Part shown: positions 1 through 64,000 of the stretch, one piece after another | How positions within the stretch are numbered: position 1 is the first letter of the stretch | Layout: every line of letters begins with the position of its first letter | Source of the DNA: Nemertoderma westbladi | Taxonomy: Eukaryota > Animalia > Xenacoelomorpha | Direction: 5' to 3' | Length of the DNA: 64,000 nucleotides | Assembly: GCA_032718475.1 (NCBI GenBank) | Contig: JAUCBJ010008823.1 | Span: 19,828-83,827, forward strand | The notes under the pieces: generated by a model | Told to the model about the DNA's origin: nothing | The model's input: the letters and a program-made list of their open reading frames with translations, nothing else | Database searches by the model: none | Made by a program: the position numbers and the translations under genes

Positions 1-1688
1 AGAATAACTGGTTTAACCCTTTTAGGGTCCGATACTATTAATGGTTGCGATAATTTTCTCTTTAATAGTTTGTTGAGATAACCTTTTCTTGGGGGGTGAA
101 ATAGATTAAGGTGTGTTTGCTGCGGGAGTAATATGCCTTCTCTGAGAGAACGTTTTAGTAATTCGAAAAGGCGCGCGATGGTAAAGTCGTTGGATAGGGT
201 GATAGTGTTGGTATTTTTCGTATTGGTGAATATAATTTCTGCTGGTTTGTTCTCGATATGAATGTAAGGACTGAGATAGTAGTGAGAGTTGGGTGGGTTG
301 GTTATATTTATCGCGAGAAAATCGCTGCCCCTAATATTGAGACCGTTGGTGAACTGAAAAGTGGTATTCTCTTCGTCTTTCATTAAAATGGGCCAGATAC
401 CAACATATTTTTCGGATTTGAACTTATAGATAAAGGCTGCGATACTGTTATTTATGAGATAGCGCTGGTGATTGGGGATTGTAATCTGCTTCGGTTTGAA
501 AGCAAATTGTATAGCCATAGCCTTGAATCTGATTAGAGCCTCGCGCGCTTGAATCGTGTTAGCTATAGTAAAGGATTCGTTAAATTTTCTCTCGGTTATC
601 TGTAAATCAATTTCTGAATCGCTGATACAACTTTGTATCGATATTCGCTCGGAAATGTTGTCTTTGTATACGTCAAGTTCATCGTAGCAGACACATTCAC
701 TATCCTCGACGGTTGAATCGAACCATTTCAATTCGCCGACCTCGGTTGGTGTAAAAAGAATCATGCCCCTAGAAGAAACAATAGCCTTTCCATCGTCAAC
801 CTCGTAGCCATTGGTGATCGCTAAATTGCGCTCGTTCCGAATATTTGTAACAAACCCAAAAGTGCAATAGTCAAAAGCAACCCAATTTCCCGGTTTTAGG
901 AAAAGGTGAGTAGTAGGATTAATAAAAGGGCGACAGATGTTTACATATTGTTGAAATAAATTGGCGCAGGTGACGGAAAATGTGATCCATGAACTGTTTA
1001 CAGTGTCTTCCAGCTTTATTAACTCGAGTGGTTTCACTGGGTTAATACTTCCATAGGTGCCAACTCTATAATTGAATCCAAAGTAATAGGAGACTTTATT
1101 TGCGAAAAAGCATGTGAGCTCATTCAATTTCTCGCCGAAAGCGAGAACATCCTTGTCGAAAAGTTTAAAGAAACGAGTCTCCTCTTCCTCGGTCGGAGTC
1201 GACGAGTTCCAGATGAGAAGAAGAATCGAGTTTGCGATACTATGAAAATCAAATAAGCGATCATCGGAGAAGAAGGAGGTTACGAGAGTGGTTAAACCCA
1301 GTAGACGATTTGCCACATTTTGGTTGATGTTTTCTCGAATAAAATCGACTATACTAGTTGGAATCGTAAACGTCTCGGGCGAAGTAGTTAGATTGAACGT
1401 GATTTTGTTGTCCCTTTTTAAAAGTTTGAAACCGTGGTTGGAGGAATGAAGTTTATTATCGTCGAGGGTTTGATATTGTCCATCGTGAAGTTCGTAGCAG
1501 GCGCGGAAAATAAAGTGCGCGTAGTTTGCCGGAATCGGGATGGGTTGGTTTAAGGTTGTATTTATCGTTAACGGGAAGAGTTTGTTCGCCGAATCGAAAT
1601 ATAGACCAAACGAGTTGTCTTGTAGCATAAACTGATTTTCGTTGCAAACCAAATCGTTGCTTGAATAGCTGATTTCTGAATGTGCCAT
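1..1688 (-). CDS. Orphan ORF, at least 562 aa, 3' end outside window (probable Polinton/Maverick accessory gene)
   Basis: Manual translation from ATG at 1688 (MAHSEISYSSNDLVCNENQF...KRKLSQPLIVSDPKRVKPVI) has no stop down to base 1. It is absent from the ORF track, presumably because its stop is off-window. No recognisable domain. Confidence 0.75.
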   Translation of the reverse strand, partial: MAHSEISYSSNDLVCNENQFMLQDNSFGLYFDSANKLFPLTINTTLNQPIPIPANYAHFIFRACYELHDGQYQTLDDNKLHSSNHGFKLLKRDNKITFNLTTSPETFTIPTSIVDFIRENINQNVANRLLGLTTLVTSFFSDDRLFDFHSIANSILLLIWNSSTPTEEEETRFFKLFDKDVLAFGEKLNELTCFFANKVSYYFGFNYRVGTYGSINPVKPLELIKLEDTVNSSWITFSVTCANLFQQYVNICRPFINPTTHLFLKPGNWVAFDYCTFGFVTNIRNERNLAITNGYEVDDGKAIVSSRGMILFTPTEVGELKWFDSTVEDSECVCYDELDVYKDNISERISIQSCISDSEIDLQITERKFNESFTIANTIQAREALIRFKAMAIQFAFKPKQITIPNHQRYLINNSIAAFIYKFKSEKYVGIWPILMKDEENTTFQFTNGLNIRGSDFLAINITNPPNSHYYLSPYIHIENKPAEIIFTNTKNTNTITLSNDFTIARLFELLKRSLREGILLPQQTHLNLFHPPRKGYLNKLLKRKLSQPLIVSDPKRVKPVI

Positions 1689-1807
1689 CGTGATTGTGTA
1701 CCGGTAACTCGTTTAGGAAATAAAAATAAATAAATACTTTTACGAAAATAATTAAAACTTTTCAGGAAAACAAAGAGACAATGATTGGGAATGTGGTGAA
1801 CGGGGGC

Positions 1808-1905
1808 TATTATAGAGGGGGCTAGAATGGGTTAGCCAATCAGGGAACAGGAGGGAGAAAAGACTATATAATTAAACCAATCAGAGAGCAGCTTTGATGA
1901 CGTCA
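1808..1905 (-). promoter_or_regulatory. Putative Pol II promoter of the orphan ORF
   Basis: TATAATA (minus, 1808-1814), CCAAT boxes at 1836 and 1877 and a palindromic TGACGTCA (CRE) at 1898-1905, 120-220 bp upstream of the ATG. Confidence 0.45.
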
Positions 1906-2634
1906 CATCAGGCGAGATAATGATTGCCCAATGTTATTCAATGGTAGACAGAATGGCGCCATTGAATAACGAAGACAAAGGGGCCGCGAGAGGAAAGATT
2001 ATAAAGTTAACGATAAGGGATCTATAAACCATAGAGCTAAAAATAGACATTATGTCATAGTGATCTCATTGGTAATATAAAAACTAATTAATCTAAAAAT
2101 AGAAATCAATGTATAAAATAAAAGTAATACAATTAATTAATTTAAAATAAAGTACAAATGAATAAATAAAGTCAAATAGAATACAAATAATTAATTAAAA
2201 TTAGGTACAAATAAATAGTTAAATTGAAAATAACAAAGTTAGAGAAGATGTTAATTTTCAGATAATACGCCCTCTAGCGGCAGACTATGGAACTGCAGGC
2301 GGTTGGATATAGGTAAGAGTAATTAGTAATCAGAGCTGTCACGGGGTGGGGGCAGGGGTGCTTGGATACAACTATCATTAATATGCTGTTGCTTGGTTAA
2401 AGCTAATTGGGGGGTCAAAGGTTAACGATAAAGCTGTCTGGATATAGATAAGAGTAATTAGTTACCAGTAAGGGAGCTGTATACCCATAAAGTACAAATG
2501 AATAATTAATATAAAATAAAGTACAAATGAATAAATAAAGTAAAATAAATGTACAATTAATTAAAATTAAATATAAATAAATAGGTATTAATGAATAAAA
2601 GAGCTGCGGTGTCACTTATGACACCCTCTTGAGC

Positions 2635-2926
2635 CGGCTCTGCGACAGTTGGACATCACTGATGAACCATTGTGTGTCAGGGCGCTAATCAGTCTGATTA
2701 ATTAGGATAATCAATTAAACCCTAATTAGGAGTCATATGACACCTGTTAGGGTTTAATTGTACTAATTAATTGATGACACCTGTCAATTAGGGTCTAATT
2801 AGCCTAATTGGGAGGTGTCACCCAGACAGTCTGGCGCCAATGACACCCAATGACACCCATAGGGTGATAATTGGGTGTCATATGACACCCAATGGGTGTC
2901 AGTTAGGTCCAACTGTCGCAGAGCCG
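2635..2926. repeat. Perfect 20-bp inverted repeat enclosing multiple TGACACC/GGTGTCA motifs
   Basis: cggctctgcgacagttggac (2635-2654) versus gtccaactgtcgcagagccg (2907-2926). Confidence 0.9.
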
Positions 2927-3597
2927 CCCAAGACCCTACTACTTACAGTCTTTGAACCTTTCAGTCTTTCTCAGCAGTACTTTGTGGCTCGTCCCACATA
3001 ATAAAAACTGAAACTTTGCTATGACAACACACCCGGTTCTTTTAAATTTGCGTGATTTGATTTATGCTCGCACCACTATTTGTAAGAAATATTAGAACTT
3101 ATCTTACAGTATGCCAATGTAGTAATGGTATTAAAATATAATTAAATTAATTTACACTATTAATGCTTCAGCTAAAAAATCGTTTCAGCTAAAAAATCGT
3201 ATGTAATAAAAAAAATAAGAATATTTTTAATATGTGTATATGTAATATAGGTATTACTGCTAAGTTAGGCAGTAGGCCAGAGCGGGCTCCTTAAATACAT
3301 GCAACTACTGTATTATAGTGTAGGTCAACTATAAAACATTTTGCAATCCACAGTGAGTATCGACTGCAATAGGACACAACACACTGCTTTGTGTAACTAA
3401 AATTCATTCTCCTGATCCACCCCCTAACATAGCAGAGTGAGTAACCTTATTGTAGATACTGTATACCCTTAGGAAGCACTGGGAGAGCAATCAGCTTATG
3501 GGGTAATACATTAGAAACCAACAGCTTATGTGTGAGTAAACATTGACTTTCCTTATAGCCTACTAGTAAAACTTGGCAACCAATACGTTTTACTATG

Positions 3598-4582
3598 ACT
3601 GTGTATAACATATTAAGCCATATTTCATCATGAACACCAGCTGTTATTTTACCATTGCTTTTAATTTCGCGACAAAACAATGTCAAAAAACTAAATATAT
3701 CGAATACCACACATAGAATCGATCTGAAATTTTGTAACGCGATTATGAACCTCAAAAGCAATGTACTTGCAAAATTTCATCAAAATCGCCAGGCAGGAAG
3801 TGCCTTAACCTAGATAATTATCAGTCAGTCAGTGTCAGTCAATGTAATGTATCCTGAAGATTCTTACAGTAAGTATCCCGCTGTCAAGCGGGCTCCTAAG
3901 ACTGTGTATAACATATTAAGCCATATTTCATCATGAACACCAGCTGTTATTTTACCATTGCTTTTAATTTCGCGACAAAACAATGTCAAAAAACTAAATA
4001 TATCGAATACCACACATAGAATCGATCTGAAATTTTGTAACGCGATTATGAACCTCAAAAGCAATGTACAGTACTTGCAAAATTTCATCAAAATCGCCAG
4101 GCAGGAAGTGCCTTAACCTAGATAATTATCAGTCAGTCAGTGTCAGTCAATGTAATGTATCCTGAAGATTCTTACAGTAAGTATCCCGCTGTCAAGATAA
4201 TTATCAGTCAGTCAGTGTCAGTCGATGTAATGTATCCTGAAGATTCTTACAGTAAGTATCCCGCTGTCAAGCGGGCTCCTAAGACTGTGTATAACATATT
4301 AAGCCATATTTCTTCATGAACACCAGCTGTTATTTTACCATTGCTTTTAATTTCGCGACAAAACAATGTCAAAAAACTAAATATATCGAATACCACACAT
4401 AGAATCGATCTGAAATTTTGTAACGCGATTATGAACCTCAAAAGCAATGTACTTGCAAAATTTCATCAAAATCGCCAGGCAGGAAGTGCCTTAACCTAGA
4501 TAATTATCAGTCAGTCAGTGTCAGTCAATGTAATGTATCCTGAAGATTCTTACAGTAAGTATCCCGCTGTCAAGCGGGCTCC
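3598..4582 (+). repeat. Head-to-tail ~300-bp repeat, 3 copies plus a partial (possibly non-autonomous Helitron/Helentron-like)
   Basis: Units start actgtgtataac at 3598, 3901 and 4284. Each has a (TCAG)n tract and a terminal cccgct-gtca-agcggg hairpin. Confidence 0.6.
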
Positions 4583-4744
4583 TTTAATTCTGCTTTATCC
4601 AAGGCTTGCATGGAGGGTGGGAGGAGTTTACATATTGATTGCGATTGATATTTGATTGGGGATTAGATTGTCTTTTAGTTTTTTGGTTTTGTTGTCTTAT
4701 AGACGGTCTTCTTACAGCCAGCTTGCTGGCTTTCTAGTGTATAA

Positions 4745-5450
4745 TTATATAAATATTTCTACCGCAATCAATTTATGACAACTCTCAATCGTGATGTAAT
4801 TAATAATAAGGGCTTTGCTTATATTAATGGTCTGAAATATCGCCATATATTAATTATTTAGTAAATCAGAGGTAAGACAACACACGAATCTAATACAATT
4901 GTCCAGATTATCACTAATCTTAATTGTAGAGACCCACCTTGTTATGGCGCGTGTAAAACCTTCTTGATTTCGTAATATCGGCGATATATTAAACAAATAA
5001 GAGAGTAAATTGAGTTTAACGACAGAATATCAATTAATAATATTAAAATGTTAACGACAAAGATACAAAGCTTACATAAAGGCATGTAATAAACACTGAT
5101 CGTCAGTAATCTGATCAGTGTGTCTAAGGACCTGCATGGGAAGCAACTCTTCTGCAGGACACAAAGTAAACAAGTGGATAAATGGCCAACCAGCGAACAT
5201 TATATACTAGGTTCACTTAATACAATAATTTGGACCAATAAGACATCACGTATCTCATTGAGGCTTAACAGGCTCAATAAATCAGTTCGAATATGGGTAT
5301 AATAGCACTAGGTGGCGTAAGAACCCTTACTAAAGAATAATTCAATAGAAATAATTAATATGACACCGCAACTGGTCCTTTATCAATAAAAATATAGTTT
5401 TTGAATAAAATTGGTAAAATAAGTAATTTAAAGGCAGAATTTATGACTTC
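4745..5450 (+). repeat. Old dispersed repeat; diverged inverted copy at ~60015-61635
   Basis: 4748-4835 resembles the reverse complement of 61548-61635, and 5305-5445 that of 60020-60155. Confidence 0.7.
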
Positions 5451-6182
5451 AGCAACATGTTGAGTGAAAATATAAAAGTAGGGAATTTCAATTTAGTGAT
5501 GAAAAACTTATTGGTGCAAACTGAGAAAATGGATTTTACATACAGAAGAGAGACATGAAATTCAGCCATAAATACTGTTGTTCATGTTTATTCAAATAAG
5601 ATGTGCATTTTTGGTCTCTGCTGTTCTTATCCCTTTGGTAATTGTTTTAATTTTTCATATTAATTAATGAAAATATTGTAAATTGCCAAAAATTTTCCAA
5701 AAAGGTTTTAAAAATTTGAATAATTTTTTATATATAGAAAAAGTAAATATAAATTTTTTAAAAATTTCCAATTTCAAAAGTATTGTATTCTTTTGAAAAA
5801 GCATTCGATATTGAAACTTATCTCACAACATGGAAGTCCGTTATCAATTTTCAAAAATTTCACTTATTGAATGTTTTTTGAGATAAAAGTTTTTTTTCAC
5901 ATAAGGAGATTATCGCAAATCCATCTCGGCAAATTAATTATGTTAATTTTCAATTAGGGGAAAGCCGCAGATTACTATAGTACGATATTCTAACCAAAAC
6001 CAAAAAATGTAATATATCATCTTACAGAGTTTCATTTTTGAGAGTAATCAGATGTTATTTACATAGATTTTCGACTGCAGATGGATGTATGATTGTGTCG
6101 AAAATCCCCATCACAGCACAGCTATCTTTAAAATAAATCATTTATTAATAATTTACCAATTTATTGCTGATTATTTATTTAG

Positions 6183-6541
6183 ATTCAGTTTGGATCCTCC
6201 GTCTATTAAGACAAAAGGCTACCGACAGTGGCTGGACGCCTTACGGGCGATGGCTCGGTTACCCCACGGTCTACCCGGCCAATGGAGGAAGACCATATGG
6301 TTGAAGTTAGCTGAGAGTCACATAGTAGCCAGCGAGATCGACTGGCCTCGGTGTGTGCGGATCGCATTCAATGACCGGAGTAATCCAGACGACGATAAAC
6401 TTGGATCCCAAATCGTAAAAGATCTCCATCGGACTGGCTGCGCGGGTTTCTGTGAGGAAGATGATGAACAGAACAGAGCGCTACTTAAACGGGTTCTATT
6501 GGCCTACGCTAGGTGGAACAAAATCATTGGATATTGCCAAG
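6183..6541 (+). CDS. TBC1D30: TBC1D30-like Rab-GAP, internal exon A (upstream exons not located)
   Basis: Acceptor tttag at 6182. Encodes QWLDALRAMARL...QIVKDLHRTG...LKRVLLAYARWNKIIGYCQ (TBC IxxDxxR and YxQ motifs). Donor G|GTAAGT at 6541/6542. Confidence 0.85.
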
Positions 6542-9500
6542 GTAAGTGAGTTCTTTTAGTTGACGCTAGGTGGAACAAAATCATTGGATATTGCCAAGGA
6601 AAGTGAGTTCTTTTAGTTGACGCTAGGTGGAACAAAATCATTGGATATTGCCAAGGTAAGTGAGTTCTTTTAGTTGACGCTAGGTGGAACAAAATCATTG
6701 GATATTGCCAAGGTAAGTGAGTTCTTTTAGTTGACGCTAGGTGGAACAAAATCATTGGATATTGCCAAGGTAAGTGAGTTCTTTTAGTTGACGCTAGGTG
6801 AAACAAAATCATTGGATATTGCCAAGGTAAGTGAGTTCTTTTAGTTGACGCTAGGTGGAACAAAATCATTGGATATTGCCAAGGTAAGTGAGTTCTTTTA
6901 GTTGACGCTAGGTGAAACAAAATCATTGGATATTGCCAAGGTAAGTGAGTTCTTTTAGTTGACGCTAGGTGGAACAAAATCATTGGATATTGCCAAGGAA
7001 AGTGAGTTCTTTTAGTTGACGCTAGGTGGAACAAAATCATTGGATATTGCCAAGGTAAGTGAGTTCTTTTAGTTGACGCTAGGTGGAACAAAATCATTGG
7101 ATATTGCCAAGGTAAGTGAGTTCTTTTAGTTGACGCTAGGTGGAACAAAATCATTGGATATTGCCAAGGAAAGTGAGTTCTTTTAGTTGACGCTAGGTGG
7201 AACAAAATCATTGGATATTGCCAAGGTAAGTGAGTTCTTTTAGTTGACGCTAGGTGGAACAAAATCATTGGATATTGCCAAGGTAAGTGAGTTCTTTTAG
7301 TTGACGCTAGGTGGAACAAAATCATTGGATATTGCCAAGGTAAGTGAGTTCTTTTAGTTGACGCTAGGTGGAACAAAATCATTGGATATTGCCAAGGAAA
7401 GTGAGTTCTTTTAGTTGACGCTAGGTGGAACAAAATCATTGGATATTGCCAAGGTAAGTGTGTTCTTTTAGTTGACGCTAGGTGGAACAAAATCATTGGA
7501 TATTGCCAAGGTAAGTGAGTTCTTTTAGTTGACGCTAGGTGGAACAAAATCATTGGATATTGCCAAGGTAAGTGAGTTCTTTTAGTTGACGCTAGGTGGA
7601 ACAAAATCATTGGATATTGCCAAGGTAAGTGTGTTCTTTTAGTTGACGCTAGGTGGAACAAAATCATTGGATATTGCCAAGGTAAGTGAGTTCTTTTAGT
7701 TGACGCTAGGTGGAACAAAATCATTGGATATTGCCAAGGTAAGTGAGTTCTTTTAGTTGACGCTAGGTGGAACAAAATCATTGGATATTGCCAAGGAAAG
7801 TGAGTTCTTTTAGTTGACGCTAGGTGGAACAAAATCATTGGATATTGCCAAGGTAAGTGAGTTCTTTTAGTTGACGCTAGGTGGAACAAAATCATTGCAT
7901 ATTGCCAAGGTAAGTGAGTTCTTTTAGTTGACGCTAGGTGGAACAAAATCATTGGATATTGCCAAGGAAAGTGAGTTCTTTTAGTTGACGCTAGGTGGAA
8001 CAAAATCATTGGATATTGCCAAGGTAAGTGAGTTCTTTTAGTTGACGCTAGGTGGAACAAAATCATTGGATATTGCCAAGGTAAGTGAGTTCTTTTAGTT
8101 GACGCTAGGTGTAACAAAATCATTGGATATTGCCAAGGTAAGTGAGTTCTTTTAGTTGACGCTAGGTGGAACAAAATCATTGGATATTGCCAAGGTAAGT
8201 GAGTTCTTTTAGTTGACGCTAGGTGGAACAAAATCATTGGATATTGCCAAGGTAAGTGAGTTCTTTTAGTTGACGCTAGGTGGAACAAAATTATTGGATA
8301 TTGCCAAGGTAAGTGAGTTCTTTTAGTTGACGCTAGGTGGAACAAAATCATTGGATATTGCCAAGGTAAGTGAGTTCTTTTAGTTGACGCTAGTTGGAAC
8401 AAAATCATTGGATATTGCCAAGATAAGTGAGTTATTTTAGTTGACGCTAGGTGGAATAAAATCATCGGATATTGCCAAGGTAAGTGTGTTCTTTTAGTTG
8501 ACGCTAGGTGGAACAAAATCATTGGATATTGCCAAGGTAAGTGAGTTCTTTTAGTTGACGCTAGGTGGAACAAAATCATTGGATATTGCCAAGGAAAGTG
8601 AGTTCTTTTAGTTGACGCTAGGTGGAACAAAATCATCGGATATTGCCAAGGAAAGTGAGTTCTTTTAGTTGACGCTAGGTGGAACAAAATCATTGGATAT
8701 TGCCAAGGTAAGTGAGTTCTCTTAGTTGACGCTAGGTGGAACAAAATCATTGGATATTGCCAAGGTAAGTGAGTTCTTTTAGTTGACGCTAGGTGGAACA
8801 AAATCGTTGGATAGTGCCAAGGTAAGTGAGTTCTTTTAGTTGACGCTAGGTGGAACAAAATCATTGGATATTGCCAAGGAAAGTGAGTTCTTTTATTTGA
8901 CGCTAGGTGGAACAAAATCATTGGATATTGCCAAGGAAAGTGAGTTCTTTTAGTTGACGCTAGGTGGAACAAAATCATTGGATATTGCCAAGGTAAGTGA
9001 GTTCTTTTAGTTGACGCTAGGTGGAACAAAATCATCGGATATTGCCAAGGTAAGTGAGTTCTTTTAGTTGACGCTAGGTGGAACAAAATCATTGGATAGT
9101 GCCAAGGTAAGTGAGTTCTTTTAGTTGACGCTAGGTGGAACAAAATCATTGGATATTGCCAAGGAAAGTGAGTTCTTTTAGTTGACGCTAGGTGGAACAA
9201 AATCATCGGATATTGCCAAGGAAAGTGAGTTCTTTTAGTTGACGCTAGGTGGAACAAAATCATTGGATATTGCCAAGGTAAGTGAGTTCTTTTAGTTGAC
9301 GCTAGGTGGAACAAAATCATTGGATATTGCCAAGGAAAGTGAGTTCTTTTAGTTGACGCTAGGTGGAACAAAATCATTGGATATTGCCAAGGTAAGTGAG
9401 TTCTTTTAGTTGACGCTAGGTGGAACAAAATCATTGGATAGTGCCAAGATAAGTGAGTTCTTTTAGTTGACGCTAGGTGGAACAAAATCATTGGATATTG

Positions 9501-12500
9501 CCAAGGAAAGTGAGTTCTTTTAGTTGACGCTAGGTGGAACAAAATCATCGGATATTGCCAAGGTAAGTGAGTTCTTTTAGTTGACGCTATGTGGAACAAA
9601 ATCATTGGATATTGCCAAGGTAAGTGAGTTCTTTTAGTTGACGCTAGGTGGAACAAAATCATTGGATATTGCCAAGGAAAGTGAGTTCTTTTAGTTGACG
9701 CTAGGTGGAACAAAATCATTGGATAGTGCCAAGGTAAGTGAGTTCTTTTAGTTGACGCTAGGTGGAACAAAATCATTGGATATTGCCAAGGAAAGTGAGT
9801 TCTTTTAGTTGACGCTAGGTGGAACAAAATCATTGGATATTGCCAAGGAAAGTGAGTTCTTTTAGTTGACGCTAGGTGGAACAAAATCATTGGATATTGC
9901 CAAGGTAAGTGAGTTCTTTTAGTTGACGCTAGGTGGAACAAAATCATTGGATATTGCCAAGGAAAGTGAGTTCTTTTAGTTGACGCTAGTTGGAACAAAA
10001 TCATTGGATATTGCCAAGGAAAGTGAGTTCTTTTAGTTGACGCTAGGTGGAACAAAATCATTGGATAGTGCCAAGGTAAGTGAGTTCTTTTAGTTCACGC
10101 TAGGTGGAACAAAATCATTGGTTATTGCCAAGGTAAGTGAGTTCTTTTAGTTGACGCTAGGTGGAACAAAATCATTGGATATTGCCAAGGTAAGTGAGTT
10201 CTTTTAGTTGACGCTAGGTGGAACAAAATCATTGGATAGTGCCAAGGTAAGTGAGTTCTTTTAGTTGACGCTAGGTGGAACAAAATCATTGGATATTGCC
10301 AAGATAAGTGAGTTCTTTTAGTTGACGCTAGGTGGAACAAAATCATTGGATATTGCCAAGGAAAGTGAGTTCTTTTAGTTGACGCTAGGTGGAACAAAAT
10401 CATTGGATAGTGCCAAGGTAAGTGAGTTCTTTTAGTTGACGCTAGGTGGAACAAAATCATTGGATATTGCCAAGATAAGTGAGTTCTTTTAGTTGACGCT
10501 AGGTGGAACAAAATCATTGGATATTGCCAAGGAAAGTGAGTTCTTTTAGTTGACGCTAGGTGGAACAAAATCATTGGATAGTGCCAAGGTAAGTGAGTTC
10601 TTTTAGTTGACGCTAGGTGGAACAAAATCATTGGATATTGCCAAGGAAAGTGAGTTCTTTTAGTTGACGCTAGGTGGAACAAAATCATTGGATAGTGCCA
10701 AGGTAAGTGAGTTCTTTTAGTTGACGCTAGGTGGAACAAAATCATTGGATATTGCCAAGGTAAGTGAGTTCTTTTAGTTGACGCTAGGTGGAACAAAATC
10801 ATTGGATATTGCCAAGGTAAGTGAGTTCTTTTAGTTGACGCTAGGTGGAACAAAATCATTGGATATTGCCAAGGTAAGTGAGTTCTTTTAGTTGACGCTA
10901 GGTGGAACAAAATCATTGGATATTGCCAAGGTAAGTGAGTTCTTTTAGTTGACGCTAGGTGGAACAAAATCATTGGATAGTGCCAAGGTAAGTGAGTTCT
11001 TTTAGTTGACGCTAGGTGGAACAAAATCATTGGATATTGCCAAGGTAAGTGAGTTCTTTTAGTTGACGCTAGGTGGAACAAAATCATTGGATAGTGCCAA
11101 GGTAAGTGAGTTCTTTTAGTTGACGCTAGGTGGAACAAAATCATTGGATATTGCCAAGGTAAGTGAGTTCTTTTAGTTGACGCTAGGTGGAACAAAATCA
11201 TTGGATATTGCCAAGGTAAGTGAGTTCTTTTAGTTGACGCTAGGTGGAACAAAATCATTGGATATTGCCAAGGTAAGTGAGTTCTTTTAGTTGACGCTAG
11301 GTGGAACAAAATCATTGGATATTGCCAAGGTAAGTGAGTTCTTTTAGTTGACGCTAGGTGGAACAAAATCATTGGATAGTGCCAAGGTAAGTGAGTTATT
11401 TTAGTTGACGCTAGGTGGAACAAAATCATTGGATATTGCCAAGGAAAGTGAGTTCTTTTAGTTGACGCTAGGTGGAACAAAATCATCGGATATTGCCAAG
11501 GTAAGTGAGTTCTTTTAGTTGACGCTAGGTGGAACAAAATCATTGGATATTGCCAAGGTAAGTGAGTTCTTTTAGTTGACGCTAGGTGGAACAAAATCAT
11601 TGGATATTGCCAAGGAAAGTGAGTTCTTTTAGTTGACGCTAGGTGGAACAAAATCATTGGATATTGCCAAGGTAAGTGAGTTCTTTTAGTTGACGCTAGG
11701 TGGAACAAAATCATTGGATAGTGCCAAGGTAAGTGAGTTCTTTTAGTTGACGCTAGGTGGAACAAAATCATTGGATATTGCCAAGGTAAGTGAGTTCTTT
11801 TAGTTGACGCTAGGTGGAACAAAATCATTGGATAGTGCCAAGGTAAGTGAGTTCTTTTAGTTGACGCTAGGTGGAACAAAATCATTGGATATTGCCAAGG
11901 AAAGTGAGTTCTTTTAGTTGACGCTAGGTGGAACAAAATCATCGGATATTGCCAAGGTAAGTGAGTTCTTTTAGTTGACGCTAGGTGGAACAAAATCATT
12001 GGATATTGCCAAGGAAAGTGAGTTCTTTTAGTTGACGCTAGGTGGAACAAAATCATTGGATATTGCCAAGGTAAGTGAGTTCTTTTAGTTGACGCTAGGT
12101 GGAACAAAATCATTGGATATTGCCAAGGTAAGTGAGTTCTTTTAGTTGACGCTAGGTGGAACAAAATCATTGGATAGTGCCAAGGTAAGTGAGTTCTTTT
12201 AGTTGACGCTAGGTGGAACAAAATCATTGGATATTGCCAAGGAAAGTGAGTTCTTTTAGTTGACGCTAGGTGGAACAAAATCATCGGATATTGCCAAGGT
12301 AAGTGAGTTCTTTTAGTTGACGCTAGGTGGAACAAAATCATTGGATATTGCCAAGGAAAGTGAGTTCTTTTAGTTGACGCTAGGTGGAACAAAATCATCG
12401 GATATTGCCAAGGTAAGTGAGTTCTTTTAGTTGACGCTAGGTGGAACAAAATCATTGGATATTGCCAAGGTAAGTGAGTTCTTTTAGTTGACGCTAGGTG

Positions 12501-15500
12501 GAACAAAATCATTGGATAGTGCCAAGGTAAGTGAGTTCTTTTAGTTGACGCTAGGTGGAACAAAATCATTGGATATTGCCAAGGAAAGTGAGTTCTTTTA
12601 GTTGACGCTAGGTGGAACAAAATCATCGGATATTGCCAAGGTAAGTGAGTTCTTTTAGTTGACGCTAGGTGGAACAAAATCATTGGATATTGCCAAGGAA
12701 AGTGAGTTCTTTTAGTTGACGCTAGGTGGAACAAAATCATTGGATATTGCCAAGGTAAGTGAGTTCTTTTAGTTGACGCTAGGTGGAACAAAATCATTGG
12801 ATAGTGCCAAGGTAAGTGAGTTCTTTTAGTTGACGCTAGGTGGAACAAAATCATTGGATATTGCCAAGGTAAGTGAGTTCTTTTAGTTGACGCTAGGTGG
12901 AACAAAATCATTGGATAGTGCCAAGGTAAGTGAGTTCTTTTAGTTGACGCTAGGTGGAACAAAATCATTGGATATTGCCAAGGAAAGTGAGTTCTTTTAG
13001 TTGACGCTAGGTGGAACAAAATCATTGGATATTGCCAAGGAAAGTGAGTTCTTTTAGTTGACGCTAGGTGGAACAAAATCATTGGATATTGCCAAGGTAA
13101 GTGAGTTCTTTTAGTTGACGCTAGGTGGAACAAAATCATTGGATATTGCCAAGGTAAGTGAGTTCTTTTAGTTGACGCTAGGTGGAACAAAATCATCGGA
13201 TATTGCCAAGGTAAGTGAGTTCTTTTAGTTGACGCTAGGTGGAACAAAATCATTGGATAGTGCCAAGGTAAGTGAGTTCTTTTAGTTGACGCTAGGTGGA
13301 ACAAAATCATTGGATATTGCCAAGGAAAGTGAGTTCTTTTAGTTGACGCTAGGTGGAACAAAATCATCGGATATTGCCAAGGAAAGTGAGTTCTTTTAGT
13401 TGACGCTAGGTGGAACAAAATCATTGGATATTGCCAAGGTAAGTGAGTTCTTTTAGTTGACGCTAGGTGGAACAAAATCATTGGATATTGCCAAGGAAAG
13501 TGAGTTCTTTTAGTTGACGCTAGGTGGAACAAAATCATTGGATATTGCCAAGGTAAGTGAGTTCTTTTAGTTGACGCTAGGTGGAACAAAATCATTGGAT
13601 AGTGCCAAGGTAAGTGAGTTCTTTTAGTTGACGCTAGGTGGAACAAAATCATTGGATATTGCCAAGGAAAGTGAGTTCTTTTAGTTGACGCTAGGTGGAA
13701 CAAAATCATTGGATATTGCCAAGGTAAGTGAGTTCTTTTAGTTGACGCTAGGTGGAACAAAATCATTGGATATTGCCAAGGTAAGTGAGTTCTTTTAGTT
13801 GACGCTAGGTGGAACAAAATCATTGGATATTGCCAAGGAAAGTGAGTTCTTTTAGTTGACGCTAGGTGGAACAAAATCATTGGATATTGCCAAGGTAAGT
13901 GAGTTCTTTTAGTTGACGCTAGGTGGAACAAAATCATTGGATATTGCCAAGGTAAGTGAGTTCTTTTAGTTGACGCTAGGTGGAACAAAATCATTGGATA
14001 TTGCCAAGGAAAGTGAGTTCTTTTAGTTGACGCTAGGTGGAACAAAATCATTGGATATTGCCAAGGTAAGTGAGTTCTTTTAGTTGACGCTAGGTGGAAC
14101 AAAATCATTGGATATTGCCAAGGAAAGTGAGTTCTTTTAGTTGACGCTAGGTGGAACAAAATCATTGGATATTGCCAAGGAAAGTGAGTTCTTTTAGTTG
14201 ACGCTAGGTGGAACAAAATCATTGGATAGTGCCAAGGTAAGTGAGTTCTTTTAGTTGACGCTAGGTGGAACAAAATCATTGGATATTGCCAAGGTAAGTG
14301 AGTTCTTTTAGTTGACGCTAGGTGGAACAAAATCATTGGATATTGCCAAGGTAAGTGAGTTCTTTTAGTTGACGCTAGGTGGAACAAAATCATTGGATAG
14401 TGCCAAGGTAAGTGAGTTCTTTTAGTTGACGCTAGGTGGAACAAAATCATTGGATATTGCCAAGGATAAGTGAGTTCTTTTAGTTGACGCTAGGTGGAAC
14501 AAAATCATTGGATATTGCCAAGGAAAGTGAGTTCTTTTAGTTGACGCTAGGTGGAACAAAATCATTGGATAGTGCCAAGGTAAGTGAGTTCTTTTAGTTG
14601 ACGCTAGGTGGAACAAAATCATTGGATATTGCCAAGGTAAGTGAGTTCTTTTAGTTGACGCTAGGTGGAACAAAATCATTGGATATTGCCAAGGAAAGTG
14701 AGTTCTTTTAGTTGACGCTAGGTGGAACAAAATCATTGGATAGTGCCAAGGTAAGTGAGTTCTTTTAGTTGACGCTAGGTGGAACAAAATCATTGGATAT
14801 TGCCAAGGAAAGTGAGTTCTTTTAGTTGACGCTAGGTGGAACAAAATCATTGGATAGTGCCAAGGTAAGTGAGTTCTTTTAGTTGACGCTAGGTGGAACA
14901 AAATCATTGGATATTGCCAAGGTAAGTGAGTTCTTTTAGTTGACGCTAGGTGGAACAAAATCATTGGATATTGCCAAGGTAAGTGAGTTCTTTTAGTTGA
15001 CGCTAGGTGGAACAAAATCATTGGATATTGCCAAGGTAAGTGAGTTCTTTTAGTTGACGCTAGGTGGAACAAAATCATTGGATATTGCCAAGGTAAGTGA
15101 GTTCTTTTAGTTGACGCTAGGTGGAACAAAATCATTGGATAGTGCCAAGGTAAGTGAGTTCTTTTAGTTGACGCTAGGTGGAACAAAATCATTGGATATT
15201 GCCAAGGTAAGTGAGTTCTTTTAGTTGACGCTAGGTGGAACAAAATCATTGGATAGTGCCAAGGTAAGTGAGTTCTTTTAGTTGACGCTAGGTGGAACAA
15301 AATCATTGGATATTGCCAAGGTAAGTGAGTTCTTTTAGTTGACGCTAGGTGGAACAAAATCATTGGATATTGCCAAGGTAAGTGAGTTCTTTTAGTTGAC
15401 GCTAGGTGGAACAAAATCATTGGATATTGCCAAGGTAAGTGAGTTCTTTTAGTTGACGCTAGGTGGAACAAAATCATTGGATATTGCCAAGGTAAGTGAG

Positions 15501-18500
15501 TTCTTTTAGTTGACGCTAGGTGGAACAAAATCATTGGATAGTGCCAAGGTAAGTGAGTTCTTTTAGTTGACGCTAGGTGGAACAAAATCATTGGATATTG
15601 CCAAGGAAAGTGAGTTCTTTTAGTTGACGCTAGGTGGAACAAAATCATCGGATATTGCCAAGGTAAGTGAGTTCTTTTAGTTGACGCTAGGTGGAACAAA
15701 ATCATTGGATATTGCCAAGGTAAGTGAGTTCTTTTAGTTGACGCTAGGTGGAACAAAATCATTGGATATTGCCAAGGAAAGTGAGTTCTTTTAGTTGACG
15801 CTAGGTGGAACAAAATCATTGGATATTGCCAAGGTAAGTGAGTTCTTTTAGTTGACGCTAGGTGGAACAAAATCATTGGATATTGCCAAGGTAAGTGAGT
15901 TCTTTTAGTTGACGCTAGGTGGAACAAAATCATTGGATATTGCCAAGGTAAGTGAGTTCTTTTAGTTGACGCTAGGTGGAACAAAATCATTGGATAGTGC
16001 CAAGGTAAGTGAGTTCTTTTAGTTGACGCTAGGTGGAACAAAATCATTGGATATTGCCAAGGAAAGTGAGTTCTTTTAGTTGACGCTAGGTGGAACAAAA
16101 TCATCGGATATTGCCAAGGTAAGTGAGTTCTTTTAGTTGACGCTAGGTGGAACAAAATCATTGGATATTGCCAAGGAAAGTGAGTTCTTTTAGTTGACGC
16201 TAGGTGGAACAAAATCATTGGATATTGCCAAGGTAAGTGAGTTCTTTTAGTTGACGCTAGGTGGAACAAAATCATTGGATATTGCCAAGGTAAGTGAGTT
16301 CTTTTAGTTGACGCTAGGTGGAACAAAATCATTGGATAGTGCCAAGGTAAGTGAGTTCTTTTAGTTGACGCTAGGTGGAACAAAATCATTGGATATTGCC
16401 AAGGAAAGTGAGTTCTTTTAGTTGACGCTAGGTGGAACAAAATCATCGGATATTGCCAAGGTAAGTGAGTTCTTTTAGTTGACGCTAGGTGGAACAAAAT
16501 CATTGGATATTGCCAAGGAAAGTGAGTTCTTTTAGTTGACGCTAGGTGGAACAAAATCATCGGATATTGCCAAGGTAAGTGAGTTCTTTTAGTTGACGCT
16601 AGGTGGAACAAAATCATTGGATATTGCCAAGGTAAGTGAGTTCTTTTAGTTGACGCTAGGTGGAACAAAATCATTGGATAGTGCCAAGGTAAGTGAGTTA
16701 TTTTAGTTGACGCTAGGTGGAACAAAATCATTGGATATTGCCAAGGAAAGTGAGTTCTTTTAGTTGACGCTAGGTGGAACAAAATCATCGGATATTGCCA
16801 AGGTAAGTGAGTTCTTTTAGTTGACGCTAGGTGGAACAAAATCATTGGATATTGCCAAGGAAAGTGAGTTCTTTTAGTTGACGCTAGGTGGAACAAAATC
16901 ATTGGATATTGCCAAGGTAAGTGAGTTCTTTTAGTTGACGCTAGGTGGAACAAAATCATTGGATAGTGCCAAGGTAAGTGAGTTCTTTTAGTTGACGCTA
17001 GGTGGAACAAAATCATTGGATATTGCCAAGGTAAGTGAGTTCTTTTAGTTGACGCTAGGTGGAACAAAATCATTGGATAGTGCCAAGGTAAGTGAGTTCT
17101 TTTAGTTGACGCTAGGTGGAACAAAATCATTGGATATTGCCAAGGAAAGTGAGTTCTTTTAGTTGACGCTAGGTGGAACAAAATCATCGGATATTGCCAA
17201 GGTAAGTGAGTTCTTTTAGTTGACGCTAGGTGGAACAAAATCATTGGATATTGCCAAGGAAAGTGAGTTCTTTTAGTTGACGCTAGGTGGAACAAAATCA
17301 TCGGATATTGCCAAGGTAAGTGAGTTCTTTTAGTTGACGCTAGGTGAAACAAAATCATTGGATATTGCCAAGGTAAGTGAGTTCTTTTAGTTGACGCTAG
17401 GTGGAACAAAATCATTGGATATTGCCAAGGAAAGTGAGTTCTTTTAGTTGACGCTAGGTGAAACAAAATCATTGGATATTGCCAAGGTAAGTGAGTTCTT
17501 TTAGTTGACGCTAGGTGAAACAAAATTATTGGATATTGCCAAGGTAAGTGAGTTCTTTTAGTTGACGCTAGGTGAAACAAAATCATTGGATATTGCCAAG
17601 GTAAGTGAGATCTTTTAGTTGACGCTAGGTGGAACAAAATCATCGGATATTGCCAAGATAAGTGAGTTCTTTTAGTTGACGCTAGGTGGAACAAAATCAT
17701 TGGATATTGCCAAGGTAAGTGAGTTCTTTTAGTTGACGCTAGGTGAAACAAAATCATTGGATATTGCCAAGGTAAGTGAGTTCTTTTAGTTGACGCTAGG
17801 TGGAACAAAATCATTGGATATTGCCAAGGTAAGTGAGTTCTTTTAGTTGACGCTAGGTGAAACAAAATCATTGGATATTGCCAAGGTAAGTGAGTTCTTT
17901 TAGTTGACGCTAGGTGAAACAAAATCATTGGATATTGCCAAGGTAAGTGAGTTCTTTTAGTTGACGCTAGGTGGAACAAAATCATTGGATATTGCCAAGG
18001 TAAGTGAGTTCTTTTAGTTGACGCTAGGTGAAACAAAATCATTGGATATTGCCAAGGTAAGTGAGTTCTTTTAGTTGACGCTAGGTGAAACAAAATCATT
18101 GGATATTGCCAAGGTAAGTGAGTTCTTTTAGTTGACGCTAGGTGGAACAATTTCATTGGATATTGCCAAGGTAAGTGAGTTCTTTTAGTTGACGCTAGGT
18201 GAAACAAAATCATTGGATATTGCCAAGGTAAGTGAGTTCTTTTAGTTGACGCTAGGTGGAACAAAATCATTGGATATTGCCAAGGTAAGTGAGTTCTTTT
18301 AGTTGACGCTAGGTGGAACAAAATCATCGGATATTGCCAAGATAAGTGAGTTATTTTAGTTGACGCTAGGTGGAACAAAATAATTGGATATTGCCAAGGT
18401 AAGTGAGTTCTTTTAGTTGACGCTAGGTGGAACAAAATCATTGGATATTGCCAAGGTAAGTGAGTTCCTTTAGTTGACGCTAGGTGGAACAAAATCATTG

Positions 18501-20490
18501 GATATTGCCAAGGTAAGTGAGTTCTTTTAGTTGACGCTAGGATGTGGAAAATCATTGGATATTGCCAAGGTAAGTGAGTTCTTTTAGTTGACGCTAGGTG
18601 GAACAAAATCATTGGATATTGCCAAGGTAAGTGAGTTCTTTTAGTTGACGCTAGGTGGAACAAAATCATTGGATATTGCCAAGGTAAGAAGTGAGTTCTT
18701 TTAGTTGACGCTAGGTGGAACAAAATCATTGGATATTGCCAAGGTAAGTGAGTTCATTTAGTTGACGCTAGGTGGAACAAAATCATTGGATATTGCCAAG
18801 GAAAGTGAGTTCATTTAGTTGACGCTAGGTGGAACAAAATCATTGGATATTGCCAAGGTAAGTGAGTTCTTTTAGTTGACGCTAGGATGTGGAAAATCAT
18901 TGGATATTGCCAAGGTAAGTGAGTTCTTTTAGTTGACGCTAGGTGGAACAAAATCATTGGATATTGCCAAGGTAAGTGAGTTCTTTTAGTTGACGCTAGG
19001 TGAAACAAAATCATTGGATATTGCCAAGGTAAGTGAGTTCTTTTAGTTGACGCTAGGTGGAACAAAATCATTGGATATTGCCAAGGTAAGTGAGTTCTTT
19101 TAGTTGACGCTAGGTGAAACAAAATCATTGGATATTGCCAAGGTAAGTGAGTTCTTTTAGTTGACGCTAGGTGGAACAAAATCATTGGATATTGCCAAGG
19201 TAAGTGAGTTCTTTTAGTTGACGCTAGGTGGAACAAAATCATTGGATATTGCCAAGGTAAGTGAGTTCATTTAGTTGACGCTAGGTGGAACAAAATCATT
19301 GGATATTGCCAAGGAAAGTGAGTTCATTTAGTTGACGCTAGGTGGAACAAAATCATTGGATATTGCCAAGGTAAGTGAGTTCTTTTAGTTGACGCTAGGA
19401 TGTGGAAAATCATTGGATATTGCCAAGGTAAGTGAGTTCTTTTAGTTGACGCTAGGTGGAACAAAATCATTGGATATTGCCAAGGTAAGTGAGTTCTTTT
19501 AGTTGACGCTAGGATGTGGAAAATCATTGGATATTGCCAAGGTAAGTGAGTTCTTTTAGTTGACGCTAGGTGGAACAAAATCATTGGATATTGCCAAGGT
19601 AAGTGAGTTCTTTTAGTTGACGCTAGGTGGAACAAAATCATTGGATATTGCCAAGGTAAGTGAGTTCTTTTAGTTGACGCTAGGTGGAACAAAATCATTG
19701 GATATTGCCAAGGTAAGTGAGTTCTTTTAGTTGACGCTAGGTGGAACAAAATCATTCGATATTGCCAAGGTAAGTGAGTTCTTTTAGTTGACGCTAGGTG
19801 GAACAAAATCATTGGATATTGCCAAGGTAAGTGAGTTCTTTTATTTGACGCTAGGTGGAACAAATTCATTGGATATTGCCAAAGAAAGTGAGTTCTTTTA
19901 TTTGACGCTAGGTGGAACAAAATCATTGGATATTGCCAAGGTAAGTGAGTTCTTTTAGTTGACGCTAGGTGGAACAAAATCATTGGATATTGCCAAGGTA
20001 AGTGAGTTCTTTTAGTTGACGCTAGGTGGAACAAAATCATTGGATATTGCCAAGGTAAGTGAGTTCTTTTAGTTGACGCTAGGTGGAACAAAATCATTGG
20101 ATATTGCCAAGGTAAGTGAGTTCTTTTATTTGACGCTAGGTGGAACAAATTCATTGGATATTGCCAAAGAAAGTGAGTTCTTTTATTTGACGCTAGGTGG
20201 AACAAAATCATTGGATATTGCCAAGGTAAGTGAGTTCTTTTATTTGACGCTAGGTGGAACAAATTCATTGTATATTGCCAAAGAAAGTGAGTTCTTTTAT
20301 TTGACGCTAGGTGGAACAAAATCATTGGATATTGCCAAGGAAAGTGAGTTCTTTTAGTTGACGCTAGGTGGAACAAAATCATTGGATATTGCCAAGATAA
20401 GTGAGTTCTTTTAGTTGACGCTAGGGTGGGCAAAATCATTGGAATTGCCCAGACATTGCCGAGGCCCGAGGTAAGTAATATCTTTTAGTT
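6506..20490. repeat. 57-bp tandem array (~245 units, ~14 kb) spanning the exon A/intron junction
   Basis: Unit acgctaggtggaacaaaatcattggatattgccaaggtaagtgagttcttttagttg. The first copy lies in the exon and the last copies degenerate at ~20425-20490. Confidence 0.98.
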
Positions 20491-20559
20491 AGAATGGGCA
20501 AAATAATTGTTATAGAAAGGCCAGATATAAAATACAGAACAGAATAATTAATGCACATT

Positions 20560-20935
20560 TAAATAATAATAAAATACATGACATAATACAATTAACGAAC
20601 AAAGCAACACAAAAACAGCACTGACAATGGGAAACAACAAAGAGTTAAAATTCGTCTGCCAGTCCAACACCGCGCAGACCCACCCCGTCACCAAATCCGA
20701 GAGCCCGCCAAGACCGACGTCCCCCTCGGAGGCAGAGGGAGTTGGACCGGAGGAGCGCGAACTGCAGCCGCCGGCGAACACCCCCCAGAACGCACGCGAG
20801 GCCCCTCTCTCTCATACCATCCCGCCTCGACACAAGTGTCTCGGCGAGTTGGCGGATTAGGATCTGGGCCTCATCGCACCATACTCCATCAGTGGTGCCG
20901 ACCAATGGGGTGAACGCCATCCTCCGGTCCTCGCA
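20560..20935 (-). mobile_element. 5'-truncated CRE-like non-LTR retrotransposon, 3' end
   Basis: FTPLVGTTDGVWCDEAQILIRQLAETL...VRRRLQFALLRSNSLCLRG resembles the C-terminal restriction-like endonuclease tail of CRE-clade elements. GC-rich island followed by a T-rich 3' UTR. Confidence 0.6.
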
Positions 20936-21052
20936 AAATAATTGGATATTACCAATATTAACTTCAAGGTTTTAGTTGATGCTTGGTATATGTAATAACA
21001 TAAACATTTTTATAATTATAATTAAAAAATAAATAAACAACAATCTTTACAG

Positions 21053-21409
21053 GTTTTAACGTGTTGGCGGCCCTGATACTTGAGATTGTTGACCGCAGTG
21101 AGACCGACGCGCTAAAGGTGATGATCTACCTCATCGACAACGTTCTCCCTGCCAACTACTTCAGCAACAACCTCCGCGCTCTCTCCGTCGACATGGCTGT
21201 CTTCCGGGATCTCCTGCAGGATAAACTCCCCGAACTGAGCGGCCATCTGGAGACCCTGCAACGCCGATCCAACGCCTCCTGCTGCACTCCAACGAGCTAC
21301 GAACCCCCGCTCACCAACGTATTCACCATGCAGTGGTTTCTAACGCTATTCGCTACTTGTCTCCCAAAGTCTACCGTTTTGCGGGTTTGGGATTCCATTT
21401 TACTAGAAG
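21053..21409 (+). CDS. TBC1D30: TBC1D30-like exon B
   Basis: Acceptor tttacag at 21052 joins in phase to give YCQ-G-FNVLAALILE. Encodes LSVDMAVFRDLL and YEPPLTNVFTMQWFLTLFATCLP. Donor G|GTCAGT at 21409/21410. Confidence 0.9.
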
Positions 21410-21531
21410 GTCAGTTTACTTAGATTTATTTTAACTATTAGTGCTGCAGCTGCACAAATTACACATGTTACCTATTTACTCAGCATTTCTTCCTAGGAAT
21501 CCCCTTATGATTAATAGTTTAGTTTAGTTAA

Positions 21532-21902
21532 CTAAATAAGTCATTGAGGGCTATAGCGCCTAGGGCACCATTGAAGGCAAAGGCTTGATACGCATCTGCA
21601 TTAGAGATGATACACGCCCCGCCCTGTCTATACTGGATGCTCCTCTACCAGTGTTAGGTAACCTAACCCAGGAGGCCACTTGGTTCATGGTGTAACAAAT
21701 GGACCCCTACAGTCGGCAGCAGGGCTGTAGGCCGTGGATAGGCGGAAGGTAATCAACCAACGGCTAGACATGCTGACAAGGTCGGCGGAAGGTAATCAAC
21801 CAACGGCGATCCACTGCGAAGACGCTTGTAGGAGTTGCGACCACAAGCGGTTTACTCCCGCAACTGAAAGATATTGTCCGAGTTCGCTCGACCTAGTAGT
21901 AG
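21532..21902 (+). mobile_element. Short retroposon (SINE or LINE deletion derivative) with (TAG)n tail
   Basis: Flanked by tagtttagttaa direct repeats (21520-21531, 21903-21914). Ends ...cgctcgacc(tag)n and has an internal 24-bp duplication. Confidence 0.45.
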
Positions 21903-22851
21903 TAGTTTAGTTAATAGTAAACGTTAAAAAAACAGTTTTGGAAGGAGACCACCACAAGGCTCACGGCACTTACAGTGTAGGTTAGAGTAAAATAGTACTT
22001 TATTAAGACAAACATTTACAATACAATACAATTATATAAAATACGATCTCTCACGGACGAAGTAAATAACGGTCAATAAAATAAAGTAAAAAAAAGTGCT
22101 CTAAAAAATGTAGGTCAGTAAAATGCAAATATTGTAGATACTGTAGTTCTTGGGTTATTTATCGGAACAATAACAATGAGGTAGTTAAAAAAATTCCTGA
22201 GCCACGACGAGTAATTAAATCGCATTTAAGTAAAACGAAAGGCAGTGACTTAAAAAGTTGTTTAGTCAGTTTTACCACCCAGCTGCTTATCACTCTCGGG
22301 TTCCCGATTTTCGGGACCGGGATTGCAATTTTGGATTAAATTCCTTAAAGTTATTATTATATGTGGCGGGTTTTGGGTAACACTCACTTTATCTTAAAGT
22401 CCTAAAATATTAGTAAGATAAAGTTATATTAAAATTATTTTGCAATTGATTACTGGATGGTTTACTGACATAAAAATTATTTCTAATATATAAATTTCCG
22501 TTCTGTTGGAACTATTTATCAGATTGTTCAAGAAATTTACTTTCAACTATCTTCCGGATCCCGGCCCAAATAAGTTGGGATCGGGATCGGAACCGGGTTT
22601 GCTTTTTTTGCCGCGATCCCGGTTTTTCGGGATCGGGATCCTGTTTAAACTAGTCTCTATACCAACAAATCGTTCTAATGGCTTTACTAAACTTAGAGAA
22701 GCATTAGTTTGCGAAATAAAGAAGTTAGTTTAATTGGCGCGGGAAACAGTATACTGTAAACATAATTCCTATTTATTCCATGTTCTTAATTTTAATTATT
22801 ATTCTATTCATGTTCTAAGGGAGATTGAAAGAAACTTTTATTACCTCACAG

Positions 22852-23942
22852 GTTCCGAGGTTCTCCTCAGGGTGGCGCTGGCGATTTGGGCGCGATTGGG
22901 CGAGCGAATCATCGTCGTCCAATCAGCTGATGAGTTCTACTCGATCATGGGGGTTCTGGCCAATGAGATGCTCCATCTTAACCTAATGCCTGGGGAGGAA
23001 CTCTTGCACACGATCTACAACATGGCGGGATTCCCTTATCCAACGCTAAACGAGCTGCGCGAGAAGTACACGTACAATATAACTCCTTTTAGTAACAAAC
23101 GGAGCAGTCAATCGGCAACCGTTGCCGCGTCTACCACCGTTGCTAAGCAGCACGCGGAGTTAGCGGAAGACGATTTGATGGTTTCGTGTTTCGCCGGTAT
23201 GCTACTCCCCGGGTTCGGTCGGAGCGCGCCAAGCAGACCGGAGACAGCGCGCAACGCGGACGCCGCCGACGTCGGACAGGCGAGTCCGGGGGCGTACGCC
23301 TCCAGCGGCGAGAGTGTGAGCGAGAGAACCGCGCCGATGGAACGCATGAGCACCGATATAAACGCCCTGCAGAAACAGTACGGGAAGATACAGAAGCGAC
23401 AACGTCAAGTGCAGGTCTGCTACGATAAGCGGAACAACGATTGGGTTGCCGCCAGTAGGTTTCCCGATCGGGCTAGCCGGTTGCCAGATCGGGTTAATTT
23501 GTTGCAGCATCGGGGTAATACGATGCCGGATCGGGCAGACTCTGGGAGTCCTCTAAACGCGTCGCTCGCCGTCAATCATTTGTTTTTAGGGAATAGGGTG
23601 CGTAGCAACGGCGAGATAAAAATGCGTTGCGCCACTATCGATTACTCGAATAATGTTCTCAACCATCTCAAACTCAAAGCGCCGGTCAGCGTGGAGTCGT
23701 TGAACGCCGCGAAACGAACGCGATGGAAAGGCGACGGGGACGAGTCAACGAGACGGCGACACTCCGCTAGTCGGCGTGCACAGAGAGGCAATAAAGAGGG
23801 TTGCTCGGCAACCGATAAGGTCTCTACAGACCCCAACAGAAACCCCGGTCGTTCCTTGTCTTTAGCTATTAAATACACGCAACTCAAACCCAATATTAAA
23901 CCCAATATCGGTATTAATGGCCTCCCCTACTTTAATAGTTAA
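22852..23942 (+). CDS. TBC1D30: TBC1D30-like terminal exon C
   Basis: Acceptor ctcacag at 22851 gives in-phase LE-G-SEVLLRVALAIW. Encodes LREKYTYNITPF and MSTDINALQKQY. Stop TAA at 23940-23942. Confidence 0.85.
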
Positions 23943-23959
23943 TCATCGGGATACAGGAT

Positions 23960-26000
23960 ACTAAACTTTAGCTATGCTAACACTGAACTTTAGCTATGCT
24001 AACACTGAACTTTAGCTATGTCATCACTGAACTTTAGCTATGTCATCACTGAACTTTAGCTATGCTAACACTAAACTTTAGCTATGTTATCACTGAACTT
24101 TAGCTATGCTAACACTGAACTTTAGCTATGTTATCACTGAACTTTAGCTATGTTATCACTGAACTTTAGCTATGCTAACACTGAACTTTAGCTATGTTAT
24201 CACTGAACTTTAGCTATGTTATCACTGAACTTTAGCTATGCTATCACTGAACTTTAGCTATGCTAACACTGAACTTTAGCTATGCTAACACTGAACTTTA
24301 GCTATTTTATCACTGAACTTTAGGTATGCTATCACTGAACTTTAGCTATGCTAACACTGAACTTTAGCTATGCTAACACTGAACTTTAGCTATTTTATCA
24401 CTGAACTTTAGCTATGCTATCACTGAACTTTAGCTATGCTAACACTGAACTTTAGCTATGCTAACACAAACTTTAGCTATGTTATCACTGAACTTTAGCT
24501 ATGCTATCTCTAAACGTTAGCTATGCTAACACTGAACTTCAGCTATGCTAACACTGAACTTTAGCTATGTTATCACTGAACTTTAGCTATGTTATCACTG
24601 AACTTTAGCTATGCTATCACTGAACTTTAGCTATGCTAACACTGAACTTTAGCTATGCTAACACTGAACTTTAGCTATTTTATCACTGAACTTTAGCTAT
24701 GTTATAACTGAACTTTAGCTATGCTATCACTGAACTTTAGCTATGCTAACACTGAACTTTAGCTATGCTAACACTGAACTTTAGCTATTTTATCACTGAA
24801 CTTTAGCTATGCTAACACTGAACTTTAGCTATTTTATCACTGAACTTTAGCTATGCTATCACTGAACTTTAGCTATGCTAACACTGAACTTTAGCTATGC
24901 TAACACAAACTTTAGCTATGTTATCACTGAACTTTAGCTATGTTATCACTGAACTTTAGCTATGCTAACACTGAACTTTAGCTATTTTATCACTGAACTT
25001 TAGCTATGCTATCACTGAACTTTAGCTATGCTATCACTGAACTTTAGCTATGCTAACACTGAACTTTAGCTATTTTATCACTGAACTTTAGCTATGCTAT
25101 CACTGAACTTTAGCTATGCTATCACTGAACTTTAGCTATGCTACCACTGAACTTTAGCTATGCTAACACTAAACTTTAGCTATGTTATCACTGAACTTTA
25201 GCTATGTTATCACTGAACTTTAGCTATGCTAACACTGAACTTTAGCTATGCTAACACTGAACTTTAGCTATGCTATTACTGAACTTTAGCTATGCTACCA
25301 CTGAACTTTAGCTATGTCATCACTGAACTTTAGCTATGCTAACACTAAACTTTAGCTATGTTATCACTGAACTTTTGCTATGCTAACACTGAACGTTAGC
25401 TATGCTAACACTAAACTTTAGCTATGCTAACACTAAACTTTAGCTATGTTATCACTGAACTTTAGCTATGCTAATACTGAACTTTAGCTATGCTAACACT
25501 AAACTTTAGCTATGCTAACACTAAACTTTAGCTATGTTATCACTGAACTTTAGCTATGCTAACACTAAACTTTAGCTATGCTATCGCTGAACTTTAGCTA
25601 TGCTAACACTGAACTTTAGCTATGCTAACACTGAACTTTAGCTATGCTAACACTGAACTTTAGCTATGTTATCACTGAACTTTAGCCATGCTATCACTGA
25701 ACTTTAGCTATGCTAACACTGAACTTTAGCTATGCTAACACTGAACTTTAGCTATGTTATCACTGAACTTTTAGCTATGTTATCACTGAACTTTAGCTAT
25801 GCTATCACTGAACTTTAGCTATGCTAACACTGAACTTTAGCTATGTTATCACTGAACTTTAGCTATTTTATCACTGAACTTTAGCTATGCTATCACTGAA
25901 CTTTAGCTATGCTAACACTGAACTTTAGCTATGCTAATACTGAACTTTAGCCAAGCTAACACTGAACTTTAGCTATGCTAACACTGAACTTTAGCTATGT
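23960..26000. repeat. 22-bp minisatellite (~93 units)
   Basis: Unit actgaactttagctatg(c/t)ta(a/t)c, starting 17 bp after the TBC1D30 stop codon. Confidence 0.95.
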
Positions 26001-26713
26001 TAATTTAATATTGTCTTTAGCTACGTAACTCTTTCTCCTACTATAGGGAATCTTATAGTATATTATTATGTCACTAAAAAAAATAATTTAATCACATTAT
26101 TAATTTATGAAATTTACATACTATTTAATTTAATTAATTAAATCACCAAATTAATTATTCATGTATTTATAATTTTTATTATGTGGCGTAAAGGTATGGA
26201 ATATGTATAATGTCCTAGCGGTGCCCCCCCCCCCCCCCGCCCCCCATCTATTGATTTTTATTTCACAATTACAGTAGAAATTAATATTTACAGTATTTAC
26301 TAAAAATTTAAAATTAATAGGCTGAAAAATTTCACTCATGGCTAATTATTATAACGAAGGATTTAAATTTAAAACTATTGAAAGACAAACGTAGATGTTA
26401 AAAAAATTAATAAAATATGTAATAAATAATATATTTATATTAAAAATACAGTTCCCGCTTCTTTATTTCCTGCTGATGCTAACGAGACGTTACTTTCTTT
26501 AAACTTCAAAGGTACAAATTTCCAGTCTTTAGTTCCCGCATCCGTTATTTAACATTTTAATTTCAACTTGGATCGTTTATGATTAAGAAATATATTAACC
26601 TCGGTTAGACAAGGTAGCATTTATATTATTTGGTTTTGCAGTAAAGTCTTCAAGGAATGAGGATTAAGCAACGGCGTTTCATTGTTTATAAATATCCTTC
26701 TTTTGATTGAGTA

Positions 26714-28639
26714 TATTTGAAGAGACAGTAACAATACCTGCAATATCTTACTGTAAAGTTTGTGAATCAAATCATAAATCCGACCTTCTCACCAAAACAG
26801 TAAACTCCAAGTAAGCGACTATATTGCAGTATCGATCTCTTATAACCGGTGAGGCAGAAAACAGTCTACGAGCAGACAAACTTCGATAAAACAAAATCCC
26901 GCGCAGCGAATCCTAAAATCAGGCTGACTCACTGACGGACTAAGAGGCTCGTATACTTTGCCGCGGTGTGATTTATATGGTTGGGCAAAAGAGACGCTAG
27001 CTAGGTGCAGAGATTTGGAGATGTCTAACTAGCGGGCAAAGCGCAGTACGGACAAAAGTTAAATTTTATATATTTTGAGGTGTAAATAATTTCTAACGCG
27101 CGCGTGTGTTAATTCTAAACGGTCAAAGCAGTTTTGCTCCTTCATATATATAATTACTGGGTACGGTGTGCATTTTACAAATATTCTAATTTTGTAACTT
27201 GTAGGTCCAATACTCACGAATGATAAGGCTCCTTCCCCTCTTGCGTATTTCCAGGACTCAAATTCAGGCATAAGGTTAATGCTACGCCCAGAATTCGGCA
27301 ATTTTAATTTACCAGGCCCCTAATACTAAGAAGAAATGTGTTAGTTTACTACAGTAGGCGTACTGTTACTAATAGCTAGCCTGGCGTCCTATCTAGAATT
27401 TTGGTTACCTAGGTGGGCTTGGTAACTTCCTATCAGGACGTTGGCGGGGACACGGTAGATGTTAGTATATCCCTAATAGCCTCAATTTATTTGCGCCTAG
27501 TCGTAAACTGCCCTACCGCCTGAACGGTACAATCCCAATTCAGGTGAAACACAGCAACCCTCCTGGCCTACAAGTTCTAATGCAATGGACACCGTTGTAC
27601 TACAAATAGTCGCAAACGCACCTGTACTTAGCAAGAGTTAGGCGTACAGTTTGCTGCACCCTACCAATGTGTATGCTTTGTACCGGTGTGCCTACGTCCT
27701 ATCTGCGTACTAGTATCTCTGCCTGCTCTCCCCCCCCCCGTAGGAATATGAAGGTCTACTGCGGTTTTTTCCTGAATTAAAACGGTACAGTCCCTAAGAT
27801 GTAATTTTAGGCTTACAGCGTGTCACTACTTCTACCTTTGATCTTTGGTCTTACGCTTAGGTAGCAAGGCATCGAACGCTGTCTAACCTTTCAGGCGATG
27901 GGCGAATAACTAAGATGGTATTGCGGGTTGTCTCCTGTCTACATTCCCTTGATGTTCCCGTTCATTGCTGCGGCCCGATCTCTAGCCGGCCATCCTGTTC
28001 CTAAGTGTGTTCACCGTAGTGAATCATGGTGAAAAGAAAATGCAGGTAGCGGTATTTCTGAATTTATTGCAGATAATAATACAAAATGTAATCTGAAAAC
28101 TAATGACAGAATAAACAAATATCAGATAACTCAGAATAATTGTGTAAGTGAAGAGTTAAGATTGAGAGATTGAGAAGTTGAGAGATTGATAACTAATGAA
28201 CGAATCGCACCTTTATATAGCAAATTTGTGCTGCAATCAATCGAGAAAATTCTCGATTGTTCTATAGGTTCTAACAGGTTTTTAAAGATAGCTATTGGTC
28301 CAGCTAATATATAACTTGCACGACATTGGTTACAATCTAATAACTGCAGTCTCATTGGTTAATCTAGGTACAGACAAATACAATTTAATTTGTAGCGGTC
28401 AATTTAAATGAGTTGAAATTCTGTACAAAATATAATTCGCACTTACTAGGATTCGAACTCAATACACACTACATATAATTTCCAACGCTCTACCGACTGA
28501 GCTACTGAACCACTTGAACAATAGGCGTACAAATAGATATAGTAAATACAAATGAGGACTTAATGTAATCTTTAATAAAGTTAATTCGAATAAAATAAAA
28601 TTTTGAAAATCCACGGCATTTAGGGAATATAATTCTATA
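26714..28639 (-). repeat. 3' LTR (1926 bp)
   Basis: Direct repeat of 46833-48756. By eye it differs by about 2 substitutions and 3 indels (1 bp, 5 bp in a C-run, 8 bp). Confidence 0.95.
28446..28511 (-). ncRNA. tRNA-derived A-box/B-box cassette in the 3' LTR
   Basis: GGTTCAGTAGCTCAGTCGGTAGAGC...GAGTTCGAATCC. The D and T arms are tRNA-like but there is no acceptor stem. Confidence 0.6.
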
Positions 28640-28646
28640 CCACTCC
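28640..28646 (-). other. Candidate short polypurine tract
   Basis: GGAGTGG immediately upstream (element sense) of the 3' LTR. Confidence 0.4.
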
Positions 28647-29370
28647 ATGAAAACAGGATATTATCGTGCATAAAATATACGGTTTTCACCAATAATCAAT
28701 CAAACTATAGAATACTTAGGGCGTACTTACGTATTTACAAATTAAATTTCAAACAATACTTCCTTTCTACATAATGATTCGATACAAAAATAATTACAAA
28801 TTCAAACTTTACATATTTGAGGCTTTACTAAGTAAGTACAATATAAATCTAAATTAAATTCACCAATATAAATCTATTGCATCTCAATATTGCATAAATT
28901 CAAATAATTACAAATACTTTCGTGCCTAAATGTAGATTGCATAAGTTCGGAATAATTACAAATATGAGTCTTTCTAAGCACAAAACTTTCTAACTATAAA
29001 ACTTTCTAAATACAAAATATAACACTTTACAAATGAAACTATAAGAAAGGCCCACGAGTCTTCCATCTACTCTTACTTTCTATTTCACTGTAAATACAAA
29101 TACTGCTTATAAGATATAAATTGCATAGTATTCGGAACAATATAAATTGCATAAGTTCGGAATAATCACAAATATAAAATAATAATCTTGCAAAATATAA
29201 ATTCTTACTAAATATAAGTCTTACTAAATATAAATCTTACTAAATATAAATCTTACTAAATATGAGTTTTCCAGAATACAAAACTTACTAAATATAAAAC
29301 ATATAATTCAAATAAATCACAAATTCACAAGAAAGGCTCACGAGTCTTCCGTCCACCCTTGCCCTCCCTT

Positions 29371-30148
29371 TTATCGCTTAGTTGATCGAGCCCTGCCGCG
29401 TCCTCGAAAACTGCGCACAGGGGACTTTGCTCGCGATATGGGACTCGTGGGGCGAGTCACTGGTTTCGCTTGGACGTTGAGAGACGGTGCGACTATTTCC
29501 TCGCAAATTCGTCTATTTGGCATCCCAAAACCTCGACCGATTCCTCGTGACCGATCAGTTGTCACTACAGTTGGTAGAACGTCTGGGAACGCGCGGGAAG
29601 CGGACGACGCAGACCCAAGAGTAGCTTGCGCCCCCTTTTGATCAGCTGGTGTATGTCCCGATCCTCCTGTTGGTTCTCTAGGAAGCGATACCGTATCCCG
29701 AGTAATTCGAATGGTCGGCTCAGCTCCCTTGCGTTCTTCTATATTAATAGACTTCTTTAACTGTTGGCCCACTTTCTGGACCCGTATGATCCTACCCTGT
29801 CCGTCCTCCCGAGGGTGACGTGCAGACGGCGCAACCGGAGTGGCTGATATATTTGTCGCCTCTAGGACCTCCTCTTCCTCGAATACGCTCGCTCGTATAC
29901 GTTTGTGGTAAAACGCGGCTCGGTACGCCCATGCGACGGTTAACCAAGCTCCTTTATTCCGCTTCTCAGTTCGGAAACGATCGAATTCACCATACGTGAT
30001 GCGATTAACGACTTTCTGAAAATTCCACGTGTTTTTGTTATCCGGGTGAATCTGTAATAGATACTCGCGCACTACTCAGAATCCACTGTCGTGGGGCAAA
30101 ATATCGACTACCTCGATAAGTTCGTCATATTGGGGCATAGCGGAGATG
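29371..30148 (-). pseudogene. Disrupted accessory ORF of the LTR element, with a basic RG-rich C-terminus
   Basis: The 233-aa ORF ends RSFRGRGRARSTKR. Its frame extends upstream through one TGA (30076-30078) to the insertion junction at 30148/30149. Confidence 0.55.
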
Positions 30149-31520
30149 TATGGTGGCCGACTGCTGCCACATAAACCATCAATGTCTAATAAAAATAATC
30201 GGTTAAAAAATCAATAAAAAAATTCAATAAAAAAAATTTCAATAAAAAATTTCAATAAAAAATTAAATAAAAAAAATTTCAATAAAAAAAATTAAAAAAA
30301 AATTCAATAAAAAAAATTCAATAAAAAAATTCAATAAAAAAAAATTCAATAAAAAAAATTACAAAAAAATTCAATAAAAAAATTCAATAAAATAAATTCA
30401 ATAAAAAAATATGTTAAATTTTTTTCTGAAACCCACCGTGGCCTACAGCTGCCAGGTATTCATTTAATACTAACCACTGCAGTTATATTATACTGTATAG
30501 GTGGCAGTACTCGGCCACAGCGAAATAGAAAAAAAAATTGCAAAGTAAAATTGAATTCACACGTGGCCGACTGCTGCCAAATACTTTCAAACACATGGAA
30601 ACATGGCCTACAGCTGCCAAAATGTGTATTTCCTGCAGTATCATTAACTAACATACTGTTTTGCTGTACCGGTAGGCTTCCAGTATCCTGTAGTTCGAGA
30701 TTAGTTTCAGTATTCCGGTACTGAAATTCAAGCTACGAGCCTACATCAGTAGGCCTACATACAAATCTTGTAGGTACAATGCGGCAGCAGTGATCAGGCC
30801 CGGGACGGTAGGTAATTTAAGGGTTTCTGCTAATAATGGCATGGAATAGTGATTATGGTTTAAAATCATTTCTCAGTGAAGCTGTTGCGCAAAATTGGTC
30901 TAGAAAAGAGTTGCTGCCTGCAGCAAAATCTAAATTTGGTCAGTATCCTTGGTCAATGAGAAGTTTGGATCGGCGTCTGAAGTTTTTTGAAATCAGTTAC
31001 ATCAATTATAATGTTGATATTCAAACTATTCGCAAGGCTTTAAAGAAGGAGATGGAGGGTCCTGGAAAACATTTAGGATATAGAGCCATGAATTTGAAGC
31101 TTCGCACTGTTTACAATATATGTGTTCCTCGTGATATTGTATATGAAATAATGAGAGAAGAGTACCCGGATGTGCTGGAAAAACGACGACTAGAAAACCG
31201 TAAACGGGTCCGCACTGGAGCTTTCAATTCAAAGGGCAGAAGGGTCCTTTGTGGTTAGTATCCGGGGATGGGCACGATAAATTGTGCGGTTATCAGAACT
31301 CAACATTCAGCTACTGTATTTATGGTTTCCAAGATTCGTATTCAAGAAAATTATTACTGCTGAGAGTTATGAAGTCAAACTCCTGTCCTAAGGTTATTTC
31401 GCGACTGTATATTGAATTGATTACTACTTTGCAGTATTGCATGCCTGTTTTTCTTCGATTTGATAAAGGGACTGAAACAACAACAATGGCGATAATGCAT
31501 TCTTATTTGCATTCGATAAG
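30149..31520 (+). mobile_element. Truncated IS3EU-like DNA transposon nested in the LTR element
   Basis: Begins TATGG at 30149 with ggcc(g/t)ac(t/a)gctgcca subterminal repeats. Frameshifted transposase in ORFs 30836-31258 and 31249 onward (LGYRAMNLKL; DGHDKL...IYGFQDSYSRK...LRFDKGTE). No right TIR found. Confidence 0.65.
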
Positions 31521-32288
31521 TAGTAGGAGAAGCATAGCCCTCGGCCAACTCCTCCCTAGCCTGGGCTACGGGCCACATCTCAGAGGGCTATTAAAAATGC
31601 CAAATTTCGGTGCTAAATTGCGGTGTTTAATGACCATCTGTCACCAACAGTATTGATGCCTTCAACCAATCGCTGCGTATCACCTACGCGTAGCCTAACC
31701 TCACGATGCCTACCTTACTCGACAACTGTTACCACTCGCGAGTATTGATTCGCGTCGTTGCATCAACCAACCATCGCATATTCATCTTCGCGTACCCAAA
31801 CTTCTCATCGCATGGCTAGCCCCCACTATGCTATTATATCGAATCGATTACCAACTCACCACGGCTACTCTTCGACGGCTGTCACCAAACCAACCAACCG
31901 AGCGGCCTACCAGTCCAGCAGTAGGATACGTGTTGAAATTCCGCCACGTTTCCGGCTACACGTATACGAACATTTCCATAGTTATTTCCTATCCATGCAA
32001 CCAACCACTGTATACTGTATATGCAGACAACGTGGCCACCAACTACACGCATCACGCATATATTATATTGATTGCCAACTCCACAACTGCTGTCGCCAAA
32101 TCAACCAACCAAGCAGTATGATACATGAGATTCCATCACGTTCTAGCTACGTGTATACGAGCATTAGTGATTATTACGCAATAATTTTTTTTGTTTATAC
32201 AGTAGTTACCCACCAGCTAATCAACCAATCAATAAACCGAATTTAGGCTATTTTCCAGTTTAAGACCTGTATTATTTTTGAAAATATC

Positions 32289-34670
32289 TTATATATAATC
32301 TCTTGCTTTAATAGAGATGTATCCTTCCGACATCATCGTTTGGGGATTTACCGCCCAAAATCCAAGATGCGCCCTCATCGGAAATCGTCTTCTTTGTGCC
32401 GATACATGTTCGTCGGCTAAATCTTCCCACTCATCGAATAATTTTCTCACGAGTTTTACAGATTCGTGTTCATAGGGTATGTCTCTTAGTTGGCATTCAG
32501 ATGCTCGATGCCCTTTTATATTGCAATAAGTACATTGAGCCATAAATCTCCAGCAAGTATAAAAGGTATGAGACCCTTGATCTCCACACCATCCACAGAT
32601 TAGCTGAGTCGTAGTAATGTGCTTTCCACTGCACTTGGTCGAATGATGTCCAGCGACGCCACATTTACCACACATCGTATTGGCAGGGTACCACACTCGT
32701 TCGTATATAAGATCTCCAATCGGTCGAGCGCTTCCTCCCACACTATAATCGTAATCATCTGGATCTATGGGTTGGTAGGTTTCTGAGGGTTGTATACAAA
32801 CTATAGCATCTGTTGCTTCAAGTTGTCGAATCTCCGTCTGAGATTTCTTCGGGAGGTTCCTTTCTATCTCAAGAAGTTCCTCTAAAGGATCGTCAGTGAT
32901 CGTAGTAGTTACTTCGAAATCATCACCAAGGTGACCGATAGGCGCGCGCGTCTGCCGTGATTCATCCGTAATCTCCACGATACGTTCTCCTTCATAGGGT
33001 AACAATGTAAACATAGATGGTCTTTCGATAAGAGATCCCGCACAGCGAAGATACACGTCTCGAAATATACTAAATCCTGCTCGAGTAAAGGCATTACACT
33101 GAGCGTCGGAGTTGTAGAAGGGTTCAAGGAATCGTCTAAACACGTCGGTATGAATTCTCCCTTCCATGTAGAACGTATGATCTTCTCCGAGACAAAGTGG
33201 ATGTCTTTTGAGAGTCCGAGACACAATGTCGGCGATTAGGCAAACATTCACTGACGACTCTATTGCTAAATAATATTGTAGGACCGCTCTTGGAGGTGAC
33301 GTAATAGCCCAATACACGCATCCTCTCCATTTAAGCTGTGATTCAAACTCACTCATATCTGGAGTATCACCTTCTCCATAAGTCTCAATATACTTGGTTC
33401 TCTTACTTTCCTTATAATCCCAATTGAATAACAGGTAGGAAATGTATCCAGTTCCAGTCTTCTGAGTATTATACTCACGAAAATATCCCTGTTCTATAGA
33501 CCACAAAATAAGAGGTCGAGTGTCGACGTAAGGTGTCGGTAGTCGGTCATCGCTGTCCGTCATGCCGGCGAAGTCGCTAATTAAGTCCTCCCTTACTCCT
33601 GATCCAATCTTTACAACAGTTTTATCTAAAATCATGTTTCTTACCATCTTCGGTAGCATTCTAGCGTCGATATTACAAGCTTGGTCCATCTTCTTTACTA
33701 TGTCAGTGATAAGATGGTGTCGCTTTGTATTCGCTGGAGGTATCGGCATTCGTTTGTCGCTCCTCTGTCTACTGAAAATGTGCAGGACTCCGTCCGCCGC
33801 TCTAATCTGTACAGTCTTAGAAGTCAAACTCTGTTGATGACTGCCGCCCTCGTTATCGTAAAACATGTAACCATTTTCCTGAAACGATCTAAACGTCCTA
33901 TTCCATTTATCCAACAATTCTTCCGAAGGTTGCCAAATCTTCTCTATGTCCTTATCATCTTCGAAACGAATAACCTTACCTCGCCAATCCGCGGCAATGT
34001 CTGTATCCGACTCGAAGGTTCCGGTTCCAATCCATAAACGAATCGTCTTGGTTAAATATCCTTTCAAATTACTCGGAGCTATATCGGCACCAGCTCTATC
34101 CAGTTCCTTAAAGTCTTGAATATGAGGTGGAACGTTGTACACGACCTTTTGAGTAATATGTCTACGTAAATCATATATCTTACTCATATCGCTGAAAACA
34201 ACTGCAGGAAGAAACTCCAAGTTTGAAATGATTTCTGGATGATCCACGATGGGTATTTCGTACGTCGTATCCTGTCGGACTGGTATACTAATAGGAAAAT
34301 TGAGTGTCGTACTCAATGGTTTCGTAGTCGAAGTACTATATGGTTGCATTTCTCTTGTCCTCTCCGGGGATGCAATCTGTAGTCTCTGAATAACGTTTTG
34401 AGCAAAGTTTATGCTCTCGAAAACTTCCGGTGTCATCTCCTTAGCTGGGGTTTGATCGTGTGACGTCCAATGGTAAGGTAGGCTCGCGAGTCTTCCGCCC
34501 CATTCTTCCATCTCACCTTTCTCGAAAGCCTTGTAGGCTCTGTATAGGCTAAGAGCTTCTTTCTTTTCGCGGGTTGACTGATTTGCCTCGTCCAGCGTAA
34601 GTTCAAATACATCGGGTTCAACAACCTTAGGTGGGTAAACGACAGTTTCTCCCGCCTTTGGTCCGGTCAT
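32289..34670 (-). CDS. Accessory protein: DEDDy-like 3'-5' exonuclease domain plus three C-terminal CCHC zinc knuckles
   Basis: MFYDNEG (Exo I), LPKMVRNMILDKTVVKIGSGVREDL (Exo II), YVDT, QYYLAIE (Exo III-like). Knuckles CGKCGVAGHHSTKC, CGWCGDQGSHTFYTC and CTYCNIKGHRASEC. Confidence 0.75.
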   Translation of the reverse strand: MTGPKAGETVVYPPKVVEPDVFELTLDEANQSTREKKEALSLYRAYKAFEKGEMEEWGGRLASLPYHWTSHDQTPAKEMTPEVFESINFAQNVIQRLQIASPERTREMQPYSTSTTKPLSTTLNFPISIPVRQDTTYEIPIVDHPEIISNLEFLPAVVFSDMSKIYDLRRHITQKVVYNVPPHIQDFKELDRAGADIAPSNLKGYLTKTIRLWIGTGTFESDTDIAADWRGKVIRFEDDKDIEKIWQPSEELLDKWNRTFRSFQENGYMFYDNEGGSHQQSLTSKTVQIRAADGVLHIFSRQRSDKRMPIPPANTKRHHLITDIVKKMDQACNIDARMLPKMVRNMILDKTVVKIGSGVREDLISDFAGMTDSDDRLPTPYVDTRPLILWSIEQGYFREYNTQKTGTGYISYLLFNWDYKESKRTKYIETYGEGDTPDMSEFESQLKWRGCVYWAITSPPRAVLQYYLAIESSVNVCLIADIVSRTLKRHPLCLGEDHTFYMEGRIHTDVFRRFLEPFYNSDAQCNAFTRAGFSIFRDVYLRCAGSLIERPSMFTLLPYEGERIVEITDESRQTRAPIGHLGDDFEVTTTITDDPLEELLEIERNLPKKSQTEIRQLEATDAIVCIQPSETYQPIDPDDYDYSVGGSARPIGDLIYERVWYPANTMCGKCGVAGHHSTKCSGKHITTTQLICGWCGDQGSHTFYTCWRFMAQCTYCNIKGHRASECQLRDIPYEHESVKLVRKLFDEWEDLADEHVSAQRRRFPMRAHLGFWAVNPQTMMSEGYISIKARDYI

Positions 34671-35285
34671 AGCAAATGAATGATATGGATTCTATAAAGG
34701 ATACCCTCCTTCCTGGTAGCGTAGTTGTTGATGGTTCGAACACCTCGCCAATATCGGTTCGGGATTTTCCTTATTCAAACGCATCGGAATCGCATTTCGT
34801 TGTTCGCGCATACAAGAACCGCATTGATAATAAAGTTTATAAACTGAAAATGCTTCCTTGGTTTCTCTATCGTCTGTAAAGGTGCATTCCATCGAATTCA
34901 TCGCGTACCGCGGGCATAGGTTCGTGCGCCTTCAGGTATTGCATGGTATGATACAAACGACTAATTTCAGTATCGGGGTCTTCGCTAATGTCTCCCGTAT
35001 CACACAAAGCGTCGTACGGGTACAGTTCATTGAAGGTTTTGCGCAAACTTTCGATTCTTTCATTTAATGCGTTTTGTCTTCTCTTTAATACATTTGAGTC
35101 ATATTTAGTTCTCGCGAGTTTCGCTGTACTTTCTGATAATTCTTTTATACCAAATATAGTGTAGTCCTTGGCTCCAAATCTTTCGAATGGTGCTGCTGCC
35201 TCCTCTTGGATATCATATCCCCATCTCGGCTCTCCTTGTATCCCCTTTTCCATAATTAGAGGTGTAGTTACATAATCATTACTAC
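34671..35285 (-). pseudogene. Interrupted N-terminal extension of the exonuclease ORF
   Basis: ORF 34901-34692 is in frame with the 793-aa ORF across a single TAG. ORF 35253-34867 overlaps it in another frame. A CTAAC/pyrimidine/TAG acceptor-like site lies at ~35285. Confidence 0.5.
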
Positions 35286-35915
35286 TAGAGGGAATACAAC
35301 AGAGTTTGTAGTTAGTTGTGAGGAGACGTGAGAGTTTCGTCTGCCCTTTTGGCTCGACAACGCTCTAACCTCCTACCCATAGCCTAAGATCTAGGGTTTC
35401 TTTAATGACACGCTGCTTCTTATCTAAAATTTTTTGCCGAAATAAAAAACGAATTTGGGCTAAACTGGCTGTGAGTCTAAAATACTCACCTTTTGATCCC
35501 AAACTATTATCAGAAAATAAGCAATCAAGAATTAGTAATAAATATAGGGGAGTCTATTTATTGACGTAACTTATTGAAACAAGACCGTGTAAAATTTAAT
35601 TAAAATTTTAAGAAAGGCTCGCAAGTCTTCCTCTCTTGTTTCTCTAATTTTAAGTTCCACCCGACTGTACCCTGAAATCTATTCACTGGAGAAAATTTTA
35701 AAATTTTTCAAATCCAAATGGATTGTCTAAAATTTCGAAAATGTCTCAATATTGTGAGTTCCAAGTAGAATTCCATTTCTTATACCTACAAATCCCGCTC
35801 CTATGTGACACATAAGGGTACTACCCTCAATGTTCACATATAAAAGACAATGGAATTCTACCGCTGTCCTTACTACGGTGTACAGGTACGTGGAAATCTA
35901 TTTGTAAACTCCTAA

Positions 35916-38900
35916 TTATTTACTAATATTAGTTGGAGATTTGTAGTCTCCAGACTCGTTACGAGTCTCTTCAAGAAGTACGAGACGTTGAGTCGGTCTG
36001 TCTACTGTACGACCGTCAATTGTCCGTACCGTTACATTTCTTGTCACTCCATCCATAGATGGATGTGTGTCTAAAATTACACCTGTTATCCAGAAGCGTC
36101 TTTTTAGATTCACTTCTGCTAACAGCACGTGATCTCCCGGCTTTAATGCGCGGGTGTTATTGTACCAGTTTGTTCTGGCAGAAATAGAGGGCAAATAATG
36201 GTTTTGCCATATTTCCCAGAATTTGTTAGCTAGTAGTTGCGTGATTTTCCACGCTTTTCTACCGTAGCTATCGCCTTCCATTGGAATAGAAATAGGCGTC
36301 AAAGTTGTCGGTGCCTGCATAAGCAGGTGTGCCGGTGTCAAAGCAAACTGAGATTGTTTGTCATCGGGTACTAATACTATTGGTCTAGTATTTAGTATTG
36401 CCTCGATTTCAACAAACAGTGTTGTCAGTTGGTCGTCTGTCAATATGTGGTTTACTGGAATGACCTTTGCCATTGCCGTTTTGATAGATCTAATCAATCT
36501 CTCCCAGACTCCGCCTCTCCATGGACTATCTGGAGGATTAAACTTCCAAACAATCTTGTAAGGATGTAGTTCGTTTGAGATTTGATCATGATCTAATTTC
36601 TTAAAGGCTCTAGCAATCTCATTTCGAGCACCAACAAAGTTTGTCCCTTGGTCTGAGTACAAGCACTTCACTAGTCCGCGTCTAGCGATAAATCGCCGCA
36701 ATGCTAGTATAAACGCGTTGGTGGAAAGATCCATCACACGTTCAATATGAACTGCCCTACTGGACATACATGTGAAAATCAGTCCCCAGCGTTTTACTAG
36801 TATACGTCCACGTTTCGTATGTATGGGACCAAAGCAATCAATTCCAGTCTCTGTAAAAGGTGGTCTGAATGCTTGAAGTCGTGCTTGTGGAAGTTCACTC
36901 ATTTCTTGGGTACCTATTCTAGAATGTACCTTTTTACAAATAATACACGTACGTGTCACTGAACTTAACGCTTTACTGGGTCTAATTAATACAAATCTTG
37001 TACGTAAGTAGGAAAGACAGTGGTGTCTTCCAGCGTGTTTCAGATGTAAATGTGCGTCCAGTATCATTGCACGTTGTAGTTCGTGATGCTGTGGTATTAT
37101 TATTGGGTATCTAAAGTTTGTGTTAAAGTCAATGTTTTGAAGCCGAGATTTATGACAAATTAAGCCATTATAAATAATCGGACTCCAACTCAGTATTGGT
37201 GACGACTTGATTGGTTGACCTTGATTTATAGATGTGAATTCGCGCGCGAAATATCGCAGTTGGTAATGGCGAATTAATTTAATTTCACACCTGTCAATCT
37301 CAGCCAATGTAAGCCGACGTGTAAAGTCTCGTTTGCCTTTAACGTATTGTACAAAACGTACAATCCACGCTAATTTTCGGCAAGCGTTTGTCCAAGAGTC
37401 TGTTAAGTTTACAATACGGTCGACGTGAGTATTTGTGACGTCATCAGGTAAGTCAATGGAGAATTTGGAAGGTTTTGATTTACTAGAAGGGCCCACGGGT
37501 CCGCCGGTAAGTATTCCCTTGTTGACTGTTGATCCGTCCGGGTCTACAAGTAATTTGTCCTTCTTCGTCTTCTTACCTTGGTTGTCAGTACTTTGTAAGT
37601 CGATCGTTAATGGTGGTTTGAACTCTATGGGGTCAGTGGGTTTCGGTAAACTTATTTTTCTGCCGATATTAATCCCGGGTCTCACCATAGGTTGCAAGTT
37701 TGGTATGTCTCTTGAGCGCAAAGTAACACCTGTATTTACAATAGCGTAGGTACTACCCACATCTGTAATACATGAGGTTTCACCGTGCTTATGGTTGCTC
37801 AAGTGTGTCAAAATTGGTAGTTTGTCAATACAAGGCCGCTCCAATAGGGAAACTGCGGCTTTACTATTTGTCAATATGTTACTAGTGTCTGGTAGAACAT
37901 TTTGTGACATGTCTGGTAAAATGTTTCGCGGAACATCCGGCGAAATATCTAGTGATGTGTCTGGCAAAACGTCTGGTTGACCGTCTAGTAACGTATCTGG
38001 TTGTTTGTCAATAGAAGGCCGCTCCAATAGAGAAACTGCGGCTTTACTATTTGTCAGTATGTCACTAGTGTCTGGTAGAACATTTTGTGACATGTCTGGC
38101 AAAATGTCTGGTTGAACGTCTGGTAATGTGTCTGTTTGACCGTCTGGCGATATGTCTGGTGTAGAAAGGCTCGTAAGTCTTCCGTTCTTGACCTTTGAAG
38201 TTATCGCTTTCCATTTCGCCTTCGGTTTTTTCTTGAGTTTAGCCGCCGTCCTTTTCTTTGCTTTCCCTTTCTTTGGTTTTTTAATTTCCGCGTCTTTAGG
38301 GATATTGTTAGACTTGTTGTCGTATAGTGGCGGCCAATGTTGTATTGATCCCTGCAAGAACCGTGGTCCGTGCTGCCAAAATTCTTTGTTCTCCGGTTTA
38401 CAGAATTCCTCAGGCATCATTCCTCGCGACGCAATATCGGCTGGGTTTTGTGGTCCGGGACAATGTCGCCAATCTTCTTTTATTGAACGGTCTAGAATTT
38501 CCGCGCGACGGTTAGCTACGAATGTCTTGAATTCAAGTATGTCGTTGTTTATGTAAAATAAAACCAACGTCGCGTCAGTCCAATAAAATATCTGTAAACT
38601 TGACTGTAGTTCTGTCTGTATAAGGTTCACAATTGTGGTTGACAGGGTTGCGGCTTGTAGCTCAGCTCGTGGTGTCGTCATATACTTAGTAGGCATTGTT
38701 TTTGCCTTAGAAGTAATGAGCGAAACATCGAATTCTTCTGAGTCTACTTGTCTGCGCAAGTACGCTGCCACACCAAAGCCGTTGTCACTGGCGTCGGAAA
38801 AACAATGTAATTCCAAGTTGTCAGGAAATGTTGTTTGTAATGGAAAGTATACTCTGGGTATGGAATAATCCTCTAACGAAGATAATTCTGCCTCCCAGGT

Positions 38901-41900
38901 TTTCCATAAGTCCACTTGGTCTGATGAGATCGGCTCGTCCCATGTTAGTCCATCCTTCCAAATACTGCGCATATAAATTCTGGCTTGCAGTATTATTGGA
39001 CTGATGAATCCTAATGGATCGAACAATCGGCTCAATTTTGACAAGCATGATCTCTTTGTCAGTGTGTTTTCTTGACTGTCCAGTCTCACCTTCACTCGAA
39101 AGTTGTCCGTGTTTGGGTCCCAAAAGAGCCCCAACACCTTGGTCGTCGGTAGTGGTTCGAACTCTAGGTCTATGTCACCACCTCCACGCTCAGTCGTTCC
39201 GAATGAGTCTACTAATTCGGCACTGTTTGAGGCGAATTTGGTGAGGTTGAAACCTCCGCCCGCTAAGCAGTCCCGTAATTGATGTGCTACTGTTATAGCA
39301 CGTTCTACTGTGTCACAACTCTGTAAACCGTCGTCGACGTAAAAGTCACGTTCCACAATCTTAATTATCTCTGGGTCATACATGTGTTTCTGATCCCTAG
39401 CGGCTTGCTTTAGGGCGTACATCGTACAGTTTGGGCTGTCCCTGGCACCGAAAACGCGAACTTGCATTTGGTAAGTCGCCGGTGGTAGACTTAAGTCTCC
39501 TTCCGGGTACCAGAGGAACCTCAAACTGTCTCTGTCTCGCTCTAACGCTCTCACTTGGTGAAACATAGCTTCGACGTCGCAAGTAAAAGCTACTTGACGC
39601 TGACGGAAGCGCATAATCACCCCCATAAGATAATTATTCATGTTTGGTCCATCCATCAACTCGCTATTGAGGGACATTCCCTCAAACAGAGCCGCACAGT
39701 CATTGACTACACGTACTTTGTCTGGTTTGTCGGGGTGTCTCACGAAGTGATGTGGCAAGTAGTATGTTTGGTCAGTCACTATCTCCGGGTTAGTCATTCG
39801 GATAGCGTATCCCTTGGACAAATACGTCTCCATCTGAGTGTTATACTGCAGATGGGCTTTCTCGTCCTTTAATAGACGTTGTCGTATTGAGTGTAGTCGT
39901 CTTAAAGCTAGTGGATAGTTATTTATAAGTTTAGGACTTTGGCTACGCCATAACATCCCTACCTCATAATGTCCGTCTTTCGTCTGGCGGATAGTATCTT
40001 CCATGATCTTCAAAGATTGTTTCTCCTGTTCCGACATACATGGTTCGTAGCTACCAGGTTCAGCTGTATCTTGTTCTAACCACCTGATAGTCTTCTCCGT
40101 TAATTCTTTGTCCAGTGCAGCTTGTTCCACTTGATGATTTCTTAACGCGTCATCATCGATATCGACGGGTATTGTTGAGGTTATTGGGGTAGGTAGACTC
40201 GCAAGCCTTCCGGCGTTATCATCTGTCGTCGATGGAATCTCTGGCTGACTCGTCTTCTCCCCAAGTTCTAAACTCACCTGGTTGATTAGCTGCTCCTTGT
40301 GACTTATCATACTAGTTACACATCTGTCATGTTTTGTCAAATGTAGTGTAGTATGGTCCACGTCGTGTGAAAAGGAATGAATTGAATTTGTAGTTAATAA
40401 ACTACATGTACTTTGTACATCGTCTTCCTCGTCACTTATGTCTAGTGTGCGCACAGGCGCTCGAGTATACCACCCTATCGGTGTTCTACAGGCGTATGCG
40501 TTTCCCGCTACGACTGCCGATGGTCTGGTTTCCCACACTTGATGTAGGTTGAATTGGTCTGTCCCGATCAGCATGGCTACCGATCTATAATTGACAGGAC
40601 ATTCAGGTACACCAAGGTGTCTGAAATACTTACGGTCCTCCAAGGATTGTTCTGGGACAGGACCTAGTAGGTTACTAAAGTCCTTGGTGGCCGCAAAAGT
40701 CAAATCCTTAAAGGGTAACAAAGACCTCTCCTTTTCGCTGTGTTGCGATTTCGGAAGAAGAGTGTCTAAGTTTAACTTAACTCGTGTCACTGGTATTGCA
40801 CGTTGTCCGTGCATACTACTTACGGTGTAACTGACGCGCTTACCTTGTCTGAGATCCGTCACGACATCAGCTATCTGCTCATCCACGTAGCTGTGAGATG
40901 AGGCTGAATCCAGGATAGCGTAGATTCTCTTGCTCCCTTTTGTGCCAGTAATCTTAATCGGAATTACACTGAAACCCTTTAGTTGGTCAGTCGTCAGAAG
41001 CGCGATCGATGGTTGTTCGTCTCCATCTGAATATACGTCGTCGTCTTCCGACTCTTCGTCCGACGATCCGGATTGTTCTGAGAAGCAATCCTTAATATGT
41101 GTCACGAAGGTTGGAGTCATTTTCGATTCTCGATTCTTGTAGGCCGTATTACATTTCGCTGCTGCTTCCGGGTGTTCCCTGGCGAAGCGTTTTGTCGGCG
41201 TGTGGCTGTCTGTGTGGAGCAGACCGTCGTGGTTGCGTCCACAGGATGGACAAGTGTCGGTATTTGGGCAATCTTTGCGGACGTGTCCGTGTCGCGTACA
41301 CCGCCAACAAGAGTCCAATGGTCGTATCTGCAGCCGTCGTTCTTCCGAGTTTAACTCGCGAAACTGTCGACAACCTCTCAACTTGTGACCGATATACCGC
41401 TTGCCTAAATGCTCGCAGTATTGGCAGCTGCTGAAGTCTGTACTGAGTTGCTGTCTAGTCTGTTTTATTCCAATGGGCGCGGATACCCTACTACCGTCCG
41501 AGAATTGTCGTGTTTCCGTCAGTGTGGCGTAAGTGGCCGTCTTGGTGGATGTTGTCTGGGGTTTTTGTCGGTTTGAGGATGGCAAGGTGATTCCTTCTGC
41601 TATGATGTGCTGGTCAGTGTAGTTGGATCGAGTTTCTACCACTGCTTCCCTGGATATCAAAAGGTACACATCTTCCAGTTTTAAGAATCCACCCCGCTCT
41701 TCCCGCTGGTATTCGATCTTCCTCCACTCCCGACGAAGTCGATGGTGGAGTCGTCCTATGATCTTTAATAGGACTGTAGGGGTATTCCCGTAGTCAAGTT
41801 GTCCAATGGATCTCAAAGTAGTGATAGCGTTCTTTATTTCGTCAGCCAGTTTCAATAAGTCGACGGGTTTAGTAATAGCCCCTCCCTTACAGAGTTCCTC

Positions 41901-43343
41901 TATCACTGACCTGGCCATGCTGACTGTACCTCCGTAGATCGAAGTTAAACGATCGTACGCTAGTTCGAAGGCGTCCGGTACACCAATGAAGGTCTCCGCC
42001 AAACGTTTAGGTTCTCCCGACAACGTTTGAAGCAGGTAATTAAACTTCTCCCGTGATGTAAAGGCGCACACGGCGATCTGAGATTCGATATAGTCTACGA
42101 AAGTGTGCCAGTGTTTTGAGCTACCGGAAAACTTAGGTGGTTGTTGCACCGGTAGTCCTTGTCTAGCTGCGAATTTCGCTATTTCCTCGGCAACGTTCAG
42201 AGTTTCACGTCCTTGGTTGGTAATCTGGTTGATGTCCCTTCTTGGCGCTTTTCCCTGATACGAAGTATTGGTCGATGGTATTTGTCTTTGCAGAACCTTT
42301 GGGTTTCTATTGTGTTCGAATTCGGAATTTCTCGAACTGTCGGTGTGAACTTCCTCCAAGCGTTCCTCGATCTGGGCCAACTTGTTGACAACTGGTCGCA
42401 GAATGTCGGCAAACTGTTGTGAACTGATTGCGTCCGTTGGTTGTAACGCCTTCTGTGTTGGTGTATTTTGTGGAGGATTGTCTACAAAGGAGTTATCTGA
42501 ACGCTCGCGTTTATATTCATCGGCCGCCCCTGTTCTAAATACCTCGCGTTTCGGGTAATCCGATTCGCTCGAAGTACTACTATCATCTGGATATGGTGGT
42601 CGACGTGCTCGCGTCCATTGCGTCGTACGAATTCTAACGTTTCGTTTCGGAACATCGTCCACTGTTCTCCGTTGTTCGGTAGGCTCACAAGTCTTCCTCG
42701 AAGTCGTAGATTGCGATGTAAACTGGTTGAACGGTCGCTTATCCACTGGTCTCCGTTGTTCGGTAGGCTCACAAGTCTTCCTCGAAGTCGTAGATTGCGA
42801 TGTAAACTGGTTGAACGGTCGCGTATCCACTAGTCTCCGTTGTTCGGTAGGCTCACAAGTCTTCCTCGAAGTCGTAGATTGCGATGTAAACTGGTTGAAC
42901 GGTCGCGTATCCACTGGTCTCCGTTGTTCGGTAGGCTCACAAGTCTTCCTCGAAGTCGTAGATTGCGATGTAAACTGGTTGAACGGTGGTCGGACAACAG
43001 CGTTTGAATCCAAAGGCCTTGTAGGCCTAAACGTCATTGGGTACGTGTAGTGCGTAACGAGTTTTGGTGTCGAAGGTGGACTCACCTGTTTTGTCGTCAG
43101 TAGTGCAGGTCCAGTCAACAAACTACTACGATCTGTAATCGGTGGGTTACTTACCTTGACTTTCAAAATAGGCGACGACGTTGCTCTTGAATTTGTCCGG
43201 AATAACCAACCTGTGTTCCATCGCACCATGGATAGGAGAAATATCACTACTACCCGCAATCGAAACAGGTTCCTTAGTTGTAACTGGTGCGAACATAGGG
43301 GTTCACTTGTGTCTTTCTGGGCTCCTCCCCGAGGCGCACCCAC
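35916..43343 (-). CDS. BEL/Pao Gag-Pol polyprotein (2475 aa; true start uncertain)
   Basis: DUF1759-like Gag (PPKFSG...EKFNYL), triple zinc knuckle, protease ILDSAS, RT (LPHH, DVEAMFHQV, FYVDD), RNase H (FSDAS, PRAEL, NPAD), integrase HHCC and core (DCFGP, SDQGTNF, GGVWER). Confidence 0.95.
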   Translation of the reverse strand: MGAPRGGAQKDTSEPLCSHQLQLRNLFRLRVVVIFLLSMVRWNTGWLFRTNSRATSSPILKVKVSNPPITDRSSLLTGPALLTTKQVSPPSTPKLVTHYTYPMTFRPTRPLDSNAVVRPPFNQFTSQSTTSRKTCEPTEQRRPVDTRPFNQFTSQSTTSRKTCEPTEQRRLVDTRPFNQFTSQSTTSRKTCEPTEQRRPVDKRPFNQFTSQSTTSRKTCEPTEQRRTVDDVPKRNVRIRTTQWTRARRPPYPDDSSTSSESDYPKREVFRTGAADEYKRERSDNSFVDNPPQNTPTQKALQPTDAISSQQFADILRPVVNKLAQIEERLEEVHTDSSRNSEFEHNRNPKVLQRQIPSTNTSYQGKAPRRDINQITNQGRETLNVAEEIAKFAARQGLPVQQPPKFSGSSKHWHTFVDYIESQIAVCAFTSREKFNYLLQTLSGEPKRLAETFIGVPDAFELAYDRLTSIYGGTVSMARSVIEELCKGGAITKPVDLLKLADEIKNAITTLRSIGQLDYGNTPTVLLKIIGRLHHRLRREWRKIEYQREERGGFLKLEDVYLLISREAVVETRSNYTDQHIIAEGITLPSSNRQKPQTTSTKTATYATLTETRQFSDGSRVSAPIGIKQTRQQLSTDFSSCQYCEHLGKRYIGHKLRGCRQFRELNSEERRLQIRPLDSCWRCTRHGHVRKDCPNTDTCPSCGRNHDGLLHTDSHTPTKRFAREHPEAAAKCNTAYKNRESKMTPTFVTHIKDCFSEQSGSSDEESEDDDVYSDGDEQPSIALLTTDQLKGFSVIPIKITGTKGSKRIYAILDSASSHSYVDEQIADVVTDLRQGKRVSYTVSSMHGQRAIPVTRVKLNLDTLLPKSQHSEKERSLLPFKDLTFAATKDFSNLLGPVPEQSLEDRKYFRHLGVPECPVNYRSVAMLIGTDQFNLHQVWETRPSAVVAGNAYACRTPIGWYTRAPVRTLDISDEEDDVQSTCSLLTTNSIHSFSHDVDHTTLHLTKHDRCVTSMISHKEQLINQVSLELGEKTSQPEIPSTTDDNAGRLASLPTPITSTIPVDIDDDALRNHQVEQAALDKELTEKTIRWLEQDTAEPGSYEPCMSEQEKQSLKIMEDTIRQTKDGHYEVGMLWRSQSPKLINNYPLALRRLHSIRQRLLKDEKAHLQYNTQMETYLSKGYAIRMTNPEIVTDQTYYLPHHFVRHPDKPDKVRVVNDCAALFEGMSLNSELMDGPNMNNYLMGVIMRFRQRQVAFTCDVEAMFHQVRALERDRDSLRFLWYPEGDLSLPPATYQMQVRVFGARDSPNCTMYALKQAARDQKHMYDPEIIKIVERDFYVDDGLQSCDTVERAITVAHQLRDCLAGGGFNLTKFASNSAELVDSFGTTERGGGDIDLEFEPLPTTKVLGLFWDPNTDNFRVKVRLDSQENTLTKRSCLSKLSRLFDPLGFISPIILQARIYMRSIWKDGLTWDEPISSDQVDLWKTWEAELSSLEDYSIPRVYFPLQTTFPDNLELHCFSDASDNGFGVAAYLRRQVDSEEFDVSLITSKAKTMPTKYMTTPRAELQAATLSTTIVNLIQTELQSSLQIFYWTDATLVLFYINNDILEFKTFVANRRAEILDRSIKEDWRHCPGPQNPADIASRGMMPEEFCKPENKEFWQHGPRFLQGSIQHWPPLYDNKSNNIPKDAEIKKPKKGKAKKRTAAKLKKKPKAKWKAITSKVKNGRLTSLSTPDISPDGQTDTLPDVQPDILPDMSQNVLPDTSDILTNSKAAVSLLERPSIDKQPDTLLDGQPDVLPDTSLDISPDVPRNILPDMSQNVLPDTSNILTNSKAAVSLLERPCIDKLPILTHLSNHKHGETSCITDVGSTYAIVNTGVTLRSRDIPNLQPMVRPGINIGRKISLPKPTDPIEFKPPLTIDLQSTDNQGKKTKKDKLLVDPDGSTVNKGILTGGPVGPSSKSKPSKFSIDLPDDVTNTHVDRIVNLTDSWTNACRKLAWIVRFVQYVKGKRDFTRRLTLAEIDRCEIKLIRHYQLRYFAREFTSINQGQPIKSSPILSWSPIIYNGLICHKSRLQNIDFNTNFRYPIIIPQHHELQRAMILDAHLHLKHAGRHHCLSYLRTRFVLIRPSKALSSVTRTCIICKKVHSRIGTQEMSELPQARLQAFRPPFTETGIDCFGPIHTKRGRILVKRWGLIFTCMSSRAVHIERVMDLSTNAFILALRRFIARRGLVKCLYSDQGTNFVGARNEIARAFKKLDHDQISNELHPYKIVWKFNPPDSPWRGGVWERLIRSIKTAMAKVIPVNHILTDDQLTTLFVEIEAILNTRPIVLVPDDKQSQFALTPAHLLMQAPTTLTPISIPMEGDSYGRKAWKITQLLANKFWEIWQNHYLPSISARTNWYNNTRALKPGDHVLLAEVNLKRRFWITGVILDTHPSMDGVTRNVTVRTIDGRTVDRPTQRLVLLEETRNESGDYKSPTNISK
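42655..42985. repeat. 84-bp in-frame tandem repeat (4 copies) near the Gag-Pol N-terminus
   Basis: FNQFTSQSTTSRKTCEPTEQRRPVDTRP; period 84 (42721, 42805, 42889, 42973). Confidence 0.95.
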
Positions 43344-44503
43344 GAGGCAGACACCTTTCCACCACCCCTGGGGCCAGTCCGACAGATGTTATTATCAGAC
43401 CGGGCCAGAGGGTGGCCTGATGCTTCCCGGGTTCTGTTTTCGGTCCCCCGATCACACCAGCACAGCTCGTCGAACGTGTAGCCAGATGGGCGGCTACTGT
43501 CAACTTACTGTGGCCTGACTGTACATTGAGCCAACTCAAAGTATAACAAAGAGTCAACCGGCAGGTGAACCAGTCGATAGCGATCGAGCACCAAGGTCGC
43601 CCTTGGGCCTAACCGACGGTCTTGTCCCAAGCGGGCTTGCGCTACCCAACATGGAATATTGACACGTTTTCACCTGCCTCGCCGGCAATATTGAGGGGAA
43701 GTAAGTTCCACAAACAATATTGACTAGCTCGAAAGCTAGGAACAAGTAACCACTTACCCGTCCTGTACACGTGTACTCAACAGATGTTCACGAAATCAAG
43801 TACACTATGGTAAACACAAAATCTGACACATACCATGCACACACAAATGACATAATCGGGTAAGACAAAATCGGGGTCAAAATCGGGAAAGACAAAATCG
43901 GAAGGGACAAAATTGTATCGACCGGAGGCAAATCGAGAGTACTTTATTTTACCGACAGGGTAAAATAACTTTGTGTGCACAAAGTATGCTGGGGCGCAGT
44001 AAAGTATGGTCCTACTAATACCAGCGGCGTCTGGTCCAACTGACAAGGGTTCCCATACCCACTCGCAGTGGCCACACATACAATCACGTGTACTCACGTA
44101 CCCACAGCAACAGAAAACTCAAGACCCGACGGTTTATTCCAATGCCACCAAAGACCAAGTCAGCTGAACATGGAGACAATAACATATAGTATCAAAAAAA
44201 AAAAAAAAAAAAACGGAACAGCTGACGGTCAATGGAACCATCCAAGCCCCAAGCAAACTGCCACTGATCGCCCACATACAAAACATAGTTCACGCCACAT
44301 GAGCCACAAATCATGCCATGCCACCACCCCTACTGTGTACAGGACTGGCAGTACGGCAACAGGCCGACTAGGCGATACCACGGCACCATGGCAATTCATG
44401 GTTTGTTAGACACGAGGGCCTTCAGTGACTCCCTAGCACTATAATTCCAATTTAACGTGCCCCCAGACCCTCACGAGTCCGCCGCCGCCTGTTTCAAGCA
44501 CCC

Positions 44504-46023
44504 CTATAGAGACCTCACCTCTTTAGGTACTTGAGGGAATCTTTGACATAAGTCTTTAACTAATTGTCGTTCCCGTCCAGGTGCTCCTATCGAACCTTCC
44601 TTCATTCGTTCCTGGATTTGGCGGTGCCTTACCTCTATCTGGTCCAAATCATGTCCGTCACGAGATCTCATCGATCGATCGCGGGCTAGAAGATCCAGAT
44701 TTTCCTTGGCTTCGGCTAATTCTCTCGCCTTCTTCTCAAGTTCGAAACGAAGTTTAACTTCCTTTTCTCGTTGTTCCGTTTGTTGTTGTTGCGCCTCGAA
44801 CTCCGCTTGTCGTATAGCTGATTGAGCTTTTATTTGCCGTGTCTTCATCTCGACTCTGGCTTCTGAAACTAACCTTTTTCTTTCTACTCTGCCACTGCCG
44901 TTTGTCGCTCTAACTTGGCTGCTGCCGTTTGTCGCTCTAACTCGGCCGCTGCCGCTGCCGTTTGTCGCTCTAACTCGGCTGCTGCCGTTCGTTGCGCTAA
45001 CTCGGCTGCCTCCGCTTGTTGGGCAATGTCCAACTCTAACCTTTCCATTTCGGCTGCTTCGAGTTCGGCTTGTTCCTGCAGATGAGAGATTCTCGCTACA
45101 TTCGCAACACGTATTTTCTCTTCCTCCACCGCTGCTTGTATCATTAGCAGTTGAGTTTGTTCTTCCATTTCGTGTTGCTGTCTGTAGAACTGTTGCTGTT
45201 GTCGAGCAACTTCTGACGTGACCATACTTCCCTCGCCAATTTCGCTACGAATACTTACCAACGATTGATCCAGTATTCCCGGTGCCGATTCGATTCGTAC
45301 GGGTGAAGTTTCCCTCGTATATTCCGGCACGGTTTCCAAATCGCCGAAGTCTTCGCCGCACATACGTAAGTGGTCCGTCAGATGTTTCAATTGTCCATCT
45401 AGCCTATACAGTTCCTGTTCTTCCTCGGGTTGTAATAATTTGTCCGAAACTGACTCACCTAACAACTGGTCTGCTTGTTCCTGTTGTATCTGTCTAATCG
45501 TCGACTTAAACTGAATCAGTTTCTCTCTAGCGATGATTAGTTTCTCGAGGATTCTGAGTTGTGTGTCCATATCCTGTCTCTGTCTAGCTAGATCTTGTAG
45601 ACCAATTAGGTTATCCACGGACTTATGTACTTTACTTTGTATTCTAACCTGGAGGGTGTAGAACTCGAATCGAGACATCGGAGCGGTCAACTCGTCTAAT
45701 ATGCGATGGCCTTCCCCAATACTCCTGGTAATATGCGCCATGTATCCTCCAACGCTTCTAACCACACTCTCCTGGCTTCCTACTGAACTTACCATGTCCG
45801 TTTCCCTGTATCTAGGTTGCGGAACAGTTAGAAAGTCCTCGGTCCTGCCGTCGCCTCGTACTACGGCATCCGGTACTCCCGTTGGATGTACTGGTGACGC
45901 ACACGGTGTAGGTTCGGTAGGCTCGCGAGTCTTCCCCTGTAGTTCTTCCGCTGCTGACTTATCCGCGTCACATGAGTCATAGTCGGTAGGTGTATTCTTC
46001 GTATAGTCTTGTTTGTCACTCAT
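44504..46023 (-). CDS. Upstream coiled-coil ORF of the LTR element (~506 aa, split by a 1-nt frameshift near 44885)
   Basis: E/Q/A-rich heptads. GAG-TA-GAA in place of the neighbouring repeat pattern GAG-TTA-GAG; restoring one T joins the 379-aa and 114-aa ORFs (ELERKRLVSEARVEMKTRQ). Confidence 0.7.
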
Positions 46024-46821
46024 TTCGGTAGTTGTAAGTCAAGTAAAATGTGAGTGTCAAAGTATCGAATTTACCGTATTTATATCTAAACGGTACTAAT
46101 TACAGTCATATAAAATTAGCCTACCGGCCGATTTTATAGCAGATGGATAAAATTAGCCTATGCGGCCAATTTTACAGCAAATAAATGTCATGGTATAAGT
46201 ATATAATAAAATTAGCCTAGCGGCCAATTTTATAACAAATAAATCGGATAACGATATGCGTTATCAAAAGGTAAATTAAATACAATAATACGGACTAATT
46301 CAGCAATGAACAAAGAAATCATACGGAATGCATAAATACTTGAGACAGTGGAACCCACAATAATTTTAACTAATACGGTAATGCCTAACTTATTTATGCA
46401 ACTTTTCGAACTCACCCACTCCAATAATTCTCCAGAAAAACAGATTCCCAGATACAAACCAGACGTGAACCTTTCCGTTTTCAGCGTTGCGGACGAAGCG
46501 CGATTTTCTCAACCAAAGTTGTTGGGTTATCTATCTCCCAAACTTGCTAAACACGGTCTTGCTCCCGTTACAGTCTAGAAATGAGTTCTGAATCCTGAAA
46601 AACAAAAGAGTTAGGTTTTACTTTACGAAAATTTTGTACCGGTACAATATGGTATTTAAACCCTTTTAAACACCGGTATTCAATTCCAAAAAATTTTACA
46701 CGCGGTTCAAATCAAATTTTATTTCAAAAAATTAGCACTTAGCTAATCAAATATAAACTTTTACCTCAAAATACAAAATTTTCAAATAACTTTAGTCCTA
46801 CCGAACCGTAGTTCAGTAAAA

Positions 46822-46832
46822 CATATTCCTAC
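46822..46832 (-). other. PBS-position sequence GTAGGAATATG (non-tRNA type)
   Basis: Abuts the 5' LTR end, has no TGG, and is the exact complement of an 11-mer inside both LTRs (47865-47875, 27740-27750). Confidence 0.6.
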
Positions 46833-48309
46833 TATTTGAAGAGACAGTAACAATACCTGCAATATCTTACTGTAAAGTTTGTGAATCAAATCATAAATCC
46901 GACCTTCTCACCAAAACAGTAAACTCCAAGTAAGCGAATATATTGCAGTATCGATCTCTTATAACCGGTGAGGCAGAAAACAGTCTACGAGCAGACAAAC
47001 TTCGATAAAACAAAATCCCGCGCAGCGAATCCTAAAATCAGGCTGACTCACTGACGGACTAAGAGGCTCGTATACTTTGCCGCGGTGTGATTTATATGGT
47101 TGGGCAAAAGAGACGCTAGCTAGGTGCAGAGATTTGGAGATGTCTAACTAGCGGGCAAAGCGCAGTACGGACAAAAGTTAAATTTTATATATTTTGAGGT
47201 GTAAATAATTTCTAACGCGCGCGTGTGTTAATTCTAAACGGTCAAAGCAGTTTTGCTCCTTCATATATATAATTACTGGGTACGGTGTGCATTTTACAAA
47301 TATTCTAATTTTGTAACTTGTAGGTCCAATACTCACGAATGATAAGGCTCCTTCCCCCTCTTGCGTATTTCCAGGACTCAAATTCAGGCATAAGGTTAAT
47401 GCTACGCCCAGAATTCGGCAATTTTAATTTACCAGGCCCCTAATACTAAGAAGAAATGTGTTAGTTTACTACAGTAGGCGTACTGTTACTAATAGCTAGC
47501 CTGGCGTCCTATCTAGAATTTTGGTTACCTAGGTGGGCTTGGTAACTTCCTATCAGGACGTTGGCGGGGACACGGTAGATGTTAGTATATCCCTAATAGC
47601 CTCAATTTATTTGCGCCTAGTCGTAAACTGCCCTACCGCCTGAACGGTACAATCCCAATTCAGGTGAAACACAGCAACCCTCCTGGCCTACAAGTTCTAA
47701 TGCAATGGACACCGTTGTACTACAAATAGTCGCAAACGCACCTGTACTTAGCAAGAGTTAGGCGTACAGTTTGCTGCACCCTACCAATGTGTATGCTTTG
47801 TACCGGTGTGCCTACGTCCTATCTGCGTACTAGTATCTCTGCCTGCTCTCCCCCCCCCCCCCCCGTAGGAATATGAAGGTCTACTGCGGTTTTTTCCTGA
47901 ATTAAAATGGTACAGTCCCTAAGATGTAATTTTAGGCTTACAGCGTGTCACTACTTCTACCTTTGATCTTTGGTCTTACGCTTAGGTAGCAAGGCATCGA
48001 ACGCTGTCTAACCTTTCAGGCGATGGGCGAATAACTAAGATGGTATTGCGGGTTGTCTCCTGTCTACATTCCCTTGATGTTCCCGTTCATTGCTGCGGCC
48101 CGATCTCTAGCCGGCCATCCTGTTCCTAAGTGTGTTCACCGTAGTGAATCATGGTGAAAAGAAAATGCAGGTAGCGGTATTTATTGCAGATAATAATACA
48201 AAATGTAATCTGAAAACTAATGACAGAATAAACAAATATCAGATAACTCAGAATAATTGTGTAAGTGAAGAGTTAAGATTGAGAGATTGAGAAGTTGAGA
48301 GATTGATAA

Positions 48310-48480
48310 CTAATGAACGAATCGCACCTTTATATAGCAAATTTGTGCTGCAATCAATCGAGAAAATTCTCGATTGTTCTATAGGTTCTAACAGGTTTTT
48401 AAAGATAGCTATTGGTCCAGCTAATATATAACTTGCACGACATTGGTTACAATCTAATAACTGCAGTCTCATTGGTTAAT
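48310..48480 (-). promoter_or_regulatory. Putative LTR promoter
   Basis: Minus-strand CCAAT at ~48471, 48442 and 48411, TATATAAA at 48329-48336, and an Inr-like TCATTAGTT about 20 nt downstream. Confidence 0.5.
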
Positions 48481-48562
48481 CTAGGTACAGACAAATACAA
48501 TTTAATTTGTAGCGGTCAATTTAAATGAGTTGAAATTCTGTACAAAATATAATTCGCACTTA

Positions 48563-48628
48563 CTAGGATTCGAACTCAATACACACTACATATAATTTCC
48601 AACGCTCTACCGACTGAGCTACTGAACC
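48563..48628 (-). ncRNA. tRNA-derived A-box/B-box cassette in the 5' LTR
   Basis: Same sequence as 28446-28511. Confidence 0.6.
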
Positions 48629-48814
48629 ACTTGAACAATAGGCGTACAAATAGATATAGTAAATACAAATGAGGACTTAATGTAATCTTTAATAAAGTTA
48701 ATTCGAATAAAATAAAATTTTGAAAATCCACGGCATTTAGGGAATATAATTCTATAGAGTATGATTAATTGGTTTAAAAATTTACTGGAGACAGTGTGTA
48801 ATAAATAAAATAGG

Positions 48815-49410
48815 TTCGCGGGGGCCTTCGCGCAGCACGAGAGCCTATATTAGAAAGTACATTATGCTAATCTCTATTAGATATACGAAAACCGTCTTTC
48901 CTAAAATATATATGAGTAAAGGCGATACTATCGGTTTGTGATAAACTAGTAAAAACAGAGATCCATTTAAGATTGCCCTTACACACTTTAACTGTTATTT
49001 GTAAACATTTTAACTAGGGCTATTTAAGTTAAGTATGGAATTTTTAGTTTTACAATACTCTTCTCCTTCATTAGCCTCGTTGCGCTTGTCCTGTTTTGTC
49101 TTAAAATAATTTCCCTAAACGGAGACTAACGACCTTTTAAGTCTCGAAACTGTGAGAGTAACTGCTGATTTATGGCAGATGGATACTCGTATCCACTGTA
49201 AACTCGTTGCGTTCGTTCGTTTTTTTTACCAAACTTTCGATTCTTTCTAAACTTTTGACGGACTACATACGTCCCAAGTTTCGTTTAATTACATCAAGGA
49301 ATAACCTAGTTATTAGCGATCAAAAATTTACGACGACGACAGACGACGACAGACAACTCGTTAATGGTACCCATATGCCAAGGCTTCGCACACTTCGTGG
49401 CTCGCCCCAT
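48815..49410. mobile_element. Non-autonomous element with (ACG)n microsatellite (Helentron-associated-like)
   Basis: Shares its termini ggggccttcgcgcagcacg and acttcgtggctcgcccca with the element at 57966-59302. Confidence 0.5.
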
Positions 49411-49654
49411 AAGGTGCAGTACAGTATAATCGTCCGAGGACGCACTAACTCTGATATATTATAATGAATTAATGATTTCAAGAAAAATACTCAGTCGACT
49501 GTCTGACATTTTGTCAACGAATTAAAAGTAATGTAACTTTTATTTAATGTATGTGTATGATATTGGAGGATGCAGTTGTCGACAACTTTGGTTGAATGGG
49601 GTACGTAAGAAGAAAAACGGATTCCCTTATACTAACTTCTAAATTCAATGCGGG

Positions 49655-50130
49655 GTGCGGGCACTAACGTCTCACTTGCAGACAAGGTCCTCAGGCGCTA
49701 ATGACTCGCGGACACTAACGTCTCACTTGCAGACAAGGTCCTCGGGCACTAATGACTCGCGGACACTAATGTCTCATTTGCAGATAAGGTCCTCGGCCAC
49801 TAATGACTCGCGGACACTAACGTCTCACTTGCAGACAAGATCCTCGGGCACTAATGACTCCCGGACACTAGCATCTCACTTCCATACAAGGTCCTCGGGC
49901 ACTAATGACTCGCGGACACTAACGTCTCACTTGCAGACAAGGTCCTCGGGCACTAATGACTCCCGGACACCAACATCTCACTTGCAGACAAGGTCCTCGG
50001 GCACTAATTACTCGCGGACATTAACGTCTCACTTGCAGACAAGGCTCTCGGGCACTAATGACTCGCGGGCACTAACGTCTCACTTGCAGACAAGGTCGTC
50101 GGGCACTATAATGACTCGCGGGCACTAAAG
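49655..50130. repeat. 51-bp tandem repeat (~9 units), possibly inside a MITE (49562-50171)
   Basis: Period 51 (49662, 49713...). Flanking attggagga/tcctccaat inverted pair. Confidence 0.85.
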
Positions 50131-51402
50131 TCCTGAGATATTAGTGCCTGCGGGCACTAATGTCCTCCAATCCCTCAATTAGGTACCAATTACAAAAAGG
50201 AAATACAATGTCACTCAAAAATCAGGACAAATCATCCATCCCTCCTCAATGACAGCCTTATAGCAGAAAGTCCGGATTTTTACTTCCTCTGATTAAGTTT
50301 AACTGATAAACAATATCGGTAGCCTAAAGGGATGCATACTATCACTTTCCTATTCGCTTTTGTAAAATTGGTGGTTATCACAAGCAATTGATTACAAAAC
50401 CTTATGGATGAACTGTGGAGAACTCTTGTCCTCCAAAATGTAAATTAGTTGGATCATTGACAGAACATTTTAATATTGAACTTATACAACAGATGTGCAT
50501 TGATTACTCTCTGTGTATAACCTATAATGAATCGGGTGCTCTATAATATGAATAGATAGATATATATTTAATAAGTAAATAATTACAACATAATGCTGTT
50601 TTTTTATTCTTAGCACATACCAATTCAAATTACGTGAATATATTACTTTATAATATTAATTAGTAATTACTTTACTTATAATATATATATTAGATATAAG
50701 CTAATACAATAATACAACGCGGGTTACATGTTTCAACTGACGTTATTGAACAAATCAGATGGAATCCTGCTCAGTGCTCTGTCTGAAATACAGGTACGTT
50801 CATTAACATTATTACTTCCTATTTCTACACTGAATCAAAAAATATATTCATTCAACTCGAAATAATAGATACAGTTAATCTGGATATAGAAACCTTCATA
50901 ATGGGACTGGACGATTATTTATCGAGATATTTCATAAAAAAATTTAGGAGCTGTCCTGAAATGATTGAAAGTAATTAATTACATTTAAATTGAAACCGAC
51001 TAGCCATTGAGTTTCACCAGCCTGCCTTCAGCCTAATTGTAAAGTCTTGTTCTTCCTGGAATATATAATATTAGTAAATATTATATGTATATATATTTAT
51101 TATATATAATATATATTATATAATTATTATGGGGTTACCACAATTATACCACGGGATCAATTCCACTATTATTTTTTAAATTAATGATTGATTTTCGCTT
51201 AAAGGAATTTCACTGATTGTAAACGATCCAACACTCAATCAAACCTATTGTTTTGTCAAGTAATACAAATGAAACAGTAAAAATAATCTGAAGTAATTAA
51301 GAGTATACATTAATGGGGCATAATCACTTTATTGATGATCATTTATTAATTGGAGATATAGTCATATTTGTAAGTTTATTTGAATAATATCTTGTATAAA
51401 GT

Positions 51403-53667
51403 TTAAGAATTCATGCTGGAACGTGATTCTCCCGTATTGAGGGTTGTTCTTGATGTTGTGTCGTATTTTCGTTTGCGTAGACTGTTGGACATACCATGGA
51501 CATTTAACGACATGCGCCGAGCTTCCGCGTTACAAAGCTTTTTTATATCGCCACTGAGAACACAATTACCAATACATATCCAAACGCCTTGGAAACAGTT
51601 TAAGAATATAAATATATAAGTGATGATTGGCATTGAAGATGAATCTGGTATAAACCGAATCACCCATGGTACACCCAACATTAAAAGTACCAGAGCTGAA
51701 CTGCGAATTTGCCATAATAATTGTTGCCTATTGGGCAATCCCTTAGCTTGCGATCTTCTCTTGTTTGCGATTCGATTTAATTGTCTTGCGATAAATATAA
51801 AGATTATAGAATTACCAATAGTAACCAAAGCCATCGGAATGACAATAAAAATATAGTAGACATAAGTATTTGTCTTTATCCAACATAAATTGATATCTTT
51901 TTCAACGTTGATGTAGTTATTCTTGTCCATAAGAATAACTATTGAACACATTAGCAATGGTAATCCCCAGGCAATACTCATGCATTTGGCTATATAGTAC
52001 TTAATCTGTACTGGAATAATTTTTATGAAAGATAAGTACATATGAAAACCTTCAATAGCCATCCATTGCCACGCCACCAGTAGGAAATAGTGGTTTAGAA
52101 ACCCAAGGATTTGACACCAAGTTTTATTGTATTTCGGATCAATTTCATTGATCAAAAAACAAATGTTGAACAGGAGAAGACTTATCGAAAAGTTGATGTG
52201 AATTTTTCCAAGATTTTCTTCTTTTTTGAAGTATATAAGAGTGGTTATATAAATAATCAGCCCAATAGAAGATAGACAAACTCCAATTATGGATAAGATG
52301 CGAATAGCGAGGTAATGCTGAGTTGCATTTGTTGCTGTGCCATATATATCCATTAGTATTGCAAAATTTGTCATGTGATTGCAAACACATGTTGTTTTGT
52401 CATTTTCTGTCACCTTGAGGTAGCAACCATCCGTTTTCCACTTTCTATCAGTTTCATTCCAGTATACGCATCTTGGGTTTACATAGGTCTTATTAATGTG
52501 TCTTAACTTATAAGTCAGTTTCCACGCATGAGGAATATCTGTTTTCTTAGCATCTGTATTTAATGATATAATATGTGAGTTAATAGCGCTTTTTGAACCA
52601 ATATGTTCAATTTCTTTATCAAAAAAAAGAGTTGTGTAAAAATATAATGCCATACCCTTTGTGAACAATGTTTCATTTCGGGAATTATTATTTGATTTCC
52701 TTTTTACCTGGATTTCAACAGGAATTATAGTTTTTTCATTTTCCATGATAAAAAAGTCTTTATATATTTCTGTAGCAGATAATCTATCTGTTCGTATGAC
52801 AATGTTATCTGAAACTATAATTCTTGAAGTTTCCCCATCGGTACTTAGGGATAATTTCTCAACGGTTTCCGTAAAGTTTATAGCAAAGTCATAAATTTCA
52901 GTTTTGCTAAAATCCCTGGCTGCAAAGTTGCTACAAACGTCTAACAAGTTGTCAGCTACATCGTGTGATGTGTTCCTCTCGTGTAGATTTCTCATAACCT
53001 TTTCAACTGTAATCGCGGTGTAGAATATTTCAGTTTTAGTGAATTTGCCATTCATTGACTTTGTAATATTATGCAGTTGCGATGCTGTTTCCTTAGAATT
53101 ATTTTCATCGACAATTGATTCTGAAATGTTTTGTAACAATTCTGTGGAATTGCTCAACCTTTGACAAGACGTTATGTAATCAGCTGACTCCCAAATCGCA
53201 TCCTCCCCACATTTCCGCGACACCTTCTTTCCTTCTGGTATGGTACATTGATTTGTACCAGATTGCCCTACAGGCACAGAAATCCATGAATATATTCCAT
53301 ATGGAGTTACTTCCCTTTCTTCTTTGCAACAGGAGATCTCGCAATGTTGTGTCTCATTATCAAATACTTTACCTTCTTCGCACGAACTTACATTGATTTT
53401 GCAAACCCCTCCTAAACCATCATCGGATGAGTTTAAATGTATACATGTTAAATATTGTTGACTACAAATTGTTGCATTATCCATCCTCTTAGGAAACCCA
53501 ATGCTGACACAGAACCCACAGGATGGACTATCATTACATTTACAGGTAGTTTCCTCCATCTGCTGCGATCTCTCATTTTCATTGAGATTAGCATAGCTTT
53601 GGCCAAATAATGCAGTCAAGTGCACATCTAGTGTGAAATATATATAAATAAAATTCTTCAACTTCAT
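51403..53667 (-). CDS. Intronless adhesion GPCR (HRM-GAIN/GPS-7TM), 754 aa
   Basis: Hydrophobic N-terminus, Cys-rich ectodomain, GPS motif CVYWN...WKTDGC...CVCNHM|TNFAILM, and seven TM helices with family-B motifs (HINFS, HYFLL...WMAIEG, WGLP, CWI, NCFQG). Confidence 0.92.
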   Translation of the reverse strand: MKLKNFIYIYFTLDVHLTALFGQSYANLNENERSQQMEETTCKCNDSPSCGFCVSIGFPKRMDNATICSQQYLTCIHLNSSDDGLGGVCKINVSSCEEGKVFDNETQHCEISCCKEEREVTPYGIYSWISVPVGQSGTNQCTIPEGKKVSRKCGEDAIWESADYITSCQRLSNSTELLQNISESIVDENNSKETASQLHNITKSMNGKFTKTEIFYTAITVEKVMRNLHERNTSHDVADNLLDVCSNFAARDFSKTEIYDFAINFTETVEKLSLSTDGETSRIIVSDNIVIRTDRLSATEIYKDFFIMENEKTIIPVEIQVKRKSNNNSRNETLFTKGMALYFYTTLFFDKEIEHIGSKSAINSHIISLNTDAKKTDIPHAWKLTYKLRHINKTYVNPRCVYWNETDRKWKTDGCYLKVTENDKTTCVCNHMTNFAILMDIYGTATNATQHYLAIRILSIIGVCLSSIGLIIYITTLIYFKKEENLGKIHINFSISLLLFNICFLINEIDPKYNKTWCQILGFLNHYFLLVAWQWMAIEGFHMYLSFIKIIPVQIKYYIAKCMSIAWGLPLLMCSIVILMDKNNYINVEKDINLCWIKTNTYVYYIFIVIPMALVTIGNSIIFIFIARQLNRIANKRRSQAKGLPNRQQLLWQIRSSALVLLMLGVPWVIRFIPDSSSMPIITYIFIFLNCFQGVWICIGNCVLSGDIKKLCNAEARRMSLNVHGMSNSLRKRKYDTTSRTTLNTGESRSSMNS

Positions 53668-53919
53668 TGTTTTAACACTAATAATATTCGTTTTTGGTTT
53701 ATCAAACTTACTCAGCTAGTAATTGTTTATCCATGCACACTTTTTACTTATGACGAAATCATGATTTCATTCATCATCCATCTTCACTAATCACTAAAAA
53801 GGTCGATCAATTTACACTAAATATATTAATTAATTAATAGTATTACTATAAATTTATAATTTACACTAAATACAATAATTCATATTATTATTATAATAAA
53901 TTAATTCAGTATAATAATG

Positions 53920-56640
53920 TTAGGATCATGATCAAGTTAAATGTCGACATAAATTAGATGTTTTGCTGGGTCCCCACGACTAGGCTTCCCGAAGGTGGAG
54001 ATATTTTCACACCATCAGTTTTATGAATATTGAGAGATATCTGAAGCACATAGCCCACCTCAATAAATGGAGAGGAAATGGTCTAATGTGTCTCCTTGAA
54101 GGACAAACCAGAGTACCTCAAATGCGTTTGTGTCTCCATCATAGGGCTCGATCGGAGTTGGAATTTGGCTGGAACCGGAGCTGGAGTCTGGACAATTTGG
54201 GTGGAGCCGGAGCCAGAGTTTTCAGTTTTTTTAAAAATTTAGTTATTTATTTAAAAAAAATAAAGTACCACTACCGTTAACATTCGTCAATTGCTCATAC
54301 AGTCATACTGTCATATTGACCTAATTAATTTAAGTCAGTAAGTAATTAATTTATCATTTATGGATGGACACAGACAGATGGACATAACTACAGCAGTACA
54401 GTACCTAACTGCAGTAGGTACCTACTGGTAGTGGCACTACAGTAAAGGCCTGCAGGCTGCAGTATACAGTGTGCAGTGCTAGAGCATTTACAATTTTTTA
54501 CAGTACCTGTAGCAGTCCAGTACCAGTACCTACCTACCATACTGCATACGAGCCAAGGTGTACTAAATAACAGGTCATGCAGCGAGCGGATTGGTGAAAT
54601 TAGCATGGGCTGATCTTTTCCCTATTTATGGCACTATTTTCATAATATTTCCTTCGAAACTTATTTTATGCTACTTTTGTTAGGTGGATATGATGACTAG
54701 GGTTCATAAAAATGTAATAAAATGATTTCTGGAATTTTTATCTTGTAGTTGCCAAGGTAACCGGGTGCAAAGTTCAAACTTTGCGCGCCTGTATTTCAAG
54801 GCGACAATGGGTTCTTCCCTTGCGATTTGGTAGGTGATTAAAGGAAATAAAAGTCTATCGAAACATTTTACATTTGAATTTGTTTACATGCAGTATGCTT
54901 GATGCATAAGCTAGTGAAAATAATTGGCCAAATTAGTATTTTGCACAAAATATAATACTTTATAAAATACTTCACTCCGCAACATTTTACAGGATCCGGA
55001 GCAGGAGCCAGAACTGTAGGCCGGAGCTCCAATCGAGCCCTTCTCCATCGGTGCATATGAAGGTTATAATATATATGTACTAATTGCATGATCTCATTTG
55101 GAATCCCATATGCATGAAGAATTTGCATTATGACACAGAATAGAAGGCCTTCAAGAAATCCACAAATATGACAGCTAGATATCTGTCTTACTTTGTTGAC
55201 ATTTTCGAAACCAATTCTAATTCCAACGCACTAGACTTACTTTCTAAGGATTCCTGATGCGATTCAGCACTATTCGGTAGAATGATTTTCAGTATTCTAG
55301 ATAAGACTAATTCCATGATATGTCTTTGGAATTGGAATACCCAATTAGTCTTCTGTTATTGTGGTGCAATCCTAGTGAGGTACACTTCTACTAGAATAGG
55401 GTTGACTAGTTGAACGATCTTAAAGACCTCTGGGGGCACATCATCAACACCAGATGCCCTATTGGTTTTAATGTCCAGAATATGAAAACAGACAAGACCC
55501 CTTCGAATTTTATATCACCTATATTGATGTCGGAGAGTATTGTTTATGATGCAGGCAGGCTTCAGAGTTGTAGAGATATTGTGTTTGTGCATCGTCTGTC
55601 ACTCTCTTTGGTCTTTGTCCAATGCCTCTCGCAGGTCTAGAATGCATATCTGGTGCTGGTTGCCAGAAAATTAGATCTCATAGTTTACTTTTCCAGCGGT
55701 GTCAACTTAATCGTAATATGCATTCACGTTAGTTGATGCAGGTGGTATTGTACTATATAGTTCTGTGTTTGTCATGTGTTGTCTCCAGCTGATATATAGC
55801 GATGCCCTTTGTAGTCTTAAATAATAAATATCAATTCGCTGTTCAAGTCATTTCATCAGTGTCCTTATGTGTTAGCCCCGTACTATAAAATGTGTTGTAA
55901 ATGCTATAAGCCTATTTTTTTCAAAAAAGGTAGTTGCTGTCGATGTTTTGGAATATTATTAATTAACAATAAATTGACTGCAACCGATACTGCTCTTTAT
56001 CTCCATTTAAAATATATGTTGACATTCCATATGTGACAGTGTTGATGGATTATATACTGCAACATATTGGTCATTTTGTTGGAGGAAGAAGTGAGTAGAG
56101 CAATTCAGAGTACTTCAGATCACTATGATATGGTGTAGCTGGGAAAATCACTTAAAAGGAGAATTTAGATGAAGACAGAGATGGTGATGATCTCCTTGGT
56201 TTTAGCAGTGCTACACTGCCAACATACAACTTCCTGAAGAATAATTATAAATTGGTTAAGGTATTCCAATGACAGTCTCCTCTGTGGCAGACTGAATGGA
56301 TTTAGTATGAGTAGGCAGGCAGGCGTAGTAGTATAGGCTAACTGTGAGGAATTGTCAACATGGAAAGACAGGCAGGATCTTCCCATCTTCTTTTTATTGT
56401 TCATCAATAGACCCTTCAATATTGTTTAAGAGCTGTAAGTTATATGCGATCCCATATGAGACTGCAATAATTAAACTACTGTATCATGGTTATACAAATG
56501 AAGAACGTCTTGAAAAACAAAATTTAAATTTGCTGGAAATACAACCATGCAGTTGTTTGAGAGGTATCTGCATGTACCCGTTCATCGCTGTTTAGTAGTC
56601 GAATGGTCTTGTTGATGTCGCCATCTCAAAATGATGCATT
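53920..56640 (-). pseudogene. Decayed LINE (RTE-like) reverse transcriptase region
   Basis: Remnant motifs IFVDFLKAFYSV (~55140-55170), ILHAYGIP, VLQGDTL (~54090) and a degenerate YADD (~53945). The upstream boundary is approximate. Confidence 0.65.
54141..55041. mobile_element. hAT-like MITE inserted in the LINE remnant
   Basis: TIRs agggctcgatcggag / ctccaatcgagccct and an 8-bp TSD tctccatc (54133-54140, 55042-55049). Confidence 0.75.
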
Positions 56641-57570
56641 ATACACTATTCTGTATGGATAATATTCACCATGGATGAGATTTGCGTGCCACTGCTATTA
56701 TAGATAATAATAGAACCCTGTATGTGTGTGTGATCTTGTTCTATGATTTGTTGGTGAGATGAAATTTGGAATCCAGTCATTGAAAATACTGCATTCTGCT
56801 AAATGACACTGGTCTTACTAATTATAATGCATATGAATACTATTCATATGCATTGTAATTATAATCAGTAAGACCAGATAGGGGTGTCACAATGCTTTGG
56901 CATTGGCATGGGAAAGCAAAGGCAGCTGCCAATCCATCCTCTCATCCTATGTAAACCCAGTATATGTATACACCTCTTAGTCTATATCTTTTAAAAACCA
57001 ACAGCTGTTGGTTAGCAAGATATAGACAGCCGTCAATGTGAAAACGAGAAGTTTACTATATCTAACTAATATACAACACCTGTAGCTGTCTCAGTCCAAC
57101 TGGATACTTTCGGCAACGTTGCTGTTAATTAATGTAGTGTGATATCCACCTAACACAAAATATATATGTTATAATTATCTCATCGCAGCAAAATTATAAG
57201 TTTAGAATTTAAAGGGTAGTGAAATTCCTAATACATCCAATAATATTTTTATTTTGAAAAATTAAGTCAATTGATACCCTTTTATCATTTGTACAATTTG
57301 TTTTATTTTTTATACAACATTAATTTATTATATTAAAGAATGTGATTATTAGCATAGATACATAAATATTGCGTATCAAATAACTGCTTGTACATGTACA
57401 AAGTCCATGATACTGTAGATTAACATCAATTGAAACTCGTTATTTGTTCTTCTTTTTTAACTATTAATTCCTGATCCTGATTAATGTTAATAGCTAAACT
57501 GAATCTACTGGTTCGAGGTATATCTGCAAGTAACAGAGTGACACATTGAGTGACACAATTTGTGACATAA

Positions 57571-57735
57571 TGAGTGACACATATCACATGTTTATGTTTA
57601 ACTTGAATTATGACACAAGTCATTATCACTTTTAATGATGTAGTGTTGACATTGAGTGACACATGTCACATGTTTATGTTTAACTTAAATTATGACACAA
57701 GTCATTATCACTTTTAATGATGTAGTGGTGACATT
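57571..57735. repeat. 82-bp tandem duplication
   Basis: tgagtgacacat...gtagtg at 57571 and 57653. Confidence 0.8.
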
Positions 57736-57965
57736 TTAAATAGTTCAGGCTAACCCAACACAGACTTTCATCCTTGACTGTTTGTTGAATTGGAACCAAG
57801 GTGACTTGGTAATCAGAGTGGATGGCTTTACCCCGGTATGCTTGAACATGTTACGACTTCTGTTATCTGGGATCATGGATCCGGAAGTAAGGGTCTTCGA
57901 ATACGTAAGGGAAAGGCATGGGCAGCAATGAATGGGTTTCCAGGATTTGGAAGTCACACATAATA

Positions 57966-59302
57966 CACGAAGTGGGGCCTTCGCGCAGCACGTGACTTAA
58001 ATTTAATTTAAGTACTAATTCGAAAGTATTACTGTATTAGCAAATTTTAAGCAGATTTCGCCTAATCACTTTTTACCTCTTTCATTTCTATTCAGACATT
58101 TCTGACTCTAGCGGTATAGTGAGAACTGAAGATGGATTAGGGTCTCCAGCCCCACAAAGACACAGCCTATGGATGAATAGTACATACGTACATCGGCCAA
58201 GTTTCATCTTGAATAACGGATAACGAAATGAGAGACGGATCTCACTTTCAGAAATTTCGTCGTATAGCGGCAGACCGATTAAATCTCCCCCCCCCCCCCC
58301 CCCCCCCCCACAAAGACGCAGCATGTGGTCCAGAATATATGGCAAGATTCAGCTTAAACTGATTAAAATCAATGAGACGGGAGAATCTATTCACTTTCAG
58401 GCATAAAGTAGTCCTATAGCGGGTGACTGTTGAACTGATTTACAATAAAACAAATTTTCAACTTGGCAGCTTTAAATTCGACAAAGTTATAAGCATGTCA
58501 ATATCATAACGACGACAACGATTTCACTTTCAGACATTTGGCCCTCTAGCGGCAGACTGGAGAACTGCAGATGGATTCGCCTCCTTTGAAAGTCACAGCT
58601 AATGGTCTAATACATTTCTGCCAAGTTTCAGCTTAAACGGATTAAAAGCAAAGAAATGGGAGGGCATTTAATGTTTAGACATGTGGCCCTCTAGCGGGAG
58701 ACCATTGCACTGATGGTGTCTGAAAGTCTCTCAAAAATCTCAACTTTAGCTCATATTGATACCTACAAATTTTCAACTTGGCAGCTTTAAATCCGACAAA
58801 GTTATTAGCATGTCAAAATCGTAACGACGACAACGATTTCACTTTCAGACCTTTGGCCCTCTAGCGGCAGACTGGAGAACTGCAGATGGATTCGCCTCCT
58901 TTGAAAGTCACAGCTAATGGTCTAATACATATCTGCCAAGTTTCAGCTTAAACGGATTAAAAGCAAAGAAATGGGAGGGCATTTAATGTTTAGACATGTG
59001 GCCCTCTAGCGGGAGACCATTGCACTGATGGTGTCTGAAAGTCTCTCAAAAATCTCAACTTTTTCAACAAAAATCTCAATCTCAACAAATTTTCAACTTG
59101 GCAGCTTTAAATCCGACAAAGTTATTAGCATGTCAAAATCGTAACGACGACGACGACGACGACAACGACGACGACAACGACGACAACGACGACGACGACG
59201 ACGACAACGACGACGACGATGACGACAACTATTTGCATAAATTGACCCACCCCCTAACAGTGTCAATTCGCTAAGGCTCCGCCAACTTCGTGGCTCGCCC
59301 CA
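57966..59302. mobile_element. Helentron-associated-like non-autonomous element with an internal ~315-bp duplication and (ACG)n tract
   Basis: cacgaagt/acttcgtg inverted pair, internal repeats at ~58450, 58765 and 59086, microsatellite at 59143-59228. Confidence 0.55.
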
Positions 59303-60271
59303 CATCGGAAACTTATGGTCCGATTATTTAGAGTAGCAGTAGTTTCATTGCTTTATTGGAGTCCATGCTGTGCTCTAACTGCTCTGGACACCAAATCTCT
59401 GGTTGGCACATTCACAAGAATGCTACGTCGGGTTCACTTGTCAAGTTCAATGAACACATCTCCAACCAGACACTATATAACATTGGAGGTGTCTCATTGG
59501 TTCCAATGTGAGGACCAGCCTGATCACAATAATGTTGTGCTTTAGCAGCTCCATGGAGAAAATAAGCATGGTGGACAGCCCTGACTTTCTTGAAACGCCT
59601 TTTAAAGGACACTTGAAGATGCGGATAATCTCGCGAAAGTCATTGGGGATAGGGAGTTGTGGCGGTGCAACTTTGTTGATAAGCCGGCATTCTTAATGCA
59701 TGCTGCATTGGGCTTGTCAATTGTTGATTGCATGGTGGTGATAAATATTCTTCGAATCACCAAATTTTACTTTAAGGAGCATCTTTCATCCTTAAGATCA
59801 ATGTAAAATCCTTTACCTGGGAAGGGCGCCAATTGACCATCAGGCCTTGGCATAAGTATAAAGTATACAACTAAGACATACTGATATGATAGGGAAGAAG
59901 TGGGGCGAGCCACGAAAGTAAGCGAGCTTAGCATACGGGTACCACTAACTCAATCGGTTTGTCTGTGGGGCGAGCCACAAAGTAAGCGAGCCTTATCGTA
60001 GTCTGGTACTGTTGCTGCAGGTATAAATCCTGCCTTTAAAATTACTTATTTTACCAATTTACCCAAAAAACTGTATTTTTATCAGTTACGGTGTTATACT
60101 AATAATTTCTTGTAGAATATTCCTCAGTAAAAGGTTCTTACGCCATCTAGTGCTATCATACCTGTATTTGAACCAATTCATTGTTAAGAATCATCAATGG
60201 AGTGAGTGATCTCCTAATGGCTCATAATAATTGCATTAGCCCTCCCTGAGTATATAATATTTGTTACCTGT

Positions 60272-61355
60272 TTATTGGTTCACGGTCCTTGACATAGGTG
60301 ACCATTATTACCGGGTAATGGGGTGTGTGTGTGTGTTGTGTTGTGTGTGTGTGTGTGTGTGTGGTGTGTTTGCCAGAGCGATATCTCAGTTATTTATTAA
60401 TCAATCGAAACAAAATTTGGACAAAAGTTAGATATAGGGATGGCGAAGGCTCATACAAAAAATTGGGTGTCGAGATGGTATTTGTGCGATGTGAGCGCTA
60501 TATTTGCGTGTTTTCGCATGGTTTAGGAAAAAGCTATCTTGTCATAGGGAACGCAATGAATGATTCTGATATTTGGCATGGAGGTACCTGAATTATTTGT
60601 AAATCGATTAACGGAGGCCGATTTTTAAATTTGGACCTACATTATGACCTAATTGAAGATTTAATTAAGGTAATTAATTAGCACTGCTAGTACTGTCTGA
60701 TTGTCTGCCTGTAGTAGGCATACCGGACCGGTACTACCTGACCACTGTAGGCCTATCTGCCTATCTTCATACTGTCATAGGTCAGTACAGCAGTAGGTCC
60801 TAGCCTAGCCCTAGCAGTAAATATAATATTTCGCCATGTTCGCAGGCGACTTCGCACTGACTACCAGTAGGCCTATGCAGCTATGCTATGAGATTAACCG
60901 TCCAGTCGTTCAGATGCATATGGTACCGGTACTGGAACGGGTTACGGTTTAATCCTGCATTTGTCAATTACGACAATACCGGTACGACTTTGAGTACCGC
61001 TGTACCGGTACGCGGTAGCCTACCGTTACCGGTTGACCGGTAGGCGTAGGCGGTAGACCTACGGTGCGATGGTAGCCAGCCGGTAGGTGGTAGGCTTACC
61101 GTACCGGTATAAATGTTGGCGGATGGCGGGATGACGTCGTGTGGCGCGTAATTACTTACCGGTTGCCGGTAGACGCCTACCCAACTCGTAACTGGTGGTC
61201 GTGGTCGTGGTGGGATGAGCACAGGAGCATGAGGTCGCCTACGACTGTACGATGGGAACAAGTGAAAAGGAAACATAGGCCTACCCGAACGAAAACGTAT
61301 TATTATTGTACTGATTAAGTAGGAGGACCGTGAACCTTCCAGGCTTGCCAGCTTG
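60272..61355 (+). mobile_element. Helentron-associated-like element splitting an older repeat
   Basis: 13-bp inverted pair ggttcacggtcct (60277) / aggaccgtgaacc (61324) and a (TG)n tract. Its flanks are roughly contiguous in the 4745-5450 copy. Confidence 0.55.
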
Positions 61356-62531
61356 TTATTACAACTAGTAGCTTTGGAGCTCTGCAGAGATTACTTCTCA
61401 TGCAGACGTTATACCTCTGGTCAGGTCGCTGCCAGTGGTATTTATTACATGCAATTAAGTATCAGTGGTAATCTGGACAATTGTAATAGATAAAAGTGTG
61501 TCGTTCTGTCTCTGACTTACTAAATAATAAATATATGCCGATATACCAGACCATTAATATAAGAAAGGCCCTTATTATTAATTGTATCACGATGGAGAGT
61601 TGTCATAAATTAATTACGATAGAAATATTTATATAATCGTACATAAAGGCAAGTCACTATTTGTGTTTCTCCTAAAGAGAAACACAAATACCGCACTTGA
61701 GTTCTTACAGAATTAATTAGTCAGTCATTTGCTTGTTATATTGTGTTGTCACGCCCTCCCGGTATCATATCTCAGTTAAATACAATAGATATTCAAATAC
61801 CGTATAGAACCAAATAAATTATAGAGTAAACAAACTTATGAGAGGGAGGCAAAGGGGAAGCGATCGATACAGTAAGCGACCCTTGTTGACAGGTACACTA
61901 GCGCAATCCCATTTATTGTATCAGACCAGCGGTTTAGAACGTCATAAATGCATGAATTCTCAGCTCTGATTGCTACAAGTCAAAAATATACGAAATTGAG
62001 ATTGAAGGAACATAATTTACTAAAAGCGCTAACAGGTACCATTAATCAACCTGTCGTTCTGTTGATCTGTGGCTGTTTTTTTTGCAGTGTTCAATTTTAA
62101 ACGTTAATAACTCGGCCAATCCTCGATGAAATCTATCCAAACTTGGTACACATGTTGCTTGGCAAAAGTTTAAAAATTTTCCAAGCTGAATTTGCGTGTG
62201 GCCTTCAAGAAGCTAAGATAAAAGCATTTAATTAGTTAATTAATTAATTGCGGTAAAAACAGCATTTTCAAGCCTCTTTAAACGGAAATTAATTATTTTA
62301 TAGTATAAGATTTAAATAATTATACTTAAAAATTATACAGGTAATCCAATAAACAATCAAACGCCGTTGCTTTCGTCTTAATTTGAAGACGTTACTGCAA
62401 AACCAAATAATATAAATGCTACCATGTATAGCTGAGGTTAATAAATTTTTTAATCATAAAGGATCCAATTTGAAATTAAAAGGTGAAGAATACCAGACTT
62501 TCTGCCGTTATATTTCACTTTGCAGTTACCC

Positions 62532-62774
62532 CCATGTGAAGAATACCAGGCTTTCACCAAAAATACAGGTTACAGAAGGGCTGAATTTAACCAAAACAAT
62601 AAACGAATTTGTATATTATGTACAGGTTATAAGAGAGAAATAAGCGTTATAAAATACTTTAAATCTTAAATCATTAAATCACTTTAAACACTTTAGATCA
62701 ATTAAAAAAAATTGTCATATTTAAAATTCCAATAAAAAGTCGACCGAAAAGTGAAAATGGTATTCTTCACATGG
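62532..62774. mobile_element. Small MITE-like element
   Basis: Perfect 17-bp inverted repeat ccatgtgaagaatacca / tggtattcttcacatgg. Confidence 0.55.
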
Positions 62775-63014
62775 TCGAATTTAAATGTTAAATAACGAGA
62801 GATGCGGGAACTAAAGACTGGAAATTCGTACCTTTGAAGTTTAAAGTACTAATATGGTTTATATTACATTATATTGCACATGCATACACTGTCTCAGCTT
62901 ATTCAGTTATTGATTTACTTATTCAGTAGTGCAACCAATCATCTGGTGACTGTTTGGTGGTGGATTGTTATGTTGACAAATGTAAAGGTGTAAATATTAT
63001 CATTATCATTATTA

Positions 63015-64000
63015 ATAAATCCTATAGGGCCTATTAAATCCGGGGGGGGGGGGGGGGGTCAATAAGACCCCCCCCCCCGTGGTTTTTTTGTTATAATTCT
63101 GAAACAAACTCAGTTGGGAATATGAAATTTTCTGACTTTTCCTAAAAATCTATTGTCTTCTTAGTATTGAAAACCGTTTTCAAAAATATTGGGTAGTTTT
63201 CGAGTTATAGCACCATTTTTTAACCCTACTTTTGGCACTTTTTTTGAGAAGTTTTTTGAAAGTTATATTTCATTAAATATGATTTGTTACATCTCTATTT
63301 TTTATTTATACCGGTTTTTTGGTGTTAGCAATTGGATGGAATTCATATAAATTAATTTAGAAGTTTCAAACTTGTTTTTTTCGGCGGGTGCCAAATTTTG
63401 GTGACAACGCCAAATTTTGAAATATGTCAATTTTGTCAATTGATTATTTCAAACTTGTATTTTACGCAATTGGGGTTTTTTGCACCAAGCTTATCAAACT
63501 TGTATTTTTCGGTGCTGTTTGCAAATTTTGGTGCTAGCACGAAATTTTTAAAAATCCATTCAATAGATAAAATTGCTTGTGACAATTTATTTCTTGCGTT
63601 TTGGATTTTTATGGCTGTTCTGAATTCAATGGAATATATAGTTATCGAACTAGACATCTCCAACTTGTATTTTTCGGAAGTGGATGCAAAATGTGGTGCT
63701 AGCACCAAATTTTGAAAACCATCAAATTTATCAATTGATTGTGTCACCTTGTTTCTTGCGTTATACGGGTTTGTGAGGGTTCTGAATTCGATGGAATCAA
63801 TAAAAATTTCATAAGAGTTTTCAAACTTGTATTTTTCGTCGGTGGGTGAAAATTGTTGTACCAGCACCAAATTTTTGAAAATAAGCAAATTGATCAGTAG
63901 ATAGTATCATTTTGTTTCTTACGTTATTAGGGTTTATGAGGGTCCTGAATCCGATGGAATGAATAAAAAAAGCACTGGATATCGCAAAATTGTACTTTTT
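63015..64000. repeat. Probable DNA-transposon end with G/C-run hairpin and degenerate internal repeats
   Basis: (G)n-tcaataaga-(C)n at ~63042-63078 and recurrent aacttgtatttttcg...gcaccaaatttt blocks running to the window end. Confidence 0.35.

Follow-up and report, generated by a model that had tools for sequence, protein, structure and literature searches.

In a 64,000-nt stretch of the Nemertoderma westbladi genome (hereafter the window; contig JAUCBJ010008823.1), we found that a 20-nt motif recurs 13 times, at 10 independent sites, within a single BEL/Pao-type LTR retrotransposon, with 11 copies exact to the pattern and two variants. The preliminary description had interpreted such copies as dispersed RNA packaging or protein-binding signals. 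What stands of this interpretation is a sense-strand motif with paired positions that selection has maintained, judging from three double substitutions, an asymmetric loop and retention in a diverged relative; the shared orientation does not prove a role in RNA, and the hairpin is not stable on its own. Our preferred reading, held tentatively and with slightly less than even confidence, is that the 20-mer is likely an RNA hairpin tag that the element's own tandem zinc knuckles would read for packing or nuclear export of a very long RNA.

The host element (22,043 bp, positions 26714..48756, minus strand, internal region of 18,193 bp) was recognized by its LTR pair, a 5-bp target duplication on either side and Pfam domains. 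The two LTRs (5', 46833..48756; 3', 26714..28639; both minus) are 1.9 kb each and 99.2% identical to each other. A gag-pol stop-to-stop frame of 2490 aa (35916..43388, minus) contains DUF1759, three Gag knuckle-like motifs, protease, RT, a Peptidase_A17 region, integrase and DUF5641 (Pfam), and this domain order (DUF1759, Peptidase_A17, integrase and DUF5641 in a single polyprotein) is that of BEL/Pao. The RT-RNase H region shares ~39–44% identity with proteins that carry this Pfam set; for the pol region, no close relative was found in the protein collection (best ~43–44% identity) and none at all in the viral contigs. In this copy, stops lie between gag-pol and an N-terminal ORF of 384 aa (44884..46038, minus), and a low-copy insert with a candidate 9-nt direct repeat at its bounds (30113..31521, unstranded) is also present. 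BEL/Pao elements typically have LTR termini TG...CA and a tRNA-type primer site beginning with TGG. Here the termini are TA...TA (TATAG...AAATA in the 5' LTR) and no TGG follows the 5' LTR, that is, the tRNA-type primer site is absent, but these atypical features do not override the protein evidence for the class. ARAGORN predicted no tRNAs. The 11 nt in the primer-site position (46822..46832, minus), which do not start with TGG, have an exact complement inside the LTR (47865..47875, minus; repeated at 27750 in the 3' LTR), and this candidate self-primer suggests Tf1-like self-priming of reverse transcription.

The 11 copies of the preliminary description all match the pattern on the minus (sense) strand with 0 mismatches. 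The pattern matched 22 times in total, the other 11 matches being the same sites read backwards with 1–2 mismatches, against a chance expectation of 0.02 on average and 1 at most (100 shuffles). That no copy lies outside the element was likewise borne out within the window, where the best outside PWM score was 7.8 bits versus 29–35 for the copies and the best outside covariance-model match had an E-value of 0.58. When new sites were ranked by sequence alone, the two further copies, at 32937 and 37486, came out on top with 20.0 and 11.7 bits (chance expectation 0.0 and 0.08; next site 8.6 bits). A looser four-pair descriptor returned new sites at chance level only.

Following the sense strand (all copies are on the minus strand except where indicated), the motif occurs in the N-terminal ORF with loop CGCG in the KTREP phase (45916..45935), and then four times with loop UGUG (42930..42949, 42846..42865, 42762..42781 and 42678..42697) within an 84-bp tandem array of 3.9 copies (42658..42987, unstranded) that multiplied one motif site, as had been proposed. 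It recurs in the protease-RT linker with ambiguous orientation (40192..40211, no strand assigned), in a lineage-specific RNase H-integrase linker with loop UACG in this copy (38164..38183), and as an added copy with loop CGUG and two double substitutions (37486..37505; 4-17 G-C and 8-13 C-G; CM E 0.003). A non-coding copy has loop UGCG (35612..35631), and the accessory ORF contains one copy with loop CGCG in the GRLASL phase (34477..34496) and an added one with loop CGCG and a single double substitution (32937..32956; 8-13 G-C; CM E 1.3e-4). Two non-coding copies with loop CGUG follow (29331..29350, and 29045..29064 with an 8-13 U.G pair). A look-alike at 37012..37031 (minus; E 0.03 and 0.28) was left uncounted; its loop differs (CCAC) and it sits in conserved integrase zinc-binding codons. 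Copies thus fall in non-coding sequence and in three large ORFs in two codon phases, as first described, which rules out protein constraint as the cause of the motif. ORFs harbor 10 of the 13 copies, the tandem array accounts for four, and neither the LTRs nor the stretch from LTR to first ORF contains any. The largest gap between the 10 independent sites is 3.1 kb, the insert adds ~1.4 kb to the gap between 32937 and 29331, and evenness of the spacing falls short of significance (p 0.07). In gag-pol, the copies at aa 1060, 1736 and 1962 fall where only 0–3% of 29 homologues have aligned residues, a property of 20% of gag-pol residues 400–2480; the three testable gag-pol copies are confined to lineage-specific linkers.

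The claim that all copies share one orientation holds for 12 of the 13, and for the copy at 40192 on one reading only, since leave-one-out scoring gave 23.9 for sense versus 25.0 for antisense there; the A.C to G.U change reported for that copy likewise holds on one orientation reading only. Nor does shared orientation prove an RNA function, because the DNA motifs of VANC21 are also arrayed in one orientation.

We next consider the proposed tetraloop hairpin, which gains from double changes that keep pairs and loses from the weakness of the sense hairpin. Pairs 1-20, 2-19, 4-17, 5-16, 7-14 and 8-13 are paired in all 60 cells across the 10 independent sites, with three double changes, which give the hairpin its first genuine covariation. 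The covariation score of 0.228 was reached by 1 of 500 shuffles, a count that is no probability, and it rests on the two added copies; in 149 of 500 shuffles, at least as many pairs carried double changes as in the real sites. The added copies depart from consensus at 3 and 5 positions, and the probability that all pairs would be kept with such double swaps is 0.025 and 0.002, respectively. The A6.C15 mismatch persists in nine of the 10 sites, and no site shows a swap in three of the G-C pairs. Positions 2-19, 8-13, 9-12 and 10-11 toggle between Watson-Crick and sense-strand G.U pairs, with the private change at 38174 as the lone exception. Changes in the core are one-sided, with eight C-to-T states and with G10 and G12 unchanged save for one private change; since C>T changes are about as frequent as G>A changes across the family (119 and 120 in run X1), this strand asymmetry is not explained by mutation bias. 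The loop has G at positions 2 and 4 in nine of the 10 sites, the tenth being the private change. The sense hairpin is nevertheless thermodynamically marginal and not independently stable. Its predicted energy is -0.4 to -4.9 kcal/mol, the antisense strand folds better in 9 of 10 sites, a single one of 33 folds made from the original 11 copies with 20–100 nt flanks gave a stem pair probability above 0.5, and none of the 10 sites folded better than shuffles at z below -1. A single-stranded DNA hairpin is disfavored, with DNA folds of 0 to -1.7 kcal/mol on both strands.

Variation within the family was taken from contigs of other element copies in three runs (X1, X3 and X4). The loop at site 38164 is UGCG in other family copies, accounting for all other depth at position 38174 in the three runs; the family loop consensus is Y-G-Y-G, and UACG is private to this copy. 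A low-depth relative, seen via the joints 35631-38365 (X1, X3) and 37986-35611 (X1), has an unaltered 20-mer at site 38164, even though its flank upstream of the site fails to align at 80%. In the 40192 region, none of 18 variant sites fell inside the motif (p 0.05–0.14), and a subfamily with a 9-nt in-frame deletion, representing 11% of depth in X1, 42% in X3 and all of it in X4, loses the first four bases of the motif. Derivatives lacking ~2 kb of the accessory ORF occur in all three runs. A further run of contigs, X5, presumed to be RNA, gave no records over 40100–40300.

Beyond the family, we scanned 80 distant BEL/Pao loci (best 80 of 541; 547,602 nt) from other hosts, mostly 2–12 kb long and partial. 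The best covariance-model E-values were 0.07 and 0.22, none of the 15 descriptor matches (four on the sense strand) was consensus-like, and no dispersed 16-mer occurred in more than three clusters, compared to eight in this element. The exact motif was absent from the viral contigs, and none of the 120 homologues scanned contained the peptides it encodes (GRL[AVT]SL, KT[RC]EP and EDSRAY types). Given its absence from these 80 loci, the motif looks lineage-specific, like the accessory ORF. This orphan ORF (800 aa; 32289..34691, minus) has three CCHC-like knuckles near its C-terminus (about 32412–32714), which match known domains weakly (zf-CCHC at E 0.051, below the cut-off; best hit RSV NC at E 0.061). 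No relatives of the protein were detected among 6831 candidates of 440–1400 aa or in the viral contigs, and structure prediction from the single sequence gave an unusable model (mean pLDDT of 31).

How might such tags work? The hairpin would present a Y-G-Y-G loop atop a stem with an A.C or G.U wobble, and being too weak alone, the putative RNA fold would need stabilization by a protein. Two knuckles could grip loop guanines 2 and 4 in the manner of retroviral nucleocapsid, as happens with the loops GGUG of SL2 and GGAG of SL3 in HIV-1 (PMC7599994). The RSV SL-C loop is UGCG, identical to one of the family's loops, and binds the N-terminal knuckle, although one assay showed no loss of Gag selectivity when UGCG was replaced with GAGA (PMC5035970). 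The retroviral tetraloops share with our motif a short stem and a four-base loop with G at 2 and 4, but they are single, stable and located in the 5' leader, whereas here 13 near-identical, weak predicted hairpins are distributed over ORFs and 3' non-coding sequence. Tags so distributed would let knuckles coat the giant RNA end to end, with cooperative compaction or export as the presumable purpose. In this respect the 10 independent sites resemble the packaging signals of ssRNA viruses, in which, as with the MS2 TR and pseudo-sites, many short stem-loops are bound cooperatively genome-wide, similar signals having been proposed for TNV, HBV and alphavirus (PMC8472981). Such viruses combine one high-affinity with degenerate low-affinity sites read by capsid, whereas here the 20 nt are near-identical and the candidate reader is an LTR retrotransposon zinc knuckle.

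As the reader, we slightly favor the three-knuckle accessory protein over Gag, within this one lineage only, because both the motif and the accessory ORF are missing from distant BEL/Pao elements whereas Gag knuckles are general. Any spliced accessory RNA would presumably carry the copies of the 3' region as well, so that these could not select genomic RNA like a classical psi. A candidate counterpart is CERV of Cer1, an extra protein with a zinc-binding loop that an LTR element encodes and needs for genomic RNA export (PMC10309623), with HIV Rev/RRE as a similar case. In the portion of that source available, no RNA target is defined for CERV; our accessory ORF, by comparison, carries CCHC-like knuckles, and relatives of it were not detected. 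The HIV RRE, for its part, is one large structure rather than a repeated short motif. Going further, it is conceivable, though we consider it rather doubtful, that a giant BEL/Pao lineage evolved a matched pair of a three-knuckle accessory protein and cognate 20-nt RNA tags placed every 1–3 kb in linkers and UTRs, by which, MS2-like, an RNA of ~20 kb is recognized as self and exported or compacted, and that the same element may also, like Tf1, use its own 5' end to prime reverse transcription.

An alternative, which we regard as unlikely although it suits the sequence equally well, is that the motifs are RNA-RNA contact points, weak hairpins that Gag would turn into duplexes between two packaged genomes or within one RNA, thereby keeping a giant genome in register or compact. 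The whole sense 20-mer, loop included, is self-complementary with G.U pairs (9-12 paired in 10 of 10 sites, 10-11 in nine), its self-duplexes reach -8 to -25 kcal/mol versus -0.4 to -4.9 for the hairpins, and duplexes of the 40192 copy with each of the others reach -20 to -31 kcal/mol. Yet any hairpin sequence yields a stable self-duplex, and these energies are accordingly unspecific. The PAL1/PAL2 sites through which Ty1 dimerizes (PMC6844567) and the retroviral DIS are, like our motif, self-complementary and able to switch from hairpin to duplex; however, they are one or two sites in the 5' leader, where no motif copy lies, whereas the motif is repeated along the element. Moreover, the kept A6.C15 mismatch and the three unswapped G-C pairs point to sequence reading by a protein, beyond pairing alone. 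Another alternative, which we judge equally improbable, is that the motif is a double-stranded DNA site whose pseudo-palindromic sequence, CpG-rich at its core, would be recognized along the integrated element by a VANC-like anti-silencing factor that the element encodes or by a host transcription or chromatin factor. Its two-fold symmetry fits a dimeric DNA binder, and 40192 fits as an inverted site, a reading that the deletion subfamily fits even better when the gap is read by hand. The precedent is VANDAL21/VANC21 of Arabidopsis. Its short motifs are specific to the TE, form same-orientation arrays and are multiplied in tandem, as in the 84-bp array for four of our 13 copies, and a TE-encoded accessory protein goes with them, but they are 9-bp sites in double-stranded DNA that lie mostly in the non-coding portions of a DNA transposon and show no hairpin covariation (PMC5735166). 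Here 10 of 13 copies lie in ORFs, the core changes are one-sided, the element shows no CpG depletion (CpG o/e 1.11), and symmetric double substitutions, which a DNA site does not need, were seen three times with no broken pair.

The structural evidence is neutral as to which protein reads the hairpins, and a host RNA-binding protein could do so for export, localization or protection from silencing, like constitutive transport elements, leaving the element's knuckles uninvolved. Retroelements must export unspliced RNA, some using host NXF1 directly (PMC10309623), and splice donor-like sites are present in the element. However, no Rfam family matched at E up to 5 over positions 26000–49500, and a host-read signal might be expected in other elements but was not found in the 80 distant loci (best 80 of 541), which come from other hosts; we consider a host reader improbable, more so than either of the preceding possibilities. 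Least probable are neutral relics of short internal duplications, arisen by template switching and tolerated in linkers. Duplication would preserve orientation, four copies do derive from a tandem array and one is truncated in a subfamily, but the 20 nt are kept while the flanks share almost nothing, the exact motif persists in the relative with the diverged flank, and the changes preserve pairs.

Returning to the hairpin tag, little is known outside yeast about the way in which LTR retrotransposons choose, export and package their RNA, and element size is said to be limited by transcript production, RT processivity and packaging capacity (PMC6431247). In the literature covered, mostly non-subscription papers in which BEL/Pao elements are only thinly represented, we found no account of an LTR retrotransposon with hairpins dispersed in this way. 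A repeated, covarying 20-nt signal and two candidate readers within one element constitute a small, testable system, and if the accessory protein is indeed the reader, the two would form a compact RNA-tag/protein pair of a new kind.

The element that carries the hairpin motif lies at 26714..48756 with the minus strand as its sense strand, and its two LTRs (26714-28639 and 46833-48756; 1.9 kb each, 99.2% identical) enclose 18.2 kb. A clean 5-bp target duplication flanks it; LTR termini of BEL/Pao elements are typically TG...CA, not the TA...TA seen here (26714, 28639, 46833, 48756). The gag-pol frame of 2490 aa contains DUF1759, Peptidase_A17, Integrase_H2C2 and DUF5641 domains. Across its RT-RNase H region, identity to proteins that share these domains, the named ones mostly from marine invertebrates, is about 39-44%. 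The element is thus a BEL/Pao retrotransposon of unusual length, and its family might already be described in repeat-library tables of TE surveys. An N-terminal ORF is separated from gag-pol by stops in the window copy. Downstream of pol, an accessory ORF of 800 aa (32289..34691, minus strand) encodes three CCHC-like knuckles with weak matches to zf-CCHC (E 0.051) and RSV nucleocapsid (E 0.061); no relatives of this protein were found among 6831 candidates of 440-1400 aa or in viral contigs.

Several stretches of the element stand apart from this domain layout. A lineage-specific insertion of ~300 aa between RNase H and integrase (about 37400-38300) has a lysine-rich stretch, PD repeats and two motif copies, and two small ORFs of the 3' region (29371-30075, 234 aa; 34867-35364, 165 aa) matched no Pfam family at E up to 10. 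The low-copy insert at 30113-31521, flanked by a candidate 9-nt direct repeat, holds a 16-nt motif of its own in four copies (30154, 30439, 30564, 30604) and an A-rich 13-bp array. In the gag region, the non-coding sequence at about 43100-44500, which contains a long run of T and where the skew changes, is possibly another insertion; the 9-nt repeat at 43223/44383 may be due to chance.

The motif is real and selected, and probably structured. All 11 positions of the preliminary description match its pattern on the minus strand without mismatch, against a shuffle mean of 0.02, and each of the 11 plus-strand matches is one of these sites in reverse reading. It was likewise right that the copies are spread over non-coding sequence and three large ORFs, where they stand in two codon phases, that four of them come from an 84-bp array, and that nothing comparable lies outside the element within the window, as judged by matrix and covariance-model scans. 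A sequence-only matrix built from eight independent listed sites ranked two new sites first, 32937 (20.0 bits) and 37486 (11.7 bits; next best 8.6), for which the chance expectation was 0.0 and 0.08 and the covariance model gave E 1.3e-4 and 0.003. A descriptor in which just the loop and the 6-15 wobble were fixed and six stem pairs could vary returned 13 sense matches in the element, namely the 11 listed copies plus 32937 and 37486 (shuffle mean 0.28), together with two reverse readings and three low-complexity matches outside the element. Retraining the covariance model on all ten sites yielded no fourteenth copy. Once the 1.4-kb insert is discounted the largest gap between copies is at most 3.1 kb, and evenness of spacing is not significant (p 0.07).

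Across the ten sites, six stem pairs are intact in every cell, pair 3-18 being free, and position 6-15 is A.C at nine of ten. At pair 8-13, U-A is replaced by G-C in 32937 and by C-G in 37486, and pair 4-17 has changed from A-U to G-C among these added copies. The covariation score was matched by 1 of 500 shuffles and the number of doubly changed pairs by 149 of 500, counts that by the tool's own warning are not probabilities; the simulated chance of such pair-keeping was 0.025 and 0.002 for the two added copies. Covariation and simulation give modest but real support for stem pairing. Pair-keeping double changes speak for the hairpin originally proposed, but folding energy does not: on the sense strand this is -0.4 to -4.9 kcal/mol, no site folds better than its shuffles, and little stem pairing is predicted in sequence context. 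In the energy model, neither an A.C wobble nor protein binding adds stability.

Other copies of the family are covered by contigs of three DNA runs (X1, X3, X4). Summed contig depth, which does not equal copy number, is far higher across the element than over the low-copy insert (X1: 26,000-86,000 versus about 370-620 at 30450-31560), and in the three runs it points to a multi-copy family. Position 38174 is the sole variant row inside a motif among the 40 of 929 variant rows listed. All other depth there in X1, X3 and X4 carries the base giving loop UGCG, so UACG, earlier counted among the loop variants, is private to the 38164 copy of the window, and the family consensus is Y-G-Y-G. Joints 35631-38365 (X1, X3) and 37986-35611 (X1) begin and end at motif edges, one side having only 22 letters against the tool's caution limit of 30; our interpretation is that they come from a low-depth relative in which the 20-mer at the 38164 site is unchanged but ~180 nt upstream of it cannot be aligned at 80%. 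Around 40192, all 18 variant sites (at least 3%) lie outside the motif, three directly adjoining it (p 0.05-0.14). Counting against such retention, an in-frame 9-nt deletion takes motif bases 1-4 of 40192 in 11% of the depth in X1, 42% in X3 and the sole X4 contig; by hand reading, with gap placement assumed correct, the replacement bases pair at three of four positions. Derivatives whose accessory ORF lacks about 2 kb, present in X1, X3 and X4, have lost 34477 and retained 32937; two distinct ones skip 32983-35098 and 33095-35114.

The motif looks lineage-specific, as judged from one lineage and mostly partial loci, because searches of 80 distant BEL/Pao loci (the best 80 of 541, mostly partial), of viral contigs and of Rfam did not find it, nor were its encoded peptides seen in 120 homologues.

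Other signals were seen in and around the LTRs. The Tf1 self-primer is 11 nt long. Here the 11 nt directly after the 5' LTR (46822-46832) contain no TGG and are exactly complementary to 11 nt at LTR position 882 (47865-47875; also 27750), a site preceded by an initiator-like context and followed by AATAAA at 47611. This 11-mer was present in 11 of 20,000 shuffled LTRs, and the sequence suggests Tf1-like self-priming. Such priming is known for Tf1/Sushi, Tcn1 and TAR elements (available text of PMC6317226), and BEL/Pao is not mentioned in the literature found on it. A tRNA-like LTR segment (about 48560-48628 and 28440-28508, minus strand) resembles box A and box B; ARAGORN and Rfam were both negative. 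Elsewhere in the window lie an array at 6506-20449 with 245 copies of a 57-bp unit, 97% alike, whose minus strand is open for 1196-1455 codons at a stretch, an ORF with DUF4682 (22734-23942) that continues into an array (23960-25999) with 93 copies of a 22-bp unit, and, adjoining the insertion, a single 770-codon adhesion-type GPCR frame with GPS and 7tm_2 domains (51403-53715).

Which strand and which molecule the motif acts in bears on its role. All toggling positions switch between Watson-Crick and G.U on the sense strand, loop variation is C-to-U with both loop guanines retained, and family-wide transitions are balanced between strands; this pattern favours the sense strand. Folding energy gives the sense hairpin no such advantage: the antisense strand folds better at nine of ten sites. 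That double-stranded DNA sites are involved is rather unlikely. The common orientation described for all copies holds except at 40192, which scores 23.9 in sense versus 25.0 in antisense and is possibly an inverted copy; a common orientation is in any case weak evidence, because duplication preserves orientation and VANC21 DNA sites likewise share one (available text of PMC5735166). Palindromic RNA-RNA contacts, for which 40192 has a computed pairing energy of -20 to -31 kcal/mol with any other copy, carry the same low probability, and they and RNA tags are not exclusive. Neutral relics are highly improbable.

That the copies are protein-stabilised RNA tags is the reading we tentatively prefer. 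In HIV-1, the two knuckles of the nucleocapsid hold loop guanines 2 and 4 of SL2 (GGUG) and SL3 (GGAG) (available text of PMC7599994). In RSV, the UGCG loop of SL-C is bound by the N-terminal knuckle, and changing this loop left Gag selectivity undiminished in vitro (available text of PMC5035970). The family loop Y-G-Y-G has the guanine pattern of these loops, and the invariant G-C pairs around the retained A.C mismatch suggest that a second surface is read by its sequence. Two knuckle clusters encoded by the element, in Gag and the accessory ORF, are candidate readers; a host protein reading the hairpins is distinctly doubtful. The three testable gag-pol copies sit in linkers absent from 29 homologues, as expected for signals put wherever the protein tolerates them. 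The motif underlying the packaging signals first proposed has gained support beyond what could then be shown, while its mechanism is more ambiguous than was stated. By position, the motif differs from psi, DIS/PAL and VANC sites alike. With copies present 3' of pol as well, such tags would mark all element transcripts and would not select genomic RNA. The most plausible role of the motif, by analogy, is that of the packaging or export signals dispersed through viral genomes, and the tags would let the long element RNA be coated along its whole length.

Follow-up and report, generated by a model that had tools for sequence, protein, structure and literature searches.

According to published accounts of the Schizosaccharomyces pombe LTR retrotransposon Tf1, the primer of reverse transcription is the first 11 nt of its own RNA and a three-duplex "pretzel" is required (bioRxiv 2022.12.06.519325), with RNase H cleaving after base 11 to make the primer (PMC7175516). 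Tf1 and Tf2 of S. pombe, Tj1, Tosmo, and the Tf1/sushi Ty3/gypsy chromoviruses are described, in the passages on priming, as having no tRNA PBS; the site that takes its place is complementary to 11 nt of the LTR (PMC7175516, PMC4600332). Self-priming has also been predicted from PBS-LTR complementarity for the Tcn1 chromoviruses and the plant TAR (Houba/Osr-1) copia elements, which belong to other superfamilies and hosts, and splice involvement goes unmentioned in the corresponding passages (PMC6317226). For BEL/Pao elements, the ICTV outline of Belpaoviridae describes genomes of 4.2–10 kb with LTRs of 0.2–1.2 kb and a PBS of 18 nt to which the 3′ end of tRNA-Arg or tRNA-Gly binds, and calls replication poorly understood (PMC8742986). 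Full-text literature searches, with subscription journals, Repbase, GyDB, and supplements outside their scope, returned no report of self-priming for BEL/Pao, and term look-up in three BEL/Pao papers (PMC554778, PMC3118150, PMC6238403) returned no passage on a PBS or a tRNA.

Here, we analyzed a 64,000-nt stretch of Nemertoderma westbladi DNA (the window), whose minus strand carries a 22,043-bp BEL/Pao element with a self-pairing site at its 5′ end (Table 1). A Pfam scan of the 2490-aa frame revealed DUF1759, Peptidase_A17, an integrase zinc-binding domain, and DUF5641, and the order PR-RT-RH-IN together with Peptidase_A17, DUF1759, and DUF5641 is that of the BEL/Pao Pol type. The RT-RNase H part is 39–44% identical to the best 120 of 1227 homologues, all 120 of which contain PF05380; among the matches listed, the named nearest homologues come from marine invertebrates (corals, a mussel, echinoderms, and a jellyfish). 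Domain content and RT-RNase H homologues therefore place the element in BEL/Pao. The catalytic motifs of gag-pol were assigned by eye against what we take to be their consensus, as were the D-E-D motifs of the RNase H region, which is open, and the Sinbad/Sailor lineage is presumably a lead for placement within BEL/Pao. In-frame tandem repeats lengthen the gag-pol frame at 42658–42987 (84-bp unit) and 37815–38123 (183-bp duplication).

The two LTRs, the target-site duplication, and the polypurine tract (short and weak) expected of a BEL/Pao element are all present. Contigs of other copies diverge from the window sequence at 48756 and 46833, which confirms the LTR ends. The LTRs differ from each other by 2 substitutions and 3 indels (99.17% identity), and the element is evidently young. 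Their termini are TAT...ATA rather than TG...CA; three relatives (L005, L037, and L076) likewise end in TATA, with TA instead of CA, whereas only the window element also starts with TA. Compared with the Belpaoviridae as outlined by the ICTV, the element shares the gag-pol domain order, the Pfam families, LTRs, a 5-bp target duplication, and the position of the polypurine tract, but it has no tRNA PBS, its 1.92-kb LTRs have TA ends, and at 22 kb it is about twice the size given and carries extra frames (PMC8742986). Both the genome (22,043 bp) and the LTR (1.92 kb) thus lie outside the ICTV size ranges, and the tRNA-Arg/tRNA-Gly PBS of that outline, which is absent here, is a descriptive rather than a phylogenetic character, so that filing under BEL/Pao rests on Pol.

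Among the extra frames, those upstream of gag-pol, which are coiled-coil-like, had no Pfam match. The 800-aa frame after pol likewise belongs to no Pfam family, and a homologue search limited to proteins of 436–1388 aa gave nothing at E ≤ 0.001; several orphan frames lie downstream of pol. Antisense within the element, at 30821–31656 on the (+) strand, a frameshifted piece has a weak rva_4 integrase-core match (E 1.2e-5, just below the cut-off), which suggests a captured or nested fragment. Elsewhere in the window, positions 6067–20484 hold an array of ~245 copies of a 57-bp unit (~99% alike) with long minus-strand open frames, and positions 51403–53715 (−) hold an unbroken 770-aa adhesion-GPCR-like frame (GPS, 7tm_2).

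Table 1. Features of the BEL/Pao element and its flanks, in window coordinates
Feature	Position	Strand	Remarks
Target-site duplication TACTC, 5′ side	48757..48761	(−)	
5′ LTR, 1924 bp	48756–46833	(−)	Repeat comparison; contigs of other copies break at each end
tRNA-like A-box/B-box motifs in LTR	48566..48628	(−)	Consensus as we take it to be; matching place in 3′ LTR
TATA-like box (48336) and initiator-like TTAGTT (48313)	48308..48336	(−)	Motif match only
AATAAA	48180..48185	(−)	Upstream of primer
GT..AG intron, 1418 nt	46595..48012	(−)	One contig joint in run X4
Candidate self-primer CATATTCCTAC, LTR positions 882–892	47865..47875	(−)	In 5′ LTR; cut after 47865 predicted
G run, 15 nt (10 nt in 3′ LTR)	47850..47864	(−)	Opens purine tract
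AATAAA, candidate poly(A) signal	47606..47611	(−)	254 nt downstream of primer, the side where relatives show a hexamer
Non-tRNA PBS GTAGGAATATG, 11 nt	46822..46832	(−)	Adjoins LTR end, zero spacer
Hairpin, 11 bp, cUACGg (UUCG-type) loop	46796..46821	(−)	Directly after PBS
Upstream coiled-coil-like frames, ATG at 46023	44504..46038	(−)	Two reading frames; stops and ~1.1 kb before gag-pol
gag-pol open frame, 2490 aa	35916..43388	(−)	DUF1759, zinc knuckles, protease, RT (YVDD), Peptidase_A17/RNase H, integrase, DUF5641
Extra frame after pol, 800 aa	32289..34691	(−)	C-terminal CCHC-like knuckles
Polypurine tract, short and weak	28640..28649	(−)	Directly before 3′ LTR
3′ LTR, 1926 bp	28639–26714	(−)	Repeat comparison
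Second copy of the 11-mer, 3′ LTR	27740..27750	(−)	
Target-site duplication TACTC, 3′ side	26709..26713	(−)	

A preliminary description of this DNA had reported that the 11 nt after the 5′ LTR lack the TGG of a tRNA PBS and are the exact complement of an 11-mer in both LTRs. We verified both points: no TGG-type PBS follows the 5′ LTR, the 11 nt at 46832–46822 abut it without a spacer, and their complement is found at 47875–47865 and 27750–27740 and nowhere else in the window, with pairing ending at 11 nt. PBS-LTR complementarity of ~11 nt, a feature of the Tf1/sushi group, is thus found in the window element. From composition, the chance of an 11-nt match is 6.5e-4, and only 1 of 5000 dinucleotide shuffles matched at offset 0; an equivalent LTR partner exists for 16 of 18,182 internal 11-mers. 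That the match is nonetheless fortuitous, and the family primes by an unrelated route, strikes us as very improbable. A 1.9-kb LTR is long, 24 of 5000 shuffles match at any offset from 0 to 5, and the window element is distant from the relatives tested, but the match sits at offset 0 and in the GT/AC register of the relatives (see below), and nowhere in the 22-kb element does the PBS find a stronger duplex partner than the LTR site (−15.5 versus −10.3 kcal/mol for the next).

To compare the PBS with the LTR in relatives, an RT-region alignment with 25 homologues was used to fetch 80 metagenome loci (35–46% RT identity), and each PBS (offsets 0–5) was scored against each LTR, either contiguously or across predicted GT..AG introns. 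The first set comprised 10 loci with the LTR end set by both repeat copies (the end of L037 was shifted one base by eye, and the 3′ LTR of L029 stops at the contig end). With Watson-Crick pairs only, 8 of the 10 match their own LTR exactly at 10–12 nt, 3 contiguously and 5 across a junction, with L029 and L040 belonging to one family; L074 has an 11-nt self-match with one G-U pair, and L019, which has a TGG PBS, a self-match of only 4 nt. Swapped PBS-LTR pairs from the same set reached a maximum of 8 nt (0/108 at 9 or more), and the swap control is weaker if one G-U pair is allowed (4/108 reach 10–11 nt). The co-variation of the PBS and the LTR 11-mer that the preliminary description had proposed to look for among relatives was therefore found, with 8/10 exact matches against 0/108 swaps above 8 nt.

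A second set of 10 further loci, chosen post hoc and with the LTR end picked by eye, gave matches of 10–14 nt in 8, the others being a TGG type (L045) and a truncated LTR (L002), and 4/408 swaps reached 10 nt or more. Self-matches of 11, 16, and 12 nt were found in L079, L023, and L060, respectively, in a later post hoc scan; assignment of L079 to the TGG type was dropped once its 11-nt junction match was found (it is mislabeled in the RT tree). L080 showed no self-match at offsets 0–5; by eye, it has a 12-nt match six bases past a plausible LTR end, which was excluded from the count. Altogether, 24 of the 80 loci were scored, the remainder being without a usable LTR boundary or outside the scoring (L026 gave no LTR start), and a search of viral contigs found no relatives.

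There are 16 self-complementary families with differing PBS letters, and their register is nearly invariant: pairing opens with GT in all self-matching families except L076 (AGT) and L036 (AT), and primers end in AC in all but two, with the window element following both rules. Since the PBS letters differ, each PBS matches its own LTR, and the register is fixed, a host set of tRNAs could hardly produce the pattern. The comparative case for self-priming across a broad BEL/Pao lineage is, on these alignments, strong, and the co-variation supports the earlier proposal that the element would prime from its own transcript; that it does so in one form or another we consider very probable. In its manner of priming, the element appears to be a counterpart of the Tf1/sushi group without being a member of it, as Tf1/sushi is a different superfamily and the Pfam scan of the window element gave BEL/Pao Pol domains and no chromodomain.

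The pairing could instead be structural, serving packaging, dimerization, or hiding of the PBS, with a host tRNA fragment or small RNA as the real primer. In the ICTV outline, belpaovirids are tRNA primed (PMC8742986), half-tRNA primers are described for copia lineages (PMC6317226), and sequence variants of the window element tolerate loss of distal pairs. One such variant, at LTR position 47873 (A>G on the (+) strand; 36,612 of 228,374 depth, 16%; 28 contigs, run X2), weakens pairing by disrupting the ninth base pair, counted from the primer 3′ end, and none of the 40 of 70 variant rows displayed contains a compensating change at 46824. Contigs that diverge after nine PBS letters, at 46824, number 6 in X2 and 2 in X4; they continue into sequence resembling the LTR 3′ end, either a leader variant or a nested junction. 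Both the 47873 variant and the nine-letter divergence keep the eight 3′-terminal pairs intact. Against a host primer, the 16 families have different PBS letters that each fit their own LTR and not the others, the fixed AC-3′/GT register, 0–5 nt away from the LTR end, has the geometry expected of a primer, and a whole series of host RNAs would have to be invoked. We therefore regard a host primer as improbable.

A primer encoded by the element in tRNA form was considered as well. The LTR holds motifs that we take to be an A-box and a B-box (48566–48628), but neither ARAGORN nor Rfam called anything, this region included, and the fold is not significant (z −1.2); the candidate was rejected because a PBS that opens with GT does not allow pairing with a CCA end. 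A T4 tract follows the boxes at about 48548, and X4 contig depth peaks over 48295–48611; boxes and T4 are possibly a SINE head or a Pol III promoter in the LTR.

Where in the RNA the primer lies is indicated by the relatives and by one contig. Primers that span a predicted GT..AG junction are internal and cannot be 5′ ends; the LTR introns of the relatives are themselves predictions. A splice-made primer was rejected for the window element, in which no junction interrupts the 11-mer and the closest AG acceptors upstream of it end at distances of 6, 9, and 22 nt. In run X4, a contig joins 48013 to 46594. The donor lies in the LTR, 137 nt upstream of the 11-mer, and the acceptor past the PBS, both in textbook splice context, and removal of this GT..AG intron deletes the primer, the 3′ part of the LTR, and the PBS. 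The joint is a single contig, in which the shorter arm measures 25 nt; the run is labeled "DNA?", and the joint is absent in runs X1, X2, X3, X5, and X6. All runs are contigs, whose depth was not taken as evidence of expression. At 1% share, T>C changes outnumbered A>G changes in X4 (130 versus 62), but this excess was gone at 5% share over a shorter stretch (7 versus 8). The spliced contig implies that some transcripts start upstream of the 11-mer, and the TATA-like box at 48336 with the initiator-like motif at 48313 forms a plausible start site that precedes the primer by about 440 nt.

These data bear on a Tf1-type arrangement, in which genomic RNA would begin with the 11-mer, from a second start at TCATATT, and the upstream start would give the spliced mRNA. 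The match has exactly the 11-nt length known from Tf1, and TCATATT at the 11-mer fits what we take to be the initiator consensus, also in the 47873 variant. In Tf2, according to the passage concerned, alternative start sites decide whether the primer is included (PMC5341516). No TATA motif lies near −30 of the 11-mer, however, the nearest being 471 nt upstream of the primer end; the junction-spanning primers of relatives are incompatible with 5′ ends; and the spliced X4 contig points to transcription from upstream. Such an arrangement is, in our judgment, unlikely. The start at TCATATT that had been put forward earlier is not needed, and for at least some transcripts the contig with the upstream donor contradicts it. 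Of the three primer sources then envisaged (a 5′ end, internal cleavage, and a trimmed 3′ end), internal cleavage fits best.

We favor, as the reading with somewhat more for it than against it, that the 11-nt LTR segment, internal to the transcript, serves as minus-strand primer in cis after a predicted RNase H cut at its AC-3′ end. Transcription would start upstream of 48012, probably near 48313, as the spliced contig and the motifs suggest. In unspliced RNA, the 11-mer at 47875–47865, whose complementarity to the PBS is exact, is predicted to pair with it ~1030 nt downstream; by analogy with Tf1, the RNase H of the element would then cut after C47865 and leave a free 3′-OH, from which RT would extend through the LTR as far as the cut and then transfer to the copy in the 3′ LTR. 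Splicing from 48012 to 46595, the joint seen once, would remove primer and PBS and yield an mRNA for translation only, whereas the corresponding primer of many relatives would only come together once a predicted LTR intron is spliced out. The primer thus differs from that of Tf1 in being apparently internal and ~1 kb from the PBS, with flanking duplexes not found in a crude test, and relatives would differ further in building it through predicted introns.

The jump would need poly(A) addition downstream of the primer, for example after the AATAAA at 47611. In 10 of the 15 listed self-matching relatives, an A[A/T]TAAA hexamer follows the primer at a distance of 12–94 nt, and a hexamer on this side, in relatives and window alike, is what cut-and-jump requires. 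If the AATAAA at 48185 were used, a cut in cis would separate strong-stop DNA from R, a problem for the cis model; the displayed loose contig ends included no poly(A) tail. Priming from another copy of the 11-mer, in the 3′ LTR near the RNA 3′ end or in a partner RNA, would leave the template uncut to the cap. Both LTRs carry the 11-mer, and this scheme works even with the 48185 signal if a partner RNA is the donor. The primer-PBS loop of the window element, moreover, is far longer than the 60–244 nt of relatives. But in intron-bearing relatives, copying of an uncut spliced 5′ end would lose the LTR intron in progeny, whereas the intron is retained in each of the two LTRs wherever the pair is visible, and most relatives have their poly(A) hexamer downstream of the primer, so we hold priming from another copy to be rather unlikely and retain the internal cut in cis.

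Long-range fold predictions support the primer:PBS helix weakly: its probability is ~0.43 when 1.2 kb is folded and 0 when 1.6 kb is folded from the candidate start, with a local U5-PBS hairpin as competitor, and an 8-bp U5-leader stem is present in an 81-nt fold and lost in a 141-nt fold. In a crude 30-nt test for Tf1-like flanking duplexes, the window element ranked 3/16 (U5) and 14/16 (leader) against swaps, and relatives showed no enrichment over swaps. Two further clues in the preliminary description are not general features. The G run after the 11-mer is present in both LTRs (15 and 10 nt), but it is broken by A in contigs of other copies, and none of the 15 listed self-matching relatives has a G run after the primer, the letter there being C, T, A, or one G; as relatives do without the run, its reading as a trace of strong-stop slippage was rejected. 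The hairpin after the PBS (46821–46796) folds as described (three G-U pairs; z −4.9; 0/200 shuffles), but among the 15 relatives only L054 folds equally well.

In a FastTree phylogeny of 65 of the 81 RT rows (midpoint root; L060, L062, and L074 among the rows left out), the window element forms a long branch, loosely placed beside the main self-matching group (0.935). The self-matching L054 sits, with modest support, among TGG-type families such as L019 and L045, hinting that self-matching may have been gained or lost more than once. In L037 (162–180), the PBS overlaps an ATG that apparently opens gag, and annealing of the primer would cover this likely start codon.

The model predicts a precise cut at 47865/47864, and the splice that deletes primer and PBS, resting on one contig, is a testable new detail. 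On a wider scale, we tentatively propose, as a scenario that we would not yet call probable, that a large marine-invertebrate BEL/Pao lineage swapped tRNA priming for an internal AC-3′ self-primer, with splicing building the primer in many families and, in the giant element, deleting primer and PBS and so sorting replicable genomes from translation-only messages. In the accounts available, Tf1 is the only element with demonstrated self-priming, certain gypsy and copia groups are predicted to self-prime, and the primer is in every case 5′-terminal. If our reading is true, an internal primer, in some families made by splicing, would reach the same outcome by another route and would explain many BEL/Pao elements without a recognizable PBS, and such elements may escape tRNA-fragment silencing at the PBS.
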